Position numbers and translations under genes: made by a program. 55,871 bases of DNA from Fibrobacteria bacterium (GTDB taxonomy: Bacteria; Fibrobacterota; Fibrobacteria; UBA11236), in contig JAYUHW010000011.1 of assembly GCA_043766615.1 (NCBI GenBank), forward strand, positions 1 through 55,871. The letters run 5' to 3'. How positions within the stretch are numbered: position 1 is the first letter of the stretch; the number at the start of each line of letters is the position of its first letter. This document shows, piece after piece, positions 1 to 55,871 of the stretch. The notes under the pieces are model-generated. The model saw only the letters and a program-made list of their open reading frames with translations. It did no database searches and had not been told where the DNA came from.

Positions 1-2
1 AA

Positions 3-149
3 CTTTCCGAACTGGGATCTGGCTATACTAAGGGTAGTCAAGTCACCCTGCACTGGGACGGTCGAAACTATCGTACTCAAATAGTGTTCATTCGGGTGCT
101 TCTGGATGGACACTCCACATGGCATAAGTGGATTGGCCGCGATCATTAA
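3..149 (+). CDS. 3' end of a gene entering the window; C-terminal FlgD-Ig/T9SS-like sorting-type tail
   Basis: Frame 3 is open from the window edge to TAA at 147-149: LSELGSGYTKGSQVTLHWDGRNYRTQIVFIRVLLDGHSTWHKWIGRDH*. The 'LHWDGRN...IVFIRV' pattern resembles FlgD-Ig/CTD tails. Not in the ORF track because it has no start codon. Confidence 0.55.
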   Translation, partial: LSELGSGYTKGSQVTLHWDGRNYRTQIVFIRVLLDGHSTWHKWIGRDH

Positions 150-192
150 CTCGTCCAGGCTTCTCCAAGCTACCTTAGTTTCAAAATAAATT

Positions 193-219
193 TAAGATTC
201 CAAATTATATTACCGATAC
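193..219 (+). promoter_or_regulatory. Putative sigma-28 (FliA)-type promoter
   Basis: TAAGATTC (193-200)-N11-ACCGATAC (212-219) matches the TAAAGTTT-N11-GCCGATAA consensus with exact spacing, upstream of the ORF at 265. Confidence 0.5.
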
Positions 220-264
220 GACTTTTGGGGGGCGCTGCATGAGTTCCCTATTTCAAGGAGTCGT

Positions 265-945
265 ATGGAAAGTATTTCCATTCAGGCGTATTCTGCGCAA
301 TTGCGTATTTATTCAAGTTCAACGGATCCTCCGAAACCGAAATTGGCTGATCCTTCAAGTGGAACTTCATCCAATACTGCAAATCGTTCTTCCGATTTAC
401 AAAACCAGGATGGTGATTCGTTCACGATGAGTCTGGAGGCTAGAATAATCCAGATTTCCATGACGCGTTCCGACGACGGCGCGCAGATTTCCGGCAAAGG
501 GATTGGCCGGACGCAGGGAATGGATTCCCAGGAGAACGATTCGCAATCTGGTGGAGTATTCGGTTCTGGATTGGTTAAAGCCCTGATGCAAGCCTTAGGA
601 GGATTCCTTGGGAATGATGGGGCCAGTGCCACCGACAAGGCTGTACCGGTCGAGTCGGATGGTATTCCGGAACATAGGCACCACAACCACTCTCGCACAG
701 GTCATATGGGTAATCCAGAAGAAGTGGCGAGTAAGGTGCTCCAGCATCTGCAATTGGAGCATGCGGAAAGGGGCGGTTCCTTGCAAACCTTTGTGGATGA
801 CATTCAAAAGCGGATGGAGAATCGAAGAAATGACCGAAACAGCAAGGCGGACGCGTCTGGCAGCTTTCGATCTGAAGTCGATTCACTGATTACATCCGGT
901 TTAAATGCATGGGCTCAGACAGGAGGTTCTTCTCTGCAAACTTGA
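265..945 (+). CDS. Hypothetical Ser-rich protein with His-rich patch and helical C-terminal domain
   Basis: 226-aa ORF, RBS AAGGAG at 255-260; low-complexity N-terminal half, EHRHHNHSRTGH patch, helical C-terminus. Confidence 0.75.
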   Translation: MESISIQAYSAQLRIYSSSTDPPKPKLADPSSGTSSNTANRSSDLQNQDGDSFTMSLEARIIQISMTRSDDGAQISGKGIGRTQGMDSQENDSQSGGVFGSGLVKALMQALGGFLGNDGASATDKAVPVESDGIPEHRHHNHSRTGHMGNPEEVASKVLQHLQLEHAERGGSLQTFVDDIQKRMENRRNDRNSKADASGSFRSEVDSLITSGLNAWAQTGGSSLQT

Positions 946-1039
946 ACTCTATCTCTAAAAGGTATTTTGGTTTTTAAGGCACGGAGGCCCATGGTGAAAG
1001 GCAAGGACGCCTTTTCTCTCGAAAAATAAACACACTAGG

Positions 1040-1849
1040 CTATTCCGTAACGTTCAACGTATTGAATGATTTATAAAATGATGCGACAAGGGTCGCATAC
1101 AGTGCCACGTTATGACTGCTATCAATTAAGGCAAATTCCAATCCGTTTTTATCCACTACAATATCAATTTTTGAAAAGTCCACATTTGCAATCCACTTAT
1201 TCGGGAAAAATTCAATTTGACAATTGTATGCTTTAACCTTGTACCACCCAAGCAAGGCGGTTTTTGAATATGTCATGTGAATTTCATTAGCTGTTGGTAA
1301 GGAAAACAGAAAATGAGTGCCCGAACTGGTCGATCCAGAAGTGGATTTCAAATTACCAACATCGGAAAGGACTCCTTTTATATATCCAATATCCGAAAAC
1401 CCTGTAAAATCCATGGCAGTCGGATTCAGCGCTCTATGTTCATCGACCTTGAACTCCAAATTGATATTTTCCGGGACCTGTGAACCTAATTTTTCCACTT
1501 TAAGATTGGCGTTTTTATCGGCACCGGTAAAATCGACTGGATCACTGATGGAATCTTCCGCCCACAGCAATTTCTGAATTGTGGTATGTGTGACGCTGTC
1601 TTTTAGTGTATACGAGGCTTCATGCACTAACATTTTAAAATGCTGAATAAGTATCGAATCGCTCTTGGAGGATTTTGCCGCATACTTTCCCATTCCAAGG
1701 ATAACCGGATTTTCAGAATAGTCTATTTTGAATTCCGTACGCAGCAGCCTCTCGTCTTCCGCATTGCCGATCTCCGTGAAACACCCATTTGAAAAAAATA
1801 AAATTCCGGTCAAAACCAATAGAATGAATGGGCGCGCCGTGCAGTTCAT
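1040..1849 (-). CDS. Putative lipoprotein of unknown function
   Basis: Hydrophobic signal ending LFFSNG-C followed by FTEIGN; ATGA overlap with the stop of the upstream TIGR02147 gene. Confidence 0.8.
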   Translation of the reverse strand: MNCTARPFILLVLTGILFFSNGCFTEIGNAEDERLLRTEFKIDYSENPVILGMGKYAAKSSKSDSILIQHFKMLVHEASYTLKDSVTHTTIQKLLWAEDSISDPVDFTGADKNANLKVEKLGSQVPENINLEFKVDEHRALNPTAMDFTGFSDIGYIKGVLSDVGNLKSTSGSTSSGTHFLFSLPTANEIHMTYSKTALLGWYKVKAYNCQIEFFPNKWIANVDFSKIDIVVDKNGLEFALIDSSHNVALYATLVASFYKSFNTLNVTE

Positions 1850-2694
1850 TTTGTTTTCCCTTTGCTGAGTGGGAAAAGCTGAATATTCACCTGGACGATT
1901 CTATCGCCGTCGCCGTCTGATGCAGCAAAATTACGCAACTCTTTACGCATAAGTTGAATTTGCTTCTTCAAATTTGGCAATTCGGATTCCTTAATGGCGA
2001 AACATACCGAGGAAATATCACGTTCTTTACCCGGCACTTCATCTTGCGCCCAGCCGGCCAGTTTGAGCATTTGAGCGTGGTAATTCTTAACTAGAAAAGA
2101 CTTAATTTCATCATCCGTTGTAATATCCGGCTCAGCTGGCTTGTAGCCGTTGGCCGTCTTTTTAATCACACCGGAAACTAGGAGCATTGATAAAGCTTCC
2201 TCGACTTCGTAGGGTTCAACCCGTGGCAGCAATTGACTTGAAATCCAGGCTGGACTATTCCGAAAGCCTTTTAAATTGAGCATTTCACGAATCACGATAT
2301 TATACCACTTTCGAAAAATCTGGAGTTGCGATACCTCCAGTTTTTGGAAGGTGGATTTCGAGGTGGATTGTACCAGTTTCTGGTAATAAAAATTCTTTTC
2401 TTCCAAAGTAAGTGCTTGGTTGAAAAACACCAAGTTTTCAAAATATTGCGTACGCTCTTTATCTAAATCAAGCGCGTCTGACAATTTGACTAAAGTTTTT
2501 TTACTGAGGTTTCGCTTGCCTTCCATCAAAAATTTCAGCAAACCATGGCTTGGGAATTTTGCCTTTTTAGCGAAGAAGCGCAATGAAAATTTTGGGTTCG
2601 CCTGCTTCTGAGCCTGGTAATAGTCCTGTAAATATTGCCGGTAGTTCGAATAGTTGAGGAGATCCGGCAACTTGATGGTGCTCTTCATAAACAT
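1846..2694 (-). CDS. TIGR02147 family protein (HTH + DUF4423-like)
   Basis: Y.NYRQYLQDYY, FSLRFFAKKA, GKRNLS, YFENLVFFNQA, WYNIVIRE, ERDISS, VQVNIQLFPLS motifs typical of this family. Confidence 0.9.
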   Translation of the reverse strand: MFMKSTIKLPDLLNYSNYRQYLQDYYQAQKQANPKFSLRFFAKKAKFPSHGLLKFLMEGKRNLSKKTLVKLSDALDLDKERTQYFENLVFFNQALTLEEKNFYYQKLVQSTSKSTFQKLEVSQLQIFRKWYNIVIREMLNLKGFRNSPAWISSQLLPRVEPYEVEEALSMLLVSGVIKKTANGYKPAEPDITTDDEIKSFLVKNYHAQMLKLAGWAQDEVPGKERDISSVCFAIKESELPNLKKQIQLMRKELRNFAASDGDGDRIVQVNIQLFPLSKGKTK

Positions 2695-2857
2695 AAAAAG
2701 TAACCTCGATTAAAGCCTTTGCCTGGACTTTTAATGGTGGCTTGTACACAAAAGAGTACAGAACATGGCCAGTGCGAAGCCCCAATCTTCACGCCTTCAT
2801 TAACTTATCAAAATGCGGACGAATGCAAATCAGACCAATCCTAGAAATAATGATGAA

Positions 2858-3625
2858 ATGGGGCTTTTCAAGTTAAGCTACCTGGCCGTAGTGGGTTGCT
2901 TAGTAATAGTAAACTGCGAATTTGCGCCTAAATTAGCCGTGCAATCGGACCTATTGGCAGGATCTGGGTCAACGCCAGCTTCTCAAAAGGGGCCGAGTTG
3001 CAATAGCTGCCACACCTATCCATTGCATGATGTGAATCACAATTACCACCTAATGTCTGCCAACGTCAATCGAAACAACCTAGGCCAGCCGGAGCTGAAT
3101 GCCGTTACTACCTGTATGGATTGTCATTTCAATTCCATCCGTCACTTTTCCTATGTCCATTCCGATACCACCTGGATGGTCTCAAATGGAGTAGAGCTTA
3201 CCGGGCATTTTCATGCAAGCGACAAGATTATGAAGACTGTCAGCTACCCAAGGTGGCGCCCTCTACCCTATGCGAATATGGATACCACGCGTAAGGAAGC
3301 CTTGGCAACGGAAATCGACTCCTTGGTGTTTCGTCAAGCCCGCATGGGTGAAATGGTTGAATGGATGACATCTTGGGCGCATAACAACGGCGTAGTCGAT
3401 GTTGCCTTTGCACCCAATGATATCACGAAACCGGAATTTTTGGTTTCAGCCTACCGCCCAAAAGATTTGTCCTGTTCAACCGTTACCTGTCATAATCAGC
3501 GTGATCCCGGCTATCGCTGGATGTCACCCAGACTTGGACTGAGCAATTGCCCGTCACTAGATGGTCATGATCCTACTTGTCCTGGTGAAGTAGGGCCACC
3601 CGTTTCCCCATCGGTAGCCCCATGA
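2858..3625 (+). CDS. c-type cytochrome lipoprotein (two CxxCH plus one CxxxxCH motif)
   Basis: CNSCH (2999), CMDCH (3113), CSTVTCH (3473); signal-like MGLFKLSYLAVVGCLVIVNC. Start placed at ATG 2858 rather than 2813. Confidence 0.75.
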   Translation: MGLFKLSYLAVVGCLVIVNCEFAPKLAVQSDLLAGSGSTPASQKGPSCNSCHTYPLHDVNHNYHLMSANVNRNNLGQPELNAVTTCMDCHFNSIRHFSYVHSDTTWMVSNGVELTGHFHASDKIMKTVSYPRWRPLPYANMDTTRKEALATEIDSLVFRQARMGEMVEWMTSWAHNNGVVDVAFAPNDITKPEFLVSAYRPKDLSCSTVTCHNQRDPGYRWMSPRLGLSNCPSLDGHDPTCPGEVGPPVSPSVAP

Positions 3626-3852
3626 ATAAAATGAATCGGGACAGCATATTTATCTGCTTCATAATTTTGGTAACCTTGGCGTTACTGAGCGGATGCGCCT
3701 TTGTTCCCCAGGCCAATCGCGAATTCTTAAGCGACCCTATCATGCAACGGCATGATGACAATTTGGAAAGCGCTCTGGAAGGCCATGACATGCCACGTCG
3801 TGAGGGATCGGTGGGCGGCAGTTCCGGTTCAGGTGGCGGTTGCGGATGTTAA
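3622..3852 (+). CDS. DUF4266-family small lipoprotein
   Basis: Lipobox LLSG-C, 'REFLSDPIM', C-terminal REGSVGGSSGSGGGCGC; directly precedes DUF3570 as is typical. Confidence 0.85.
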   Translation: MNKMNRDSIFICFIILVTLALLSGCAFVPQANREFLSDPIMQRHDDNLESALEGHDMPRREGSVGGSSGSGGGCGC

Positions 3853-5033
3853 GTAATTACACGGCAAACCACGCTCTGACGTGGATTGTTATTTGTTGCG
3901 GGCTCCTGCAGGCAGAGTCGGGAAACACTTTAGAAATTAAGCATGAGTATTTCTGGGACCGAAACAGGGTCTGGAATCATACGCCCAGTTTCTCGTTGAA
4001 AAAATATTTTTCCAGAAGTTGGAGCCTGGGTTGGGAGCAGGAGTTGGACATTGTCAGCGGTGCCTCCCGAAGACTCGGTGCCGATAAGGTTGGACTATTT
4101 GGAAATCGGGAAGTAGATGCCGTTTCCAATGCATCCAAAGTGGAGGTCCGGCATTCCGAAAATCCTTCTCTAACTTATTCTCATAAAGGGGTGGCAATAG
4201 ACGCCTCATACTATATCAGCAGGGAAAACGATTATTTCTCTCAATCACCCGCTGGTTCCATCGCGTGGGATTTCAATGATCGAAACACTACACTAGGTGT
4301 GAACTATGCTGAATTCTTCGATAGGTTTGTACCCAAAGGCGCATACACTGGATTGGGAGGCAGGAAACGCATCACCAGTATGGGTGGAACCGTTGCGCAG
4401 TCCCTAACCTCATTAACTTTGGTTGGACTAACCGCGACCTGGATACAAAGCCATGGCTTTCTGGGGCACCCCTACAATCCTCCCGTTGACGTAAGTGGAA
4501 CCATGCTTTTGGAAAAAGTACCCGACACCAAACAGGCCGTGGCCTTATCAGGACAAATCGTTCAGGGGTATCATGTAGGTCAACGACTTGGATCCATAAA
4601 CCTGGATGCCCGCAGGTATCAAGATGACTGGGGAATGAAATCTTCGACCATTGATTTCAAATTGAGCCAGTATTTTACAGAGACCTCTTTTATCCGTTTT
4701 CGTCTAAGGTATTACAACCAATCCGGTTCTGTTTTTGCTAAACCCACGTATACAGGTCAGGAAACCTATCGGACGGGGGATATCCGATACTATCCGTTTA
4801 CATCCTGGCTTGGGGGTGTAAAAATCTCATCCGTTTTTCCTGACAGCTGGGGAGAATCCCTTTTCCTCCCGGATCGTTGGGATATCAAATATGATCAAAC
4901 TTTTCGGGATACGCGCGGGGATCCCGTTGGCACTGGCGCAGGAGTTCCTCGAAGTATTACCTATCAGCTCTATGCACCTGAAGATGCATATATGCAGGGC
5001 GTGTTTATGTTTGGCCTGTCTTTCAATCTATAA
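3846..5033 (+). CDS. DUF3570-family outer-membrane beta-barrel, predicted flavinylation substrate
   Basis: DIVSGAS (4047-4067), DAVSNAS (4116-4136), SRENDYFS, DFNDRNTTL, GFLGHPYN, RRYQDDWGM, RLRYYNQ; alternating C-terminal strand ending FGLSFNL. ATG 3846 overlaps the DUF4266 stop. Confidence 0.85.
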   Translation: MLSNYTANHALTWIVICCGLLQAESGNTLEIKHEYFWDRNRVWNHTPSFSLKKYFSRSWSLGWEQELDIVSGASRRLGADKVGLFGNREVDAVSNASKVEVRHSENPSLTYSHKGVAIDASYYISRENDYFSQSPAGSIAWDFNDRNTTLGVNYAEFFDRFVPKGAYTGLGGRKRITSMGGTVAQSLTSLTLVGLTATWIQSHGFLGHPYNPPVDVSGTMLLEKVPDTKQAVALSGQIVQGYHVGQRLGSINLDARRYQDDWGMKSSTIDFKLSQYFTETSFIRFRLRYYNQSGSVFAKPTYTGQETYRTGDIRYYPFTSWLGGVKISSVFPDSWGESLFLPDRWDIKYDQTFRDTRGDPVGTGAGVPRSITYQLYAPEDAYMQGVFMFGLSFNL

Positions 5034-5045
5034 AGGAGAACCATA

Positions 5046-5723
5046 ATGAAAATTTATTTACCCCATATGCTCTTCAAAACAGTCGCTCTATTTTGCATTG
5101 CTGGCCTATTTCAAGCTCAGGCCGCCAAGTTCACCAGATTACCTGAATTCACACTGCCGGATGTCGATGGAAAGGCTTGGAGCAGTTCCGCATTAAATGG
5201 AAAAGTATGTGTGGTTGATTTTTGGGCGACATGGTGCAATACCTGTAAGGAAACCATTCCCAAACTCGCCGAGCTGAGTAGTAAATACAAGGACCAAGGG
5301 CTTGTGGTGGTCGGAATCAGTGTTGACAAAGGCTCTTCCGAAAAAATAAGCAAGTCCGCAAAAAAACTTGGCATCAATTATTTGGTTTTACTCGATAAGG
5401 ACAATTCGCTCAGTAAATCCTTTGGCTTCACGGGCATCCCTTCTCTATATGTTTTTGACGGTCACGGAAATTTGAAAACAGCGATGCCGGGATACGATCC
5501 CGATCAAGAAAAACAACTGACCATTGCTACGGATCAGGCCCTAGCCGATCAAGTCGCGGAAACCGATAAGTTCAAGTCAATGGAGAAGGATAAGGAAAAA
5601 GAGAAAGAAAACGCCCGACTGGAAGAATTGGCCTTGGCCTCAAAAACGCAGGAAGGCTCGAGCAAAGTGTCGCATACCCGCGATGTTAAAAATAAAAAAA
5701 CCAAAAAGAAGGCGGGAACATGA
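5046..5723 (+). CDS. TlpA/ResA-like thiol-disulfide oxidoreductase with Lys/Glu-rich tail
   Basis: Signal peptide, VVDFWATWCNTC, GIPSLYVFD; RBS AAGGAG upstream. Confidence 0.92.
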   Translation: MKIYLPHMLFKTVALFCIAGLFQAQAAKFTRLPEFTLPDVDGKAWSSSALNGKVCVVDFWATWCNTCKETIPKLAELSSKYKDQGLVVVGISVDKGSSEKISKSAKKLGINYLVLLDKDNSLSKSFGFTGIPSLYVFDGHGNLKTAMPGYDPDQEKQLTIATDQALADQVAETDKFKSMEKDKEKEKENARLEELALASKTQEGSSKVSHTRDVKNKKTKKKAGT

Positions 5724-6418
5724 TCAGCAGTCAAAACTTAAGCACAGCTCTTTCAACCGGTTCCATTGGGGCCATAGTGTTGTGCTTCTTAGCAGGAGTT
5801 GGTTCCAGCTTTACCCCATGCATTTACCCTTTGATTCCCGTTACGATAAGTATCCTGGGCACTCGAAATGCGGAATCAAAATTTCGCGGATTCTTACTCA
5901 CCCTGTTTTACGTTGGAGGGATTGCCACAACTTACGCAGCCCTGGGAATGGTGGCAGCATTCACAGGCTCCCTATTTGGTTCCCTAAGCTCCAATTCATG
6001 GGTGCTCCTGGGCGTGGCCGCAGTTGTCATGGCCCTTGCGCTTAATATGCTCGATGTTTTTCAAATCAATTTTGCTCGACTCACTATGGGCGGGAACGGC
6101 CAGCATAAACAAGGGTTGTTTTCAAATTTTATCTATGGTTTGACGTTCGGACTTGTGGCCTCACCCTGCACGGCACCTCCACTAGCTGTCATACTCGCTT
6201 GGGTTGGATCTACGCACAATGTAATCATGGGTCCTTTGCTCCTTTTTGTTTTTGCTTTGGGTATGGGTTCCATTCTGATTATGATTGGCACATTCTCCTC
6301 TTTTCTCACCCGACTTCCACGTTCCGGCATGTGGATGGTCTACATCAAAAAAATCATGGGTTACATGATGGTTTTGATGTCAGGGTACTTCGTATTCCAA
6401 GCCGGCGTTCAATGGTAA
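5720..6418 (+). CDS. DsbD/CcdA-type transmembrane electron transporter
   Basis: About six hydrophobic helices with redox Cys motifs SFTPCIYPLIP and ASPCTAPPL, and LPRSGMWM. Confidence 0.92.
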   Translation: MISSQNLSTALSTGSIGAIVLCFLAGVGSSFTPCIYPLIPVTISILGTRNAESKFRGFLLTLFYVGGIATTYAALGMVAAFTGSLFGSLSSNSWVLLGVAAVVMALALNMLDVFQINFARLTMGGNGQHKQGLFSNFIYGLTFGLVASPCTAPPLAVILAWVGSTHNVIMGPLLLFVFALGMGSILIMIGTFSSFLTRLPRSGMWMVYIKKIMGYMMVLMSGYFVFQAGVQW

Positions 6419-6443
6419 AACCATCAATTAAATGGAGTCAAAA

Positions 6444-7232
6444 ATGAACAGAAAAATTATTTCAACTGCCACGGCAATTCTGATCACTTTCCTCTGCATA
6501 ACACGAAATAACGTAGTCGCCCGTCCCGATGCAGTCTCAGCCGCCAGCCTAACAGTAGCCGTCACCAGCGTAACGGCTACCACCGCTGTCATTACTTATT
6601 CAAAGGACAAATATGATTACGGAACACGGACGCTTTGTTATGATCCCGCTCCAGCTGTAGCGAAGAACAATTGCACAATTAAAAATGCCGCTGGAAATCA
6701 AGGAACATTCACCATCTCCGGATTAACATCCGGCATCGTCTACAATTTCAATATTCAAGCCATTGATACCCAAGGAGGAGAGAAACCTTATGCAACTGCT
6801 GGTTCCTTTACAACCTTAACTTCGACGGTTGTTTCTCCCGCTAGTATATCTACCCAGCCAGCCAATCAAACCGTCAAAGTCGGCTCAGCAGCGACATTTA
6901 GTGTTATTGCTGCAGGCACCCCCACCTTGACCTACCAGTGGCGGAAAGGCACGGTTAATATCAACGGCGCCACTTTGGCCAGCTATACGACGCCAGCAGC
7001 GGTAATTGGTGACAATGGCAGCCTGTATTCCGTAGTAATTAATAACGGTGCCATGCAACCTGTTACAAGTGCGAACGCAATTTTGACCGTACAACCCGTT
7101 ACCCAAATCGTATCCAATTCCCAAAGACTGCACGATTCCCATTCTATCCACGGCGAAGCCTATGATCTTAAGGGGCGGTCCATTCTTAAAAAAGGTAACC
7201 ACGCAGCTTCCTCCGTAGGACCCATAAAATAG
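6444..7232 (+). CDS. Secreted FN3 + Ig-like domain protein with N-terminal DAVSAAS motif and C-terminal sorting-like tail
   Basis: Signal peptide; FN3 (ISGLTSGIVYNFNIQA); Ig (ISTQPANQTV...LTYQWRK...DNGSLYSVVI); tail AYDLKGRSI. ATG 6444 has RBS GGAG. Confidence 0.8.
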   Translation: MNRKIISTATAILITFLCITRNNVVARPDAVSAASLTVAVTSVTATTAVITYSKDKYDYGTRTLCYDPAPAVAKNNCTIKNAAGNQGTFTISGLTSGIVYNFNIQAIDTQGGEKPYATAGSFTTLTSTVVSPASISTQPANQTVKVGSAATFSVIAAGTPTLTYQWRKGTVNINGATLASYTTPAAVIGDNGSLYSVVINNGAMQPVTSANAILTVQPVTQIVSNSQRLHDSHSIHGEAYDLKGRSILKKGNHAASSVGPIK

Positions 7233-7253
7233 TTTTGGCCCAATCCCCGTTCT

Positions 7254-7299
7254 GATTCTCCCCCTACTCCTGTTCCAGGGGAGAATCCTATATTTTTTT
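7254..7299 (+). terminator. Putative intrinsic terminator
   Basis: GATTCTCCCC (7254-7263) / GGGGAGAATC (7278-7287) 10-bp stem followed by CTATATTTTTTT. Confidence 0.5.
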
Positions 7300-7301
7300 C
7301 C

Positions 7302-7307
7302 TATAAT
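7302..7307 (+). promoter_or_regulatory. Candidate -10 element for apbE
   Basis: Exact TATAAT about 30 nt upstream of the apbE ATG; no clear -35. Confidence 0.3.
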
Positions 7308-7338
7308 AGAATCCTGTATACCTTGCAAGGAAGTTAAA

Positions 7339-8385
7339 ATGCCGTTCCGATTCGTGGCTCCATTTTTGGCCTTATTTATTATCAATTGCCAAGAGACGAC
7401 AAGAACACACAATTGGTTTGCCATGGATACGAACATGGCCGTTTCCCTTTTTGGGTCCACCCCTGTTTCCGATGACAGTGTCTTTTACCGTCTGGAAGCC
7501 GAAACAGAACGATTAAACCTTCTCTTTAGTGATTTCTCATCCCGTTCCGCTTTATCAGAAATAAAGGGTCACATCGGTGATACGGTAATGGTGCACCCGG
7601 AAATATATCAAGTTCTAAAAATCGCACTAGATGTAGGCGAAGCCACTCACGGTTCTTTTGATATCACCCTGCATGATTTGAAATGGATGTGGGGCCTCGG
7701 AAGTGGACAAACCGGTCACATACCAGATTCGACAAGCTTAGATTCCCTTCTGAAGGAAAATCCTACGTATCATTCGCTGTGGGAGACGCCCAACCATAGG
7801 CCTCCGCTGACCTTACTTCCAGGCAATCGAGCCGTGCTGCATCGCGAAAATACCCAAATTGATTTAGGCGCTATCGCCAAGGGTTTTATAGTGGATAAGC
7901 TACATGCATTGCTCGATTCCCTTGGTTGCCCCAACCATATTCTACAAGCCGGAGGAGAAATTCGGCTCGGTGGAAAAAAACAGTCCGGCGCCTGGAGCAT
8001 CGGCATACGACATCCCCGCGCGGCAGATTCCTTGAGCGGTTTGATTTCAACTACCACCCCTAAAGCTATTTCTACATCCGGGGATTATGAACGGTTTTTT
8101 GAATCCGATGGAAAACGTTATCATCACATCTTTGATCCCCGAACAGGTAAACCGGCACCCGTATATTGTGGTGTGACTGTTGTTACAGATTACAGTGTTT
8201 GGGCCGATGCCATGTCCACGTCGCTTTTTATTCTTGGCCCGGAAAAAGGCATGCCTGTAGCGCGTCAGTATCATACCAGCGCAGTTTGGTTTGAGGCGCG
8301 GCCTACTGGGTTATGCGCCATCCCCATGCCGGAAATTTTGCCCTTACTAAATCTACAGGGAATTTCTACCTGCAGCTCCCGATAA
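7339..8385 (+). CDS. apbE: FAD:protein FMN transferase (ApbE/FmnB), lipoprotein
   Basis: FAMDT, GSFDIT, IDLGAIAKGFIVD, AGGEI, WSIGIRHPR, ISTSGDYERF, RYHHIFDPRTG, ADAMST. Confidence 0.97.
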   Translation: MPFRFVAPFLALFIINCQETTRTHNWFAMDTNMAVSLFGSTPVSDDSVFYRLEAETERLNLLFSDFSSRSALSEIKGHIGDTVMVHPEIYQVLKIALDVGEATHGSFDITLHDLKWMWGLGSGQTGHIPDSTSLDSLLKENPTYHSLWETPNHRPPLTLLPGNRAVLHRENTQIDLGAIAKGFIVDKLHALLDSLGCPNHILQAGGEIRLGGKKQSGAWSIGIRHPRAADSLSGLISTTTPKAISTSGDYERFFESDGKRYHHIFDPRTGKPAPVYCGVTVVTDYSVWADAMSTSLFILGPEKGMPVARQYHTSAVWFEARPTGLCAIPMPEILPLLNLQGISTCSSR

Positions 8386-8393
8386 GGCCAGTA

Positions 8394-8786
8394 TTGCAAA
8401 CCCGCACATTTTTTCGCCCATTCGACGTTCTTGTTATCCTGTTAGTAATTGGTTCCGGCGCATGGGCCATGCTGACTTTTCGTTTTACTGAAGGCAGCCG
8501 AGCAGTCGTCTACATCGCCAATAAAAAATTCGCCTGGTACCCTTTGGCAGGCGAGACAAAACGGATCGCCATCCCATCTCAAATAGGAATAGTGTGGCTA
8601 GAAATAGGATCGGGCACAGCACGCGTAGTCAGCTCACCCTGTCCCAATAAACTTTGTGTTAAAACCGGAGTGGTTCGCCACAGCCATGAAGAAATCGTTT
8701 GTCTTCCGGCCAAGCTCCTGCTGACACTAGAAGGCCAAGATGGACCCGGACCCATGAAAGCCGGAGCCGATGCCATCACCTATTAA
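8394..8786 (+). CDS. NusG domain II (DUF1312/EetA-like) membrane-anchored protein
   Basis: N-terminal TM; SSPCPNKLCVKTG and IVCLPAKL motifs. TTG 8394 after TAAGG preferred over ATG 8313, which overlaps apbE by 73 nt. Confidence 0.85.
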   Translation: MQTRTFFRPFDVLVILLVIGSGAWAMLTFRFTEGSRAVVYIANKKFAWYPLAGETKRIAIPSQIGIVWLEIGSGTARVVSSPCPNKLCVKTGVVRHSHEEIVCLPAKLLLTLEGQDGPGPMKAGADAITY

Positions 8787-9876
8787 GAAATTAAATCTCA
8801 ACGCGGTGAAGCCACAGGCTTTTGCCTTGGCACTATTGATTGCTACCAGTCTGCAAATCATGGAAAACCTGGTGCCGCGCATTCCACTGTTTCCCTGGAT
8901 GCGAATTGGGCTTTCCTATGTCATTATTCTCCCTTTTCTCCTCGAGTACGGTGCGGCCCCCGCCTTTACACTTCTCCTGGCCCGTAACCTAATTGCCGTT
9001 CTATACGGTGGCCAACCGTTTTCGACGTTCCTGATCGGTACGGGAGCCGGTGCCCTGGCACTGTTGGGCCTGGGGCCAATGATTCGTTGGCTCACCCATC
9101 AGCGATTTCTGGGCGTTCTTGGTGCGAGTGTTCTTTTAGCCACAGCTTTTAATTTGGCGCAATTGGCATTGGTCAAATGGCTGCTCATTCGCCATGCAGG
9201 TTTCTATTTCATGATTGGACCCATGTTGGCTTGGTCGCTTTTTTCTGGAGGGCTCGTGGCCGCGTTGGTCCATTATTCCGAATCCGATTTATCGCGCATG
9301 TTCACGATAAGCGATAGTGGACCCCAAACTCAACCCGTGAGTCCATCCACGATTTCAAAACAGCCTTTCAACAACTTGCACTTTGGCTTTGGTTTAGCCG
9401 CCCTAGTTGGATTACTCCTTGGCAATTTATTTTGGATTCAAATTCCAGCACTGATTATTCTCATCTGGTTCTCACCCGATCGCGGTAAGCGGCTCATAGC
9501 TGCGTGGCCTTTTTTCTTCTACATCGCCTATCTGCACTTGTTCCATACACCGGGGAAGTTCTTTTTTAGAGACTGGGTAACCTATGAAGGACTGTCCCAA
9601 TTTGGCGTCAATTCCTTGCGGCTCGCCAATACCATTTTACTCGGCAGGATGCTGTCGCAAAAGTTTCCCTGGAAACTGGCTAGAAATGCTAAATCGCCTT
9701 ACTTGCAAGGCTTTCTCATGTCGTTGCCGTTGCTGACTAATATGTTTGAATCGAGTATGGAATTTGGTAGAGTGATTGGTAGGCAGTTTTTAAAGGGTCA
9801 ACGAAAGGGTTTGCTCACACCGGCCTTTGAGGCGTGGCGAACCAAAATGGATGCTGGGACCAAAGATGCCCTTTAA
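8770..9876 (+). CDS. Gx transporter family (EetB-like S-component) with C-terminal EcfT/CbiQ-like extension
   Basis: N-terminal LQIMENLVPRIPLFPWMRIGLSYV and AFNLAQL are Gx/Hpre_diP_synt_I-like; C-terminal half HLFHTPG...VTYEGL...SLRLANTILL resembles the EcfT coupling subunit. Confidence 0.75.
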   Translation: MPSPIKKLNLNAVKPQAFALALLIATSLQIMENLVPRIPLFPWMRIGLSYVIILPFLLEYGAAPAFTLLLARNLIAVLYGGQPFSTFLIGTGAGALALLGLGPMIRWLTHQRFLGVLGASVLLATAFNLAQLALVKWLLIRHAGFYFMIGPMLAWSLFSGGLVAALVHYSESDLSRMFTISDSGPQTQPVSPSTISKQPFNNLHFGFGLAALVGLLLGNLFWIQIPALIILIWFSPDRGKRLIAAWPFFFYIAYLHLFHTPGKFFFRDWVTYEGLSQFGVNSLRLANTILLGRMLSQKFPWKLARNAKSPYLQGFLMSLPLLTNMFESSMEFGRVIGRQFLKGQRKGLLTPAFEAWRTKMDAGTKDAL

Positions 9877-9890
9877 ATGATGCGTAGCTT

Positions 9891-11210
9891 TTAAAAAAAG
9901 TAGGCAACTTTGCTGGACCAATACCATTCACTGGGCTTGAAAAGTACGGCTTCCATCGCTGGTGGATTATTGTCTCCGTAGCCTTTGAAAATGCCGGGAC
10001 GGAAATGATCACTGGCAGCTTGGATGCTTATTTTAACATGCTTTTGAAACACCTTAGACCCATATAATGACCATTTAAAATTATCTTCGGAATAGTTGGT
10101 ATCCAACTTCCCGATAGGAAATGGTGTAGGTGCACCGTAATGGTTATAACCAGATAAATCGTCTTTGAATTTTGCAGTATACCTCTCAAACTCAAAAGAG
10201 AGCCGATCCAAAACCTTGAAAGTAGGCAAATTAATGCCAACCATAATTGGCATCCTATTTGAATAATTTCCGTAAAGAGCCCTGTATGGTAAACCATTGT
10301 CCAATCCAAGGAGGGCTACCTCCCCGTAGATTTTTAAATCCTCTGGACCAATTAATTCCAAATGCCCGAAAAGTGCCTTAAGGTCAATGGAGGCATTGGC
10401 CATGACTTTAGTCCCTTTAAAGGAAATCCGAGTTGTATCGTCCACTACTGGTAATGTATCAATATAAATATTATTGGTATCAGATGTTATCTTGTTATCG
10501 ATCGGAATCATGTGATAAAAATTGACCCCAGCTCCAATTCGGAAGAACCTACCAAAAGTATAGCTCGTAACATATGCTGGAGAAATGTCCCAGTAGGGAT
10601 AATATTCTGTTTCAAAGGCAAACAGAATATCGTTTTCAAAGCCACCTGTTTGGTGGTGGAATTGAAAACCTAAAGTATTGGCAACGGGCAGTACGTATTT
10701 CGTTTCAAAACCGGATAGCACATATCCTGGATAGACCGGCCCGCGCAATAAGTACAGGCCCAAATTTTGGGCATCAGGATTATAATCATACGCGAATAGC
10801 CCGGCACGAACGGAAAATTTGGTTTCGCCTTCATCCAAAACTCTGTAGTTGAAATTAGCGTTGGAGACATAAGGTGACACATCGACAGGAGCATATCCCC
10901 CCTCTCCATAATTTGCGGACAAAGAATGCCCGGCAACAGCACCAATGCCAGCCTCGATTCTAAGTTTTTCGGAAGGATTAATTGCAAAAGAGAACTGGGC
11001 TCCTGAGGAAATGAGCGGCTTCCAATCTAACCGTTTCCCTTGCGTCGTATCACTGCTTTTTACAATTGAAGCATACTGCATCCAGCCTGCTGCATGAAAT
11101 GTTTTGTTCGAAAAATCGACAGCATGTACTGACGTAGCGACCATTGCTATTGCACTTATCCCTTTGACGCCATTAATGCGAAGGATTTTCAAAAATGTGC
11201 AAAGACTCAT
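9891..11210 (-). CDS. Uncharacterised outer-membrane beta-barrel protein, paralogue 3
   Basis: Signal peptide, YDYNPDAQNLGLYLLRGPVYPG, C-terminal WYWSSKVAYFF beta-signal. Confidence 0.8.
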   Translation of the reverse strand: MSLCTFLKILRINGVKGISAIAMVATSVHAVDFSNKTFHAAGWMQYASIVKSSDTTQGKRLDWKPLISSGAQFSFAINPSEKLRIEAGIGAVAGHSLSANYGEGGYAPVDVSPYVSNANFNYRVLDEGETKFSVRAGLFAYDYNPDAQNLGLYLLRGPVYPGYVLSGFETKYVLPVANTLGFQFHHQTGGFENDILFAFETEYYPYWDISPAYVTSYTFGRFFRIGAGVNFYHMIPIDNKITSDTNNIYIDTLPVVDDTTRISFKGTKVMANASIDLKALFGHLELIGPEDLKIYGEVALLGLDNGLPYRALYGNYSNRMPIMVGINLPTFKVLDRLSFEFERYTAKFKDDLSGYNHYGAPTPFPIGKLDTNYSEDNFKWSLYGSKVFQKHVKISIQAASDHFRPGIFKGYGDNNPPAMEAVLFKPSEWYWSSKVAYFF

Positions 11211-11228
11211 TGATGCCTTCCTGAAGTC

Positions 11229-12566
11229 CTAGAAAAAATACGCAAGTTTAGTAGTCCAATACCAATCTTCAGGCGTTCGCATCGCCTCGATTCCTGCGTC
11301 CTGATCGTGGTTTCCGCCTAAACGCAGGTGATCGTTTGCGACCTGGGTAGATAATGCCAGGTTTCCAAGCAAAACCTTTGAAACATTCACCGACCATTTC
11401 CAATCGTCTCGTTTAGTATTGATTCGAGGATCGTCCACAACTGAGACCCAAGATCCGTTTCGAGCAGCTAAATTATCACCTGAAAGTTTGTTGGCATAAT
11501 ATTCGATTTCTATTGAAGAAGTCAGGAAATTAAAACCTGGAAGGTTGACTCCGAACATAATAGGCATGCGGCGTAGGATCTTGTTATACAACTTGGCATA
11601 GTTATGCACGCCAATAATTCCAACTTCACTGTAGATTACCAAATCATCTTTTCCAAAAAGACTTATTGCGTTTGAAAAAAAAGCTTTTGGATCCAATCTT
11701 AAGCGCGCGATGGCTTTAACGCCGCCCAAGGAACCGAGAATTGTATCGATAACTACCCCAGAAGTATCCTTGACGACAATAAAACACGGATTTTCTTGCC
11801 CTCCGTTGGCATACGGGCCGAGGAAGTTCGCGTTACAATCCTTGCCAGGTGAGGTAAGTTTCTTATTCATAGGAATCAAACGGCTGAAATTAATGCCAGC
11901 ACTGAGATCAAATCCTTTAAAGGCCGAAATTGTCATGACATCTGCAACAGAAATATCGTAAATTGGCTTCTCATCCATTTCGGCATTGACAATTAAATCA
12001 TTTTGCCAGGATCCTGCTTTCAATTTCCCAATCATTCCAAAAATATTTCCGGAACCAGAAACCAAGGTACCTGGATAAACATACCCGTGTAATAGATATA
12101 ATCCCAGATTCTTGGCATCAGGATTGTAAGTGTAGCCCATGGAACCAAAACTGAATTGTAAGCCACTCCCAACTGCATAGCCGCCCGAAGAGTAAGTCAA
12201 ACGGGCTTCTGATACAAATGGGACCCAAAAGGGATACCATTTATTAGCCTGCCCCGGAGCGCCTCTGGCCAAATGGACCATTATGGTTCCTATACCTAAA
12301 CCGCCGTCCCAATTATTATCAATCACAGCTTTAGAGGTTAGAACTGCACCTGAATTTCCAAGCCAATTATTTTCATAATCGTTGCCGTTACCAGGCAGTG
12401 AAAAACTATTCTCCACCCGTCCCAATTGAAGCCACCCTGCTCCATGGTATTCCAATTTTAATTCCTGAGACATTGCGCCATTCGAAATCGCACTCATTAA
12501 GAATACCCAAACTAAAACCTGCGTCAATGGCGACCTCGTTGCCCATGCATTCGGATGGCGACTCAA
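11229..12566 (-). CDS. Uncharacterised outer-membrane beta-barrel protein, paralogue 2
   Basis: YTYNPDAKNLGLYLLHGYVYPG, ends WYWTTKLAYFF; start placed at TTG 12566 (TTGA overlap with the upstream stop). Confidence 0.8.
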   Translation of the reverse strand: MSRHPNAWATRSPLTQVLVWVFLMSAISNGAMSQELKLEYHGAGWLQLGRVENSFSLPGNGNDYENNWLGNSGAVLTSKAVIDNNWDGGLGIGTIMVHLARGAPGQANKWYPFWVPFVSEARLTYSSGGYAVGSGLQFSFGSMGYTYNPDAKNLGLYLLHGYVYPGTLVSGSGNIFGMIGKLKAGSWQNDLIVNAEMDEKPIYDISVADVMTISAFKGFDLSAGINFSRLIPMNKKLTSPGKDCNANFLGPYANGGQENPCFIVVKDTSGVVIDTILGSLGGVKAIARLRLDPKAFFSNAISLFGKDDLVIYSEVGIIGVHNYAKLYNKILRRMPIMFGVNLPGFNFLTSSIEIEYYANKLSGDNLAARNGSWVSVVDDPRINTKRDDWKWSVNVSKVLLGNLALSTQVANDHLRLGGNHDQDAGIEAMRTPEDWYWTTKLAYFF

Positions 12567-14080
12567 AAGAAATACCCCATCCGAATTAAGAAATACCAAT
12601 CTTTGGGGGAAGCAAAAGCTTCTTGAGTTCCACCTTCAGCCTTTATTAATCCTGTCGCCACTGGCTTAGGCCTATAATGATCGTTTGCTACCTGACCAGA
12701 AATCCTGATATGATTGCTGATGACTTTTTCGGCGAGCACGGACCATTTGATATTATCCAAGGTTTGATTTTCCTTGTCTAGCGCCGTACCTTTGACACGA
12801 ACAGTATCTGCCTTTGCAGGATCGATTGGATCCGGTTTGATCCAGAAGCCAGTAAGAGTATCGATGCCATAATCCGCATAGCCAACCGGTTTTGGAGAGG
12901 GAATGGGATGGTTTTGAATTGTCCAACCTGCTACCGTATTATTGTTTCCAACGCGGGCGAGATCGCTGCGATACAAAGCGCCATAATATTCAACTTCAAG
13001 GGAAAGATGCGTCAACCAACCGCCCGTAGGAAAATTGAACCCCAACATCAGGGGGATGCGCTGTGAAATATCAGCATATGCTTTCCCATAATTTTTTAAA
13101 CCAATCACACCAACTTCCCCGTATAACTTTAGGTCTTCTGGATTTGATAATTGTTTCCCTAGTGTCTTTTGAAGGTCCAATCCGAACATCCCCATCAGCT
13201 TGGTGCCTTGGTGCGTGAAAAAAATTGTGTCAGTGGAACCGGGTGTCGTTTCAACATATCGACTCTTTTTGAATCCCAATTCCGCATCACTGAAATATTT
13301 TCCGGGTGTTTCCAATTTTGATTTATAGGCAAGTAACCGATAAAAATTTACACCGGCTCCAATTTCAAGTGGGCCTGCCTGAAATTTTGCGATATAGGCA
13401 AGACTCCAATCCAATGTCGGAGGAATTTCTCGTTCACAATTCAAAATCAAATCATGTGAAATGGCACCAATTTTTTGATGCAGGTTCAATCCTAAAATCG
13501 TACTTTTTGTCGTATCAACTGCAAAGTCCTGGTATCCACTCATCAGAATGCCTGGGTAAACGGGTCCACGCAGCAAATACAAGCCCAGGTTTTTGACATC
13601 AGCATTGTATTTATAAGGAAAACTGCCAAGGGTTATGCTTAGCGAAGGTGCAACTTTCTCTCCAAGAAAATAAGTTAATCGGGATTGAGTAAGGAAATTC
13701 TGGAAAAGTGAAATAGCCATCAGTTGTTGGGAGCCATTCCCAAGCGAATGGTTTATTTTCTGCACTCCAAAGCCGACCGCACCCACCAGGTTTTCCGAAA
13801 GATCAGCCTCAACTGTAAACTGAGCGCCCATACTCTGGAGAGTATTACCATTTAAATTGAGAACATTGTTTGGGGCTGCACCTCTTATCAGCGTATCAGT
13901 CATATGCATGATTCGACCGCCATCAAACCACGCCTGACCGTGGATTTGAAAGACTGGCGTCAATTCCGAGTAGGAAAAGGAAGCCAACAATCCAAGGGCT
14001 ATTCCGCCTAGCGCAAGGGGTTGCATTGCCAAAAATATTTTTTGTGACATAAATTTTTTGACTTGCTTCATCTGAATCAC
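12563..14080 (-). CDS. Uncharacterised outer-membrane beta-barrel protein, paralogue 1
   Basis: YKYNADVKNLGLYLLRGPVYPG, ends WYFLIRMGYFF; signal peptide; exact start uncertain. Confidence 0.8.
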   Translation of the reverse strand: MIQMKQVKKFMSQKIFLAMQPLALGGIALGLLASFSYSELTPVFQIHGQAWFDGGRIMHMTDTLIRGAAPNNVLNLNGNTLQSMGAQFTVEADLSENLVGAVGFGVQKINHSLGNGSQQLMAISLFQNFLTQSRLTYFLGEKVAPSLSITLGSFPYKYNADVKNLGLYLLRGPVYPGILMSGYQDFAVDTTKSTILGLNLHQKIGAISHDLILNCEREIPPTLDWSLAYIAKFQAGPLEIGAGVNFYRLLAYKSKLETPGKYFSDAELGFKKSRYVETTPGSTDTIFFTHQGTKLMGMFGLDLQKTLGKQLSNPEDLKLYGEVGVIGLKNYGKAYADISQRIPLMLGFNFPTGGWLTHLSLEVEYYGALYRSDLARVGNNNTVAGWTIQNHPIPSPKPVGYADYGIDTLTGFWIKPDPIDPAKADTVRVKGTALDKENQTLDNIKWSVLAEKVISNHIRISGQVANDHYRPKPVATGLIKAEGGTQEAFASPKDWYFLIRMGYFF

Positions 14081-14175
14081 AATAAATTCAAGTTTAGTAA
14101 CTGGATTATTTATTTAAAGGGATGGACAGACAGGGTAGCAAAAAATAATTAGCCCCCTGAATATCTTGCCGTGTT

Positions 14176-15405
14176 CTAGTCTCGCTTAATTCTAAGAGTT
14201 TCAATCCCATTTATACTTTTGATTTGAATCGAAAGCCAGCCGTGTGCTTGGGTTTTAAAGGCGTGATTAATCTTGCCAGCCGAGCCAGAGAATCTTTCCA
14301 AGGTTTTTCCATTCAAGTCCTGGATTATTAATTCGAAATTACTTTCGATAGTTCCTACCAGAGATGTTGGTGTGGCGAAAAGATTGATGGAGGACTTAGT
14401 CCTTTTAATTGCAGTCGTTGCAGGTTTCAATACATTACCCTTGTCATCCATTGGTCGCCATTTAATAGCCTTATACCATGAGCCCTTCATCCCAGTAAAA
14501 CGCTGTCCTTGATGTACTTGGAAACCAATATACCCCGGCGGTGTTGGATAATTCAGAGTCGTATCTTTGATAATAGGGACCCAAACCGTTGCACCGACCT
14601 TTCGAAACCAGGAGTTCATATGAATATTTCCGGCACCAGCCACAGAACCTCCGTAGAACTGAACTCTCATTTGGTTCCAGCCATTCACATCCCAGAGCCG
14701 CAGATAATCCGCTTGTACGCAGCCAGTAAGTGCGCAGCCATAACTAGCCGGGTTATATTTTGCAGTAGTTGCCGTCCATGATGACCAGGCGGGTTTTCCG
14801 CCAATAGATATGTTATTCTCATTTCCATTGTAATCAAATGGCCTATCATCTCGGCCAGTTGGGGGATTATATCCAGCCTCGCCCCATGATCCACCGACTG
14901 AGCCACCCCCCAAATAATCCAATACTGTCTGAAAACACACTCCAGTTGCCGTCGTTCGATTAAACAGGCCTCCATCGTTGCCAAAGTCTGGCCAAAAATC
15001 AAATACGATTTCATAATTGTTAAATATTTTGTTCGTCATAAGAATCCCACCTACCCCATTTCGAACGCCACTCACTGTACCATCGGTGGAATGTTGGCCA
15101 CTGTAAATTGCAGGTACGCCTGCATCCGACCCGATTCGGAAAGCGGCGCCCTTGACCCTATCTCCAGACGAATGGTCTGTCAGGCAGCTCTGCCACCAAC
15201 CCTTTAGAGTGCCGTCAAACAAGGAAAAATATCCGGAATCATCCGGTACGGAAACCACAGTATCTTTGAGCATATTGCCGGTAGGTTCCGGAGCACAAGG
15301 GGCGTCTCCGGTAGTGGGTGCGGGCAGAGGCTGTGCCCATGGTAAACTCACCAAAAGCAACCCAGCTAGCATTAAAGTTTTCCCAACATTTTTACTCAAA
15401 ATCAT
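14176..15405 (-). CDS. Secreted DUF1080 (3-keto-disaccharide hydrolase-like) protein with C-terminal sorting-like domain
   Basis: SLFDGTLKGW, LMTNKIFNNYEIVFDF, GNDGGLF, GWNQMRV, GYIGFQVH; tail IIQDLNGKTL...GWLSIQIK. Confidence 0.82.
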   Translation of the reverse strand: MILSKNVGKTLMLAGLLLVSLPWAQPLPAPTTGDAPCAPEPTGNMLKDTVVSVPDDSGYFSLFDGTLKGWWQSCLTDHSSGDRVKGAAFRIGSDAGVPAIYSGQHSTDGTVSGVRNGVGGILMTNKIFNNYEIVFDFWPDFGNDGGLFNRTTATGVCFQTVLDYLGGGSVGGSWGEAGYNPPTGRDDRPFDYNGNENNISIGGKPAWSSWTATTAKYNPASYGCALTGCVQADYLRLWDVNGWNQMRVQFYGGSVAGAGNIHMNSWFRKVGATVWVPIIKDTTLNYPTPPGYIGFQVHQGQRFTGMKGSWYKAIKWRPMDDKGNVLKPATTAIKRTKSSINLFATPTSLVGTIESNFELIIQDLNGKTLERFSGSAGKINHAFKTQAHGWLSIQIKSINGIETLRIKRD

Positions 15406-15843
15406 CTTTTGCTCCTGTATATTGCCAGATTTCTAATATCATAAAGACCGTCGCCAATTTATTATGGCGTTACATTGGTAAACTAACTCCGAGTAAAGTC
15501 AAATGCAACCGATCTTAACAGTACGATTGGGTGGAGCAGCCTTATCCGATTACTTTTTGGCACAATTAAAATTTCTTTTGCCATAAAGATAACCGAATAT
15601 ACTTGCCCTTTGCTTACTTTGATCAGTATAAACGGTGGTATTTTTGGTATTTATTCACCCTATATTTAGGAGCAGTCCAGGAGGTTCCATTCGTATATGC
15701 CACAATAAATTATAGCTGGTTGCCAAAATATCGAAATGTGCAGCCTCAATAAATCCGAAGTTTTCTCGATTGCAGTAAACAAAATACTTCGAATACCCCC
15801 TTGCTCTACCCCAAGAAGCTGGAAATGCTACCTTAAAACGTCT

Positions 15844-16716
15844 ATGTATTCCAATCCATTGAATCAGGAACAAAGCAACCATCCGCGATCCCTTGCCGAA
15901 TTTCAATATGCCTATCCGGTAGTCTCAAGACGGTCTGGAGGGATTTCCATCGGCGTCAATCTCAATATTGACAAAGCCTGTAATTTTGATTGCCCCTATT
16001 GCCAAGTGGATCGAACAATTCCTAGGGAACAGGTAACCATTTCCGTAAATGCTATCCAAGTGGAACTCGAAAAATTGTTGGGTTTTTTCGATGGTCAAGG
16101 TGTCTTCCGTATGCCTCGTTTTTCTCCCCTTGCAGATAAGGATAAACTGTTGCGTGACATCGCCATTAGTGGTGATGGCGAACCCACTATGATTCCTGCG
16201 TTTGCCGAGGTTTGTTCCATGTTAGCCCGATTGCAAGCAAGTCGTGTCAATCTAGACTTCAAACTCATCCTGATCACAAATTCGACCCTACTGGATAGAA
16301 AGGCCGTGCTCGAGGGAATTGGCCACTTGATGACCAAAAACGGGGAAGTTTGGGCCAAACTCGATGCAGGTACGGAAGAATGGTACCAGAAAGTAAATGT
16401 GTCCCGCGTCCGCTTAGACCAAATCGAAAGCAACTTGATTGGGCTTGGAAAATTGCATCCTTATAAAATTCAATCCCTGTTTTGCGCGCTATCCGGTGTG
16501 GTCCCTTCTAGGGAGGAAGTGGATGCTTATTTGAATAGACTCCAACGTATTCAAGCAGCCGGTAGCGACATTCAGGAAGTACAACTCCATACCTTAGCCA
16601 GAAAACCAGCCCAGGCTTCCTGTACACCGGTTAGCGAAGAGTTTCTAAACTCCCTAAAAATCCAGATTGAATCCCAATTTGGAATCCCGGCAAAAATGTA
16701 TGGAGTGGAGGCCTAA
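15844..16716 (+). CDS. Radical SAM protein (COG0731-like Fe-S oxidoreductase)
   Basis: YAYPVVSRRSGGISIGVNLN, CNFDCPYC, IAISGDGEPT, LITNST, KLDAG; start ATG 15844 preferred. Confidence 0.88.
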   Translation: MYSNPLNQEQSNHPRSLAEFQYAYPVVSRRSGGISIGVNLNIDKACNFDCPYCQVDRTIPREQVTISVNAIQVELEKLLGFFDGQGVFRMPRFSPLADKDKLLRDIAISGDGEPTMIPAFAEVCSMLARLQASRVNLDFKLILITNSTLLDRKAVLEGIGHLMTKNGEVWAKLDAGTEEWYQKVNVSRVRLDQIESNLIGLGKLHPYKIQSLFCALSGVVPSREEVDAYLNRLQRIQAAGSDIQEVQLHTLARKPAQASCTPVSEEFLNSLKIQIESQFGIPAKMYGVEA

Positions 16717-17031
16717 ATGCCCTTAACTTTTATCCTTTTACAATGCGTGAATTTTGCCTTGGCAGGAGCCTCTTCGTGGCTGCACTTTCGGAATCCATTG
16801 CTTTGGGATGATCAAGCCATTATCATTTCCATTTGCGCAGGTACTCTTAGTGCAAGCCTTACGGCCATTCTACTCGGTATTTCTTTAGTCTTTGGGGAAG
16901 AGACAAAATGGGGAGCCACTATGCTCAACCTGTTCTTAACTCTAACCTTTGGGGGGTGGCAGGGATATTTACTTTTCATGCTAAGCCGGGACATGGGTAT
17001 TTTCAATCTCATCAAAGCACGCCTTGGTTAA
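16717..17031 (+). CDS. Small membrane protein (about 3 TM)
   Basis: 104-aa hydrophobic ORF abutting the radical SAM stop codon. Confidence 0.7.
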   Translation: MPLTFILLQCVNFALAGASSWLHFRNPLLWDDQAIIISICAGTLSASLTAILLGISLVFGEETKWGATMLNLFLTLTFGGWQGYLLFMLSRDMGIFNLIKARLG

Positions 17032-17038
17032 TCTCCTT

Positions 17039-17761
17039 ATGGAAAAGCCCTTTGAAGAGAGTTGGTTTTTTGCCGACGTAAACTCTGTCGGTGACCGATT
17101 TAGGCTACCCTTAGCAGAATCCCTGCATATCCGGAAAGTTCTGCGCATTCAGCCGGGCCGCATGGTCGTTGCCAGCAATGGTAAAGGTGGCGCGTTCCTG
17201 TGCGAAACGTTACCGACAAAAAGCGGCGAACTCGAACTTGTCGCGGCCGAATGCATCGAAATGGAAGTACCCCAACCCAAATTGAATATGGTCTTAAGTC
17301 TATTGAAGGGAAAGGATTTGGAGGAGCCTATTGATGGCATCTGCCAATTGAATATTCGAGCCGTTCACCTAGTGTCGACGGACCATTCCCAGGAATTCAA
17401 AGGCCAGAATTACGATCGACTGGTTGAAAGGCTTCGGGCCAAATCCCTCGTTGCCTTAAAACAATCTAAAAAAGCTTGGCTCACGGAAATTCACGCACCT
17501 ATTTCCTTACCTGAATGGCGAAATCATTTCAAATCTATGCCATTGATTTTGTCTCATCCTGGGAAAGATCGTTTACCGGTACATTTGGATGAAGAATATG
17601 CTGTACTGATTGGACCTGAAGGCGGTTTTTCGAGCGGAGAAATCAGCCAACTTGAAAGGGAAAGTGTCTATACGATAAGCCTTGGTGAAACCCGCATTAG
17701 AGGTACACATGCTCCGCTACTTGTATGCGGAAAACTATTAGGACTTGGTCTATTACGTTGA
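17039..17761 (+). CDS. rsmE: 16S rRNA m3U1498 methyltransferase
   Basis: HIRKVLRI, ALKQS, LIGPEGGFS, SLGETRIR (SPOUT RsmE motifs, somewhat divergent). Confidence 0.88.
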   Translation: MEKPFEESWFFADVNSVGDRFRLPLAESLHIRKVLRIQPGRMVVASNGKGGAFLCETLPTKSGELELVAAECIEMEVPQPKLNMVLSLLKGKDLEEPIDGICQLNIRAVHLVSTDHSQEFKGQNYDRLVERLRAKSLVALKQSKKAWLTEIHAPISLPEWRNHFKSMPLILSHPGKDRLPVHLDEEYAVLIGPEGGFSSGEISQLERESVYTISLGETRIRGTHAPLLVCGKLLGLGLLR

Positions 17762-17769
17762 GGCCTGAA

Positions 17770-20700
17770 TCAGAATGGGTTGCCCTTGCAGGAACCAGAG
17801 CTACCCGTTTCTTTCCAGATATCATTGCAATTGAAATTGACTCTTGTATCTACGGTCAATTTCGCACTGGAACCTAAATACATCTGGTAAGGAACAGTTG
17901 CGGATTTATTGCCATAAATATTCATGGCACCTTTAAACTCTGCTGTCCCCTCAATATGAATAATATTCAAATCCGGTAAGGGAATATTATTTACAATTGA
18001 GCCGCCATCAAATGAAGCGGTGCTTATTCCATTTACAAATATTAAGTGCCCACTCCCATAGTTTCCATCATTGAAGACACTGACTCCAGAAGCTATAAGA
18101 TTAGTTGATATAATTGATCCGCCGTCTATTACTTTGATATACCCATGCAATTCCAACCGACAATCAATGATCGACAGACTTGTAATTCGAACCCATACTC
18201 CCTCCGTAAAGACCAGTCCGTCTACCGAGCCGCCACTATTAAAATCAAATAGGCCGCCTGCAACATAGGTATTGGCTTTGTTTCTTCCGCTAATTGAAGT
18301 GGGAAAAGTAGAAGCATCAAACCCTCCAAGTATTGTCAGTTTAGAGTTAGGCAATAGGCCTTGAGAGTAACTCCCCGAGGCAATCCAAATCTCCCTACCG
18401 GCATTCCCTGCATCCCCAACCACTCCTGCCAAATCTCCGCTTGCCTCTTCCCAGCTTGAACCGCTCCCCGTTCCTCCAGACTTAATGAATATTACGCCAC
18501 TTCTTCGCCAAACATTCCGGGTGACCGTGGTTTTGTTGCCCAAACTGTCCGCCTCAACTATCAGGCAAGTATTGGACGCCGAATCGGCGGGAAGATTGCA
18601 AACCGATTGTCGGTCGACTCCATCCGATTTGTAGAAAATCGTGAAAGAGGATGCGTTCGTTATATACCCTTCTCTTAGCGCATATTGGCCCAATGTTCCT
18701 TTTACCACGATGTTTGTAACCACCGGACCCGTTCTATCCAACTGAATTGCAAATATGCCTTCAGCACCCCATCGGCCCATGGAATCTTGCTCCGAAACTC
18801 GAATGGTATAGGCACCATCCGTAGCTCCCGATGCCAGGCTCCATTCCGTCTGACTGCCTCCAGGCTGTGGATGGGTTTGATAGGCTGTTTCGGCATTCAA
18901 CCGAACGCGATAAATTCCATTTCCCCCACCACCGGATGTCCATGTGAATTTCGGATTGTTGGTTACGGCACTAGTTGGTTTTCCGCTGGCGCTGACAACT
19001 TTTGGCGCGGCGGCCGGATTCACTTTGATCCGGTAACTGAATGACTTGGCCGCTCCGAGAACGCCTGCCACTTGATCCTTTTCCCGAACTGTAAGCGTGG
19101 GCGTTTGATTGTCGGCGAGTACACTGGCGGGCGTATAAGTCGCCGTGGTCAGTTCAAATTCCGTACCCGCATCCAATTTCAAAACATAAACGCCGGTACC
19201 GCCGTTGGTCGGTGAAGCCGTCCATGTCCAAGTCGGCTTCTGTAAATCCGTATAGGCGCCATCGGTCCCAATAAAAGTTACAGCGGCAGGTGGAGTCACA
19301 TCGACGATGATGGCTTTCGAACCGGATGCCGACCAATTCCCAGCTGCATCCCGTTCTTGGACGAATAATGTATGTGATCCTTCCGAGATGGGCGTTCCTG
19401 GTTTGAATAACGTGTCGGTTCCCTCCACTGAGGATCCAAAATTCTCGACATCAAGTGCAATTCTGTATTTTCCGTTTCCTCCCGAACCGCCACTGACCCA
19501 GGTCCAAGTTGGCTGAGTGGAAGCAACGTAGGCGGGCCCGCTTAAGACCGGTTTATTTGGGGCTAAGGAATCCAAGGTAACTAGGCTGGAAGCGGAAACG
19601 GAGCTGCCGGCGATGTCCCGGTACGTGCGTTTGACGGTGTTGAGCCCAACGGCAAGTGTTTCCGTGGTTAAGGAGTCTTGTACCACATTGTTCACCTTCC
19701 AGACGACGGAGATTTTGGCCACGCGGGAATAACTGTTATTGGCCGGCGAAACGATATTGACGACCGATCCCTTTACGGCGCTAACCCGTTTTGTCACGAT
19801 GGTTTCATTGCCTTCGGTATCTCGAACATAGAAACGCACCGAATAAATTTTTTCCAGATTGAACACATAGCTTTCCTCTTTGACCGTTTCGCTGGAATCA
19901 TCCCAGATGGAATTTCCATCCAAGTCCCATTTGAACTTTACCACCGCGCCGAATTCTTGGGGCGCGACTACTGGAAGAAAGGTCACAGCCTGACCGAGGG
20001 AAATAACCGTGTCTTGACCCACAGTCATAATGGGGGAATCGCGCTTCACAATGACATCAACGCTATCCTTTTTTGAACTATCCGAAAGGCAGACGGCGAC
20101 TATTCTTGTTAAACCTGGAAGTACCGGATTCACTTTTCCATCAGCGTCCACCGCAGCAATAGCGGGGTTTGAGGAAGACCATTGAACTTTTTGTGCACTC
20201 GCTAATGGGAAAACTTTGGCCGAGACGTTTTGGCTTACGCCTCCCGTGTAAAGTTTAAGGGTGCGTGGCAAGATTCGGACACTGTCAACATTTTGAATCG
20301 CCAGGACGCGCACCTTGAGTGCAGCCTTTTTGGTGATGCTCTCTTTGGATTTGGCAAAAACCTGCGCAACACCTTCACTAAGGCCCACAATGCGCCCATT
20401 CTGCAGGCTGATTTTGGAAGAATCACTTATGGAATACTCTACTTCCTGATTCGCCTTGGAAGGCAACACCTCGACAATCAAACTCTCGGCAGCTCCATGC
20501 AAATAAAGGTCGATAGAATCTTTAAAGAACCGAACGCTCGTGACGGGTACTGGATCCAAGACTACTATAAAGGCCGTAGAAGCCACGGAAGATTTTTCTT
20601 TAGAGGTCGCATGGAGAATCGTCATCCCCTGTTTAATACCCCGCACGGTTCCATCGGCAGATATGAGCGCAATTGTTGTATCCTCAATATGCCAAACCAC

Positions 20701-21447
20701 GAGGTTGCTGGAGCTAGATGGCGTGGCTTTAACGGCAACATGGCCAGTTGCTCCTCCGGCAGCTACAAACAATGTATCCGGGGCAATCGTAATACCCTCG
20801 GGTATTTTGGTATTCACTACAACCGTCACATTAACTATTAACCTAACAGCCGGATCCACCTTTAATGAGACAGTAACCATAACGATGCCTGGTTGAAGCG
20901 CTTTTAAATAATTGCCCGATACTTGCAGGACTTGGTCATTTGATGAAGCCCAAATTAGAGATTTATTGAAAAGGTTGGTTGGAGTAATGGAAATGACGGG
21001 TACGGTCTGTGAATCGCCGGCTATTATACTGATTTCCTGGACAAGCGAAGTGAGCTTGGTGCCGGGTACAAAAAGAGTGCGCGTTGTATCGGTGTGGTTA
21101 GTATTCCCATCGAACTTTTTCTCAATTTTATAGACGGGTTGGCCGGCATTGAAACCGGTAATTTCAATTAGAATCTCTCCACCGTCCCATTTATCAACCG
21201 GTAAACGTTCTATTTCGGCATGCTGATCCACTTTGCCCTGGTAGACCGTGTCCATAAAATTACCATCTCGGTCCTTGACTATAATGACAACGGAATCATA
21301 AACCGACAAATCATCGTATTGTTTGGTGAAGGAGAGCAGGTGAGTCGTTGGCCCATCCTGGGTCAATTGACATGCCCAGAAAACCATGACCGAAGCCACC
21401 AGCAGCAAGCCCAAGCGCCGGTATATGGAACGACTCGAACCGATCAT
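17770..21447 (-). CDS. Large modular surface lipoprotein: 4 Big_2-like Ig repeats, PKD-like domain, 3 Ig-like PTWTW repeats, C-terminal beta-helix-like domain
   Basis: Lipobox VFWA-C; WSSSNPAIAAVDADGKV-type repeats; KFKWDLDGN; PTWTW/PKFTW...GG.G.YR repeats; GSGSSWEEA..., EIWIASGSY, ILGGF. Confidence 0.85.
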   Translation of the reverse strand: MIGSSRSIYRRLGLLLVASVMVFWACQLTQDGPTTHLLSFTKQYDDLSVYDSVVIIVKDRDGNFMDTVYQGKVDQHAEIERLPVDKWDGGEILIEITGFNAGQPVYKIEKKFDGNTNHTDTTRTLFVPGTKLTSLVQEISIIAGDSQTVPVISITPTNLFNKSLIWASSNDQVLQVSGNYLKALQPGIVMVTVSLKVDPAVRLIVNVTVVVNTKIPEGITIAPDTLFVAAGGATGHVAVKATPSSSSNLVVWHIEDTTIALISADGTVRGIKQGMTILHATSKEKSSVASTAFIVVLDPVPVTSVRFFKDSIDLYLHGAAESLIVEVLPSKANQEVEYSISDSSKISLQNGRIVGLSEGVAQVFAKSKESITKKAALKVRVLAIQNVDSVRILPRTLKLYTGGVSQNVSAKVFPLASAQKVQWSSSNPAIAAVDADGKVNPVLPGLTRIVAVCLSDSSKKDSVDVIVKRDSPIMTVGQDTVISLGQAVTFLPVVAPQEFGAVVKFKWDLDGNSIWDDSSETVKEESYVFNLEKIYSVRFYVRDTEGNETIVTKRVSAVKGSVVNIVSPANNSYSRVAKISVVWKVNNVVQDSLTTETLAVGLNTVKRTYRDIAGSSVSASSLVTLDSLAPNKPVLSGPAYVASTQPTWTWVSGGSGGNGKYRIALDVENFGSSVEGTDTLFKPGTPISEGSHTLFVQERDAAGNWSASGSKAIIVDVTPPAAVTFIGTDGAYTDLQKPTWTWTASPTNGGTGVYVLKLDAGTEFELTTATYTPASVLADNQTPTLTVREKDQVAGVLGAAKSFSYRIKVNPAAAPKVVSASGKPTSAVTNNPKFTWTSGGGGNGIYRVRLNAETAYQTHPQPGGSQTEWSLASGATDGAYTIRVSEQDSMGRWGAEGIFAIQLDRTGPVVTNIVVKGTLGQYALREGYITNASSFTIFYKSDGVDRQSVCNLPADSASNTCLIVEADSLGNKTTVTRNVWRRSGVIFIKSGGTGSGSSWEEASGDLAGVVGDAGNAGREIWIASGSYSQGLLPNSKLTILGGFDASTFPTSISGRNKANTYVAGGLFDFNSGGSVDGLVFTEGVWVRITSLSIIDCRLELHGYIKVIDGGSIISTNLIASGVSVFNDGNYGSGHLIFVNGISTASFDGGSIVNNIPLPDLNIIHIEGTAEFKGAMNIYGNKSATVPYQMYLGSSAKLTVDTRVNFNCNDIWKETGSSGSCKGNPF

Positions 21448-22112
21448 TGCACGCCGTGTTGAGCTTGGTTTCCAGGGCTATCCGCTAAAATGAAATAGGC
21501 TCCAACGCCAACGGCAACCGCTACGGCCGTGCCCCCCACCCAGTAAAAAGCGTGATGTGAAGTGGGCTCTGGCCGTACATGCGGTTCCTGACGTCCACTA
21601 CCTGCGTTATCCCCTTTTGAACTGGATTGAGAATTTCCGGACACATGAGATTGTGCCCGATCCAATTTACCCCGCGTCTCTTCATATTCATCTTGGATGT
21701 TTTTGAAGATCATGTAGATCATGTCGCTGGCATACATGTCCAGAATTCTGGCGGTTGGCTCCACGGCTAATAGTTGGTGCATATAATACTTACCCTTTTC
21801 GCGGGTTTCGTATTTGGCTGCGTACATCACCCCAAGGTGTTTGAAAATGAAAACGCTGTCATTATGTGTGTAGCCAGGTTTTGCTTTAAGGCCATTCTCA
21901 AGCTTTTCAATGGCTTGATCAAAATCGCCATCCATATAAAGTTTTCTAATGAGCGTGGTATCCAGGATCGGAGCGGGCTCCTTGCCTTGGGCATTGAAAA
22001 CGACTGTCTGCACGGGCACAGGTTTTGGCTTGGCGTGCCCAAGAACAGGCAAGCAAATTGCCACGAATATCCACCAAAAACCCATTGATTGAGAACAAGA
22101 AAATTTCAGCAC
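21444..22112 (-). CDS. Secreted TPR-like protein with C-terminal membrane anchor
   Basis: Signal peptide, YMDGDFDQAIEKLE / FKHLGVMYA helical repeats, C-terminal FYWVGGTAVAVAVGVGAYFIL; GTG 22112 after GGAGG; ATGA overlap with the large lipoprotein. Confidence 0.75.
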   Translation of the reverse strand: MLKFSCSQSMGFWWIFVAICLPVLGHAKPKPVPVQTVVFNAQGKEPAPILDTTLIRKLYMDGDFDQAIEKLENGLKAKPGYTHNDSVFIFKHLGVMYAAKYETREKGKYYMHQLLAVEPTARILDMYASDMIYMIFKNIQDEYEETRGKLDRAQSHVSGNSQSSSKGDNAGSGRQEPHVRPEPTSHHAFYWVGGTAVAVAVGVGAYFILADSPGNQAQHGVQ

Positions 22113-22233
22113 ACTATCCTCCAAATTTCGTTTCTTAGCGCTTAGGACCTATAAAGTAATCTATATCGTTCACTCCAGGTTTGATGGCCATCACATTCCT
22201 GAGTAAAACATTACCTGAACCCTAGTGAAAACT

Positions 22234-22259
22234 AAAAAAGTGTCAATAAAAGCGACACT
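22234..22259 (-). terminator. Weak putative intrinsic terminator
   Basis: AGTGTC/GACACT 6-bp stem with 9-nt loop followed on the minus strand by a T-run, just downstream of the stop at 22286. Confidence 0.35.
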
Positions 22260-22285
22260 AGGATGGTTAACGGCCTGGAAACGCC

Positions 22286-23284
22286 TTAAAAACGGCGTGT
22301 TTTGAAGAAATAGAACGGACCGCCTAATAGGGAGGCCAGAAGAATGCAGATATGCACGAGCGCAATGATTTCGCTCCCACCCTGCAGGACTCCTACGTTT
22401 CGGTAGATCATTTCACCGGCAGCCTCCCCTACTCCAACGCCAGATGGCGAAATGGGCAGGCCGTTGATCATGGTCATGGTGGGCACCACAAAGCCATGCA
22501 CTAACCAGGGGATGGTTAGGCCTAAAGTACGTGCGAAAAGAATGTACATGAGAATTAAACCTGCATCGACAATACATCCAATTCCCAGAACCAGTAATAA
22601 TCCTTTAGGTCTGAGCCGAAATATCAGCAGTGATTTGGCGAATGATTGAATAAACCTTCCGCCGGGAAGTTTTCCAAGAGCCCGGTGTTCCAAAAAGCGG
22701 CTGGAATAGGGAGAGAGAAAAAAGGCGATGGCCAATGTGAACAGGAGGAATACGCTGGCATAGAACACGCTGTTAATGCGCAGCGCGGTTGAATCCTTCC
22801 AAAGCGAATAATTGAGCCCAGTCATGATCATGCCCATACATAAAAGCCCGTAGGTTCCCACCAGCCGATCCATGGCGATAGAAGTCAATGCCAATGAGGC
22901 TTCGCCATCTTTGTGATCCTGAAATAAATAATATCCCTTGATGACGTCCCCACCGTTTCCACCGGGAATGAGGGTATTGAAAAATAGGCCAATCATTTGC
23001 AGGCTCAGGCATCGCCAAGCCGAAACCTTGAGTCCGGCGTTGAGCAGGATGAGATACCATCGCAACCAACCCGCCAAGACAACTGGAACCAAATAGGTGA
23101 TTAAGCCGAAAAAACATACCCACGGGTGGGTGACGATAGCGTGGGTAATCAGGACAGGATCCAGCGCGCCGGAACGGATCATGGCCCAAATGACAGCGCC
23201 ACCCAATGCGAATTTTAGAAGGTGCTGAACTAGAGGGGGAATTTTAAATCGGCTTGGGGCGACAACCGTCTTGCTGGTTTCCAT
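22286..23284 (-). CDS. Lysylphosphatidylglycerol-synthase TM / UPF0104 flippase-like protein, copy 2
   Basis: LRWYLIL, IGLFFNTLIPGGNGGDVIKGYY, DRLVG, LPISPSGVGVGE; start at ATG 23284 (METSK) avoids overlap with the upstream paralogue. Confidence 0.88.
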   Translation of the reverse strand: METSKTVVAPSRFKIPPLVQHLLKFALGGAVIWAMIRSGALDPVLITHAIVTHPWVCFFGLITYLVPVVLAGWLRWYLILLNAGLKVSAWRCLSLQMIGLFFNTLIPGGNGGDVIKGYYLFQDHKDGEASLALTSIAMDRLVGTYGLLCMGMIMTGLNYSLWKDSTALRINSVFYASVFLLFTLAIAFFLSPYSSRFLEHRALGKLPGGRFIQSFAKSLLIFRLRPKGLLLVLGIGCIVDAGLILMYILFARTLGLTIPWLVHGFVVPTMTMINGLPISPSGVGVGEAAGEMIYRNVGVLQGGSEIIALVHICILLASLLGGPFYFFKTRRF

Positions 23285-23304
23285 CGACACTGCATTATAG
23301 CTTT

Positions 23305-24363
23305 TTAATTTGTAGCTAGAGCCTGGTCGCCAATGGCGTCTGGGTTTGGAATCGGGATTTGGGCAGGGGTTCGGTAAAAGAAATAAAATGGGGCGCCGAT
23401 GAGAGAAACCATCATAATGCAAATGTGCACCAAGGCCAACACTTCACTACCTCCTTGCGCAACACCCAGGCTGCGATAAATCACTTCTCCCGCAGCCTCA
23501 CCCACTCCAAGCCCGGAAGGTGAAATGGGTATACCATTGATCATCGTCAAAGTTGGAACTACAAAGCCATGCACAAGAAGCGGCAGCTTCAACCCCAAGG
23601 CGAGCGCGAAAAAATAATAGAGCAGGATGAGTCCGCAATCCACGATGATGCCCAATCCCAGCGCCATGAGTAAGCCGGTCGGACGTTGCCGATAGAGCAG
23701 CAGGGATGCAAAAAGAGATTTCAGAAACCGGCCCCCAGGTAGGCGGAATAGCGCAGGGTGCATTAGGAAGCGGTGCGATAAAGGCGAAAAAAAGAACGCA
23801 ATGGCGGCGGTGAAAACACAATAGACTCCCGCATAAAAAAGGCTATTGAGCCTTAAGGAGCCGGAGTCTTTCCAAAGCGGATAATTGAGAAAAGTCATTG
23901 CCATCGCCACGGTGAGAAGGGCATAGAGTCCAATTAGACGATCCATGGCTATGGAGGTTAAGGCCAAAGATTTATCCTTGTCTTCATGTTCTCGGTAGAG
24001 ATAATACCCTTTGATCAAATCCCCACCCGTTCCTCCGGGAATAAGGCTATTGAAAAAAATCCCTATCATGGACAGGCTGAAAATTCGAGAAGTGGTAGCC
24101 TTCAGCCCCACCAGGCGTATCAGGAGCAGCCAGCGCAGCCACGCCGGTATCACCACTAAAAGTGCATAAGTCAGCAAGGCCAAAAGACATAGTCCGGCAT
24201 GATTTAGCAACGCTTGCTTTACCAAAGCCGGATCCAAGGCTCCAGAATGCACCAAGAACCCAATCGCTGCAAAGCCAAAGGCAAATTTCAGCAGGTTTTT
24301 AAACAGAGCGGGTACTTGGAATCGGCCCTTTATGGTCACTGAGGTGCTTCCATTTTCATTCAA
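23305..24363 (-). CDS. Lysylphosphatidylglycerol-synthase TM / UPF0104 flippase-like protein, copy 1
   Basis: LRWLLLI, IGIFFNSLIPGGTGGDLIKGYY, DRLIG, IPISPSGLGVGE; TTGA overlap with rnhB. Confidence 0.88.
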   Translation of the reverse strand: MNENGSTSVTIKGRFQVPALFKNLLKFAFGFAAIGFLVHSGALDPALVKQALLNHAGLCLLALLTYALLVVIPAWLRWLLLIRLVGLKATTSRIFSLSMIGIFFNSLIPGGTGGDLIKGYYLYREHEDKDKSLALTSIAMDRLIGLYALLTVAMAMTFLNYPLWKDSGSLRLNSLFYAGVYCVFTAAIAFFFSPLSHRFLMHPALFRLPGGRFLKSLFASLLLYRQRPTGLLMALGLGIIVDCGLILLYYFFALALGLKLPLLVHGFVVPTLTMINGIPISPSGLGVGEAAGEVIYRSLGVAQGGSEVLALVHICIMMVSLIGAPFYFFYRTPAQIPIPNPDAIGDQALATN

Positions 24364-24998
24364 GTAAACAGTGAAGGTTGTTGCATGGCTTTGCCTTTAA
24401 AACTCAATCTGTGAAAAGCCGTGAGCCCATGGTCACGAATAGCTTTGCGGTGGGCTTCTGTTGGATAGCCTTTATGACCGGCAAATCCGTATTCCGGGTG
24501 CAGCGCATGCAGCTCCACCATCTGTCTGTCGCGAACCACCTTGGCCAAAATGGATGCGGCCGCAATTGAAGCCGATCGGCCATCGCCCTTGACCAAAGTA
24601 CGCTGAGGCCAAGTGATATCGGGGATGCGCTGATTGCCGTCAACGAGCAACAAGCCCGGTGGCTTTCCCATAGCATCCAAGGCGCGGCGCATGGCAAGGA
24701 GCGAGGCTACCAGAATATTGTATCGGTCGATTTCCGCCGGTGAGCATTCGCCAATCCCAAAGGCCAGGGCTCGGGATTGAATGTCCAAGAACAGTTCTTC
24801 CCGCCGTGCGGCGCTCAGTTTTTTGGAATCGTTTATTCCTTCTATGGGCGGACCTTTGAAGTCCAGAATGACGCAAGCTGCCACCACATTTCCAGCTAAA
24901 GGACCTCGACCCACTTCATCCACTCCACACAACTGTGGAAACTCTTCCAGCAAATCGACATCAAATTCCCAAAGCGCACGGCCGGATTTATCGGCCAT
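24360..24998 (-). CDS. rnhB: Ribonuclease HII
   Basis: GVDEVGRGPLAG, INDSKKL, LVDGN, VKGD, SIAAASILAKVVRD, HKGYPT; start ATG 24998. Confidence 0.97.
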   Translation of the reverse strand: MADKSGRALWEFDVDLLEEFPQLCGVDEVGRGPLAGNVVAACVILDFKGPPIEGINDSKKLSAARREELFLDIQSRALAFGIGECSPAEIDRYNILVASLLAMRRALDAMGKPPGLLLVDGNQRIPDITWPQRTLVKGDGRSASIAAASILAKVVRDRQMVELHALHPEYGFAGHKGYPTEAHRKAIRDHGLTAFHRLSFKGKAMQQPSLFT

Positions 24999-25662
24999 CG
25001 CCAGCATCCATGCGTGTCCGGAACACACTCAAGTCTACAGCACGTGCCGGATCCTCACTGGATGTCGGTTTGATTTCTTGATTGGCGAAACCACCAATAA
25101 CCTGCCAATAATAGCTATGCTCACAGACCAGCACGCGGGCGGCCAGCTCGTCCGGCGTGCAGCCCAAAGGGACCGGTACCACGCGCTGCAGGACGATTTG
25201 TCCTTCATCATACGCATCATTAACCATATGAATGGTGATGCCGGAAAATTGGGCCCCTCTGGCAATCACTCCCGCGTGAACCTTTGACCCATAAAAACCT
25301 TCCCCACCAAAGGCCGGGAGCAATGCCGGATGAATATTGAGTATCCGATTTTTGAGTTCCGCCAATAAGGCGGTTGGCACTTTTTTCATATACCCGGCCA
25401 AAACCAAAAGGTCGATGGCATGGCTTCGGACAAGTTGTATCATCCGCGCCGTGGCGCTATCCTCACTGCCTTCAGTGACTCCGCTGACATGATAAGCATG
25501 CGCACCATAGGCTTTGGCTTTTTCCAAAGCTCCAGACTTGCTGTTATTGGAAAGAACGAAACCGATTTCAACCGGCAGTTCGCCACTGCGGATTCGGTCT
25601 AGGATCGATTGGAGGTTGGATCCTCCGCCGGAGGCGAAAACGCCTATGCGGAATGGGGCCAC
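24988..25662 (-). CDS. purN: Phosphoribosylglycinamide formyltransferase
   Basis: FASGGGSNLQSI, LAGYMK, LNIHPALLP, G.TIHMVNDAYDEGQIV. Confidence 0.96.
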   Translation of the reverse strand: MAPFRIGVFASGGGSNLQSILDRIRSGELPVEIGFVLSNNSKSGALEKAKAYGAHAYHVSGVTEGSEDSATARMIQLVRSHAIDLLVLAGYMKKVPTALLAELKNRILNIHPALLPAFGGEGFYGSKVHAGVIARGAQFSGITIHMVNDAYDEGQIVLQRVVPVPLGCTPDELAARVLVCEHSYYWQVIGGFANQEIKPTSSEDPARAVDLSVFRTRMDAGDGR

Positions 25663-25669
25663 GACAGAG

Positions 25670-27286
25670 TCAGACTTTTACCGACGCTGCGGTTTTTTCG
25701 GAGGGAACAGCTGCCAGCGATTCATGGACTTCCGCTTCCCGCAACGTTTCCTGCAGGGAATGGGAATGCGACGACTCGGCCTTGGGCTTAGAATAGCCAC
25801 TGGAGGCCTGCGGGGCACCGTGCCGCTTGAAAAGATGTTTGACCAAAGTTCCCGCACCACGGAAAACGCGATACCTTTCACGGCTATTGGTCAAGGCCAT
25901 GACGGCCTGCGTGAAAATATAAGCAGGGCGCAAATAGAATTCGCGGCGAGCCCGGTCGCAAAAGTCGACCAAATCCTGAGATGTGAGCCCCTTACGGATA
26001 ACGGTGGTGTTGTGCTGCCCGTCCTTATCCAACCATTCATCATAATCCTGGCTGGCGAGTTCACCACGGGATTTGGCCTCATCATATGCAGTCGTTCCAG
26101 GATAGGCCATGATGGGATAAAACTGGGCCGTATTGGGATTAAGCATTTTAGCCATTTCAAGGGTGCCTTGCAGCGTATCCTTAGTATCACCCAAGTTACC
26201 CACCATAAAGCAGCCATGGATAAGAATACCGGCTTTGTTAGCCGATTCCATGAATTTTTCCGACATGCCCTTGGCCAGGCCCTTCTTCACATTCTTCAGC
26301 ACTTCCATAGAACTGGATTCAAAGCCGACGCAAAGTTCCCGGCAACCGGCCTTCTTCATGACATCTAGAACCTCAAATTTCACATCGGCGCGCGCATTGG
26401 CGGACCAGGTGATTTTGAGTCCCCGATTGATGACTTCCTGACAGAGTTCGGCCGTACGCGTCGGATGGGCTGTAAAAGTGTCGTCTTCAAAGAAAATCTC
26501 GCCTAGGTCAGGAAAGTTGGCTTTGATGAAAGCCATTTCGTCCACCACGTCCGTGATGCTGCGCTTGCGATACGTATGCCCAGTCAACGTTTGTGGGATG
26601 ACGCAGTACGTGCAGCGGAACGGACACCCGCGCCCGGAAAGAATCACAATAAGTGGGTTGATATTGGCGCCGTAGAAATAACGCTTATAACAGGAGAATA
26701 AATGCTTGTGATACACCTTGCTGACCCAAGGTAAGGTATCCAAATCCTCGATTTTGGGTCGTTCAGGATTTCGCACCATCTCTTCGCCATTGCGCCAGGA
26801 AATTCCCAAAACTTTACGGGCATGATCGGGACCATCCCCACGTAGATGACGAACCAGTTCACGCGCAGTGTAATCGGCTTCGCCGGAGATGACAAAATCC
26901 ACGGCCATTTCCCGCTCTAGAATTTCCAAAGGCTCGGCGGTGGCATGGGTTCCCATCAATGAAATTTGACAGGTATATCCCTCTTTAAGCGCGGCTTCTT
27001 TAATAGCCTTGCCTACGCGCATATCGTTGTTTATGGATGGCGTCGAGGTGTTGAGCACAGCAAATTCGGGTTTAAACTCGCGGATTTTGGCTAGGGTGGC
27101 TTCTAAATCTAAATCCATCGCTGGAGAATCAATCACTTGAATTTCATTCCCGTCTGCTTCCACGCAGCCCGCAGCATAGGCCATGAACATGGGCCAATAC
27201 AGCGTGCTGGATTTGGTGACGCACGGGCTTCTAGATTCTCTGGAAAACATAGGGAAATAAGGAGGGTTCAAGAACAGGACCTTCAT
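25670..27286 (-). CDS. B12-binding radical SAM protein (HpnJ/BchE-like class)
   Basis: N-terminal B12-binding-like region (GTHAT, DFVISGEAD), GRGCPFRCTYC, FFEDDTF, VGFES, FMVG, YPGT. Confidence 0.9.
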   Translation of the reverse strand: MKVLFLNPPYFPMFSRESRSPCVTKSSTLYWPMFMAYAAGCVEADGNEIQVIDSPAMDLDLEATLAKIREFKPEFAVLNTSTPSINNDMRVGKAIKEAALKEGYTCQISLMGTHATAEPLEILEREMAVDFVISGEADYTARELVRHLRGDGPDHARKVLGISWRNGEEMVRNPERPKIEDLDTLPWVSKVYHKHLFSCYKRYFYGANINPLIVILSGRGCPFRCTYCVIPQTLTGHTYRKRSITDVVDEMAFIKANFPDLGEIFFEDDTFTAHPTRTAELCQEVINRGLKITWSANARADVKFEVLDVMKKAGCRELCVGFESSSMEVLKNVKKGLAKGMSEKFMESANKAGILIHGCFMVGNLGDTKDTLQGTLEMAKMLNPNTAQFYPIMAYPGTTAYDEAKSRGELASQDYDEWLDKDGQHNTTVIRKGLTSQDLVDFCDRARREFYLRPAYIFTQAVMALTNSRERYRVFRGAGTLVKHLFKRHGAPQASSGYSKPKAESSHSHSLQETLREAEVHESLAAVPSEKTAASVKV

Positions 27287-27411
27287 TGCAGAGCCTCCGA
27301 TTTACGCTTTTCGCTTGATTATTCCCAATCGAACCAATTCCATCGAATCGATTTCGATTGCCAAAGTACCTAGATACCTTAACAAAATCAAATATACGTC
27401 CTGGCCGGAAT

Positions 27412-28740
27412 TTAGCGTGCGCGAAATCTCTGAATCTCAGACTTATCGAAGATTCCCAGGTCCGTTTCAACTTCGAATTTTGCGAAATTTGAACCGCATT
27501 CCAAACGAATCCTATCAACCCCGGCAAACAATAGGTGAAGACCCGTGTAAAAGCTGGAATGAAAGTCCCGCTCCAGTAGCGCTTCATGGTTCCAGAGACT
27601 GGCGGATTCCAAGCCCAAGACCCCCTGCAATCCATAGAAGGCGCTCCATCGCCAGAGTCGAATCACTCTTTTGGATATCAGATCCGTGCGGTTTTCCAAG
27701 GTGAGAATCATTTCGCTCTTCCCTTGATAGGCATCATGGGCAAAGCCCCGCAACGTATTGATTCCGCCCACATGAAATAAATCGTAACGACCAAAGGTGC
27801 CGTCCAGATTTCCGGTTCGGAACTGGTACAAATTGGATACTTGCAAAGTGTTCCTGTCCATCCAAGCCAAATAGACACGCGAATCGGAAAGCCATTCGGT
27901 ATAATCCGATGGACCGCCCAGCCATCCCCCATTTTGGGTCAGACGCAGCTCCTGATACAGTCCATGGCGCGCATCATGATGCCGGTCGCGACTGTCCCAT
28001 AAAATGCCTCCTCCTAGCCTTGGAACCAGATCGCCTTCAGGATTGAGCAACACACGGTCCTTTGCCGCACCCCGCGTCTTTAGGTAGAAGGCCTCTCCGG
28101 CATAAAGCAGGTGAAAGGCGCCACCCAGATGATGTACCAAATCCAGTTTTGCGCGCCACGAATCTTCGTGAAAATTCTCGAATCCATTATAGCTGTTCAC
28201 TCGCAATAGGGCGAGATCATATTCAATCGGCAACCCTGCCAATTGTCTGGCGCTCAGGGAAGCCTGTGCTTCTGTGGTACCACCAAAACGGCTTATGAAT
28301 TCCGCCCTAATCCCCTGACCCAGGAAATTCAAGGACGCCAAAGCCGGCCCCAAACTCAGGCCATCTTGTTCGGTTTTCGATATGGCTATAAACGGAATAT
28401 AGGGAGGCAATTCCCGAAATAGATACGTCAGGGACACGGAGCTATCGGAAATACTTTGCTTCAGTTCCACATCTGCGAAAATATCCAGGTCCAGCAGTTT
28501 TTCCCGCTCCGCCTCCCACTTGGCGCAGCGGAACGGGGAACCCACTTGATTGCCGAGTTCCCGCAATATCAGAGCATGTGATGTCGTATGAACGCCTTTA
28601 AAATCCACACTGCGCACAGGCATGGATTCCGCTTCCTGGCAAGCAGCGGCTAAACTAGGCTCGGCACAAAGAACCGTTGAGGCACAAAGTGAGATGGCCA
28701 AGGCGAGGAAATGAGTTTGAAAAAAATTTCCTCTGCGCAT
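27412..28740 (-). CDS. Omp85/BamA-TamA family outer-membrane protein with one POTRA-like domain
   Basis: POTRA-like VRSVDFKGVHTT..ILREL..LDLDIF; NFLGQG; WDSRD; GGINTLRGF. Confidence 0.82.
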   Translation of the reverse strand: MRRGNFFQTHFLALAISLCASTVLCAEPSLAAACQEAESMPVRSVDFKGVHTTSHALILRELGNQVGSPFRCAKWEAEREKLLDLDIFADVELKQSISDSSVSLTYLFRELPPYIPFIAISKTEQDGLSLGPALASLNFLGQGIRAEFISRFGGTTEAQASLSARQLAGLPIEYDLALLRVNSYNGFENFHEDSWRAKLDLVHHLGGAFHLLYAGEAFYLKTRGAAKDRVLLNPEGDLVPRLGGGILWDSRDRHHDARHGLYQELRLTQNGGWLGGPSDYTEWLSDSRVYLAWMDRNTLQVSNLYQFRTGNLDGTFGRYDLFHVGGINTLRGFAHDAYQGKSEMILTLENRTDLISKRVIRLWRWSAFYGLQGVLGLESASLWNHEALLERDFHSSFYTGLHLLFAGVDRIRLECGSNFAKFEVETDLGIFDKSEIQRFRAR

Positions 28741-28757
28741 GGCCGGTAATCGCTAAA

Positions 28758-29936
28758 TCAAGTCTTGAACTTGGTCCACTTCTTTGTGCTCTTATTGCTC
28801 TCCAATGCCGTTTCAATAAAGCACATGCCGCGCAAACCCTCATTGACACTTGGAAAATCCAAAGCCAACTTGTCGGGCTTGGTTCCCAAAATGTGAGCGG
28901 CAACCGTATCCGTAAAGTTCAGATAAACATTGGCGAAGGCTTCCAAAAAGGCTTCGGGATGACCAAAGGGTAGCCTGGAAGCGCGGGCTGCTGCTGGGCT
29001 TTTTTGACCGATGTAATCATTGCCGCGACGCCAAACTTGAACGGGTGCATTGATATTCTTGACGTGCAGATAATTGGGATTTTCCTGATGCCATTCCAGG
29101 CTTCCTTTATCACCATATACCCAAATGGCCAGGCCATTCTCCTCGCCGATGGAAATTTGGCTGGCGTACAACACGCCCTTTGCGCCATTTTCAAACTTGA
29201 GCAGGAGGTTGCAGTCATCATCCAGTTGTCGACCCGGTACAAAAATATTGAGGTCTGCACACATATGCGTGGCCTTAAGTCCCGTTATGTATTCAGCCAA
29301 ATTCTCGGCATGCGTGCCGATGTCACCCACGCAACCGGCTCCACCGCTTTGCTTAGGATCTGTGCGCCAAGCGGCTTGCATGCTGCCGGTCTTTTCCAAT
29401 GCCGTGGCCAACCAGCCCTGCGGATAGATGGCAACGACCTTGCGTACGTTTCCAATGTCGCCTTGGCTGACCATATCACGCGCCAGCTTCACCATGGGAT
29501 ATCCCGTGTAGTTGTGGTTTAGGCAGAACACCAGGCCTGATTTTTTGACCAGTTTTTGAAGCTCCTTGGCGTCTTTGACGCTGGTGGTCATTGGCTTTTC
29601 GCAATGTACGTGAAATCCGGCTTTGATGAAATCCCGAGCAATGGGAAAGTGCCAATTGTTGGGCGTGGTGATGACAACGAAATCGATGCGTTCCCCTTCG
29701 GGGAGTTTTTTCTCGTTCGCGATCATTTCCTTATAATCGGAATAGACACGCTTGGGATCCATTTTAAGACTTGCGCCCATCTGATGGGAACGCTCTGGAT
29801 TGATATCAAAAGAACCGGCCACCAATTCGATTCGACCATCGAGTCCAGCTGCCTTGCGATGGACATTGCCGATGAATGCGCCAGGACCGCCCCCGACCAT
29901 TCCCATTTTCAGTTTTCTGTTAAGTTTGTCGTACAT
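28758..29936 (-). CDS. Gfo/Idh/MocA family oxidoreductase
   Basis: GMVGGGPGAFIGNVH, ITTPNNWH, CEKPM, DIGTH, GHPEAFLEAFAN. Confidence 0.93.
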   Translation of the reverse strand: MYDKLNRKLKMGMVGGGPGAFIGNVHRKAAGLDGRIELVAGSFDINPERSHQMGASLKMDPKRVYSDYKEMIANEKKLPEGERIDFVVITTPNNWHFPIARDFIKAGFHVHCEKPMTTSVKDAKELQKLVKKSGLVFCLNHNYTGYPMVKLARDMVSQGDIGNVRKVVAIYPQGWLATALEKTGSMQAAWRTDPKQSGGAGCVGDIGTHAENLAEYITGLKATHMCADLNIFVPGRQLDDDCNLLLKFENGAKGVLYASQISIGEENGLAIWVYGDKGSLEWHQENPNYLHVKNINAPVQVWRRGNDYIGQKSPAAARASRLPFGHPEAFLEAFANVYLNFTDTVAAHILGTKPDKLALDFPSVNEGLRGMCFIETALESNKSTKKWTKFKT

Positions 29937-30030
29937 GATTCTCTCCGGAGTGGGTTAAAAGCAAAGGTTAATGGGCCGTATTTTCAAATCAAGGTAAAAA
30001 CTTACTCATTTATTTGGTTCGATCAATACC

Positions 30031-31452
30031 CTAAACATTCAGCCATTCCGTATGGAAAGAACCTGGCTTATCCACACGCTCATAGGTATGCGCGCCAAAA
30101 TAATCGCGCTGGGCTTGAAGCAAATTGGCGGGCAGGCTGGCGGTCCGATACTGATCATAATAGGCCAAGGCAGAACTAAAGGCCGGAATAGCGATACCGT
30201 TTTTGGATGCCTCGGATACAGCCAGACGCCAATTGGATTGACCTTTGCGTATCACATCGGTAAAGTACGGGGCTAGAATTAAATTAGCCAGGCCCGGTTC
30301 CGTGTCAAAAGCCTTCTTGATTTCTTCCAAGAACTGGGCCCGAATAATGCATCCACCACGCCAGAGCATGGCTATTTGACCGTATTTGAGATCCCAGTTG
30401 TATTCTTTAGCGGCACCGCGTAGAAGTTGATAACCCTGCGCATACGACATGATTTTGGAGGCGTACAAGGCATCATGGATAGCAGGTAGGAATGTGGCTT
30501 TATCCAGATTGAAAGTTAAGGCCGGCCCGGGAAGCTTAGCAGATGCCGCCACGCGTTCCTCTTTCATGGAGCTGAGGCTTCTGGCCACTACCGCTTCCAT
30601 CATGGTGGGGATAGGAATGCCCAAGTCCATGGCGTTTTGTGAAGTCCATTTGCCGGTGCCTTTTTGGCCAGCACGATCGAGAATAATATCGACAATATAT
30701 TTTCCGGTTTCCGAATCTTTTTTAGTCAAGATATCTCGTGTGATTTCGATCAAGTAGGAATTCAACGGACCCTTATACCATTCAGCGAATACCTCTCCGA
30801 TTTCCGGCGCCGTCATTTTAAGGAGCACCTTCATCATGAAATAGGCTTCACAAATCAGCTGCATATCACCGTATTCAATGCCATTGTGGATCATTTTGAC
30901 ATAATGCCCAGCGCCGTCAGCGCCTACCCACTCGCAGCAAGGAATGTCATTATTGGGACCGACCTTGGCAGCTATGGCTTGGAAAATAGGTTTGAGATCC
31001 GGCCATGCGGAAGTCGAACCACCGGGCATGATGGATGGGCCTTTCAAAGCCCCCTCTTCCCCACCGGAGACGCCAACGCCAAGGAAACGCAACCCTTTTT
31101 GTTCTAACGCTTTGGTTCGACGCACGGAGTCGGGGAAATAAGAATTGCCACCGTCGATGAGAATGTCGCCTTTATCCAACAAGGGTACAAGCTGATCGAT
31201 TAAATCGTCCACGGCTTTTCCTGCCTTGACCATCATCATGATTTTACGAGGCGATTTGAGCGATGTCACCAACTCCTGAAGGGAATGGGCTCCAACTAGC
31301 TTTTTGCCTTTACCCCGACCCTGTACAAGCTCATCGACCTTGGCAACGGTTCGATTGAATACCGCCACGGTAAAGCCACGGCTTTCCATGTTTAGGACCA
31401 GGTTTTCTCCCATTACTGCCAGGCCGATAAGGCCGATATCCGCTTGTGCCAT
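30031..31452 (-). CDS. gnd: NADP-dependent 6-phosphogluconate dehydrogenase
   Basis: IGLAVMG, GVSGGEEGALKGPSIMPGG, GHYVKMIHNGIEYGDMQ, QKGTGKW, WRGGCIIR, QAQRDYFGAHTY. Confidence 0.98.
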   Translation of the reverse strand: MAQADIGLIGLAVMGENLVLNMESRGFTVAVFNRTVAKVDELVQGRGKGKKLVGAHSLQELVTSLKSPRKIMMMVKAGKAVDDLIDQLVPLLDKGDILIDGGNSYFPDSVRRTKALEQKGLRFLGVGVSGGEEGALKGPSIMPGGSTSAWPDLKPIFQAIAAKVGPNNDIPCCEWVGADGAGHYVKMIHNGIEYGDMQLICEAYFMMKVLLKMTAPEIGEVFAEWYKGPLNSYLIEITRDILTKKDSETGKYIVDIILDRAGQKGTGKWTSQNAMDLGIPIPTMMEAVVARSLSSMKEERVAASAKLPGPALTFNLDKATFLPAIHDALYASKIMSYAQGYQLLRGAAKEYNWDLKYGQIAMLWRGGCIIRAQFLEEIKKAFDTEPGLANLILAPYFTDVIRKGQSNWRLAVSEASKNGIAIPAFSSALAYYDQYRTASLPANLLQAQRDYFGAHTYERVDKPGSFHTEWLNV

Positions 31453-31507
31453 ACTTGTCAGATGCTCCTCTTTATTGAGAAAATGTCCACCGCCCTAAGG
31501 CGAAGGT

Positions 31508-31532
31508 AAGTTACCAAAGTTACATAAGTTAC
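31508..31532. promoter_or_regulatory. Three AAGTTAC direct repeats in the divergent gnd/degP intergenic region
   Basis: AAGTTAC at 31508, 31517 and 31526 (9-nt period). Confidence 0.4.
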
Positions 31533-31630
31533 CGGAACCTGTGGATGGAAATGCCTGGAGATGGAACTGACCATGCTGACTTTGTAAATTGTCCACCATG
31601 ATTGCAAATTCGACGAAAGGAAAACGTACC

Positions 31631-33190
31631 ATGAAAACCTATCGCACTGTACCCGCATTTTTGTTCTTAGGATTGCTCACAGGAGCGCTATCTGGAACCC
31701 CGGCTTTTTGCAAGGACTCCAAAGAGGAGGCTAGGCCCAAACGTGGCAGCATTGACCTGGGAAAAGGAAAGCCCGCGCAAAGTGATCAGGCCAAAATTGA
31801 TTTGCTCAACGGCGTTTTCACAAAGGTAGTGGAAGCGGTTGCCCCAAGTGTCGTCAGTGTCAATACCGAAAAAAGATGGACGGAGAAAGAAAGACAGTTC
31901 AATCATCCTTTCTTTGAATTCTTCGGTCAACCTCAGCAGCCCGGAGCACCCGAAGACAATTCTCCCAAACGCAACATTCCCTTGGGTGGAGGATCGGGAT
32001 TTATCGTTTCCAAGCTGGGCTATGTTTTTACGAATGCCCATGTGGTTGAAGGCGCAGACATCATTAAGGTCAGCCTTCTCAATAAAAAAACCTATGTCGC
32101 CAAAGTTGTCGGTGTGGACAAGAAAGCCGATGTAGCTGTTCTAAAAATCCAGGCTAAAGCCGAGGATCTACCCGTGATCGCTTTTGGTGATTCCAAAAAA
32201 GTTGCCACCGGTGAATGGGTAATGGCTATCGGCAATCCGTTCGCATTACAAAATACGGTTACAGCCGGAATTATTTCCGCAAAAGGTCGGCGCGACCAAG
32301 TACAACAAGGCGATGCGTACCAGGACTTTATTCAAACCGATGCGGCTGTGAATCCTGGCAATTCCGGTGGGCCGTTAGTAAACCTAAAGGGCGAAGTCGT
32401 GGGCATCAATTCAAGCATCTATACCCGCACGGGTGGGTATATGGGAGTGAGCTTCGCCATTCCCATCAACATGGCTGTAAAAGTAGCGGAAGATCTGATT
32501 TATGAAGGGAAAGTCACTCGCGGATACCTGGGCATAGGCATCGACAATGTTTCTGAAAATCTAGCCGATGCTTTAGGATTGCAGAATACACAAGGCTGTC
32601 TGGTGCGTGAGGTGATTAAGAATGGTCCAGCCGCCAAAGGGGGACTCAAGGAGGGAGACATCATTTTAACGGTCAACAATGCCACAGTTCAGGACGCGGC
32701 CGATCTTCGCAATCTAGTGGCCGATCTCAAGCCCAACGAAAAATACAATTTCGATATCCTAAGGGATGGCAAACGCACCTCGATTGGAATTAAAATTGGA
32801 GCCAAACCGGAAGAAAATGAAGCTTCCGGTGACGACGCCATTTCCTCGCCTGAACCGGAAGAAGAAGGGGGTAGTTACTTCTCCAAAAAACTTGGCATTC
32901 ATTTTGGAACTTTAGATAAGGATGCGAGAGTCAAATATTCCATCCCCGATGATCAATCAGGATTGGTCATAACAGGAATCGCCGATGGCTCCCCTGCCGC
33001 AGAAAATAGTCTGGTAGAAGGAATGGTTTTGTCCAACTACAAGCGTCAAACGGATGGAGGGTTTATAAAAGTGGAAGATCCCAAGAAGCTGCTGAATGTG
33101 TTGAAGTCCTTGAAGAACGGGGAGAAAATAGCCTTCAAAGTGTATTTCAAAGGTCGCACGGATTTCATTGCGCTGCAGGCTGAGGAGTAG
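31631..33190 (+). CDS. degP: DegP/DegQ (HtrA, Do) periplasmic serine protease with PDZ domains
   Basis: GSGFIV, TNAHVV, DVAVLKI, IQTDAAVNPGNSGGPL, RGYLGI PDZ; signal peptide from ATG 31631. Confidence 0.93.
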   Translation: MKTYRTVPAFLFLGLLTGALSGTPAFCKDSKEEARPKRGSIDLGKGKPAQSDQAKIDLLNGVFTKVVEAVAPSVVSVNTEKRWTEKERQFNHPFFEFFGQPQQPGAPEDNSPKRNIPLGGGSGFIVSKLGYVFTNAHVVEGADIIKVSLLNKKTYVAKVVGVDKKADVAVLKIQAKAEDLPVIAFGDSKKVATGEWVMAIGNPFALQNTVTAGIISAKGRRDQVQQGDAYQDFIQTDAAVNPGNSGGPLVNLKGEVVGINSSIYTRTGGYMGVSFAIPINMAVKVAEDLIYEGKVTRGYLGIGIDNVSENLADALGLQNTQGCLVREVIKNGPAAKGGLKEGDIILTVNNATVQDAADLRNLVADLKPNEKYNFDILRDGKRTSIGIKIGAKPEENEASGDDAISSPEPEEEGGSYFSKKLGIHFGTLDKDARVKYSIPDDQSGLVITGIADGSPAAENSLVEGMVLSNYKRQTDGGFIKVEDPKKLLNVLKSLKNGEKIAFKVYFKGRTDFIALQAEE

Positions 33191-33201
33191 GGAATCCCTG
33201 T

Positions 33202-33425
33202 CCTGGGTTTGGGGCTGACTCTCCGGGGCGATGGCTGCGGCGGGTCGGCGTGGGTTCGCTGTGGTCTGGTTGGACGAGCGGCTGGTCGATGCCCTGGGGA
33301 TTCTGCTCACGCCCGCTTGGGTTGATTGGTTTGGGTCTTTCGGTTTGCGGGCGCGAGCCCAGGCCGCTCGTCCCCGCCTTGGCCGCCTTCGCCAAATGCC
33401 CCGGAGAGTCAGCCCCAAGCCCAGG
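33202..33425. repeat. GC-rich nested inverted-repeat element (long hairpin; MITE/REP-like or structured RNA)
   Basis: 28-bp arms 33202-33229 / 33398-33425 (one G.U); inner stems 33272-33282 / 33363-33373 (11/11) and 33305-33316 / 33347-33358 (11/12). Confidence 0.8.
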
Positions 33426-33463
33426 GGAGCGATGGTTCACTTGGTGCGGACCAGGGATGGGGA

Positions 33464-33598
33464 GGGGATGAATGCGGGGATGAATGCGGGGATGAATGCG
33501 AAGAGCGCGCGGAAGAACGCGCAAGAGAGGGCAGAGAGGGCAGAGAGGCGGCGGAGGAGAACGGGGAGTGACGGTGGAGGAGATTGGGGAGTGACGGC
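33464..33598 (+). repeat. Purine-rich short tandem repeats
   Basis: GGGGATGAATGC x3 (33464-33499); AGAGAGGGC x2 plus a partial copy (33524-33549); 23-nt GGAGGAGAwyGGGGAGTGACGGy x2 (33553-33598). Confidence 0.9.
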
Positions 33599-33807
33599 AC
33601 TATTTCTTGAATAGGGAAGGCGTGCACTCATCAAAGCAAAAGCCACACATGCCGTCCAGTACATGGTCAATGTGATTGGAGTGGATGGATTTCGCATTCA
33701 CGATGGCATGAACTTCCACAGTATATTGACTTACGGCTTGTCGCGTAAGGTCTTGCAGGTTTTTTGCAATGGCGAAAATGGGTGCGGTTGGAAATGAAGG
33801 TTGCGAA

Positions 33808-36252
33808 TTATAGCAGCAGCCTTCCCTCGAATCCGAACATAATGAAGAGCCCCATGCCTTTTGTAACCACGGGTCGCAAGTCCCCTTCGTAGTTGGCGCG
33901 GGTCCAGCCGCGGCGGCGGCGGTTGTCTCCGCCTAGCCACATGAAAGCGGCGCTGTTGGCATCGGCGAAAATATTATCGGCTTCGAAGAAGAAGCGCATG
34001 CCGTCCAGCGGTCTCCAGTGGCTTTTAAGATCGAGATTGATGCGCAGGTCGGTGCGTTGTCGGGAGACTGTGGGAAAATCTCGGCTGGGTTGGATGGTTC
34101 TCTGCAAGGTGGTTTGGTTTTTGCTTAAATCGTACAGCCCGTCGTATTCATATAGCGGTGCGCCGTTGTTGACTCCGTAGGTTAGGATAAAACTGAGAAG
34201 GGAATCACGGCGGGGCACAACGCGCAAATTGGAAACTAAATCCAAGGTTCGATTGGCTTCCCAGGGTAAATAAGCGTCGTTTTTTAGGTGGTATTCGCCC
34301 TGAACTATAGAGGCGTTTACATTCATACCGAAATGATGACTTGGTAGCCACATAGCGGTGACATTGCCACCATTGGCATAGGCGAAATCGGATACTTGGG
34401 TTTCGGCATAATTCCAGTAGACTTCTGGCGCAGGCAGCCGCGGGTCTTTATAAACTCTACTGTACAGGCTGGCTGTAAAACGCATCGCTTCCGTATGGGT
34501 TGCTTCGATTCCGATTTTCCCTTCGGCACTTGAAGTTGCAAATGCATCCAGGTGATTATGTGAATTGGGTTCCAATGCGGTATTCTGGCGGATTGCAGCT
34601 TCTCCATAAGCGGTGGCATCTTTCCATACAGGCCGTGAATAGCGTACCGTTGCGAGCGGGGCTGGCGATTTCAAGCCAGCGTCTGTGCCTTTAAACGCAT
34701 CCTGATAGATTAAAGCTGCGCCGACAGCTGCATCCAGGGTTTGTTTTCCGGCAAGCTGCCACTGCAGCCGATAGAGTCCAGTTGTTAAAGCATAGTCCTG
34801 TGCCAAATCTTCTGTGGGATTTGCAGTGAGCCTAATATCCGTAAAGGTCCGATTTTCCTGAAGGTATTCCACATCCAGTCCATAGCCCATTGTAGCACCC
34901 AACAATTTTTCGTTCGCGTTCCATTGGAAAGAAGAATTGATCTGTATATCCTGAACATCCGCATTGCCAATCAGATTTTGCACAATGTTTCCATCCACAG
35001 GATACCAACGAGGGCTGGTCGTTGGATTATCGGAAGTGGGCAGTGTATCTCGAAAAGTTTCCTCGCGATTTTTTCTGAGCAATCCGAATGCATAAGTAAG
35101 GTCCCCGGTTTCATGGGGAGTCAAAGCCTCATATGTGTACATCACCCCATCCTGCGTGCCTTTAACAATTGTTTGCGCATCAGTAGCAGTCAATGTTTTG
35201 GAAACATCCTGGTTCACCTCGTATGTATCATCCAGGCCCATCACACTGTGCCGCGCATAGGCCCCGGTGGAGTCTCGATAAAAAGTTCCGACATAGGTAT
35301 CCATGGTTCGGAATTTAAAGGCGTCCTTTAAATCTTTACAAGTCAGAGCGGAATCACAGGGTTTGCCCTGGTTCTTAAGCCGGGAATCTTTGGAGTCTGT
35401 GAAGAATTTTTGACCGAGATTGGCAAGAAAGGTAGGCTCAAGATAACGGCCGCTTAACAAAAAAGTACGTCCACCCCAGTAACCGGTCATGTTGAGCTCG
35501 CGGTTTACGGTGCCGAAAACAATGTCACCGGTAATATTGTTGGGGTCGCCATCTTTGAGATCATACACAAGCGCGGAAGCATTGCCTTGATTGAGCGGGC
35601 CTTTGGCCAGGTTGTCGGAAACGGTGATGGATTTGAGCAGGCGTGGATTGAGAACACTTTGGTTGCCGGGAAATCCGATATCCAGATGGCGCAGGCTAGG
35701 AATACGGCTCTGCCCCAAATAGTGCGTGACATCATTGGTACGCGAGCCCCAAACGGAAATATCATTTGTGAACTCATTCATCCCCGATACGCCGGGGAGT
35801 TGCCGCAAATGGTCATTGAGGTCGATGCGCATACCTTGCATCAGTTCCAGTTCTTCCATAGTCTTGGCTTGACCAAGTTGTTTGACTTGTGCCTGTGTGG
35901 TGGTGTCCACCTCGTTGAGCTCAAGAACGTCGCTTTCCATCGACACTTCGATATCAATGAGCTCGGCTAAATCGGCCAGGTCAAGATCAAGTGTTTTATA
36001 GGTGTGTCGCTTAAAGGAAAGGACGGCACTGCGACTATTCACCGTCACGGCGAATCTACCGTTGGATTGGGAATGGCCAAGCACCTTGCCGCTGCTCATG
36101 GAAATTTCCACCTGACCGATGGGCTGGCCCTTTTCTTCGTTAAGCACTAAGCCGACCACTTCGTAGGTTTGGGATAAAACCGGGGCAACTGTGAAAATGC
36201 CCAGGACCAATACTGTCAGGGAGAATAATCGTTTTATCACCGTAAAGTCCAA
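33808..36252 (-). CDS. TonB-dependent-receptor-like outer-membrane protein with N-terminal carboxypeptidase-regulatory-like domain
   Basis: Signal peptide; VGLVLNEEKGQPI..SQSNGRF; plug-like LRQLPGV..ISVWGS; aromatic beta-strand-rich C-terminal part; TTG start after AAGGGG. Confidence 0.7.
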   Translation of the reverse strand: MDFTVIKRLFSLTVLVLGIFTVAPVLSQTYEVVGLVLNEEKGQPIGQVEISMSSGKVLGHSQSNGRFAVTVNSRSAVLSFKRHTYKTLDLDLADLAELIDIEVSMESDVLELNEVDTTTQAQVKQLGQAKTMEELELMQGMRIDLNDHLRQLPGVSGMNEFTNDISVWGSRTNDVTHYLGQSRIPSLRHLDIGFPGNQSVLNPRLLKSITVSDNLAKGPLNQGNASALVYDLKDGDPNNITGDIVFGTVNRELNMTGYWGGRTFLLSGRYLEPTFLANLGQKFFTDSKDSRLKNQGKPCDSALTCKDLKDAFKFRTMDTYVGTFYRDSTGAYARHSVMGLDDTYEVNQDVSKTLTATDAQTIVKGTQDGVMYTYEALTPHETGDLTYAFGLLRKNREETFRDTLPTSDNPTTSPRWYPVDGNIVQNLIGNADVQDIQINSSFQWNANEKLLGATMGYGLDVEYLQENRTFTDIRLTANPTEDLAQDYALTTGLYRLQWQLAGKQTLDAAVGAALIYQDAFKGTDAGLKSPAPLATVRYSRPVWKDATAYGEAAIRQNTALEPNSHNHLDAFATSSAEGKIGIEATHTEAMRFTASLYSRVYKDPRLPAPEVYWNYAETQVSDFAYANGGNVTAMWLPSHHFGMNVNASIVQGEYHLKNDAYLPWEANRTLDLVSNLRVVPRRDSLLSFILTYGVNNGAPLYEYDGLYDLSKNQTTLQRTIQPSRDFPTVSRQRTDLRINLDLKSHWRPLDGMRFFFEADNIFADANSAAFMWLGGDNRRRRGWTRANYEGDLRPVVTKGMGLFIMFGFEGRLLL

Positions 36253-36378
36253 TTGTCCCCCTTAGGCCATTCTGCTGTAAAACCCATACAAACTACTATT
36301 GTTGAAGGTCCGGGAATAGGCTCTCGCTTTATTTGGAGCCCTTTCCTTTCTAGATTTGACCACGGAGGATTACGCAAA

Positions 36379-37656
36379 ATGCTGGACCCACGTTTATACC
36401 GCGAAGAAGTCGATAAAATCAGGTTGGGATTGGAACGACGTGGGGCCAAGATCGATCTCGACGTCATGGTCCATTTGGATACAGAGAAGCGCAAGTATAA
36501 TCAACAGCTCGATCAACTCAAATCTGAGCGCAATGCGGCCTCTGAGAAAATCGCACAGATGAAGCGAACCGGCCAAGACGCCAAGGTTGAAATCGAAAAA
36601 ACCCGTTCCTTGGGCGATGCGATTAAAGCCATACAGGACAAGTTTGATGCACTGGAAGTTCGGTTTCGCGACCTCGCCCTTGTGGTTCCCAATCTCCCCC
36701 ATGCCTCGGTTCCCGATGGACGGTCCGCCGCTGACAATAAAGTGGTGCTGGAATGGGGACAGAAATTTTCGGGTCCAAAACCCAAAAATCACTTGGAGGT
36801 AGGCAAGGAATTGGGCTTGTTCGATTTTGAACGCGGCGCAAAAATTTCCGGGAGTGGCTTCCCAATCTATACTGGCCTAGGGGCTCGTTTGGAACGCTCC
36901 ATGCTTAACTTTTTTCTCGACTTCCACACCACTTATCATGGTTTTACGGAAATATCCCCGCCTGTGTTGGTCAATCGAGCGGCCATGATCGGAACGGGGC
37001 AACTGCCGAAATTCGAAGAAGACATGTACCATGTGACTGCGGATGATCTGTACCTGATTCCAACCGCGGAAGTGCCGGTTACCAATATGCATGCCAATGA
37101 AATGTTGGATGCCTCGACTTTGCCGATCAAATACACAGCATACACAGCCTGCTTTCGGCGCGAAGCCGGTTCTTGGGGCAAGGAAACGCGTGGCTTTTTG
37201 CGCCTGCATCAGTTCGACAAAGTGGAAATGGTGATGTTTACCGATCCCACAAAGTCTTATGAAGCACATGAACATATCCGTGCCTGTTCGGAAGCCTTAC
37301 TTCAAAAACTGGGCCTGCATTATCGCGTCCTTGAACTGTGCACGGGGGATTTGGGTTTCGGAGCGGCAAAATGCTATGACCTTGAGGTTTGGGCGCCTTC
37401 TGAAGAGCGGTGGTTGGAGGTGTCCTCCATTTCCAATTTCGAAGATTTCCAAGCCCGACGCGCCGGCATCCGTACTAAAATCGACGGTCGCGCGCAATTT
37501 GTGCACACACTGAATGGTTCTGGCTTGGCGACACCGCGGGTTTTGGTCGCGTTGCTGGAAACCTATCAAACCGCCGATGGCGGGTTACACATCCCGGAAG
37601 TCTTACAGCCTTACATGGGTGGGTTGACTGAGATTGTGAAGAAGAAAAAAGGTTAG
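36379..37656 (+). CDS. serS: Seryl-tRNA synthetase
   Basis: MLDP start after GGAGG; TGQLPKFEEDMY, LIPTAEVP, FRREAG, RLHQFDKVE, EVSSISN, HTLNGSGLA. Confidence 0.98.
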   Translation: MLDPRLYREEVDKIRLGLERRGAKIDLDVMVHLDTEKRKYNQQLDQLKSERNAASEKIAQMKRTGQDAKVEIEKTRSLGDAIKAIQDKFDALEVRFRDLALVVPNLPHASVPDGRSAADNKVVLEWGQKFSGPKPKNHLEVGKELGLFDFERGAKISGSGFPIYTGLGARLERSMLNFFLDFHTTYHGFTEISPPVLVNRAAMIGTGQLPKFEEDMYHVTADDLYLIPTAEVPVTNMHANEMLDASTLPIKYTAYTACFRREAGSWGKETRGFLRLHQFDKVEMVMFTDPTKSYEAHEHIRACSEALLQKLGLHYRVLELCTGDLGFGAAKCYDLEVWAPSEERWLEVSSISNFEDFQARRAGIRTKIDGRAQFVHTLNGSGLATPRVLVALLETYQTADGGLHIPEVLQPYMGGLTEIVKKKKG

Positions 37657-37675
37657 GACAGGACGAGGATATCTA

Positions 37676-39007
37676 TTGGCTGCCAATAAATCCTTCGCCA
37701 AAAGCGCCTTGAAAATTCTTCAAGTGCGCCGCTTCAATGGGTGGCTGACCACTCTGTCCTTAGCCAACATCAAGTATGTCATGTTTGTCAGTGCGCTGGC
37801 ACTCCTGGCTTGTTTCACAATTCTCAATCAAATATTCATCAGCAGCTTAAAAGGCCAGGCGCTGCAGATCAATGACAAAGAGGCGCGTCTTTATGCGGTT
37901 GCCATTGCCGAACAGTTGAACCGCGACGAAATCAACGTCATTTTCAATGAAATCGTACGCAAATCCCAGGTCCCCATGGTGATTACGGACAACCAGAATA
38001 TTCCCATCAATTGGAACAATATCAGTTACAAATTTTGGAGTAAAGGCAAGGGTAAAATCGCCCAAGTCGCGTTCAACTTTTTGACCAAACCGGAGCAGGA
38101 ATTTATGCTAAGGCTGGTCACGAAAATGGATCGAAAGAACAAACCATTGGAACTGGAAGCAGAAGGCCACACTTTTGGTTACCTGCATTATGGTGAGTTC
38201 GGTTTGGTGAATATTTTGGCATGGATGCCTATCGCGGAATTCGTGCTGATCTTTCTTTTCGGATTCATGGGATATTTCGGTATTACCATTATCCGCTCCA
38301 ACGAACAGAGCCTGCTCTGGGTAGGGCTCGCAAAGGAAACAGCGCATCAATTGGGGACGCCTATTTCATCTTTGCTGGGCTGGATCGACTTTCTAAAAAT
38401 GAAGCTGGAAGGCACCCCAGATTCTGAAAAAAATTTGCGGCTATTAGGGGAGATGGAAAGCGACATCACCCGCCTCAACCGTGTAGCCACCCGATTCTCG
38501 CAAATTGGTTCCACTCCTGAGCTCAAAAAACAAAATCTGAATGATATAATAAAGTTCACGTCCCACTACTTTCAATCACGCCTTCCTCATCTGGGGAAAA
38601 AGATTGTCATAGAAATGCATCTCGACGAATTACCGGAAATATGGGTTAACCGGGAGTTAATGGGTTGGGTCATCGAGAACCTCATTCGCAATGCCGTGGA
38701 TTCCATTGAGGTGGAAGCGGGTGTCATTTCCATTACCACCCGGTACGTGGCCGATGAAGAAAATGTCCATATTTCCGTAACGGACAACGGCAAAGGCATT
38801 CCTCGGGATCACATCAAACATATTTTCAACCCCGGTTTCACCACCAAAAAACGGGGGTGGGGACTGGGCTTGTCCCTGGCCAGGCGGATTGTTAATGAAT
38901 ACCACAATGGAAAAATCTATGTTGAGAAAAGCCAGAGGGACATTGGCACCCAATTCGAAATCGTCTTGCCGTTGGCGGCAGAAGGAAATTCAAGGAAAAA
39001 ATCATGA
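37676..39007 (+). CDS. Membrane sensor histidine kinase
   Basis: Two TM segments; H-box AKETAHQLGTPISSL; ENLIRNAVD, DNGKGI, FNPGFTTKKRGWGLGL. Confidence 0.95.
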   Translation: MAANKSFAKSALKILQVRRFNGWLTTLSLANIKYVMFVSALALLACFTILNQIFISSLKGQALQINDKEARLYAVAIAEQLNRDEINVIFNEIVRKSQVPMVITDNQNIPINWNNISYKFWSKGKGKIAQVAFNFLTKPEQEFMLRLVTKMDRKNKPLELEAEGHTFGYLHYGEFGLVNILAWMPIAEFVLIFLFGFMGYFGITIIRSNEQSLLWVGLAKETAHQLGTPISSLLGWIDFLKMKLEGTPDSEKNLRLLGEMESDITRLNRVATRFSQIGSTPELKKQNLNDIIKFTSHYFQSRLPHLGKKIVIEMHLDELPEIWVNRELMGWVIENLIRNAVDSIEVEAGVISITTRYVADEENVHISVTDNGKGIPRDHIKHIFNPGFTTKKRGWGLGLSLARRIVNEYHNGKIYVEKSQRDIGTQFEIVLPLAAEGNSRKKS

Positions 39008-40572
39008 CAAGTAATGGCAAGCGGCTGCTTTGGGTGGATGATGAAATTGAATTCCTCCGCGCACATATCATGTTCATGGAAGAGCATGGCTATGAAGTCG
39101 AAAAAGCCACCAATGGTGACGATGCCGTGGCGATGATCAAAAGCAAAGCTTACGACCTAGTCCTCCTCGACGAACAGATGGCGGGAAAAGACGGTCTCAG
39201 CACCCTTGAGGAAATCAAGGAATACGACAGCAGTATTCCCGTAGTCATGGTGACCAAAAGCGAAGAAGAGCGTTTGATGGAGGCGGCCCTTGGTCGTAAT
39301 ATCAACGGCTACCTCACCAAGCCCGTTAATCCTTCTCAAATCCTTTCCGTCTGCAAGACCATATTGCATTCCCGGGCCATACGCAGCAATCATATCACCT
39401 CTGCTTATGTTCGGGAACTTGCGGAAAACAAATCAAGCTTGATGACCAATCTCCAGCCTTCAAAATGGGAGAAAATTTATTTTTCCCTTTCCAAGTGGGA
39501 CAATGACTTAGCCATGGTTTCCGATCCTGGCCTGGAAGAAACCCATCAGGGTCAGAAAAAAGAAGTCGCCAAGAAGTTCATCTCGTATGTCGAAGAACAC
39601 TATGTTTCCTGGTTCGGAAAAAAAGGTGGCAACCCCAACCTTTGTACGCAAACCTTAAAACGCAAGGTGATTCCCATTCTCAAGCGTGGTGACAAAGCCT
39701 GTCTTTTGGTTATGGCCGGATTCCGCATGGACCAATGGCTTGCCTTGCAACCTTTGTTGGAAACCTATTTCAAAGTGGAAAATGCCATTTCCTGGTCCAT
39801 GCTCCCCAGCGAAAAGACCAATTGCCGCGTGGCCCTTTTTTCCGGGCAGAGTCCCCGCGAGGTAAGCCTCAACCAGCCCCAGCTTTGGAAACAAATGCAG
39901 GAAGAGGAACAGAAGACCCCTTTTGAACGCGAGCTCCTTAAGATCAATCTCCGTATCAACGGCGCGGATGTAGAAGACCCCAAAATCGTCCATTTGCGTG
40001 GTCCGGAAGACAGCCAGAAATTAGCCGATGAGATCGACAAATACTCGGAGGACAAACTCATCACAATTGTCGTCGAATTTTTCGACATGCTCAATCAGCT
40101 TCGACTTGAGAGCCCGCTGATGAAAGAAATTGTAGCGGACGAAAAAGGGTTTCGAGAACTCGCCAAGGTTTGGTTCAAATCGTCCAAACTGTTTGAGATC
40201 CTTAAAATGTTTTCCGAGCGCAACCGCCATGTCGTGCTGACCAGCGATCACGGCACGGTTTTAGTGGATACCCCAGCAGAAGTTTTTTGCCAGGAAGAGA
40301 AAACGCCCAACCCCAGAGTAAAGATTGGGCGCGATATCTCCTGCGATGAACGGCATGCTATTTTTGTCGAGACTCCAGTGCAATACGGGCTTCCCGGTGA
40401 AGTGGGCGAACTAGCCTATGCCATTGCCAAGGACCATTACTATTTCGTCTACCCCAACAAATTCCAGTACTTTGTAACGCAGTTCAAAGGCCAAATGGTT
40501 GGAGGCGGCCTGTCCATTGAGGAACTGCTGGTGCCACTCGTTACTCTGTCGCCCAAGCAGGAGACCCTGTAG
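39004..40572 (+). CDS. porX: PorX-like response regulator (REC + PglZ/alkaline-phosphatase-like domain)
   Basis: LLWVDDEIEFL, LLDEQM.GKDGL, VMVTKSEEE, YLTKPVNPSQI, FRMDQW, TSDHG, YFVYPN, GG.SIEELLVP; followed by tsaE as in Bacteroidota. Confidence 0.85.
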   Translation: MTSNGKRLLWVDDEIEFLRAHIMFMEEHGYEVEKATNGDDAVAMIKSKAYDLVLLDEQMAGKDGLSTLEEIKEYDSSIPVVMVTKSEEERLMEAALGRNINGYLTKPVNPSQILSVCKTILHSRAIRSNHITSAYVRELAENKSSLMTNLQPSKWEKIYFSLSKWDNDLAMVSDPGLEETHQGQKKEVAKKFISYVEEHYVSWFGKKGGNPNLCTQTLKRKVIPILKRGDKACLLVMAGFRMDQWLALQPLLETYFKVENAISWSMLPSEKTNCRVALFSGQSPREVSLNQPQLWKQMQEEEQKTPFERELLKINLRINGADVEDPKIVHLRGPEDSQKLADEIDKYSEDKLITIVVEFFDMLNQLRLESPLMKEIVADEKGFRELAKVWFKSSKLFEILKMFSERNRHVVLTSDHGTVLVDTPAEVFCQEEKTPNPRVKIGRDISCDERHAIFVETPVQYGLPGEVGELAYAIAKDHYYFVYPNKFQYFVTQFKGQMVGGGLSIEELLVPLVTLSPKQETL

Positions 40573-40573
40573 A

Positions 40574-40993
40574 CTGGGTATCAAAGAAATAATTTCCAAC
40601 TCGGAAGCCGAGACTTTGGAATGGGCCATATCCTTTAGCCGACAACTCCTACCCGGAGATACGGTTGGCCTTATCGGAAAATTAGGCGCTGGTAAAACTG
40701 TTATATGTCGTGGAATCGCAACGGGTCTGGGCTTTAACGGAAATGTCCATTCCCCTTCGTATGCCTTAATCCATGAATATCCCTGTAGCATTCCGCTCTT
40801 CCATATGGACCTGTACAGACTTTCGCAACAATCGGATTGGGAGGAAATCGGGCTCGACCATTATATGGAATCGCAAGGAATTTGTCTGATAGAATGGCCC
40901 GAGCGACTTCCAGGAATTATCCAGCTAAAGTACCGCATTGAAATCACAACGGTGAACGAAACAAGCCGAAAAATCCGAATTACAAATCCTTGA
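40574..40993 (+). CDS. tsaE: tRNA threonylcarbamoyladenosine biosynthesis ATPase
   Basis: GKLGAGKT, VHSPSYALIHEY, HMDLYRL, LIEWPE; start uncertain (CTG 40574 proposed; the ORF-track start at 40499 lies inside porX). Confidence 0.93.
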   Translation: MGIKEIISNSEAETLEWAISFSRQLLPGDTVGLIGKLGAGKTVICRGIATGLGFNGNVHSPSYALIHEYPCSIPLFHMDLYRLSQQSDWEEIGLDHYMESQGICLIEWPERLPGIIQLKYRIEITTVNETSRKIRITNP

Positions 40994-41011
40994 AGACTAA
41001 AGAATTATTCT

Positions 41012-41443
41012 TCAGAATGTTTTGGGTTTTACGGAGTCCAACCAAAGACTGTCTTCCGGCGAGAGCAGTTCTGGAAAAGGCAGGCTACTCAATTCCTGAT
41101 TGATTCCAGTGGAATCACCTGCCGCGACCTTGGCTTTACACTTTTGAATCATTGCTGCTTGCATCTCGCGGATGTTTTCTACAGTATCGAGACGAGCATA
41201 AATGGTGCTGTCATCGGCAGTAGTCAGGTATTGGGCGGATTTGAGATCTTCATATACTTTGGCCGCCGCTTTGAGGTTTCTGGCTTTAAAGAGCACTTCG
41301 GCTTGCTGAAAACGGCTTAAGGAAGACCGTTTCTGGAATTGATAAAACGCGGTAAAGCCACCCACCACGGCAACCAGCCCTATTCCCACCACCCAATCCC
41401 AGAAAGCGGATTGTTTGGTTTCCTCTTTTTCCAAAAAACTCAT
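41012..41443 (-). CDS. Membrane-anchored helical (TPR-like) hypothetical protein
   Basis: TM WVVGIGLVAVVGGFTAFY, then FQQAEVLFKARNLKAAAKVYE. Confidence 0.75.
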   Translation of the reverse strand: MSFLEKEETKQSAFWDWVVGIGLVAVVGGFTAFYQFQKRSSLSRFQQAEVLFKARNLKAAAKVYEDLKSAQYLTTADDSTIYARLDTVENIREMQAAMIQKCKAKVAAGDSTGINQELSSLPFPELLSPEDSLWLDSVKPKTF

Positions 41444-41498
41444 GCCGGGTCCCTTTCCCCTGCTTCTTCCCTAGTACGGGAAAATTCAGATCAACCCG

Positions 41499-42173
41499 TT
41501 AAAATAGTAAAAGGCGCCGCTGCCATCGATTGAGTCGGGGATTTCGCCAGGAAGTGAAGAATCGATACCCCAGCGAAACCCATGGGAAGGTCAAGACCGT
41601 GACGGCTGCAAAAACCAAAGCCTGTAAGCCGGTGAAACCACTTGTGAGGTTTAGTTTTAACGAACCGGGCTTTTCATTGAATGCGTACTCAATGGGACAG
41701 CGCAGCGGCAAGAACAATACGGACAAGGAAGACCAAACGGCCGCGATTTTACCCAAGGAAAGGACATCCTCCATGCCAATATGCATAGACTCCAATCTGA
41801 AATGCAATAGTCGAAAGGTACGGCGACCTGTTTTGGTCAGGTAAAGGAATAGAATTCGCCAAACTTTGGGATCCAAAGCGAACTTCAAAAGTACCCGTCT
41901 TAAATGTTTTTGGATGGATTTGATTTGAAACTGCCAGCTTACCGGAATGCCCACAAAACCTCTTTGGGAGACAAGCGAATTTGGTGTTCCGGTTGAAACT
42001 GGACGGGAACGGCTAGGCCCCGAAAACTGCCAATGGATCCAATAAAATGAAACTCCAGCCGTAAATACAAAATCCTTGGGTGAACAAAAAGCCAGGGCCA
42101 TATTGAATTGCAGCGCATGTGCAAATAGACAGCAGGCGGCAAGAATGGCAAGGGTGAGGTAAACCCAAGTCAT
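41499..42173 (-). CDS. Hypothetical membrane-associated protein
   Basis: 224-aa ORF in operon context between mlaC-like and 41012; hydrophobic termini. Confidence 0.6.
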   Translation of the reverse strand: MTWVYLTLAILAACCLFAHALQFNMALAFCSPKDFVFTAGVSFYWIHWQFSGPSRSRPVSTGTPNSLVSQRGFVGIPVSWQFQIKSIQKHLRRVLLKFALDPKVWRILFLYLTKTGRRTFRLLHFRLESMHIGMEDVLSLGKIAAVWSSLSVLFLPLRCPIEYAFNEKPGSLKLNLTSGFTGLQALVFAAVTVLTFPWVSLGYRFFTSWRNPRLNRWQRRLLLF

Positions 42174-42181
42174 AGCAGGGT

Positions 42182-42868
42182 TCAGGGCTTAGGAGCAGCG
42201 GGCTTTTTAGTTAGCGAGGCGGCCTTGGGTGAAGCGACTCCTTTTTCCGACTTGGTTTTCATATTGTCGGCCGGTTTGCCTTCCGAAGCACCCGCCCCCT
42301 TTTTCTCCAGTTTGGCAATTAAGCCATTCATGTCGGAAGTTTGCAGGATTTTACGGAATTGTTCCCCGTAATTGCGGGAAGTGCTCAAGTCATCGATGAC
42401 GAGGTCCCAAGCCTTCCAAGTGCTGTCATTAGACTGTAACTTATAAGTTACGATTGACTCTGTGCCCTTGGAGAAAACATGGCTGGTTACGTTGGCCTTG
42501 CCGGGTTGCAATTCAGGAGCGTCGTAAGAGGTGGAGTCGCTTTGATACACCTCAAGTTTTTTGACCGATGCGTTTTCGACCATGCTCTTAAAGGATTTCA
42601 CAAAACGGGATTGCTGATCCGGCGTCATGGTTTTCCAGATTTCTGGGCCTAATGCGCGTTTGCCTAATTCCTCAAAATCAAATATGCCATTGATGAGAAC
42701 CTTCAATCGATCGGTTTTTTTTGCGGATTCTTTGTCCCGGAGCATTTTCTGCAGTTCCGCATCTTTTTTCTTGATGATAGCGACGGGATCACCGGGGGCG
42801 GCTGAGGTTAACGCCACAAAAGCGAATCCGGTAAGAGTCATCAGAATTTTATATCTCGAACCGAACAT
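42182..42868 (-). CDS. MlaC/Ttg2D (HpnM-like) periplasmic lipid-binding protein
   Basis: FDFEELGKRALG..WK..TPDQQSRFV, WKAWDLVIDDLS..RNYGEQF..IL...GLIAKL. Confidence 0.88.
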   Translation of the reverse strand: MFGSRYKILMTLTGFAFVALTSAAPGDPVAIIKKKDAELQKMLRDKESAKKTDRLKVLINGIFDFEELGKRALGPEIWKTMTPDQQSRFVKSFKSMVENASVKKLEVYQSDSTSYDAPELQPGKANVTSHVFSKGTESIVTYKLQSNDSTWKAWDLVIDDLSTSRNYGEQFRKILQTSDMNGLIAKLEKKGAGASEGKPADNMKTKSEKGVASPKAASLTKKPAAPKP

Positions 42869-42913
42869 GCAAACACTCCTTCTAAAAGAAACCGCCTTTC
42901 GGCCCGTTTCCCG

Positions 42914-44425
42914 TTATTTCTGCGTCACCTTGGGTTGCAAACTATTAATATAGTCCGACAGAGTCCATCCCACGGATTTGAAGACCTTGGCAACGGCCAT
43001 GTTATAATTCAATATAGACTCGAAAAAGTCTTTTTTGGCCGATAATACGGCTCGATACGGGCCGAGCAAATCCTTGGCTGACCCAGGGTCAAGGTCATAT
43101 TTCATCGCCGCGGCCTTGAGCCACGCTTCTGCAGCGCGCAAGGATTTTTGACTTTCGGTAACGTTATTACGGAGATTAAGCATCTGAATGTATTCGTCTT
43201 GCATTTTAAGCAAAAGCCCACGGGCCGCATAGGTTTCCGTGCGTTCCAGCTGGGTGAGTTCAATTCTTTCCTTGCGTACTTTTTCATAACGCTGCCAGAA
43301 GTTGAGATTGAGGCGGACGCCCAGTCCTCCAACCGCGGTGATCTGATTTAAAGGATCGCGGGCAAAAGGATCGCTGCCACCCGATTGCCTATCCGTGGAC
43401 CACGCTTTGGTGTAGTTGAAGTTGCCGAACAAAAAGATGTCCGGTCCCATTTCACCTTTGGCCACACGCACCAGTTCCCGCCGTGCTGCAAGTCCATTGG
43501 TGAGTCGTTTAAGGTCAGGATGGTTGAGCAAAGTCAACATTTTAAGAGTGTCCAGAGAAGGAATCACTTCCGGTCGTAAAGCCAGAATGGTGTCCTTTGT
43601 CGCCACACGCTCGGAGTCGGAAACCAGGAGCATAAAGTTCATACCAAGATGTGCCCGCGCCATTCCTAGTGCCGCTTCGCCCTTGGCTTTTTCTAAAGTA
43701 AACCGCCCGGCTTTTAATTCCAATAGATCCGTCTGCTTTACGCTTTCGTCCCCATCGTCTAGCATCTGCTCCATTTTTCTTTGCGCTTTATCCAATTCAT
43801 GGGAAGCCTCTTTTAGCGTAGAGAGCATCGTACCCGCATAAATACTGCTGTAATAAAATTTCTGCGCCTCTTCTGAGACGTCCATCCGTTCCTTTTGAAA
43901 CTCGGCTTCAGAAACTTGAATTTGCGCAAAGGAGGCCCGGTGACCAGCACGATACCTGGACAAATTCAGGGGTTGCACGGCGGAAACTTCAATGCCAAAA
44001 AATGGGCCCCAATCCCCAAAGTCATAATCCTTTTGGTATTGGCTTATGGAATGCTCATTTCCGTCCGTTCCCAGAAAATGTAGGCTGGTGGTATCAAGCA
44101 CATATCGCAGACCTGGGGCCGGTCCCACGCCAGTTTGCACCATGAACTTGGGCAAAAGGCTGGACATTTCGAGCTCATGCATGCTCTGCTGGGCCTTTTC
44201 AATGTTCAACTTTTTCTCATGGAGAATGGGATTGCTTTCCTGCGCCCGGCGTTCCATGGCGATACAATCAAGCACTAAGACGCTGGAAAATGAGGAATCG
44301 GGAATTTCCGGTTTAGGCGGTGAAGACTCTGCACGCGCAATGGCCGGGAGGCTGGCTAAAATCATGACTGCCTGAAATGCCATTGTAACAAGGGCGGAAA
44401 CACGAAGGTTAACGGTCATACACAT
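42914..44425 (-). CDS. TolC-family outer-membrane protein
   Basis: Signal peptide; two helical/beta repeats (LLPKF..., VQPL, HPDLK, GPDIFL), C-terminal YNMAVAKVFKSVG. Confidence 0.85.
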   Translation of the reverse strand: MCMTVNLRVSALVTMAFQAVMILASLPAIARAESSPPKPEIPDSSFSSVLVLDCIAMERRAQESNPILHEKKLNIEKAQQSMHELEMSSLLPKFMVQTGVGPAPGLRYVLDTTSLHFLGTDGNEHSISQYQKDYDFGDWGPFFGIEVSAVQPLNLSRYRAGHRASFAQIQVSEAEFQKERMDVSEEAQKFYYSSIYAGTMLSTLKEASHELDKAQRKMEQMLDDGDESVKQTDLLELKAGRFTLEKAKGEAALGMARAHLGMNFMLLVSDSERVATKDTILALRPEVIPSLDTLKMLTLLNHPDLKRLTNGLAARRELVRVAKGEMGPDIFLFGNFNYTKAWSTDRQSGGSDPFARDPLNQITAVGGLGVRLNLNFWQRYEKVRKERIELTQLERTETYAARGLLLKMQDEYIQMLNLRNNVTESQKSLRAAEAWLKAAAMKYDLDPGSAKDLLGPYRAVLSAKKDFFESILNYNMAVAKVFKSVGWTLSDYINSLQPKVTQK

Positions 44426-44639
44426 TTTTTCTTGAGCCAGGTAAGCCTGTATTTCATTATTAGTTCGAATCTAGTGACTATTTTGTATAAAATAATGCTT
44501 GGAATCGATGATTTTCGAAACTAGGACACTTTCGCTTCATCCGACCTCAAACTCTGTCGAAGGATTTTCCCCCGGCAGCATCAGAAAATTATAATTATAA
44601 CGAAGAGAGCGAGCTTTTGGGAGATGACCGGTAGGAAAT

Positions 44640-45707
44640 GTGAAAGTTAAAGAAATCGAACTACCCGCTGAAATTTCCCCGGAATGGATTTCCAAGGAAA
44701 ATGGCAGCTTGCTGGCAACCTCAGCCGGTTTAACCGTAAGGCTGAATTGCCGCCAACTTAAGCGGTTGGATTCCCTCTCTTTAGCCTGGTTCGTACGCCT
44801 ACAAAGCAACTTGGAAAAATTGGGCGGTCAATTGATCCTCGCCAACCTTTCAGAAACGTTGCAAGCGGAATTGGCAAAGGTTTCCGTATCAGAACCCGGT
44901 CAAGTTGAAGCGCTGAAGCCACTCAGATTGACTGAACAGGTTGGAGACACAGCTTACAAACTTCTGGAACAGGTTAGGGACACGTTAGTCCTTCTGTCTG
45001 AATCCCTTTATTGGTCTACGCTGGCCGTTTTCCGCCCCAAAACGTTGCAACGGTCCGATATTGTCAATCAGTTGGTTCGATTGGGCAGCAGCGCTTTACC
45101 CATCACTTTGCTGCTTTCAGGATTGATTGGTTTCACCCTTGCATTGCAATCCGGTATCCAATTGCAAAAATTTGGCGCTACGATATTTCTGGCCAGCGGC
45201 ATAGGTATCAGCATGGTTACGGAAATCGGTCCCGTGATGACAGCCGTCATCATGGCAGGTCGTTCTGGAAGTTCCATCACCGCCGAAATTTCCACCATGG
45301 TGGTGCAAGAGGAAGTAGGGGCCCTACATGCCATGGCCATTAATCCCATCCACTATCTGGTCTTGCCCCGGTTCTGGGCCATGAGCTTGGCCATGCCCCT
45401 GCTTACGGTCTGTGCTTCCTTGGCAGGTATCTTTGCTGGACTTGCGGTGGGCATGCTGTTTTTCCGCCTGTCTCCGATAGCTTTCTTATCGGAACTAAGG
45501 GGCGCAATCACTCTGAATCTAATAGGACAAGCCCTGATCAAATCCTTAACTTTTTCCTGGATCATCACTTTGGTAGCCATAAATCGGGGATTAAACGTAC
45601 GTGGGGGGGCGGATGCTGTGGGTAAAGCCACCACTTCCTGCGTGGTCACGTGTATCTTTTCCATTATACTTGCAGACGCCGTTTTTTCTTTCATCTTTTA
45701 CTATTAG
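44640..45707 (+). CDS. mlaE: MlaE-family ABC permease with N-terminal STAS-like domain
   Basis: LKRLDSLSLAW (STAS), EIGPVMTAVIMAGRSGSSITAEI, INPIHYLVLPR, GGADAVGKATT. Confidence 0.92.
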   Translation: MKVKEIELPAEISPEWISKENGSLLATSAGLTVRLNCRQLKRLDSLSLAWFVRLQSNLEKLGGQLILANLSETLQAELAKVSVSEPGQVEALKPLRLTEQVGDTAYKLLEQVRDTLVLLSESLYWSTLAVFRPKTLQRSDIVNQLVRLGSSALPITLLLSGLIGFTLALQSGIQLQKFGATIFLASGIGISMVTEIGPVMTAVIMAGRSGSSITAEISTMVVQEEVGALHAMAINPIHYLVLPRFWAMSLAMPLLTVCASLAGIFAGLAVGMLFFRLSPIAFLSELRGAITLNLIGQALIKSLTFSWIITLVAINRGLNVRGGADAVGKATTSCVVTCIFSIILADAVFSFIFYY

Positions 45708-45720
45708 GCATGAGGCTAAC

Positions 45721-46533
45721 ATGATGGCAAATCCGCAAGGATATCCGGAGACCAAACTCAAGGTTGTCAACCTGAAGGCGGGGTATGGCGGAAAAACTGT
45801 CCTTGAAGATGTGAGTATGGAAGTTACCACAGGTGAAATCCGCGTCATCTTGGGAGCCTCCGGTTGCGGCAAGTCCACGTTGTTGAAAAACGTGATTGGA
45901 TTGGAAAAACCGCTCAGCGGCACAATCAGTTTATTCGGGCAAACCATAGATTGGTTCGACGGGAAATCCACCACTGTCATGATGAGAAAAATTGGGGTGC
46001 TGTTTCAGGGAGGTGCCTTACTCTCGTCGCTTTCGGTAGGGGAAAATGTGGCCTTGCCACTGCGCATTCACAATCCCGAACTTCCCCTGGACTTGGTACA
46101 GGATTTGGTACAATTAAAACTGGAACAGGTAAAATTGGGCGGTGCCTATCACAAACTGCCGAATGAACTCTCCGGAGGTATGCGCAAACGAGCCGGCTTG
46201 GCCCGTGCCATCGTAACAGATCCGGAACTGCTGTTTTGTGATGAACCATCTGCGGGCCTGGACCCGGTAACCTCTAGGGAGCTGGACGATTTATTGCTCG
46301 AATTGAAGGATACTCTGGGCATTACCATGGTAGTGGTCACTCACGAACTGGATTCCATCAGGACCATAAGCGACAACCTCACCTTTCTTTCGAATGGCAG
46401 GGTTATCTTTGATGGCGCCTTCGCCGCCGCTGAGTCTACAGGGCCACAAGAGGTTCGGGATTTTCTGGCTCGAAAGAGCGCCATGAGCACACGCTCGGCA
46501 AAGCAAGTGCATTTTACCCTGGAGAATACATGA
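45721..46533 (+). CDS. mlaF: MlaF-family ABC ATP-binding protein
   Basis: GASGCGKST, LFQGGALLSSL, LSGGMRKRAGLARA, CDEPSAGLDP, VVTHE. Confidence 0.93.
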   Translation: MMANPQGYPETKLKVVNLKAGYGGKTVLEDVSMEVTTGEIRVILGASGCGKSTLLKNVIGLEKPLSGTISLFGQTIDWFDGKSTTVMMRKIGVLFQGGALLSSLSVGENVALPLRIHNPELPLDLVQDLVQLKLEQVKLGGAYHKLPNELSGGMRKRAGLARAIVTDPELLFCDEPSAGLDPVTSRELDDLLLELKDTLGITMVVVTHELDSIRTISDNLTFLSNGRVIFDGAFAAAESTGPQEVRDFLARKSAMSTRSAKQVHFTLENT

Positions 46534-46570
46534 ACCAGCCGACAAGGCCAAAAACCAAGGGATACTTGCC

Positions 46571-47455
46571 ATGGATGTGAGCAAATCCGAAAAAGCGCGT
46601 TTGGGTGCCTTTCTATTGATTTCCGTCGGAATTCTGATTGCCGTATTATTCACCATGGTGGGTGGTCGTCTTTTTGTAAAGAAAGTAGCCTATTTCACCC
46701 GGCTCCAGGAATCGGTTAGTGGTTTGGAACTCGGCACTCCCGTTAAGCAAAATGGCGTGGAAGTAGGAAACATTTCCGCTATAACCACGGATTCCACCGA
46801 CATCACCAAATCCATCGTACGCTTTGAGGTTAAAAAAGGAACACCGATGAAATCCGACATGACCGCCTCCATGGGGAGCTATGGCATCACTGGGCTCAAG
46901 TACATTGAAATTACCGGCGGAACTTATTCCTCCGCTGATGTTCCTCCCGGCGGAGAATTGAAATCCGAGCTCTCCATTTGGGGCAAAATCACTTTACGTG
47001 CGGACTCGATAGCGGTTAAAGTGGATCACTTACTGGGTAATGTCATCGGCATCACGGAAGCCCAGAATAAACAGCATATCGACCGACTGATTAAAAGCTC
47101 CGCCGACCTGAGTGCAAGCCTGGACAGCTTAACCATGGATATTGTCCATATCAAGCCCGGCAAGCGCATAGACGGAATTCTTACTCAGTTGGAGGCTGCT
47201 TCAAAGGACATCAAAGTAAAAATCCAGAATGCGGAAATCGATCAAACCGTTCATGCATATCGCCAAGCTGCGGAAGGTATAACCGGTGTCACTCAGAAAC
47301 TGGATTTGACCGTTCTCAGGGTTCAAGAAGATTTGGCCCAGAGCATGACAAACCTTAAAGAAACCATGAAGAATATGAATACCTTCAGTCGTCAAGTCAA
47401 AGAGAACCCCTCCGTGCTGCTCAGGGGCGAGGATAAGCAGGAGCGCCATAAATGA
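46571..47455 (+). CDS. mlaD: MlaD/MCE-domain protein with long helical extension
   Basis: TM, SVSGLELGTPVKQNGVEVG, GITGLKYIEITGG, coiled-coil region, ENPSVLLRG. Confidence 0.92.
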   Translation: MDVSKSEKARLGAFLLISVGILIAVLFTMVGGRLFVKKVAYFTRLQESVSGLELGTPVKQNGVEVGNISAITTDSTDITKSIVRFEVKKGTPMKSDMTASMGSYGITGLKYIEITGGTYSSADVPPGGELKSELSIWGKITLRADSIAVKVDHLLGNVIGITEAQNKQHIDRLIKSSADLSASLDSLTMDIVHIKPGKRIDGILTQLEAASKDIKVKIQNAEIDQTVHAYRQAAEGITGVTQKLDLTVLRVQEDLAQSMTNLKETMKNMNTFSRQVKENPSVLLRGEDKQERHK

Positions 47456-48246
47456 AAAGTTTTTCTTTACGATCGTACCGGATTTTTGCCGGAGCAACTT
47501 TAGCGTTGGCGTTGGCGTTGACGTTGACGAGCTGTTTTTTTGCCAAGCCGGCCGACACGAAATATTATGTCATCGATTACATTCCAACTCCGACGAAGGC
47601 CAGGCTGGAAAAGGGGCCATATCCCTATGTGCTGCGCATGCGAGACTGCAATATAGCCGAGACGTACCGTCGGCCGCAAATCGTGTATCGCCAAAGCGCA
47701 AACCAAATGGAGTTTTACGGGTATCACCTGTGGGCGGTTGATCCGGACCGCATGATCGGGGATCTAGTCATCAAGCACCTCAAAACCGTGCACCTCTTTG
47801 AAAACGTGACTCGCACTGTGGAAACCTACGTTCCCGATCATTATTTGGGATGCGACATCCAAGCCATCGAAGAATATGACAACCAGGATTCCTGGTATGC
47901 TCATTTAGCCATGGAATACCAACTTGAGGACGCTAAGACCAATCAGATCCTTTGGAAAAAATCCTATGATCTCAGAAAAAAAGTGTCCCAACACGAGCCT
48001 GTCTATGTGGTGCGAGAACTCACTGTGTTGCTGGAAACCATCAATGACCGCATGACCCAGGAATTGGAAGTGCTTTTGGACGAAATAAAATACAACCATG
48101 ATATGGCTTTAAAAGACAGCCTTACACGGGCTGCGGAGGTCAAAAAATCTGCTCCCACCGTGGATGCATCTATTTCCACTGACTCGTCCCAGCTCCCGGC
48201 CCAACCCGCCACCAGTAAAAAAACCAAACACAAGGTCAAACCTTGA
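47452..48246 (+). CDS. ABC transport auxiliary lipoprotein (PqiC/DUF330-like)
   Basis: Lipobox LTS-C, YYVIDY, YRRPQIVYR, WAVDP; downstream of the MCE gene. Confidence 0.85.
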   Translation: MKSFSLRSYRIFAGATLALALALTLTSCFFAKPADTKYYVIDYIPTPTKARLEKGPYPYVLRMRDCNIAETYRRPQIVYRQSANQMEFYGYHLWAVDPDRMIGDLVIKHLKTVHLFENVTRTVETYVPDHYLGCDIQAIEEYDNQDSWYAHLAMEYQLEDAKTNQILWKKSYDLRKKVSQHEPVYVVRELTVLLETINDRMTQELEVLLDEIKYNHDMALKDSLTRAAEVKKSAPTVDASISTDSSQLPAQPATSKKTKHKVKP

Positions 48247-49913
48247 TAAAAGTGTTTCCAAGCAGCATGGCTTTGCGCCACTTTATGCTCATCCTCATGC
48301 TGGCCATTTTACCTGTTTTGGCCGTACCCATTGGCGATTTGCCTGGCGAGGACATTTCCGCTTTACCCGGCATATCCAGTCCACCGATTGAAAAATCTAA
48401 ACAACCCATTGTGATTACGCGGACTAACAGTTGGCTCGCTCCTCCTATTGAGGAACAGTTGTCCAGGGACCGGGTCCTTATTCCACTGGGCAGGGGCGCA
48501 TTATTTATCCCCAGCTTTACGGAACCCCGTCGCGAACCGGAAGTCACAATCTTCAATGTAAGCGGTGATGAAGTGCAAGATGGTCAAACCGGCGAGCGCA
48601 TTCTCCTTGACTCAGGCACGTACACGGTGCGCTTAGGCTCCGGGACCAAGGGCCAACAAATCACCATGCAGGTGGCGATTACCGAAGGTCATACCATAGT
48701 AGAAGAACCGGTTTGGGCTGGATTGATAGTGGAAACGTTGCTTCCAAACGGACAGTACATAGACGGACAATATGAAGTGATTCGCATGGGCAAATGGATC
48801 AATTACGGCAAAGGCCATGGATTGAAATCGGAGCGGCTTCAGGATATTAAAACTTGGGTACTACCGCCTGGACTCTATCGAATCAGCAAACCCGGTGAAG
48901 GGTTCAGCTCCTTACGCAATTACATCACTGTGCAACTCAATCCAGGTGAACTACATAAAATTGAAATTATTTTCGATAAAGAGGGCGGTGACATAGTTTC
49001 CGGCGGTGTAAAAACCTTGAATGCACGGGTCAAGGTCGGCAGCAATTGGAGCATTGGTGTGCGTGCTGGAGGCAATGTCAATCTTGCTCGGGTAACGGAT
49101 GATGTGGGCGTACGCAATGAAGCTTTGCAAGTTTCTAGCGACGCTCGTTTGCAGGTTCTTTTCGACAATGTCCGCTACCTGGGCACTAGTGAACTTTTGT
49201 TGCAGGATAACTTCAGCAAGGCCAAGGGACGACCTTTTGTAGTGACTTCAGACTTGGCTAACCTACGCACCAACTGGGTACGGAGACTCAACACCTGGCT
49301 GGGTCCCTATGTGCGGGGATCGGTGGAAAGCCACCTTTTTCCACGCAGCGCCGATCGGGACACGATATACTTGATTCATTCGAGAGGTGTACCTAGTCTT
49401 TCCCCGTCAGCGGGTAATTTAGATAGCACCGTCTATGATACCGTTGCGGTACCAGGTTCAAAGGATTTTGAGACGAAACCGGTTTTGGATCCAATGAAGT
49501 TTTCCGAAGGCGTGGGTGTGAATATTGAATTCCTTTCCCGGTATTATCTGGAGGCCAACACCCAAATTGGCATGGCAGGTAGACAAAATATCGCCAAAAA
49601 CAGTTATGTGGGCAGCAATGACAGCACCTATACCCGAGGACAATCCAAATATGAAATCGGCGCAGAAAACACTTTGAACGCCATCTTCCGACTGGGTTCA
49701 CAAGCCACCCTCGACCTGCGGACGGAGATTTTCTTCCCCAACGCCAACATCACCAATCTCCGATTGGACGATCTAACCGCGGACCTAAGATTTTTCTTAA
49801 GCCGCAACTTGGAAATCGGATATATTTACCAAGTCAAAGAAAGTACGGAAAAGGTGAAAAATCGTTACCCTTCTTCACATAATATTTCCTTGCGGCTTTC
49901 CTTCAACTTCTGA
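48243..49913 (+). CDS. Uncharacterised outer-membrane protein (N-terminal beta-sandwich-like repeats + C-terminal barrel)
   Basis: Signal peptide; LDSGTYTVR and LPPGLYRI repeats; alternating strands ending ISLRLSFNF; TTGA overlap with the lipoprotein gene. Confidence 0.75.
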   Translation: MIKVFPSSMALRHFMLILMLAILPVLAVPIGDLPGEDISALPGISSPPIEKSKQPIVITRTNSWLAPPIEEQLSRDRVLIPLGRGALFIPSFTEPRREPEVTIFNVSGDEVQDGQTGERILLDSGTYTVRLGSGTKGQQITMQVAITEGHTIVEEPVWAGLIVETLLPNGQYIDGQYEVIRMGKWINYGKGHGLKSERLQDIKTWVLPPGLYRISKPGEGFSSLRNYITVQLNPGELHKIEIIFDKEGGDIVSGGVKTLNARVKVGSNWSIGVRAGGNVNLARVTDDVGVRNEALQVSSDARLQVLFDNVRYLGTSELLLQDNFSKAKGRPFVVTSDLANLRTNWVRRLNTWLGPYVRGSVESHLFPRSADRDTIYLIHSRGVPSLSPSAGNLDSTVYDTVAVPGSKDFETKPVLDPMKFSEGVGVNIEFLSRYYLEANTQIGMAGRQNIAKNSYVGSNDSTYTRGQSKYEIGAENTLNAIFRLGSQATLDLRTEIFFPNANITNLRLDDLTADLRFFLSRNLEIGYIYQVKESTEKVKNRYPSSHNISLRLSFNF

Positions 49914-51045
49914 TTTCAGCGGCCATTACCTTTAGATAAGCCTCTGCGGTCGCATTGAAATCCCAAATGTATCGATTGGGCTTAACCCCCAATCCTCCCT
50001 CGACAACCCGTTTGACCAAGTTGGTCAATTCCATTAAATCGCCATAAAGTTCTACCTGAACCCCTTCCGCCTTCAAATAGCGGGTAAGCGGTAAATCACT
50101 AGCGAGCAGCGGCTTGCCCAAGTGGATGAGATTCAAAAGCGAACTGCTGTTGCTCTTGAACCGCATAGGACAAACAAACAGGTCGCACAACCGTAGATGC
50201 GCAAACAATTTTTCTTCCGGGAGATAACCGGTGATATGCACTCGTTTGGATAAACCCCGCTTGGTCGCTTCTAATTTCGGATTAAAAAACTCTGCAGCCC
50301 CTGGTCTAGGCCCACCTATCATAAGTAGACAAACCCCGGGGTTTAATTTTTCCAATAGTTTGAAGACCATGGAATAGTCAAGTCCGGGATTGAGGAATCC
50401 GAAAATCCCCAACACGGTGGTAGCCCCTTCCGGAAAAAAGGATTCGCGAGTTGGCGCGTGTCCAGCTACGATTGGATTTGCCAAGTCTGGAGACAGTGGA
50501 GTAAAAAATGCGAGCGGCACAGGATTGAGGATTTTATTACCGGCCAATGGCTTCAAAATATCGTAACCGGGACCTGAAAGCGGGATCACCCTATGAGCGT
50601 CGTAGGCCCTGCCTTGCAAGGCTTTTTCCTGGGTGTACTCACGGTGTCGCCAATCGTACACAAAACGTTTCAATGCCAATAAGGGTGGAAAAGAAGACTG
50701 GATTGCATGATAAGGGTAGGCGAATGGATCGTCTTGATAGACTTCATGTGGCACGACAAAAACTCGACCGGGAAGTTTTTCAGACAGATGCAGTAGGAAA
50801 TTCTTTTCCGGGACTAACGATCGTTCATACTGAACAAGAAGCGCTTGACACCTGGATAAGGCATTTTCACCTAGGGTCTTATCACTTATGGCACTGGTAT
50901 TATGGCTTAAGGCGTTCCGGTATGATACAAAAACCAATTCGCATTTTTGGTCAAGAGCAAGAGCCAATCGCGCCGTATAATCAGAAATGCCGCAGGGCTG
51001 GGTTTGATCCGGGCCAATCAGTCCGATGCGCAAGCTCCCGGTCAT
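49903..51045 (-). CDS. GT-B (family 4-like) glycosyltransferase
   Basis: PCGISDYT, FGFLNPG, ITGYLPEE, DLFVCP, GKPLLASDLP. Confidence 0.85.
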   Translation of the reverse strand: MTGSLRIGLIGPDQTQPCGISDYTARLALALDQKCELVFVSYRNALSHNTSAISDKTLGENALSRCQALLVQYERSLVPEKNFLLHLSEKLPGRVFVVPHEVYQDDPFAYPYHAIQSSFPPLLALKRFVYDWRHREYTQEKALQGRAYDAHRVIPLSGPGYDILKPLAGNKILNPVPLAFFTPLSPDLANPIVAGHAPTRESFFPEGATTVLGIFGFLNPGLDYSMVFKLLEKLNPGVCLLMIGGPRPGAAEFFNPKLEATKRGLSKRVHITGYLPEEKLFAHLRLCDLFVCPMRFKSNSSSLLNLIHLGKPLLASDLPLTRYLKAEGVQVELYGDLMELTNLVKRVVEGGLGVKPNRYIWDFNATAEAYLKVMAAEIRS

Positions 51046-51060
51046 GACTGGTTTTTAAGC

Positions 51061-51993
51061 CTATTTATGCTTACGATGGGTGCGCTCGGACACAACCATA
51101 GTGTCGTCCGGTACCGATGAGGTAATCCAGCAGTTTCCGCCAATGACGCTGCCTTGGCCAATAGTTGTATCTCCACCCAACACTGTTGCACCAGCATAAA
51201 TGGTAACATTGTCTCCAATGTTCGGATGCCGTTTTATCCCCTTGATGGGATTTCCATCGCTGTCCTTTGGGAAACTCAAAGCGCCCAAAGTAACGCCTTG
51301 ATACAACTTGACACCCCTTCCGAGCACGGCCGTCTCCCCTATCACCACGCCTGTCCCATGATCGATGAAAAAGCCGGAACCTATAGTGGCCCCGGGATGA
51401 ATGTCCACGCCTGTGCGGAAATGGGCAACCTCGCTAAGCATGCGCGGGATCAAAGGAACCTTAGCCAGATAAAGCTCGTGGGCGACGCGATGGGCAACGA
51501 TAGCCTGCACAAAAGGATAACTCATAAGCACTTCCACCACGGAACTGGCAGCCGGATCCCCTTCATATGCGGCAAGCAAATCCTGCCCCAGTGCTTGCCT
51601 AATAAGCGGTAGGGATTCCAAAAGCCTTCGGGTTATTTCACGCCCTTTAACTGCATGCGCGTCACAACGCGGATCACCCGAAATAATTGGACTCTCCAAG
51701 GAAGCCAAATAATCCAGCGCCATGCCAATATGGCCGGCAAGGGACTCTTGGATGGATCCGAGGCTTTCCTTCAAAAAATCCCCCAGTTCCTCTGCCCGTA
51801 CACGCTGATTTCCAAATACTCCAGGAAAAAGAACGGAGAGAAGTTGATCTAAAACTTGTCCAATAGCCTCACGACTGGGCAGCTTACAGCCGTCCCAAAT
51901 GTTGGCGAGGTGATCTTCAGTAATGGCTTGCGACAGTTTTTCTGCCAGCCCGTCTAAACCCTGTGACTGCGCCGGAGCGCCTGTATTTTTCAT
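51061..51993 (-). CDS. cysE: Serine O-acetyltransferase
   Basis: AYEGDPAA, HRVAHEL, TGVDIHPGATIG, FIDHGTGVVIGET, YQGVTLG, KRHP. Confidence 0.95.
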   Translation of the reverse strand: MKNTGAPAQSQGLDGLAEKLSQAITEDHLANIWDGCKLPSREAIGQVLDQLLSVLFPGVFGNQRVRAEELGDFLKESLGSIQESLAGHIGMALDYLASLESPIISGDPRCDAHAVKGREITRRLLESLPLIRQALGQDLLAAYEGDPAASSVVEVLMSYPFVQAIVAHRVAHELYLAKVPLIPRMLSEVAHFRTGVDIHPGATIGSGFFIDHGTGVVIGETAVLGRGVKLYQGVTLGALSFPKDSDGNPIKGIKRHPNIGDNVTIYAGATVLGGDTTIGQGSVIGGNCWITSSVPDDTMVVSERTHRKHK

Positions 51994-52046
51994 GATATTA
52001 CCTGAATAAAATATACTTGCAAACCGATTTCTAATTTGAAAAGACT

Positions 52047-53198
52047 ATGAAGATTTATGTCGATGAAAACATACCCTTTGGGCTAGAGGCGTTTGCCACG
52101 CATGGACAAGTGATCCGGTTTCCTGGTAGAAACCTTAAGTCTACTGATTTGACCCATGCCGACGCACTTATTATTCGCTCTATCACCAAAATCAACGCCA
52201 GCCTCCTTACCGGCACCTCGGTGCGGTTTGTCGCTACAGCCACCATCGGAACCGACCATGTCGATGGCGCCTACCTCCAAGAACAGGGTATTGGATTCGC
52301 CTCGGCCCCTGGCTGCAATGCCAATTCCGTAGGCGAATACGTATGCGCAGCCTTGTCTCGATTGGAAGTGGAAAAAGGGCTGACGCTGTCGGGTAAAGTT
52401 TTGGGGATAATTGGGTATGGCCATGTCGGAAAAAACGTAGCGGACAAAGTCCAATCCTTGGGCATGAAAGTCATTTATTGCGATCCGCCTTTGCGCGATC
52501 TTGCCTTGAAAGAAAATCACGATGCCGACTCGTATTCGTCCTTGGAAACCATTCTGGAAAAAAGTGATATTATCAGCCTTCATGTACCCTTGGTTAAAGA
52601 CGGGCCTTATCCAACCTTTGGCATGGTGGACGCTGATTTTTTTCAGAAATTGAGCCGACCTATCGTGTTGCTCAACACCTGTCGAGGTGAAATCATCCAC
52701 GAACCGGCTTTGGAAAATGCCATGAAAATGGGTCGCGTCAAACATTTGGTGCTGGATGTATTTGCAGGGGAGCCGAATATTAATGCCAATTTGGCCAGTG
52801 CAGCGGATATCATCACGCCCCATATCGCTGGATATTCCTTGCAAGGTAAGATCAATGGAACGGTTCAAGTTTACCAGGCTTTCTGCCGTTTTTTTGGGCT
52901 GGAAATCGGATGGCAACCCACCTATCCCGGCCCCGCCATTCCGAATATACACTATACTGCCATGGATTCAGATGCAGCCTTTCGTCAGTGGTGTATATCT
53001 AAAGCTTATGACATGCTCTCTGATGAAAAACGTCTGCGACAATCCTTATTCCAGCCCGAACCGGGCAAGGCATTCGATGTATTGCGACGCGAATATCCGA
53101 TCCGGCATGAATTCAGCCAATTCGCTGTTCACGACCTTCCACCAGAAAAGCGGGAACTCTACTCCCAGTTGGCCAAATTGGGCTTCAAAATCTTTTAG
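52047..53198 (+). CDS. pdxB: 4-phosphoerythronate dehydrogenase
   Basis: KIYVDENIP, IRSITK, TATIGTDHVD, APGCNANSVGEY, GYGHVG, TPHIAGYSLQGK, FDVLRREYPIRHEF. Confidence 0.95.
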   Translation: MKIYVDENIPFGLEAFATHGQVIRFPGRNLKSTDLTHADALIIRSITKINASLLTGTSVRFVATATIGTDHVDGAYLQEQGIGFASAPGCNANSVGEYVCAALSRLEVEKGLTLSGKVLGIIGYGHVGKNVADKVQSLGMKVIYCDPPLRDLALKENHDADSYSSLETILEKSDIISLHVPLVKDGPYPTFGMVDADFFQKLSRPIVLLNTCRGEIIHEPALENAMKMGRVKHLVLDVFAGEPNINANLASAADIITPHIAGYSLQGKINGTVQVYQAFCRFFGLEIGWQPTYPGPAIPNIHYTAMDSDAAFRQWCISKAYDMLSDEKRLRQSLFQPEPGKAFDVLRREYPIRHEFSQFAVHDLPPEKRELYSQLAKLGFKIF

Positions 53199-53274
53199 TA
53201 CGTCCCGTTCTGGCCAGTAAACTCCGTGATTTTTGGAGTAGAGAATTCAAAATGGATCCATTACTATGGGATTA

Positions 53275-53296
53275 GGATTTTTATCTGCAAAAATCC
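53275..53296. promoter_or_regulatory. Palindrome upstream of the hemerythrin-like gene (possible operator)
   Basis: GGATTTTT-ATCTGC-AAAAATCC, perfect 8-bp arms, about 30 nt before ATG 53325. Confidence 0.35.
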
Positions 53297-53324
53297 AGTG
53301 AATGAGTAGGTGGAAGGGACGACC

Positions 53325-54128
53325 ATGAAAAGCTCTATCTCCGAACAGACGTCGCTACGCGCCCTGTTAAAGCTGCGTCCTTCGGCTATCGGGCTTTTGA
53401 ACAAACGCAAGGTCCGTTTCTGGGATGCATTGGACAAGCCCGTGTGGGAGGTCCTTCGCCGCCAAGGACTGGAAGATTTTCTTGAGGACGTTTCCCATAC
53501 GCAGCAAGCGGATCCAGACACCGAGTGGTCGGCCATGCCCTTGTATGTTCTAGTGGATTTTTTGACCCAGGAACATCGCACCCTGTTGACGGAGGAAATC
53601 TCCGAAATGAACCACCTTTTCAATATTCATTGCCTGTCTGAGGCGCATGAGACCGCTTCACTGAAGGAGCTACAGTCCACTTTTAATGCTTTTCAAATTG
53701 ATTTTGAATCGCATTTTGAAGCCGAGGAAACCGCTCTATTTCCAAAAATTTTGAGGTATGAAGCGTGCCTAAGGGATCGATACGTGCACCCTGAATTTCA
53801 TCGTGGTTCCCTACAAATGTATGCGTCTACCCATCAAGCTAGAGCGGATCGCCAATGTTTCAAGGACGCAGTCAGCCTCGCGATACGACTAAAATCTTTA
53901 CAAGCCAAATTTCCAGAATCTGCCGTAGTAGGACAATTGGCCGAATTAATGGAATCTTTGCGGATTAAACTCGGAGTGCATGAGAACCTGACCTGCAATT
54001 CCCTGCTTCCCATGGCTTGTGAGTTGGAACGCAATCTCTACAACAGGACCATAGACGGGGATCCGGCCCTGGCCGTGTCCAGCCGCGGCCCCATGGATTC
54101 CGGCATTATGCGTCTCAACCTCGGCTAG
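53325..54128 (+). CDS. Hemerythrin-like / RIC (YtfE-ScdA)-like protein, divergent
   Basis: WSAMPLYVLVDFLTQEH..L.EEI and FESHFEAEETALFPKI align by eye to RIC helices; the second half lacks clear HxxxE. Confidence 0.65.
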   Translation: MKSSISEQTSLRALLKLRPSAIGLLNKRKVRFWDALDKPVWEVLRRQGLEDFLEDVSHTQQADPDTEWSAMPLYVLVDFLTQEHRTLLTEEISEMNHLFNIHCLSEAHETASLKELQSTFNAFQIDFESHFEAEETALFPKILRYEACLRDRYVHPEFHRGSLQMYASTHQARADRQCFKDAVSLAIRLKSLQAKFPESAVVGQLAELMESLRIKLGVHENLTCNSLLPMACELERNLYNRTIDGDPALAVSSRGPMDSGIMRLNLG

Positions 54129-54227
54129 CCTAAAGCCCAATCCTGGCTTGAGGAATCGCTCCCCAGCGATTACATTGGATCACCTAAATTTCAAGATTAT
54201 TGCGGGTTTCAAGAAACAGGAGCACTT

Positions 54228-55871
54228 ATGGCGAAAGCGCCGAAATACGTTTATTACTTCGGAAAAGGCAAATCGGAGGGCGATGCCTCCATGAAAAATC
54301 TTTTGGGCGGCAAAGGAGCCAATCTCGCGGATATGGCCTATATCGGCCTTCCGGTGCCTCCTGGATTTACGCTGACAACGGAAGTCTGCACCGACTTTTA
54401 CAAAAACAAGCAGAAATATCCTGCCGGCCTCAAAGAACAAGTCCAAGCCCACTTGGCCCAAGTTGAAAAGGACATGGGCAAGAAGTTCAACGATCCCAAA
54501 AATCCGCTTTTGGTATCCGTACGTTCCGGCGCCAGGGTTTCCATGCCGGGTATGATGGACACGGTGCTCAATCTTGGTCTCAATGACAAAACCGTTGAGG
54601 GCCTTATCGCTGTTTCCGGCGATGCCCGTTTCGCTTATGACTCCTATCGCCGGTTTGTACAGATGTATTCCGATGTAGTTCTGGGTGTGCACACCGACTA
54701 CTTCGAAGCTGCGCTTCATGATGCCAAGCATGCCGCCAACGTCAAAGAAGACACGGACCTTACTGCAGACCAATTGAAAACCTTGGTGTCCACCTACAAA
54801 GGAATTGTTCTCAAAACTCTCGGCAAAGCATTTCCGGAAGATGCACAGCAGCAGCTTTGGGGCGCCATCGGAGCCGTCTTCCAGTCTTGGATGAGCGAAC
54901 GCGCAATCGTGTATCGACGCCTAACCAAAGTATCCGACGAATGGGGAACAGCCGTAAATGTTCAGGCCATGGTATTCGGCAATGCTGGCAATGATTGCGC
55001 CACTGGCGTGGCCTTTACCCGTAATCCTTCCACGGGTGAACGCAAGTACTACGGCGAATATCTAATCAATGCACAAGGCGAAGATGTGGTGGCCGGTATC
55101 CGTACACCGCAACCCGTTACCAAGATTGCAAAGAAGTCCAAGGACGAAGTGGCGCTGGAAGAAGTGATGCCCAAAGCCTACAAGGAATTGGCCCAGACCT
55201 TTGAAATCCTTGAAAAACATTATCGCGATATGCAGGATATCGAATTCACCATCGAGCACAATCGCCTGTTTATGCTCCAGACCCGTAACGGCAAAAGAAC
55301 CGGTGCCGCTGCCGTTCGTATCGCTGTTGAAATGGTAAAAGAAAAGTTGATTTCGAAAGAGGAAGCCATCCTCCGCGTGGACGCGAACTCCCTCAATCAG
55401 CTGTTACATCCTTCCTTTGATCCCAAAGCGGAAAAAACCGTTGTGGCAACAGGCCTTCCCGCCTCGCCGGGCGCAGCTACGGGTCAAATCGTCTTTACCG
55501 CCAAAGATTCGGTCCATTGGGGCGAGGAAGGAAAGGTAACCATCCTGGTACGTCAGGAAACATCTCCGGAAGACATTGAAGGCATGGTTTCCGCCCAAGG
55601 CATTCTAACCGGTCGTGGAGGCATGACCTCGCATGCGGCCGTAGTAGCCCGTGGCATGGGCAAAACCTGCGTAGCCGGCTGCTCCAGCCTGCTTATCGAT
55701 TCACAGGAAAAAATCGTCAAAGTCGGTGGCCATGTGCTGCGCGAAGGCGATTGGATTTCCATCAACGGTTCGACCGGTGAAGTGATGTTGGGCAAAGTGG
55801 AAACCGTACCCGCTTCTTTGACGGGTGAATTCGGCACCTTTATGACCTGGACGGATGAGCTCAAAAGGTTA
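54228..55871 (+). CDS. ppdK: Pyruvate phosphate dikinase (5' part; runs off the window end)
   Basis: Translated by hand from ATG 54228 after AGGAG: [81 protein letters not shown]. Absent from the ORF track because there is no stop in the window. Confidence 0.97.

Follow-up and report, generated by a model that had tools for sequence, protein, structure and literature searches.

A nine-gene flavinylation operon with a trihaem cytochrome as the possible central locus of a redox relay across the envelope of Fibrobacteria

MtrCAB of Shewanella is a porin-cytochrome conduit, and the mitochondrial Mia40-Erv1-cytochrome c relay is a precedent for electron flow from thiol through flavin to cytochrome c. 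The DsbD flavinylation system comprises ApbE, DUF3570, thioredoxin, DUF4266 and DsbD (Meheust et al. 2021, eLife, PMC8238504). According to the text of that paper, DUF3570 is a known ApbE substrate family, and both [S/T]GA[S/T] sites are flavinylated in Chlorobium luteolum; its main text names the outer membrane for TonB receptors only. EetB is described as an FAD-exporting ECF-S protein that colocalises with apbE, and EetA and EetB as general FAD-supply partners of ApbE, with eetB adjoining apbE in 2,169 genomes (Rivera-Lugo et al. 2023, mBio, PMC9973259). Here, we analyse a window, i.e., the whole stretch of 55,871 nucleotides of DNA under study, from a soil or freshwater Fibrobacteria genome that is 78.8% complete. 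The window holds a nine-gene operon whose core is the DsbD flavinylation system, as the first-pass annotation of this DNA had recognised.

Gene content and synteny of the operon

The nine co-oriented plus-strand genes are genuine; four junctions overlap, and the remaining gaps measure 12, 13 and 106 bp. Seven genes were confirmed by Pfam HMMs: DUF4266 (3622-3852; PF14086, 2.7e-12), DUF3570 (3840-5033; PF12094, 6.6e-29), the TlpA-like thioredoxin (5046-5723; AhpC-TSA 5.3e-24, Redoxin 2e-23), CcdA/DsbD (5720-6418; PF02683, 1.6e-44), ApbE (7339-8385; PF02424, 1.3e-68), NusG_II/EetA (8313-8786; PF07009, 6.2e-21) and PF07456/EetB (8770-9876; 1.2e-17). Three invariant haem motifs confirm the cytochrome (2813-3625), and the FN3 protein (6432-7232) is confirmed by its relatives. 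The cytochrome lipoprotein, the CGC end of DUF4266 and the thioredoxin WCNTC, all noted in the first-pass annotation, are present in the translations. A divergent DUF4423 gene (1846-2694, minus strand; PF14394, 4.9e-38) neighbours the operon and is a possible regulator of it. At locus L052, a similar divergent gene upstream of the cluster was seen by eye from the translation. Among the genes flanking the operon, Pfam recognised no family apart from DUF4423, and the neighbourhood names no terminal acceptor.

In tblastn searches, all nine genes were found in three relatives (G003, G023 and G017) and eight of nine in another six (G006, G009, G018, G040, G032 and G034), counts that are not independent because the relatives are kin; in G018, the ninth gene, FN3, is present as an ORF. 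Since the arrangement recurs in relatives at protein identities down to ~25-55%, it is beyond chance. Synteny had been named beforehand as a check on which the first-pass reading could fail, and the cytochrome, FN3 and Eet-like genes do prove syntenic with apbE and DUF3570 in other Fibrobacteria genomes.

The trihaem cytochrome and the DUF3570 barrel

The cytochrome, whose true start is likely the ATG at 2858, carries the haem motifs CNSCH and CMDCH (CxxCH, aa 63-67 and 101-105) and CSTVTCH (CX4CH, aa 221-227), which are invariant in 17 aligned sequences, as are the lipobox Cys35, His76, His79 and His190. No Pfam or NCBIfam family matched above cut-off, the best Pfam match being PF22113 (16.5 bits against 30); we considered membership in the porin-cytochrome conduits by sequence and rejected it, this sub-threshold match being the only one. 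Known relatives of the family were not found in our searches, and every one of its 36 homologues is labelled "hypothetical". The trihaem lipoprotein forms an unannotated family tied to DUF4266-DUF3570, which we did not find described in the literature searched. Three paralogous cytochrome-DUF4266-DUF3570 triads lie within the window's genome, and at a fourth locus, thioredoxin-DUF4266-DUF3570 is preceded by a dihaem lipoprotein of 746 aa. DUF4266 and DUF3570 share the locus with the cytochrome in 16 of 18 Fibrobacterota cytochrome loci, and all 23 cytochrome-positive genomes among the 41 surveyed also have DUF3570 (both genome tallies count the unpublished G011). Six further genomes have DUF3570 and no cytochrome match; in these, an ORF with at least two haem motifs stands directly upstream of DUF4266-DUF3570 at 7/7 loci. 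A CcsBA-like haem lyase was found in close relatives, and the sole PF01578 match in the 78.8%-complete genome is a HemX-like gene adjoining hemA.

DUF4266 is a small lipoprotein with a Gly-rich tail; its Cys25 and its closing GGGCGC do not vary among 18 sequences. In DUF3570, site 1 is SGAS (aa 73-76), and site 2 is degenerate in the window (SNAS, aa 96-99). The barrel proposed at first pass was borne out by an AF2 model with 16 strands (mean pLDDT 83.2, pTM 0.79), for which the best Foldseek matches are the outer-membrane barrels OccK, PelB, PgaA, BcsC and AlgE; DUF3570 thus models as a 16-strand outer-membrane barrel.

A complex was modelled with DUF3570, DUF4266, the cytochrome and three haems, the scored partner being the cytochrome only. 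The median ipSAE of three runs was 0.70, compared to 0.00 for the best of three controls. In calibration, 58 of 80 solved complexes reached this mark, as did 2 of 110 mismatched pairs; the calibration holds only roughly here because of the custom shallow alignments (17-19 rows) and the riding ligand. The runs have at least 76% of contacts in common, with partner pLDDT of at least 69. The modelled interface comprises loops 211-234, 261-265, 297-310 and 361-373 of DUF3570, i.e., odd-numbered long connections, on whose side the FMN loop 74-100 also lies, and residues 37-65 (around haem 1) and 185-194 (including the invariant T186 and H190) of the cytochrome. The model supports contact of the cytochrome with DUF3570 on the face bearing the FMN loop; neither the barrel fold nor this placement of the loop was found described in the literature searched. 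It should be noted that residues 78-99 of the FMN loop have pLDDT below 50 (AF2), and therefore the model does not fix their placement relative to the haems. The interface residues of DUF3570 are conserved throughout the family, even in paralogues whose haem partners differ, and may be conserved for a reason other than cytochrome docking.

Thiol transfer, flavin supply and a candidate flavoprotein

The thioredoxin is predicted to be periplasmic and is TlpA/ResA-like, with NCBIfam matches to ResA and TlpA below cut-offs (ResA best, 4.6e-22, 78.7 bits against 170); its K/E-rich C-terminal tail is missing from more distant relatives. The CcdA-type DsbD, a transmembrane thiol-disulfide electron transporter, has the TM domain only, and the genome has a second, full-length DsbD of 603 aa (TM plus Thioredoxin_7) at another site.

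ApbE, the FAD:protein FMN transferase and a probable lipoprotein, is the single match in the 78.8%-complete genome. The EetA-like NusG_II membrane protein probably starts downstream of 8313; proteins of its relatives have 126-161 aa. The last gene encodes a "long EetB", whose AF2 model (pLDDT 86.6) matches the RibU S-components 3p5n, 5kc0 and 5kbw in its N-terminal half (probability 1.0, TM 0.59-0.64), so that this half is modelled as an ECF-S-like PF07456 domain of the FAD exporter family. A conserved membrane extension of ~170 aa makes up the other, C-terminal half; for this, no Pfam match at E<=10 and no PDB fold match were found. A profile of the extension matches 36 representative clusters; in nearly all of them, the match falls at residues ~190-390 of a protein of 350-410 aa, and all ten proteins tested carry PF07456 and no other family. 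The label "EcfT-like" given to this half at first is unproven: hhalign against CbiQ gave a probability of 0.3-0.4%, and the only support found is a feature score of 0.91 in ESM-Atlas, to a cluster named "cobalt transport protein". FmnA/ECF-T (PF02361) was found neither in the window's genome nor in 29 of the 41 relatives, and ECF-A had no match above cut-off in G000 or G003; an EetB with such an extension, in genomes where canonical ECF-T/ECF-A are not detected, was not found described in the literature searched. Nor was the proposed merger with the Listeria EET locus supported: EetA and EetB are presented as general FAD-supply partners of ApbE in PMC9973259, and no match expected of Ndh2, PplA or DmkA occurs among the Pfam matches of the nine genes.

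The secreted FN3 (+Ig) protein has weak Pfam matches (fn3, 20.3 bits against a cut-off of 25; I-set, 23.9 against 23.7), and a precomputed PF00041 match in 15 of 40 homologues. Behind an ordinary Sec signal, its predicted mature N-terminus reads D-A-V-S-A-A-S, and D-x-[VI]-[ST]-A-A-S recurs in 38 of the 40 homologues. In the main gene order, Ala replaces the conserved Gly, whereas at 3/3 loci of the other gene order, the canonical D-x-T-T-G-A-S (TGAS) stands at the aligned position. A review of ApbE reports that seven residues are enough for flavinylation, termini being best, and that, in a model enzyme, ~50% flavinylation remained after a G-to-A change (PMC12052999). The motif makes the FN3 protein a candidate new ApbE substrate, giving sequence support to the "secreted FMN protein" of the first-pass annotation. 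It was not found described in the literature searched; the words fibronectin, FN3 and Fibrobacter are absent from the main text of PMC8238504.

The proposed relay and its place among known systems

With about even chances, the operon serves as master locus for a redox relay that spans the envelope and is built on the DsbD/DUF3570 flavinylation system. Every electron-transfer step, the direction of flow, surface exposure, the physiological role and flavinylation of the window's own proteins are what we infer, as was the electron route in the first-pass annotation, whose interpretation as a whole is partly supported. Long EetB and EetA would export FAD, from which ApbE would attach FMN to DUF3570, probably before outer-membrane insertion of the barrel, and probably also to the N-terminus of the FN3 protein. 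Reducing equivalents would pass from cytoplasmic thioredoxin via CcdA to the periplasmic TlpA-like thioredoxin, which would reduce the CGC at the C-terminus of lipoprotein DUF4266. This dithiol would reduce FMN on the long-loop face or in the lumen of the barrel; the FMN would convert the two-electron chemistry of thiols to steps of one electron, passing these to the three bis-His haems of the cytochrome docked on the same face. If the barrel has the topology usual in the outer membrane, the docking face would be the cell surface, and the terminal acceptor, at a guess, extracellular Fe(III) or another oxidant. The further triads would be satellite outer-membrane modules on one shared supply chain. 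If this is true, the operon offers electrons a route from the cell interior to the surface. A respiratory role is unlikely, given that electron flow fed by DsbD has a low flux and no energy is conserved in it.

The same parts may instead work entirely in the periplasm, with the long-loop face, FMN loop and cytochrome facing the periplasm or lumen and serving redox housekeeping (reductive repair, oxidant detoxification, or flow from dithiol via flavin and haem to the respiratory chain) with no surface export. We regard this as rather unlikely. Signal peptides and lipoboxes do put ApbE, TlpA and DUF4266 in the periplasm, the FN3 candidate has its ordinary Sec signal, and a periplasmic enzyme flavinylating a periplasm-facing loop is easier to picture. 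The extracellular position of the cytochrome-facing side is itself inferred by analogy from a general rule, namely that known outer-membrane barrels have their long loops on the cell exterior; under that rule, the short turns formed by the first and last strands of the model, on the face opposite the docking loops, speak against a periplasmic docking face. Moreover, the flavinylated C. luteolum DUF3570 was recovered in the insoluble E. coli pellet (PMC8238504), which we read as allowing modification before barrel assembly.

It is improbable that TlpA and CcdA act only as reductants of System II cytochrome c maturation, in the ResA/CcdA role, with no flow from thiol to flavin and with the cytochrome and flavin module merely co-expressed. 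CcdA and a ResA-like thioredoxin are the classical apocytochrome-reducing pair, ResA is the best NCBIfam match of the thioredoxin, and the operon includes a cytochrome gene; however, the satellite triads keep the cytochrome with DUF4266-DUF3570 in the absence of TlpA or CcdA, Pfam found no ResB/CcsBA gene in the operon, a full-length DsbD is available elsewhere in the genome, and the invariant DUF4266 CGC requires a reductant or oxidant partner. In addition, the text of PMC8238504 reports thioredoxin-DUF4266-DUF3570-ApbE clusters as a flavinylation unit found in hundreds of genomes, with a tally of 285 clusters with DsbD and 316 without it. Equally slim is the chance that the cytochrome is a neighbour specific to the lineage, linked to DUF3570 neither physically nor by electron transfer. 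In that case, the complex score would be an artefact: it is the model's own confidence, obtained from shallow alignments outside the calibration, for a family whose known relatives were not found. Against this stand the contrast with all three controls and an adjacency kept across paralogues, two gene orders and different haem-protein families.

Compared to MtrCAB, the proposed relay likewise combines an outer-membrane barrel with a multihaem lipoprotein, here predicted on the outer face of the barrel, and occurs as several paralogous modules per genome. It differs in the 16 strands of the barrel, in the electron source (DsbD/thioredoxin rather than quinol) and in having no periplasmic multihaem protein through the barrel, which a small CXC lipoprotein and covalent FMN would replace. 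The Mia40-Erv1-cytochrome c relay runs similarly from dithiol via flavin to c-type haem and likewise uses the flavin as two-to-one electron converter; its proteins are unrelated, its FAD is non-covalent in a soluble enzyme, and its purpose is thiol oxidation, not electron export. With the EetB-FmnA ECF-type FAD exporter and EetA, as described in PMC9973259, the operon has in common a PF07456 RibU-like ECF-S fold beside NusG_II/EetA and apbE, whereas FmnA/ECF-T and ECF-A are lacking from the matches above, and the ~170-aa membrane domain is extra to the EetB described there. All five component families of the DsbD flavinylation system, as given in the text of PMC8238504, are present and adjacent in the operon, and DUF3570 [S/T]GA[S/T] site(s), the DUF4266 C-terminal CXC and the proposed flow from DsbD via thioredoxin to flavin are common to both. 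The thioredoxin of the operon matches AhpC-TSA/Redoxin/Thioredoxin_8, while that paper counts PF13899. Unlike that system, the operon has a degenerate second DUF3570 site, begins with a trihaem lipoprotein cytochrome (haem proteins also stand beside other DUF3570 loci), and adds an FN3 protein with a flavinylation-type motif and EetA with long EetB in the same operon.

A nine-gene operon and its relatives

Nine co-oriented open reading frames (ORFs) occupy positions 2813-9876 on the + strand, overlapping at four junctions, with remaining gaps of 12, 13, and 106 bp. They encode, in order, a cytochrome; a DUF4266 protein (PF14086, 2.7e-12) whose terminal CGC is invariant in 18 sequences; a DUF3570 protein (PF12094, 6.6e-29); a TlpA-like thioredoxin-fold protein (AhpC-TSA, 5.3e-24; active site WCNTC); a DsbD_TM/CcdA protein (5720-6418; PF02683, 1.6e-44); an FN3/Ig protein; ApbE (7339-8385; PF02424, 1.3e-68); an EetA-like NusG_II protein (6.2e-21); and a PF07456 protein (1.2e-17), which we refer to as long EetB. 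The nine-gene arrangement noticed in the first-pass annotation is confirmed, and Pfam bore out seven of its nine domain identities, whereas the FN3/Ig protein gave only borderline matches, and the cytochrome reached the cut-off of no Pfam or NCBIfam family. The start assigned to the cytochrome, at 2858, is an ATG that opens a signal peptide and is probably the true one. Scanning for promoters and terminators gave no more than chance would, and positions 1-14000 contain no match to an Rfam family such as an FMN riboswitch.

Using tblastn, we detected all nine genes together in three related Fibrobacteria genomes (G003, G023, and G017), and eight of the nine in G006 and G009 (in both of which ApbE is absent from the locus), G018 (where the FN3 gene is present and too diverged for tblastn), G040, G032, and G034. 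The first-pass annotation had made its reading depend on the cytochrome, FN3, and Eet-like genes being syntenic with apbE and DUF3570 in other genomes, and this is what the relatives show. Two gene orders occur: the cytochrome gene either comes first or lies between dsbD and the FN3 gene (loci L049, L050, and L052).

Several features set the window apart or adjoin the operon. The TlpA-like protein ends in a K/E-rich low-complexity tail of ~58 aa (aa 167-225; 5546-5723) that, among the 12 thioredoxins of relatives and paralogues listed, is found only in the closest relative (L037), the others ending at 163-196 aa. Position -1 of the lipobox is Asn in both the cytochrome (IVNC, 2906-2917) and ApbE (IINC, 7378-7389), compared to Gly, Ala, Ser, or Gln in relatives; if both are lipoproteins, this lipobox is unusual for the lineage. 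Upstream, on the - strand (1040-2694), lie a divergent DUF4423 gene (4.9e-38) and a gene for a 269-aa protein without a family, which may be the operon's regulator and a co-regulated lipoprotein, respectively; a comparable pair of ORFs (306 and 269 aa) precedes the cluster at L052. Downstream, a convergent 439-aa ORF (9891-11210, - strand) has no Pfam or NCBIfam family, a signal-like N-terminus, and the ending AYFF, and judging by its sequence looks like an outer-membrane barrel; two more ORFs without a family follow (11229-12599 and 12563-14080). The flanking genes gave no clue to a terminal acceptor.

Haem proteins beside DUF4266 and DUF3570

The first gene product contains CNSCH, CMDCH, and CSTVTCH, along with a lipobox Cys and another three His residues; none of these positions varies across 17 aligned orthologues and paralogues, and we take the protein for a trihaem, bis-His, c-type cytochrome lipoprotein. 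Among 5.8 billion clustered proteins, the family has 36 homologues; no Pfam domain is precomputed for any of them, and those few that bear a name are "hypothetical". Because the main haem partner is thus without a Pfam family, a Pfam-based survey would have missed it. An ESM-Atlas search with the cytochrome was uninformative (best score 0.85).

The window's own genome (78.8% complete, in 469 contigs) has five DUF3570 loci. At three of them (contigs C11, C469, and C330), cytochrome, DUF4266, and DUF3570 genes adjoin one another as paralogous triads. The fourth, on contig C201 (locus L009, 5473-10424, - strand), encodes a 260-aa protein of unknown family, a 746-aa lipoprotein that has two CxxCH motifs and, in its middle, an HZS_alpha domain, a thioredoxin, DUF4266, and DUF3570. 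The fifth, on contig C81 (locus L010, 2384-7484, - strand), is without DUF4266 and without a haem ORF, and its DUF3570 has the variant motif DAVSSAS. Large dihaem proteins like that of C201 (757-781 aa) also head loci in two relatives (L084 in G021 and L085 in G026). The DUF3570 gene of C81 is two genes away from a TonB-dependent receptor, and this locus may be connected with iron uptake, as would suit the suggestion of iron assimilation made by Meheust et al.

A profile built from eight closer cytochrome sequences, searched against one genome per species, retrieved 26 loci, 18 of them in Fibrobacterota. DUF4266 and DUF3570 are present in the same locus in 16 of these 18, the other two being a lone gene and a locus at a contig end. 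The eight Sphingomonad matches cover only residues ~31-115, have no DUF4266 or DUF3570 nearby, and were set aside as unrelated dihaem proteins. In a set of 41 genomes from the class, a cytochrome match occurs in 23 and DUF3570 in 29, with all 23 falling within the 29 (the unpublished genome G011 is included in both tallies). Seven loci were retrieved from the six genomes that have DUF3570 and no cytochrome match, and in each of the seven an ORF bearing two or more haem motifs lies immediately upstream of DUF4266-DUF3570, in some with a thioredoxin in between. Three of these ORFs encode dihaem proteins of 317-781 aa (the shortest, of 317 aa, may be truncated), two encode smaller dihaem proteins, and two encode diverged trihaem cytochromes accompanied by the whole cluster. 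Haem proteins are found beside DUF4266-DUF3570 in 4/5 DUF3570 loci of the window's genome and in 7/7 further loci checked in relatives; it should be noted that the genomes compared are kin, and such synteny and co-occurrence counts are not independent. The link between a haem protein and DUF4266-DUF3570 nevertheless persists among paralogues, in both gene orders, and where the haem protein is of another family. On a single contig of G009 (C70, 14484-22475), no fewer than four cytochrome paralogues stand in tandem array with two DUF3570 genes, which shows strong local expansion of the module.

Flavinylation motifs and probable FAD supply

According to the available text of a 2025 review (PMC12052999), the ApbE motif is D-x-x-[S/T]-G-A-[S/T], seven residues suffice for tagging, a terminus works best, and changing the Gly of the motif to Ala left ~50% of flavinylation in a study cited there. 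In 38 of 40 database homologues of the FN3/Ig protein, 15 of which have a precomputed PF00041 domain, D-[AVI]-[VI]-[ST]-A-A-S directly follows the predicted signal-peptide cleavage site. The other gene order occurs at three loci, all of which have C-D-[AV]-T-T-G-A-S, the canonical motif, at this point of the alignment. Because of this N-terminal motif and the motif rules of the review, we regard the FN3 protein as a new candidate substrate of ApbE. Its FN3 domain also contains two conserved Cys residues. The words "fibronectin" and "FN3" are absent from the main text of PMC8238504; the available text of 10.1101/2024.03.13.584918 reports other new substrates, Flavodoxin_4 and FMN_red, and mentions no FN3 substrate and no haem partner for DUF3570, a name absent from its main text. 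At the C-terminal end of the FN3 protein (7160-7232; homologues P0100-P0137), a short motif, [YV]-D-[LVI]-[RK]-G-R, is followed by a basic tail, an arrangement that resembles a C-terminal sorting signal; the window and its closest relative alone have an additional Ig domain ahead of this motif.

DUF3570 of Chlorobium luteolum is flavinylated at two [S/T]GA[S/T] sites (available text of PMC8238504), whereas that of the window has SGAS at site 1 and SNAS at site 2. Apart from two distant paralogues, all have [ST]GAS at site 1; most have SGAS at site 2, and the two closest relatives, like the window, have a non-canonical site 2 (SSAS in L038). At least two canonical motifs are present in 15 of the 20 DUF3570 proteins of relatives and paralogues listed. 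The window's genome has one ApbE, and one FMN_bind protein at a contig start.

In the available text of Rivera-Lugo 2023 (PMC9973259), EetB (PF07456) is the ECF-S subunit of an FAD exporter with FmnA (ECF-T), and eetB adjoins apbE in 2,169 genomes and eetA in 3,328, the partner systems named being Rnf, EET, MsrQ-like, and NapH-like. The N-terminal half of long EetB matches the RibU S-components 3p5n, 5kc0, and 5kbw (probability 1.0, TM 0.59-0.64), whereas the C-terminal half has no match in the PDB; with PF07456, an ECF-S fold, and apbE and eetA as neighbours, the protein qualifies as an EetB. All 61 database homologues are 267-439 aa long, 59 of them at least 335 aa, and the named ones are from Fibrobacteria. 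A HMMER profile of the C-terminal half retrieved 36 clusters from 1.84 billion representatives, nearly all matching at residues ~190-390 of proteins of 350-410 aa; each of the ten matches tested had N-terminal PF07456 and no other family.

The first-pass annotation had called this last gene product EcfT-like, a label that the comparisons did not sustain: Pfam at E<=10, a PDB sequence search, Foldseek on the whole model, and HMMER were negative or non-significant, and hhalign, run with profiles of 28 and later 21 rows against ten CbiQ proteins from relatives, gave probabilities of 0.3-0.4%. The sole pointer is an ESM-Atlas match to a "cobalt transport protein" cluster (feature score 0.91), which we take as a lead only. 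The ECF-T family PF02361 was not found in the window's genome, nor in 29 of 41 genomes of the class; with TIGR04520, the one of the two ECF-A models (TIGR04520, TIGR04521) that was searched, the best match in the window's genome (78.8% complete) and in G003 (100% complete) scored 182 bits versus a cut-off of 315. We infer that long EetB works without a canonical ECF-T/ECF-A module.

The predicted barrel, a proposed electron path, and known systems

The model of DUF3570 from a 19-row alignment has 16 strands (mean pLDDT 83.2, pTM 0.79). Foldseek matched it to the outer-membrane barrels OccK, PelB, PgaA, BcsC, and AlgE with probability 1.0 and TM of only 0.4-0.5, which makes it a generic outer-membrane barrel outside these families. 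Connections on one side are 4, 27, 3, 10, 23, 4, 25, and 23 residues long, compared to 4, 2, 4, 4, 2, 5, and 13 on the other. The flavinylation sites lie on the long-loop side, in the 27-residue connection (aa 74-100), which is modelled with low confidence. In outer-membrane barrels, termini and short turns are usually periplasmic; by this rule, the long-loop side would be extracellular or folded into the lumen.

The complex was modelled from DUF3570 (26-397), DUF4266 (25-76), and the cytochrome (35-270, the scored partner) with three haems. The ipSAE was 0.70 (0.70, 0.67, 0.70) versus 0.00 in all three controls, with at least 76% of contacts common to the runs and a partner pLDDT of at least 69; the mark of the tool is reached by 58/80 solved complexes and 2/110 mismatched pairs, a calibration outside which our own alignments and the riding ligand fall. 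On DUF3570, the confident part of the modelled interface comprises 211-234, 261-265, 297-310, and 361-373, all of them long connections that share a face with the FMN loop; the cytochrome contributes 37-65, adjoining haem 1 and the lipid anchor, and 185-194, which includes the invariant T186 and H190. As a prediction, the model supports binding of the cytochrome to DUF3570.

The reading we favour, to which we give an even chance, combines FAD supply for flavinylation with an electron path, each transfer step of which we infer. Long EetB and EetA would export FAD, and ApbE would flavinylate DUF3570 and probably the FN3 protein. Electrons would move from CcdA to TlpA, to the CGC of DUF4266, and to the FMN on the barrel, then to the trihaem lipoprotein at the outer face and on to some acceptor. 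Since a single supply chain would serve several outer-membrane modules, the operon in the window resembles a master locus, and the other triads resemble satellites. It is also conceivable, and in our view rather unlikely, that the same parts are all confined to the periplasm.

Even less probable is that TlpA and CcdA serve only cytochrome maturation. Close relatives have a CcsBA-like ORF (709-841 aa) away from the operon, so that haem attachment is plausible in the lineage. Compared to System II maturation (CcdA-ResA-ResBC/CcsBA), the window thioredoxin scores 78.7 bits against NF002854 (cut-off 170), and the operon has no PF01578 or ResB; the only PF01578 match in the window's genome is a HemX-like gene beside hemA, and a second, full-length DsbD is encoded elsewhere. 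The satellite triads, which are without TlpA and CcdA, weaken the maturation-only explanation. We assign a similarly small probability to mere neighbourhood, in which the cytochrome has no physical link to its neighbours; the modelled interface, along with the persistence of the gene association, points the other way. Returning to the path from thiols to the surface cytochrome, a bolder version of it, possible and yet doubtful, makes DUF3570 the pore of a new conduit across the outer membrane. The flavinylated barrel would replace the threaded multihaem protein of Mtr-type systems; the CXC lipoprotein, charged via DsbD and thioredoxin, would feed it from the periplasm; the trihaem lipoprotein (dihaem in paralogues) would cap the surface; and FMN would act as a two-to-one converter between thiols and haems. 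To this would be added a new class of ApbE substrates with an N-terminal "flavin tag" on FN3 and a self-sufficient long EetB that exports FAD without canonical ECF-T/A. If the route from thiols to haems is borne out, it would be a third design for electrons crossing the Gram-negative outer membrane, linking the thiol-disulfide and haem worlds.

Among known systems, MtrCAB-like porin-cytochrome conduits have a multihaem lipoprotein bound to an outer-membrane barrel, an arrangement that the complex model predicts for the window; by sequence, there is no membership in the MtrA, MtrB, or MtrC families, the only match being PF22113 at 16.5 bits (cut-off 30). The interpretation in the first-pass annotation is supported in part: it had proposed a merger of a flavinylation module with the Listeria-type EET locus, and only the former part holds. 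That locus comprises Ndh2, PplA, and DmkA/DmkB with FmnB, EetA, EetB, and FmnA (Light 2018, as summarised in the available text of PMC9973259), whereas the window shares only ApbE, NusG_II, and PF07456: the Pfam matches of the nine genes include no NADH dehydrogenase, FMN_bind, or prenyltransferase, as would be expected of Ndh2, PplA, and DmkA, and PF02361 was not found in the genome. DUF4266, DUF3570, and TlpA occur beside JDVT-CTERM proteins in a few species (available text of 10.1101/2023.06.07.544157). Literature on flavinylation with DsbD or thioredoxin-like proteins and on NusG_II with ApbE yielded no further match, and supplementary tables, which lay outside this search, may list such neighbours.

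The closest counterpart is the DsbD-type flavinylation system of Meheust et al. 2021 (PMC8238504), the available text of which describes "DsbD systems" and a further 316 clusters without DsbD, places the DsbD/DUF3570 system in several hundred genomes, and calls its function uncertain (section 12). The window has its apbE, DsbD_TM, thioredoxin-like protein, and DUF4266 with C-terminal CXC; its thioredoxin differs in Pfam families from the PF13899 counted in that paper. Five genes make up this described module, and a further two its known accessory for cofactor supply, with no merger with the Listeria EET pathway. The haem partners, the barrel fold, and the complex model give the DsbD/DUF3570 system a testable output, from thiols via flavin to haems at the outer membrane; the short natural flavinylation tag on an FN3 domain is a candidate new ApbE substrate, and the EetB variant may export FAD without the usual ECF partners. 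The window's operon is thus a known flavinylation system in a new form, with a testable hypothesis for its output.

Follow-up and report, generated by a model that had tools for sequence, protein, structure and literature searches.

Is the small exported protein encoded next to a flavin transferase gene in this DNA itself a carrier of covalently attached flavin? The question arises from a window of 55,871 nucleotides (the whole stretch that was analysed, contig JAYUHW010000011.1 of a Fibrobacteria bacterium), in which nine tightly packed genes on the + strand (2813-9876) include one for a protein with FN3 and Ig domains and, immediately after it, apbE (Table 1). A sequence-only reading had described the FN3-Ig gene exactly, in its coordinates and content: D-A-V-S-A-A-S directly behind a signal peptide, an FN3 domain with a Cys pair, an Ig domain, a Y-D-L-K-G-R tail and apbE just downstream are all present. 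It had further proposed an FMN-tipped, adhesin-like ApbE substrate that carries a flavin to insoluble acceptors. The substrate part of that proposal gains from the invariance of the motif, its match to DUF3570, the cluster position and the co-occurrence pattern, all read from sequence, while the surface-export, adhesin and insoluble-acceptor part found no direct support. In our judgement the FN3 protein probably represents a new class of ApbE substrate, one that carries its flavin tag naturally at the N-terminus and functions within the DUF3570 electron-transfer system.

The gene and its cluster

Table 1. Features of the FN3-Ig gene and the surrounding cluster, in window coordinates.
Feature	Position	Strand	Basis and details
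c-type cytochrome candidate, first cluster gene	2813..3625	+	CNSCH, CMDCH, one CxxxxCH; weak MtrC-like Pfam match
DUF4266 small protein, C-G-C end	3622..3852	+	Pfam, translation
DUF3570	3840..5033	+	Pfam; motifs 4047-4067, 4116-4136
TlpA/ResA-like thioredoxin-fold protein	5046..5723	+	Family matches
CcdA/DsbD transmembrane thiol-disulfide electron transporter	5720..6418	+	Family matches
Exported FN3-Ig protein gene, candidate ApbE substrate	6444..7232	+	262 aa; ORF, RBS, Pfam, 45-member alignment
Predicted signal peptide, residues 1-26, cut after V-V-A	6444..6521	+	Read from sequence and alignment
D29-A-V-S-A-A-S35, ApbE-type flavinylation motif	6528..6548	+	Codons GAT GCA GTC TCA GCC GCC AGC
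FN3 domain, approximately residues 31-125	6534..6818	+	AF2 model, Foldseek, conservation
Invariant Cys pair in FN3, Cys65 and Cys77	6636-6638, 6672-6674	+	45-sequence alignment
Ig (I-set/Ig_3) domain, lineage-specific insertion between FN3 and tail	6843..7103	+	Pfam
Y-D-L-K-G-R, C-terminal tail motif	7161..7178	+	Conserved within family
Terminator-like hairpin, 10-bp stem 7254-7287, then U-run 7293-7299	7254..7299	+	Folding
apbE (FAD:protein FMN transferase)	7339..8385	+	Pfam ApbE 231.9 bits; 106 nt downstream of FN3 gene
NusG_II-domain protein	8313..8786	+	Pfam; syntenic
PF07456 (EetB-like) membrane protein, candidate FAD-exporter subunit	8770..9876	+	Pfam

The reading frame opens with an ATG at 6444, and a GGAG is read upstream of it at 6434-6437. 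An alternative in-frame ATG at 6432 would add four residues. The predicted signal peptide runs from MNRK through a hydrophobic core to V-V-A and is of the Sec type by appearance. Because A26, at cleavage position -1, is an invariant column in the 45-sequence alignment, the mature N-terminus is predicted to be R-P-D-A-V-S-A-A-S, with Ser35 (6546-6548), the predicted FMN acceptor, as mature residue 9. An AxA site two residues ahead of the motif (Ala three before Asp) is found in 56 of 64 core-family proteins, consistent with cleavage ahead of the motif and not within it, and together with the signal peptide it places the motif, by prediction, on the extracytosolic side.

Downstream of the gene, folding of the strand gave a hairpin at 7254-7287 with a free energy of -17.4 kcal/mol (z -2.33; 5 of 200 shuffles as good). 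A pattern scan for terminators with loops of 3-8 nt did not return this hairpin, probably because its loop is too long. If the hairpin terminates transcription, the FN3 gene would be the last of a DUF3570 operon.

The combination of DUF3570, DUF4266, a thioredoxin-like protein, DsbD and ApbE corresponds to the 'DsbD system' of Meheust et al. 2021, in which DUF4266 is also described (PMC8238504). EetB (PF07456) has been described in Listeria as the substrate-binding subunit of an FAD exporter required for extracytosolic flavinylation, and PF07456 often colocalises with apbE (PMC9973259). A preprint by Haft puts JDVT-CTERM proteins in DUF4266/DUF3570/TlpA neighbourhoods as well; if exported beta-sandwich partners with an N-terminal motif recurred in DUF3570 clusters of other phyla, the arrangement would be a general module. 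The apbE gene of the window is the sole copy found in its genome (78.8% complete), and the cytochrome candidate is syntenic in loci L002, L003, L005, L006, L008 and L011.

Nineteen distinct loci were compared: the window, and six each from genome contigs, metagenomes and a phylum scan. Two of the 19 have no upstream sequence. At all 17 informative loci the FN3 gene lies inside the cytochrome-DUF4266-DUF3570-TlpA-CcdA cluster; its immediate upstream neighbour is DsbD/Trx at 13 of them, the window included, and DUF3570 at 4. Among the 13 loci with downstream sequence, apbE comes next in 6, NusG_II and then an EetB-like gene in 4, and neither in 3; one genome without an adjacent apbE carries it elsewhere. 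The expectation that the motif would be kept only beside apbE therefore failed, as the motif is retained regardless of adjacency and it is the DUF3570 cluster that is constant. The absence of apbE from the adjacent position at 7 of 13 loci counts against the substrate assignment, as does a plain FN3 fold with no FMN_bind, DUF2271 or DUF3570 match.

Conservation of the N-terminal motif

A first homology search returned 109 proteins, made up of 45 family members (the window protein included) and 64 Ig-only matches. Most family members are 164-187 aa long and share the order signal peptide, motif, FN3, tail. For counting, the motif was written as D..[ST][GASN]A[ST], and in this strict form it is present at the N-terminus of 43 of the 45 members, the exceptions reading DAVSAPS and DAVSSSS. 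D29 and S35 are invariant in the alignment, and A33 and A34 nearly so. A profile search against 1.84 billion representatives then gave 57 proteins at E ≤ 1e-30, and its best 150 matches comprised 25 small single-FN3 family members and 125 giant multi-FN3 proteins. Nineteen of the small members were new, and all 19 carry D-x-x-x-x-A-S, in variants that include DAVSGAS (with the canonical Gly), DAICGAS, DAVSMAS and DAIAAAS. Position counts over 64 core-family sequences are given in Table 2, and the conservation that the sequence-only reading depended on is plain in them, with Asp and the final Ser in every sequence and Ala at position 6 in 62.

Table 2. Residues at each motif position in 64 core-family sequences. 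The extraction pattern fixed D and S; an in-place match was found in every sequence, and the alignment columns agree.
Position	Residues
1	D 64
2	A 51, V 12, I 1
3	V 53, I 11
4	S 50, T 12, A 1, C 1
5	A 59, S 2, G 2, M 1
6	A 62, P 1, S 1
7	S 64

One locus (L008) deviates, with D-A-V-S-A-D-S. Its DUF3570 is without the normal C-terminal strand and its cytochrome gene is split, a picture that fits either decay or poor assembly.

The published ApbE consensus is D-x-x-[S/T]-G-A-[S/T] (PMC12052999), and the window motif agrees with it at positions 1 (Asp), 4 (Ser/Thr), 6 (Ala) and 7 (Ser/Thr). The Gly of position 5 is replaced by Ala in the window protein, as in 59 of the 64 sequences, and occurs in only 2 of them. 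According to the same review, a Gly-to-Ala change left approximately 50% flavinylation in Klebsiella fumarate reductase, seven residues are enough for flavinylation, and tags work best at a protein terminus (PMC12052999). The Ala at position 5 is a weak point of the substrate assignment, but DUF3570 sites of the same lineage tolerate A, S and N there. Both DUF3570 motifs were reported to be flavinylated by ApbE in Chlorobium luteolum, in a study that co-expressed DUF2271 and DUF3570 with ApbE in E. coli (PMC8238504). In the window these two motifs read DIVSGAS and DAVSNAS, and across 88 DUF3570 homologues the sites have D, A6 and S7 in 88 of 88, with position 5 of site 2 occupied by G in 78, S in 4, A in 4 and N in 2. 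The heptapeptide DAVSAAS itself stands at site 2 in 3 of the 88. Taken together with the cluster, this makes it likely, as judged from sequence, that the FN3 protein is flavinylated.

More distant relatives extend the pattern. Two proteins of a different Fibrobacterota family (f8), encoded by syntenic genes, at approximately 28% identity and without the Cys pair, have D-A-V-S-G-S-S and D-A-S-S-G-S-S just past the signal peptide; both genes directly follow DsbD, and at one of the loci (L038) apbE comes next. In genomes without the core family, the slot before apbE is filled by a protein of 370-400 aa with a signal peptide, C-D-x-T-T-G-A-S-C, FN3, two CarboxypepD_reg domains and a Y-D-x-[RK]-G tail. 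Its FN3 domain shares an R-x-F-C-Y...K-C pattern with the core family, and by BLASTP (E 7e-6, 25% identity) its motif aligns residue for residue with D29-S35. All 7 CarboxypepD_reg relatives in the window's taxonomic family carry the motif as C-D-x-T-[TS]-[GSA]-A-S, in the forms DVTTGAS (two), DATTGAS (three), DATTSAS (one) and DATSAAS (one), with Gly at position 5 in 5 of 7. The motif is thus kept at 25-28% identity and therefore outlasts the rest of the sequence.

Fold, spacer and tail

The FN3 assignment of the window protein came through the fold. The Pfam fn3 match has E 6.3e-4, and its 20.3 bits fall short of the cut-off of 25 bits, although all 43 short homologues tested match fn3 and one of them (P0016) scores 26 bits. 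The AF2 model has pLDDT above 90 over approximately residues 41-120, and the best Foldseek matches to it were FN3 domains or monobodies only, with probability 1.00, so that the modelled fold places the protein in FN3 (PF00041). The Ig part is modelled poorly. There, I-set (PF07679) is marginal at 24.0 bits against a cut-off of 23.7 and covers residues 134-174 only; Ig_3 matches with E 5e-6, and the 64 Ig-only homology matches back the Ig assignment. The insertion is restricted to the window protein and its closest relatives, P0002/L003 and L004, the last of which matches the window at 93% over the FN3 half and lies on a contig that stops within the Ig region. Elsewhere the spacer between FN3 head and tail is absent, consists of Thr-Asp-Pro repeats (P0252), or is formed by two transthyretin-like domains.

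The tail had been called sorting-like. It is conserved within the family (G244 invariant, D241 and R245 nearly so in the 45-sequence alignment), but the sorting part of the claim found no backing. No NCBIfam model matched the window protein itself, and T9SS or other sorting-domain models were absent from the 14 NCBIfam families matched by 43 homologues at E ≤ 1. Of 4513 crude ORFs, 16 have the pattern [FYVIL]D..GR within their last 40 residues, where internal windows give 12.9 ± 2.9, and a looser pattern in the same genome gave 35 against 27, with no enrichment in either case. A genome-wide sorting signal was rejected on these grounds. Approximately ten ORFs with a signal peptide have tails that resemble the Y-D-L-K-G-R tail.

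In the AF2 model, residues 31-33 and 36-43 form strands A and A', and Ser35 sits at the kink between them. An FN3 domain has its N-terminus at the pole that also bears the B-C and F-G loops, which are variable loops in ordinary FN3 domains. Here both loops are near-invariant in the alignment, at D55, Y57, Y59 and G60 in the B-C loop (residues 54-60) and at D108, T109, E113 and P115 in the F-G loop (residues 108-115). The kink at Ser35, the shared pole and the near-invariant loops together suggest a cradle for the flavin.

The strongest competing explanation is that the motif is conserved for reasons other than flavin. It could be a structural cap or part of strand A, or it could be where DUF3570, the cytochrome or a sorting machine makes contact; the FN3 protein would then be a non-redox accessory subunit, and its likeness to ApbE motifs would reflect convergent small-residue composition. 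Residues 31-33 are indeed modelled as strand in an ordinary FN3 fold, and the whole domain is highly conserved (mean column identity 48%), so that part of the motif conservation could be structural. In addition, Gly hardly ever occupies position 5 among core-family members, and the gene follows DUF3570 more tightly than it follows apbE. Set against this, the residues that do not vary (D1, A6 and S7, with S/T at position 4) are the positions that define ApbE motifs and mirror the DUF3570 sites of the same operon, the motif persists in the most divergent relatives with the canonical TGAS in some of them, and the 125 giant FN3 proteins (318,377 aa in total), which gave 25 loose matches, contain no family-type motif. 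On balance we consider conservation for a non-flavin reason unlikely, if the most serious of the alternatives.

Relation to known ApbE substrates and possible role

To our knowledge, few ApbE substrate folds are known (FMN_bind, NqrB/RnfD, DUF2271 and DUF3570), and we know of no FN3 flavoprotein. None of the papers searched describes an FN3-type or natural N-terminal ApbE site. The main text of the 2021 survey states that less prevalent ApbE substrates are still to be identified and does not contain the terms 'fibronectin', 'Ig-like', 'NusG', 'barrel' or 'Fibrobacter' (PMC8238504); its large supplementary table could list fn3 genes within clusters. By its headings, a review of ApbE targets covers NQR, RNF, NosR, reductive dehalogenases and extracellular electron transfer (PMC12052999). 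What would be new in the present case is the substrate architecture, for a modification that is already known.

The first comparison is with DUF3570 (PF12094). The FN3 protein shares its operon, its presumed cognate ApbE and a motif type that ends in Ser, D-x-V-[ST]-[GSAN]-A-S. Unlike DUF3570, which is a predicted 16-strand barrel of approximately 400 aa with two internal sites in one long loop, the FN3 protein is soluble, has one site at the mature N-terminus and gives no PF12094 match. With DUF2271 (PF10029) it has in common a small exported domain, a single ApbE-type site, a place beside apbE and discovery from gene neighbourhoods (PMC8238504), but it belongs to the DUF3570 cluster of Fibrobacterota, and PF10029 matched neither the window protein nor, among the best 25 of 29 families at E ≤ 1, the 43 homologues. 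In FMN_bind proteins (NqrC, RnfG, PplA, NosR) the last Ser/Thr of D-x-x-[ST]-G-A-[ST] is likewise the extracytosolic FMN-phosphoester site (PMC12052999); there it lies in an internal loop of a dedicated flavin-binding fold, in contrast to the terminal site of the FN3 protein, and PF04205 (FMN_bind) again matched neither the window protein nor the 43 homologues among the best 25 of 29 families. The engineered Flavin-tag (Tong et al. 2021, as described in PMC12052999) is similar in that a seven-residue motif stands at the terminus of an unrelated scaffold. That tag is synthetic, whereas the FN3 arrangement occurs naturally and is conserved, and it is tied to neighbouring loops that are conserved too and to a dedicated gene cluster. 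An FN3 scaffold whose mature N-terminus bears just such a bare seven-residue site would be the natural counterpart of that tag.

If the FN3 protein is an ApbE substrate, cleavage after A26 would leave D-A-V-S-A-A-S as mature residues 3-9, and the ApbE encoded downstream, probably an exported lipoprotein, would attach FMN from FAD to Ser35 as a phosphoester. The FAD would probably come from the EetB-like exporter encoded at this locus. The motif would stand at the start of strand A, at the FN3 pole formed by the B-C and F-G loops, and the flavin may rest in the conserved cradle at this tip, with the C-terminal linker and tail at the other end. The protein could then be one more flavin-based redox carrier in the DUF3570 system, in which electrons may pass from cytosolic thiols through CcdA, the TlpA-like thioredoxin and DUF4266 to the DUF3570 flavins, with the c-type cytochrome alongside. 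ApbE flavinylation is a widespread means of wiring redox chemistry outside the cytoplasm. Such a carrier would add a component to the DUF3570 system, and its head-spacer-tail modularity would offer a handle on where that system delivers electrons.

The DUF3570 model bears on how far such a path might extend. It has pLDDT 86 and pTM 0.83 with 16 long antiparallel strands, and its best PDB matches by Foldseek are outer-membrane barrels, among them OccK, AlgE, PelB and BcsC. The connections between strands alternate as they do in outer-membrane proteins: those with odd numbers are long (29, 20, 25 and 25 residues), those with even numbers short. Both flavin sites fall in the model within the 29-residue loop between strands 3 and 4, and from the rule of long odd and short even connections we infer that this loop faces outward or folds into the lumen. 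A more ambitious possibility is that a flavin electron conduit crosses the outer membrane and that the FN3 flavoprotein forms its tethered outer end. The DUF3570 barrel would hold two covalent FMNs in a loop at its outer face or in its lumen, a third FMN would sit at the FN3 tip on a variable spacer anchored through the C-terminal tail, and with the cytochrome and the CcdA/thioredoxin relay, electrons from cytosolic thiols would reach substrates outside the cell. The conduit would parallel the MtrCAB multihaem system with flavins as its cofactors, but we regard the idea as rather doubtful. When DUF3570 (residues 26-397) and the FN3 head (residues 27-135) were modelled as a complex, both runs, made without controls, returned ipSAE 0.00, an outcome that speaks neither for nor against binding.

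The occurrence of the gene across genomes gives a further view of its role. The core family is present in 13 of 296 Fibrobacterota genomes (E ≤ 1e-15). Among the 32 genomes of the window's taxonomic family, 11 have the gene, and DUF3570 accompanies it in all 11. A cognate ApbE is likewise available, encoded 106 nt downstream in the window and present in 10 of the 11, the exception (G263) being 82% complete. The 21 gene-negative genomes have ApbE in 10 and DUF3570 in 10, and these tallies include G259, an unpublished genome that is gene-negative and positive for both ApbE and DUF3570 and on which no claim here depends. In genus g6, ApbE occurs in 2 of 12 genomes, and the same two have DUF3570 and the FN3 gene. 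The genomes are related and not independent, and the tallies are given without a test statistic.

These distributions also touch on a reading in which the FN3 protein is flavinylated and yet is not mainly a carrier of the DUF3570 chain, serving instead to store or buffer flavin in the periplasm, to act as a decoy, or to regulate how ApbE acts on the five DUF3570 paralogues. The window's genome has one ApbE for five DUF3570 paralogues (and one FMN_bind protein), and the gene is accessory, as approximately nine genomes of the taxonomic family have ApbE and DUF3570 without the core gene at E ≤ 1e-15; at least four of these carry a distant relative. Conservation of the B-C and F-G loops, the disulfide pair and the C-terminal tail argues the other way, and the modular spacer suggests a positioned functional head and not a buffer. 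We consider such a store, decoy or regulator very unlikely next to a flavin carrier in the DUF3570 system.

A chance heptapeptide in a Ser/Thr/Ala-rich protein, a notion for which it may be said that 2% of shuffles of the mature protein hold the motif somewhere (3991 of 200000), is effectively refuted by conservation, with Asp and the final Ser shared by every core-family homologue, the motif present in distant relatives, and only 0.05% of shuffles (105 of 200000) placing it within the first 12 residues. The Ig-only matches contain the motif anywhere in just 1 of 64. Across 6462 crude ORFs of the window's genome (1.6 M aa) the pattern D..[ST][GASN]A[ST] matched 26 times, and 10 of the 26 matches fall in the five DUF3570 paralogues, the one FMN_bind protein and the FN3-Ig gene.

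Predicted structure and genomic setting of DUF3570

The AF2 model of the DUF3570 protein is a confident 16-strand barrel (pLDDT 86, pTM 0.83), with outer-membrane barrels as its top PDB matches in Foldseek. Strands 3 and 4 are joined by a loop of 29 residues that contains both predicted flavinylation sites and, going by the long-loop/short-turn rule, this loop would face either outward or into the lumen. The word "barrel" does not occur in the main text of the eLife paper describing DUF3570 as an ApbE substrate (Meheust et al. 2021, PMC8238504). The cluster opens with a lipoprotein-like c-type cytochrome candidate carrying CNSCH, CMDCH and CxxxxCH, and two paralogous triads of this gene, DUF4266 and DUF3570 lie on other contigs of the same genome (C330 and C469), each without an FN3 gene. 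This genome, which is 78.8% complete, encodes five DUF3570 paralogues, one ApbE and one FMN_bind protein, and no NqrB/RnfD was found in it. The window also holds a tandem array of three paralogues (439, 456 and 505 aa), each with a signal-peptide-like start and a terminal Y-F-F like that of outer-membrane barrel proteins.

Locations of the features discussed (window coordinates unless a locus is named)
Feature	Location	Strand
Cytochrome candidate	2813-3625	+
DUF3570	3840-5033	+
Ig domain	6843-7103	+
Terminator-like hairpin, U-run	7254-7299	
NusG_II and PF07456 genes	8313-9876	+
Three tandem paralogues	9891-14080	-
Aberrant cluster	L008:6134-8525	
Sister-family member	L039:5054-6229	
Sister-family member	L040:2834-3964	
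Sister-family members	L048-L053	

Gene order around apbE

The gap between the FN3 gene and apbE contains a terminator-like hairpin with a U-run, followed by a TATAAT-like stretch. Located 3' of apbE are a NusG_II-domain gene and a PF07456 gene, the latter a candidate EetB-like FAD-exporter subunit, and the three genes may form a transcription unit of their own. In most loci, the pair lies 3' of apbE or directly 3' of the FN3 gene, and the stretch examined showed no ECF-T or ATPase genes next to it. At the aberrant locus L008, the motif of the FN3 protein is D-A-V-S-A-D-S, DUF3570 is without its usual C-terminal strand, the cytochrome gene is split across two frames, and there is no apbE within 8 kb, reflecting either a cluster in decay or assembly errors.

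Domains and tails of the FN3 proteins

The Ig domain of the window protein shares 45-60% identity with Ig domains found in large proteins, among which the few with a named source come from other phyla (Rhodoferax, Acidiferrales). Apart from the window protein and its closest relatives, no family member has this domain, and its absence suggests a recent domain acquisition. A [FVY]-D-x-x-G-R tail similar to that of the window protein was observed near the end of about ten other signal-peptide-bearing ORFs in the genome (for example on contigs C153, C268, C381 and C414), followed by 10-25 residues. A crude test for enrichment of the tail at ORF C-termini in this genome was negative (16 versus 12.9 +/- 2.9), and thus the tail may or may not be a lineage-specific sorting signal. 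A distant sister family of the FN3 gene occupies the slot 5' of apbE or lies beside other DUF3570 copies. Its members consist of a signal peptide, a Cys-bracketed C-D-x-T-T-G-A-S-C, FN3 with a Cys pair, two CarboxypepD_reg domains and a Y-D-x-[RK]-G tail; the ApbE-type motif is present in 7/7, and one genome (G256) has three copies.
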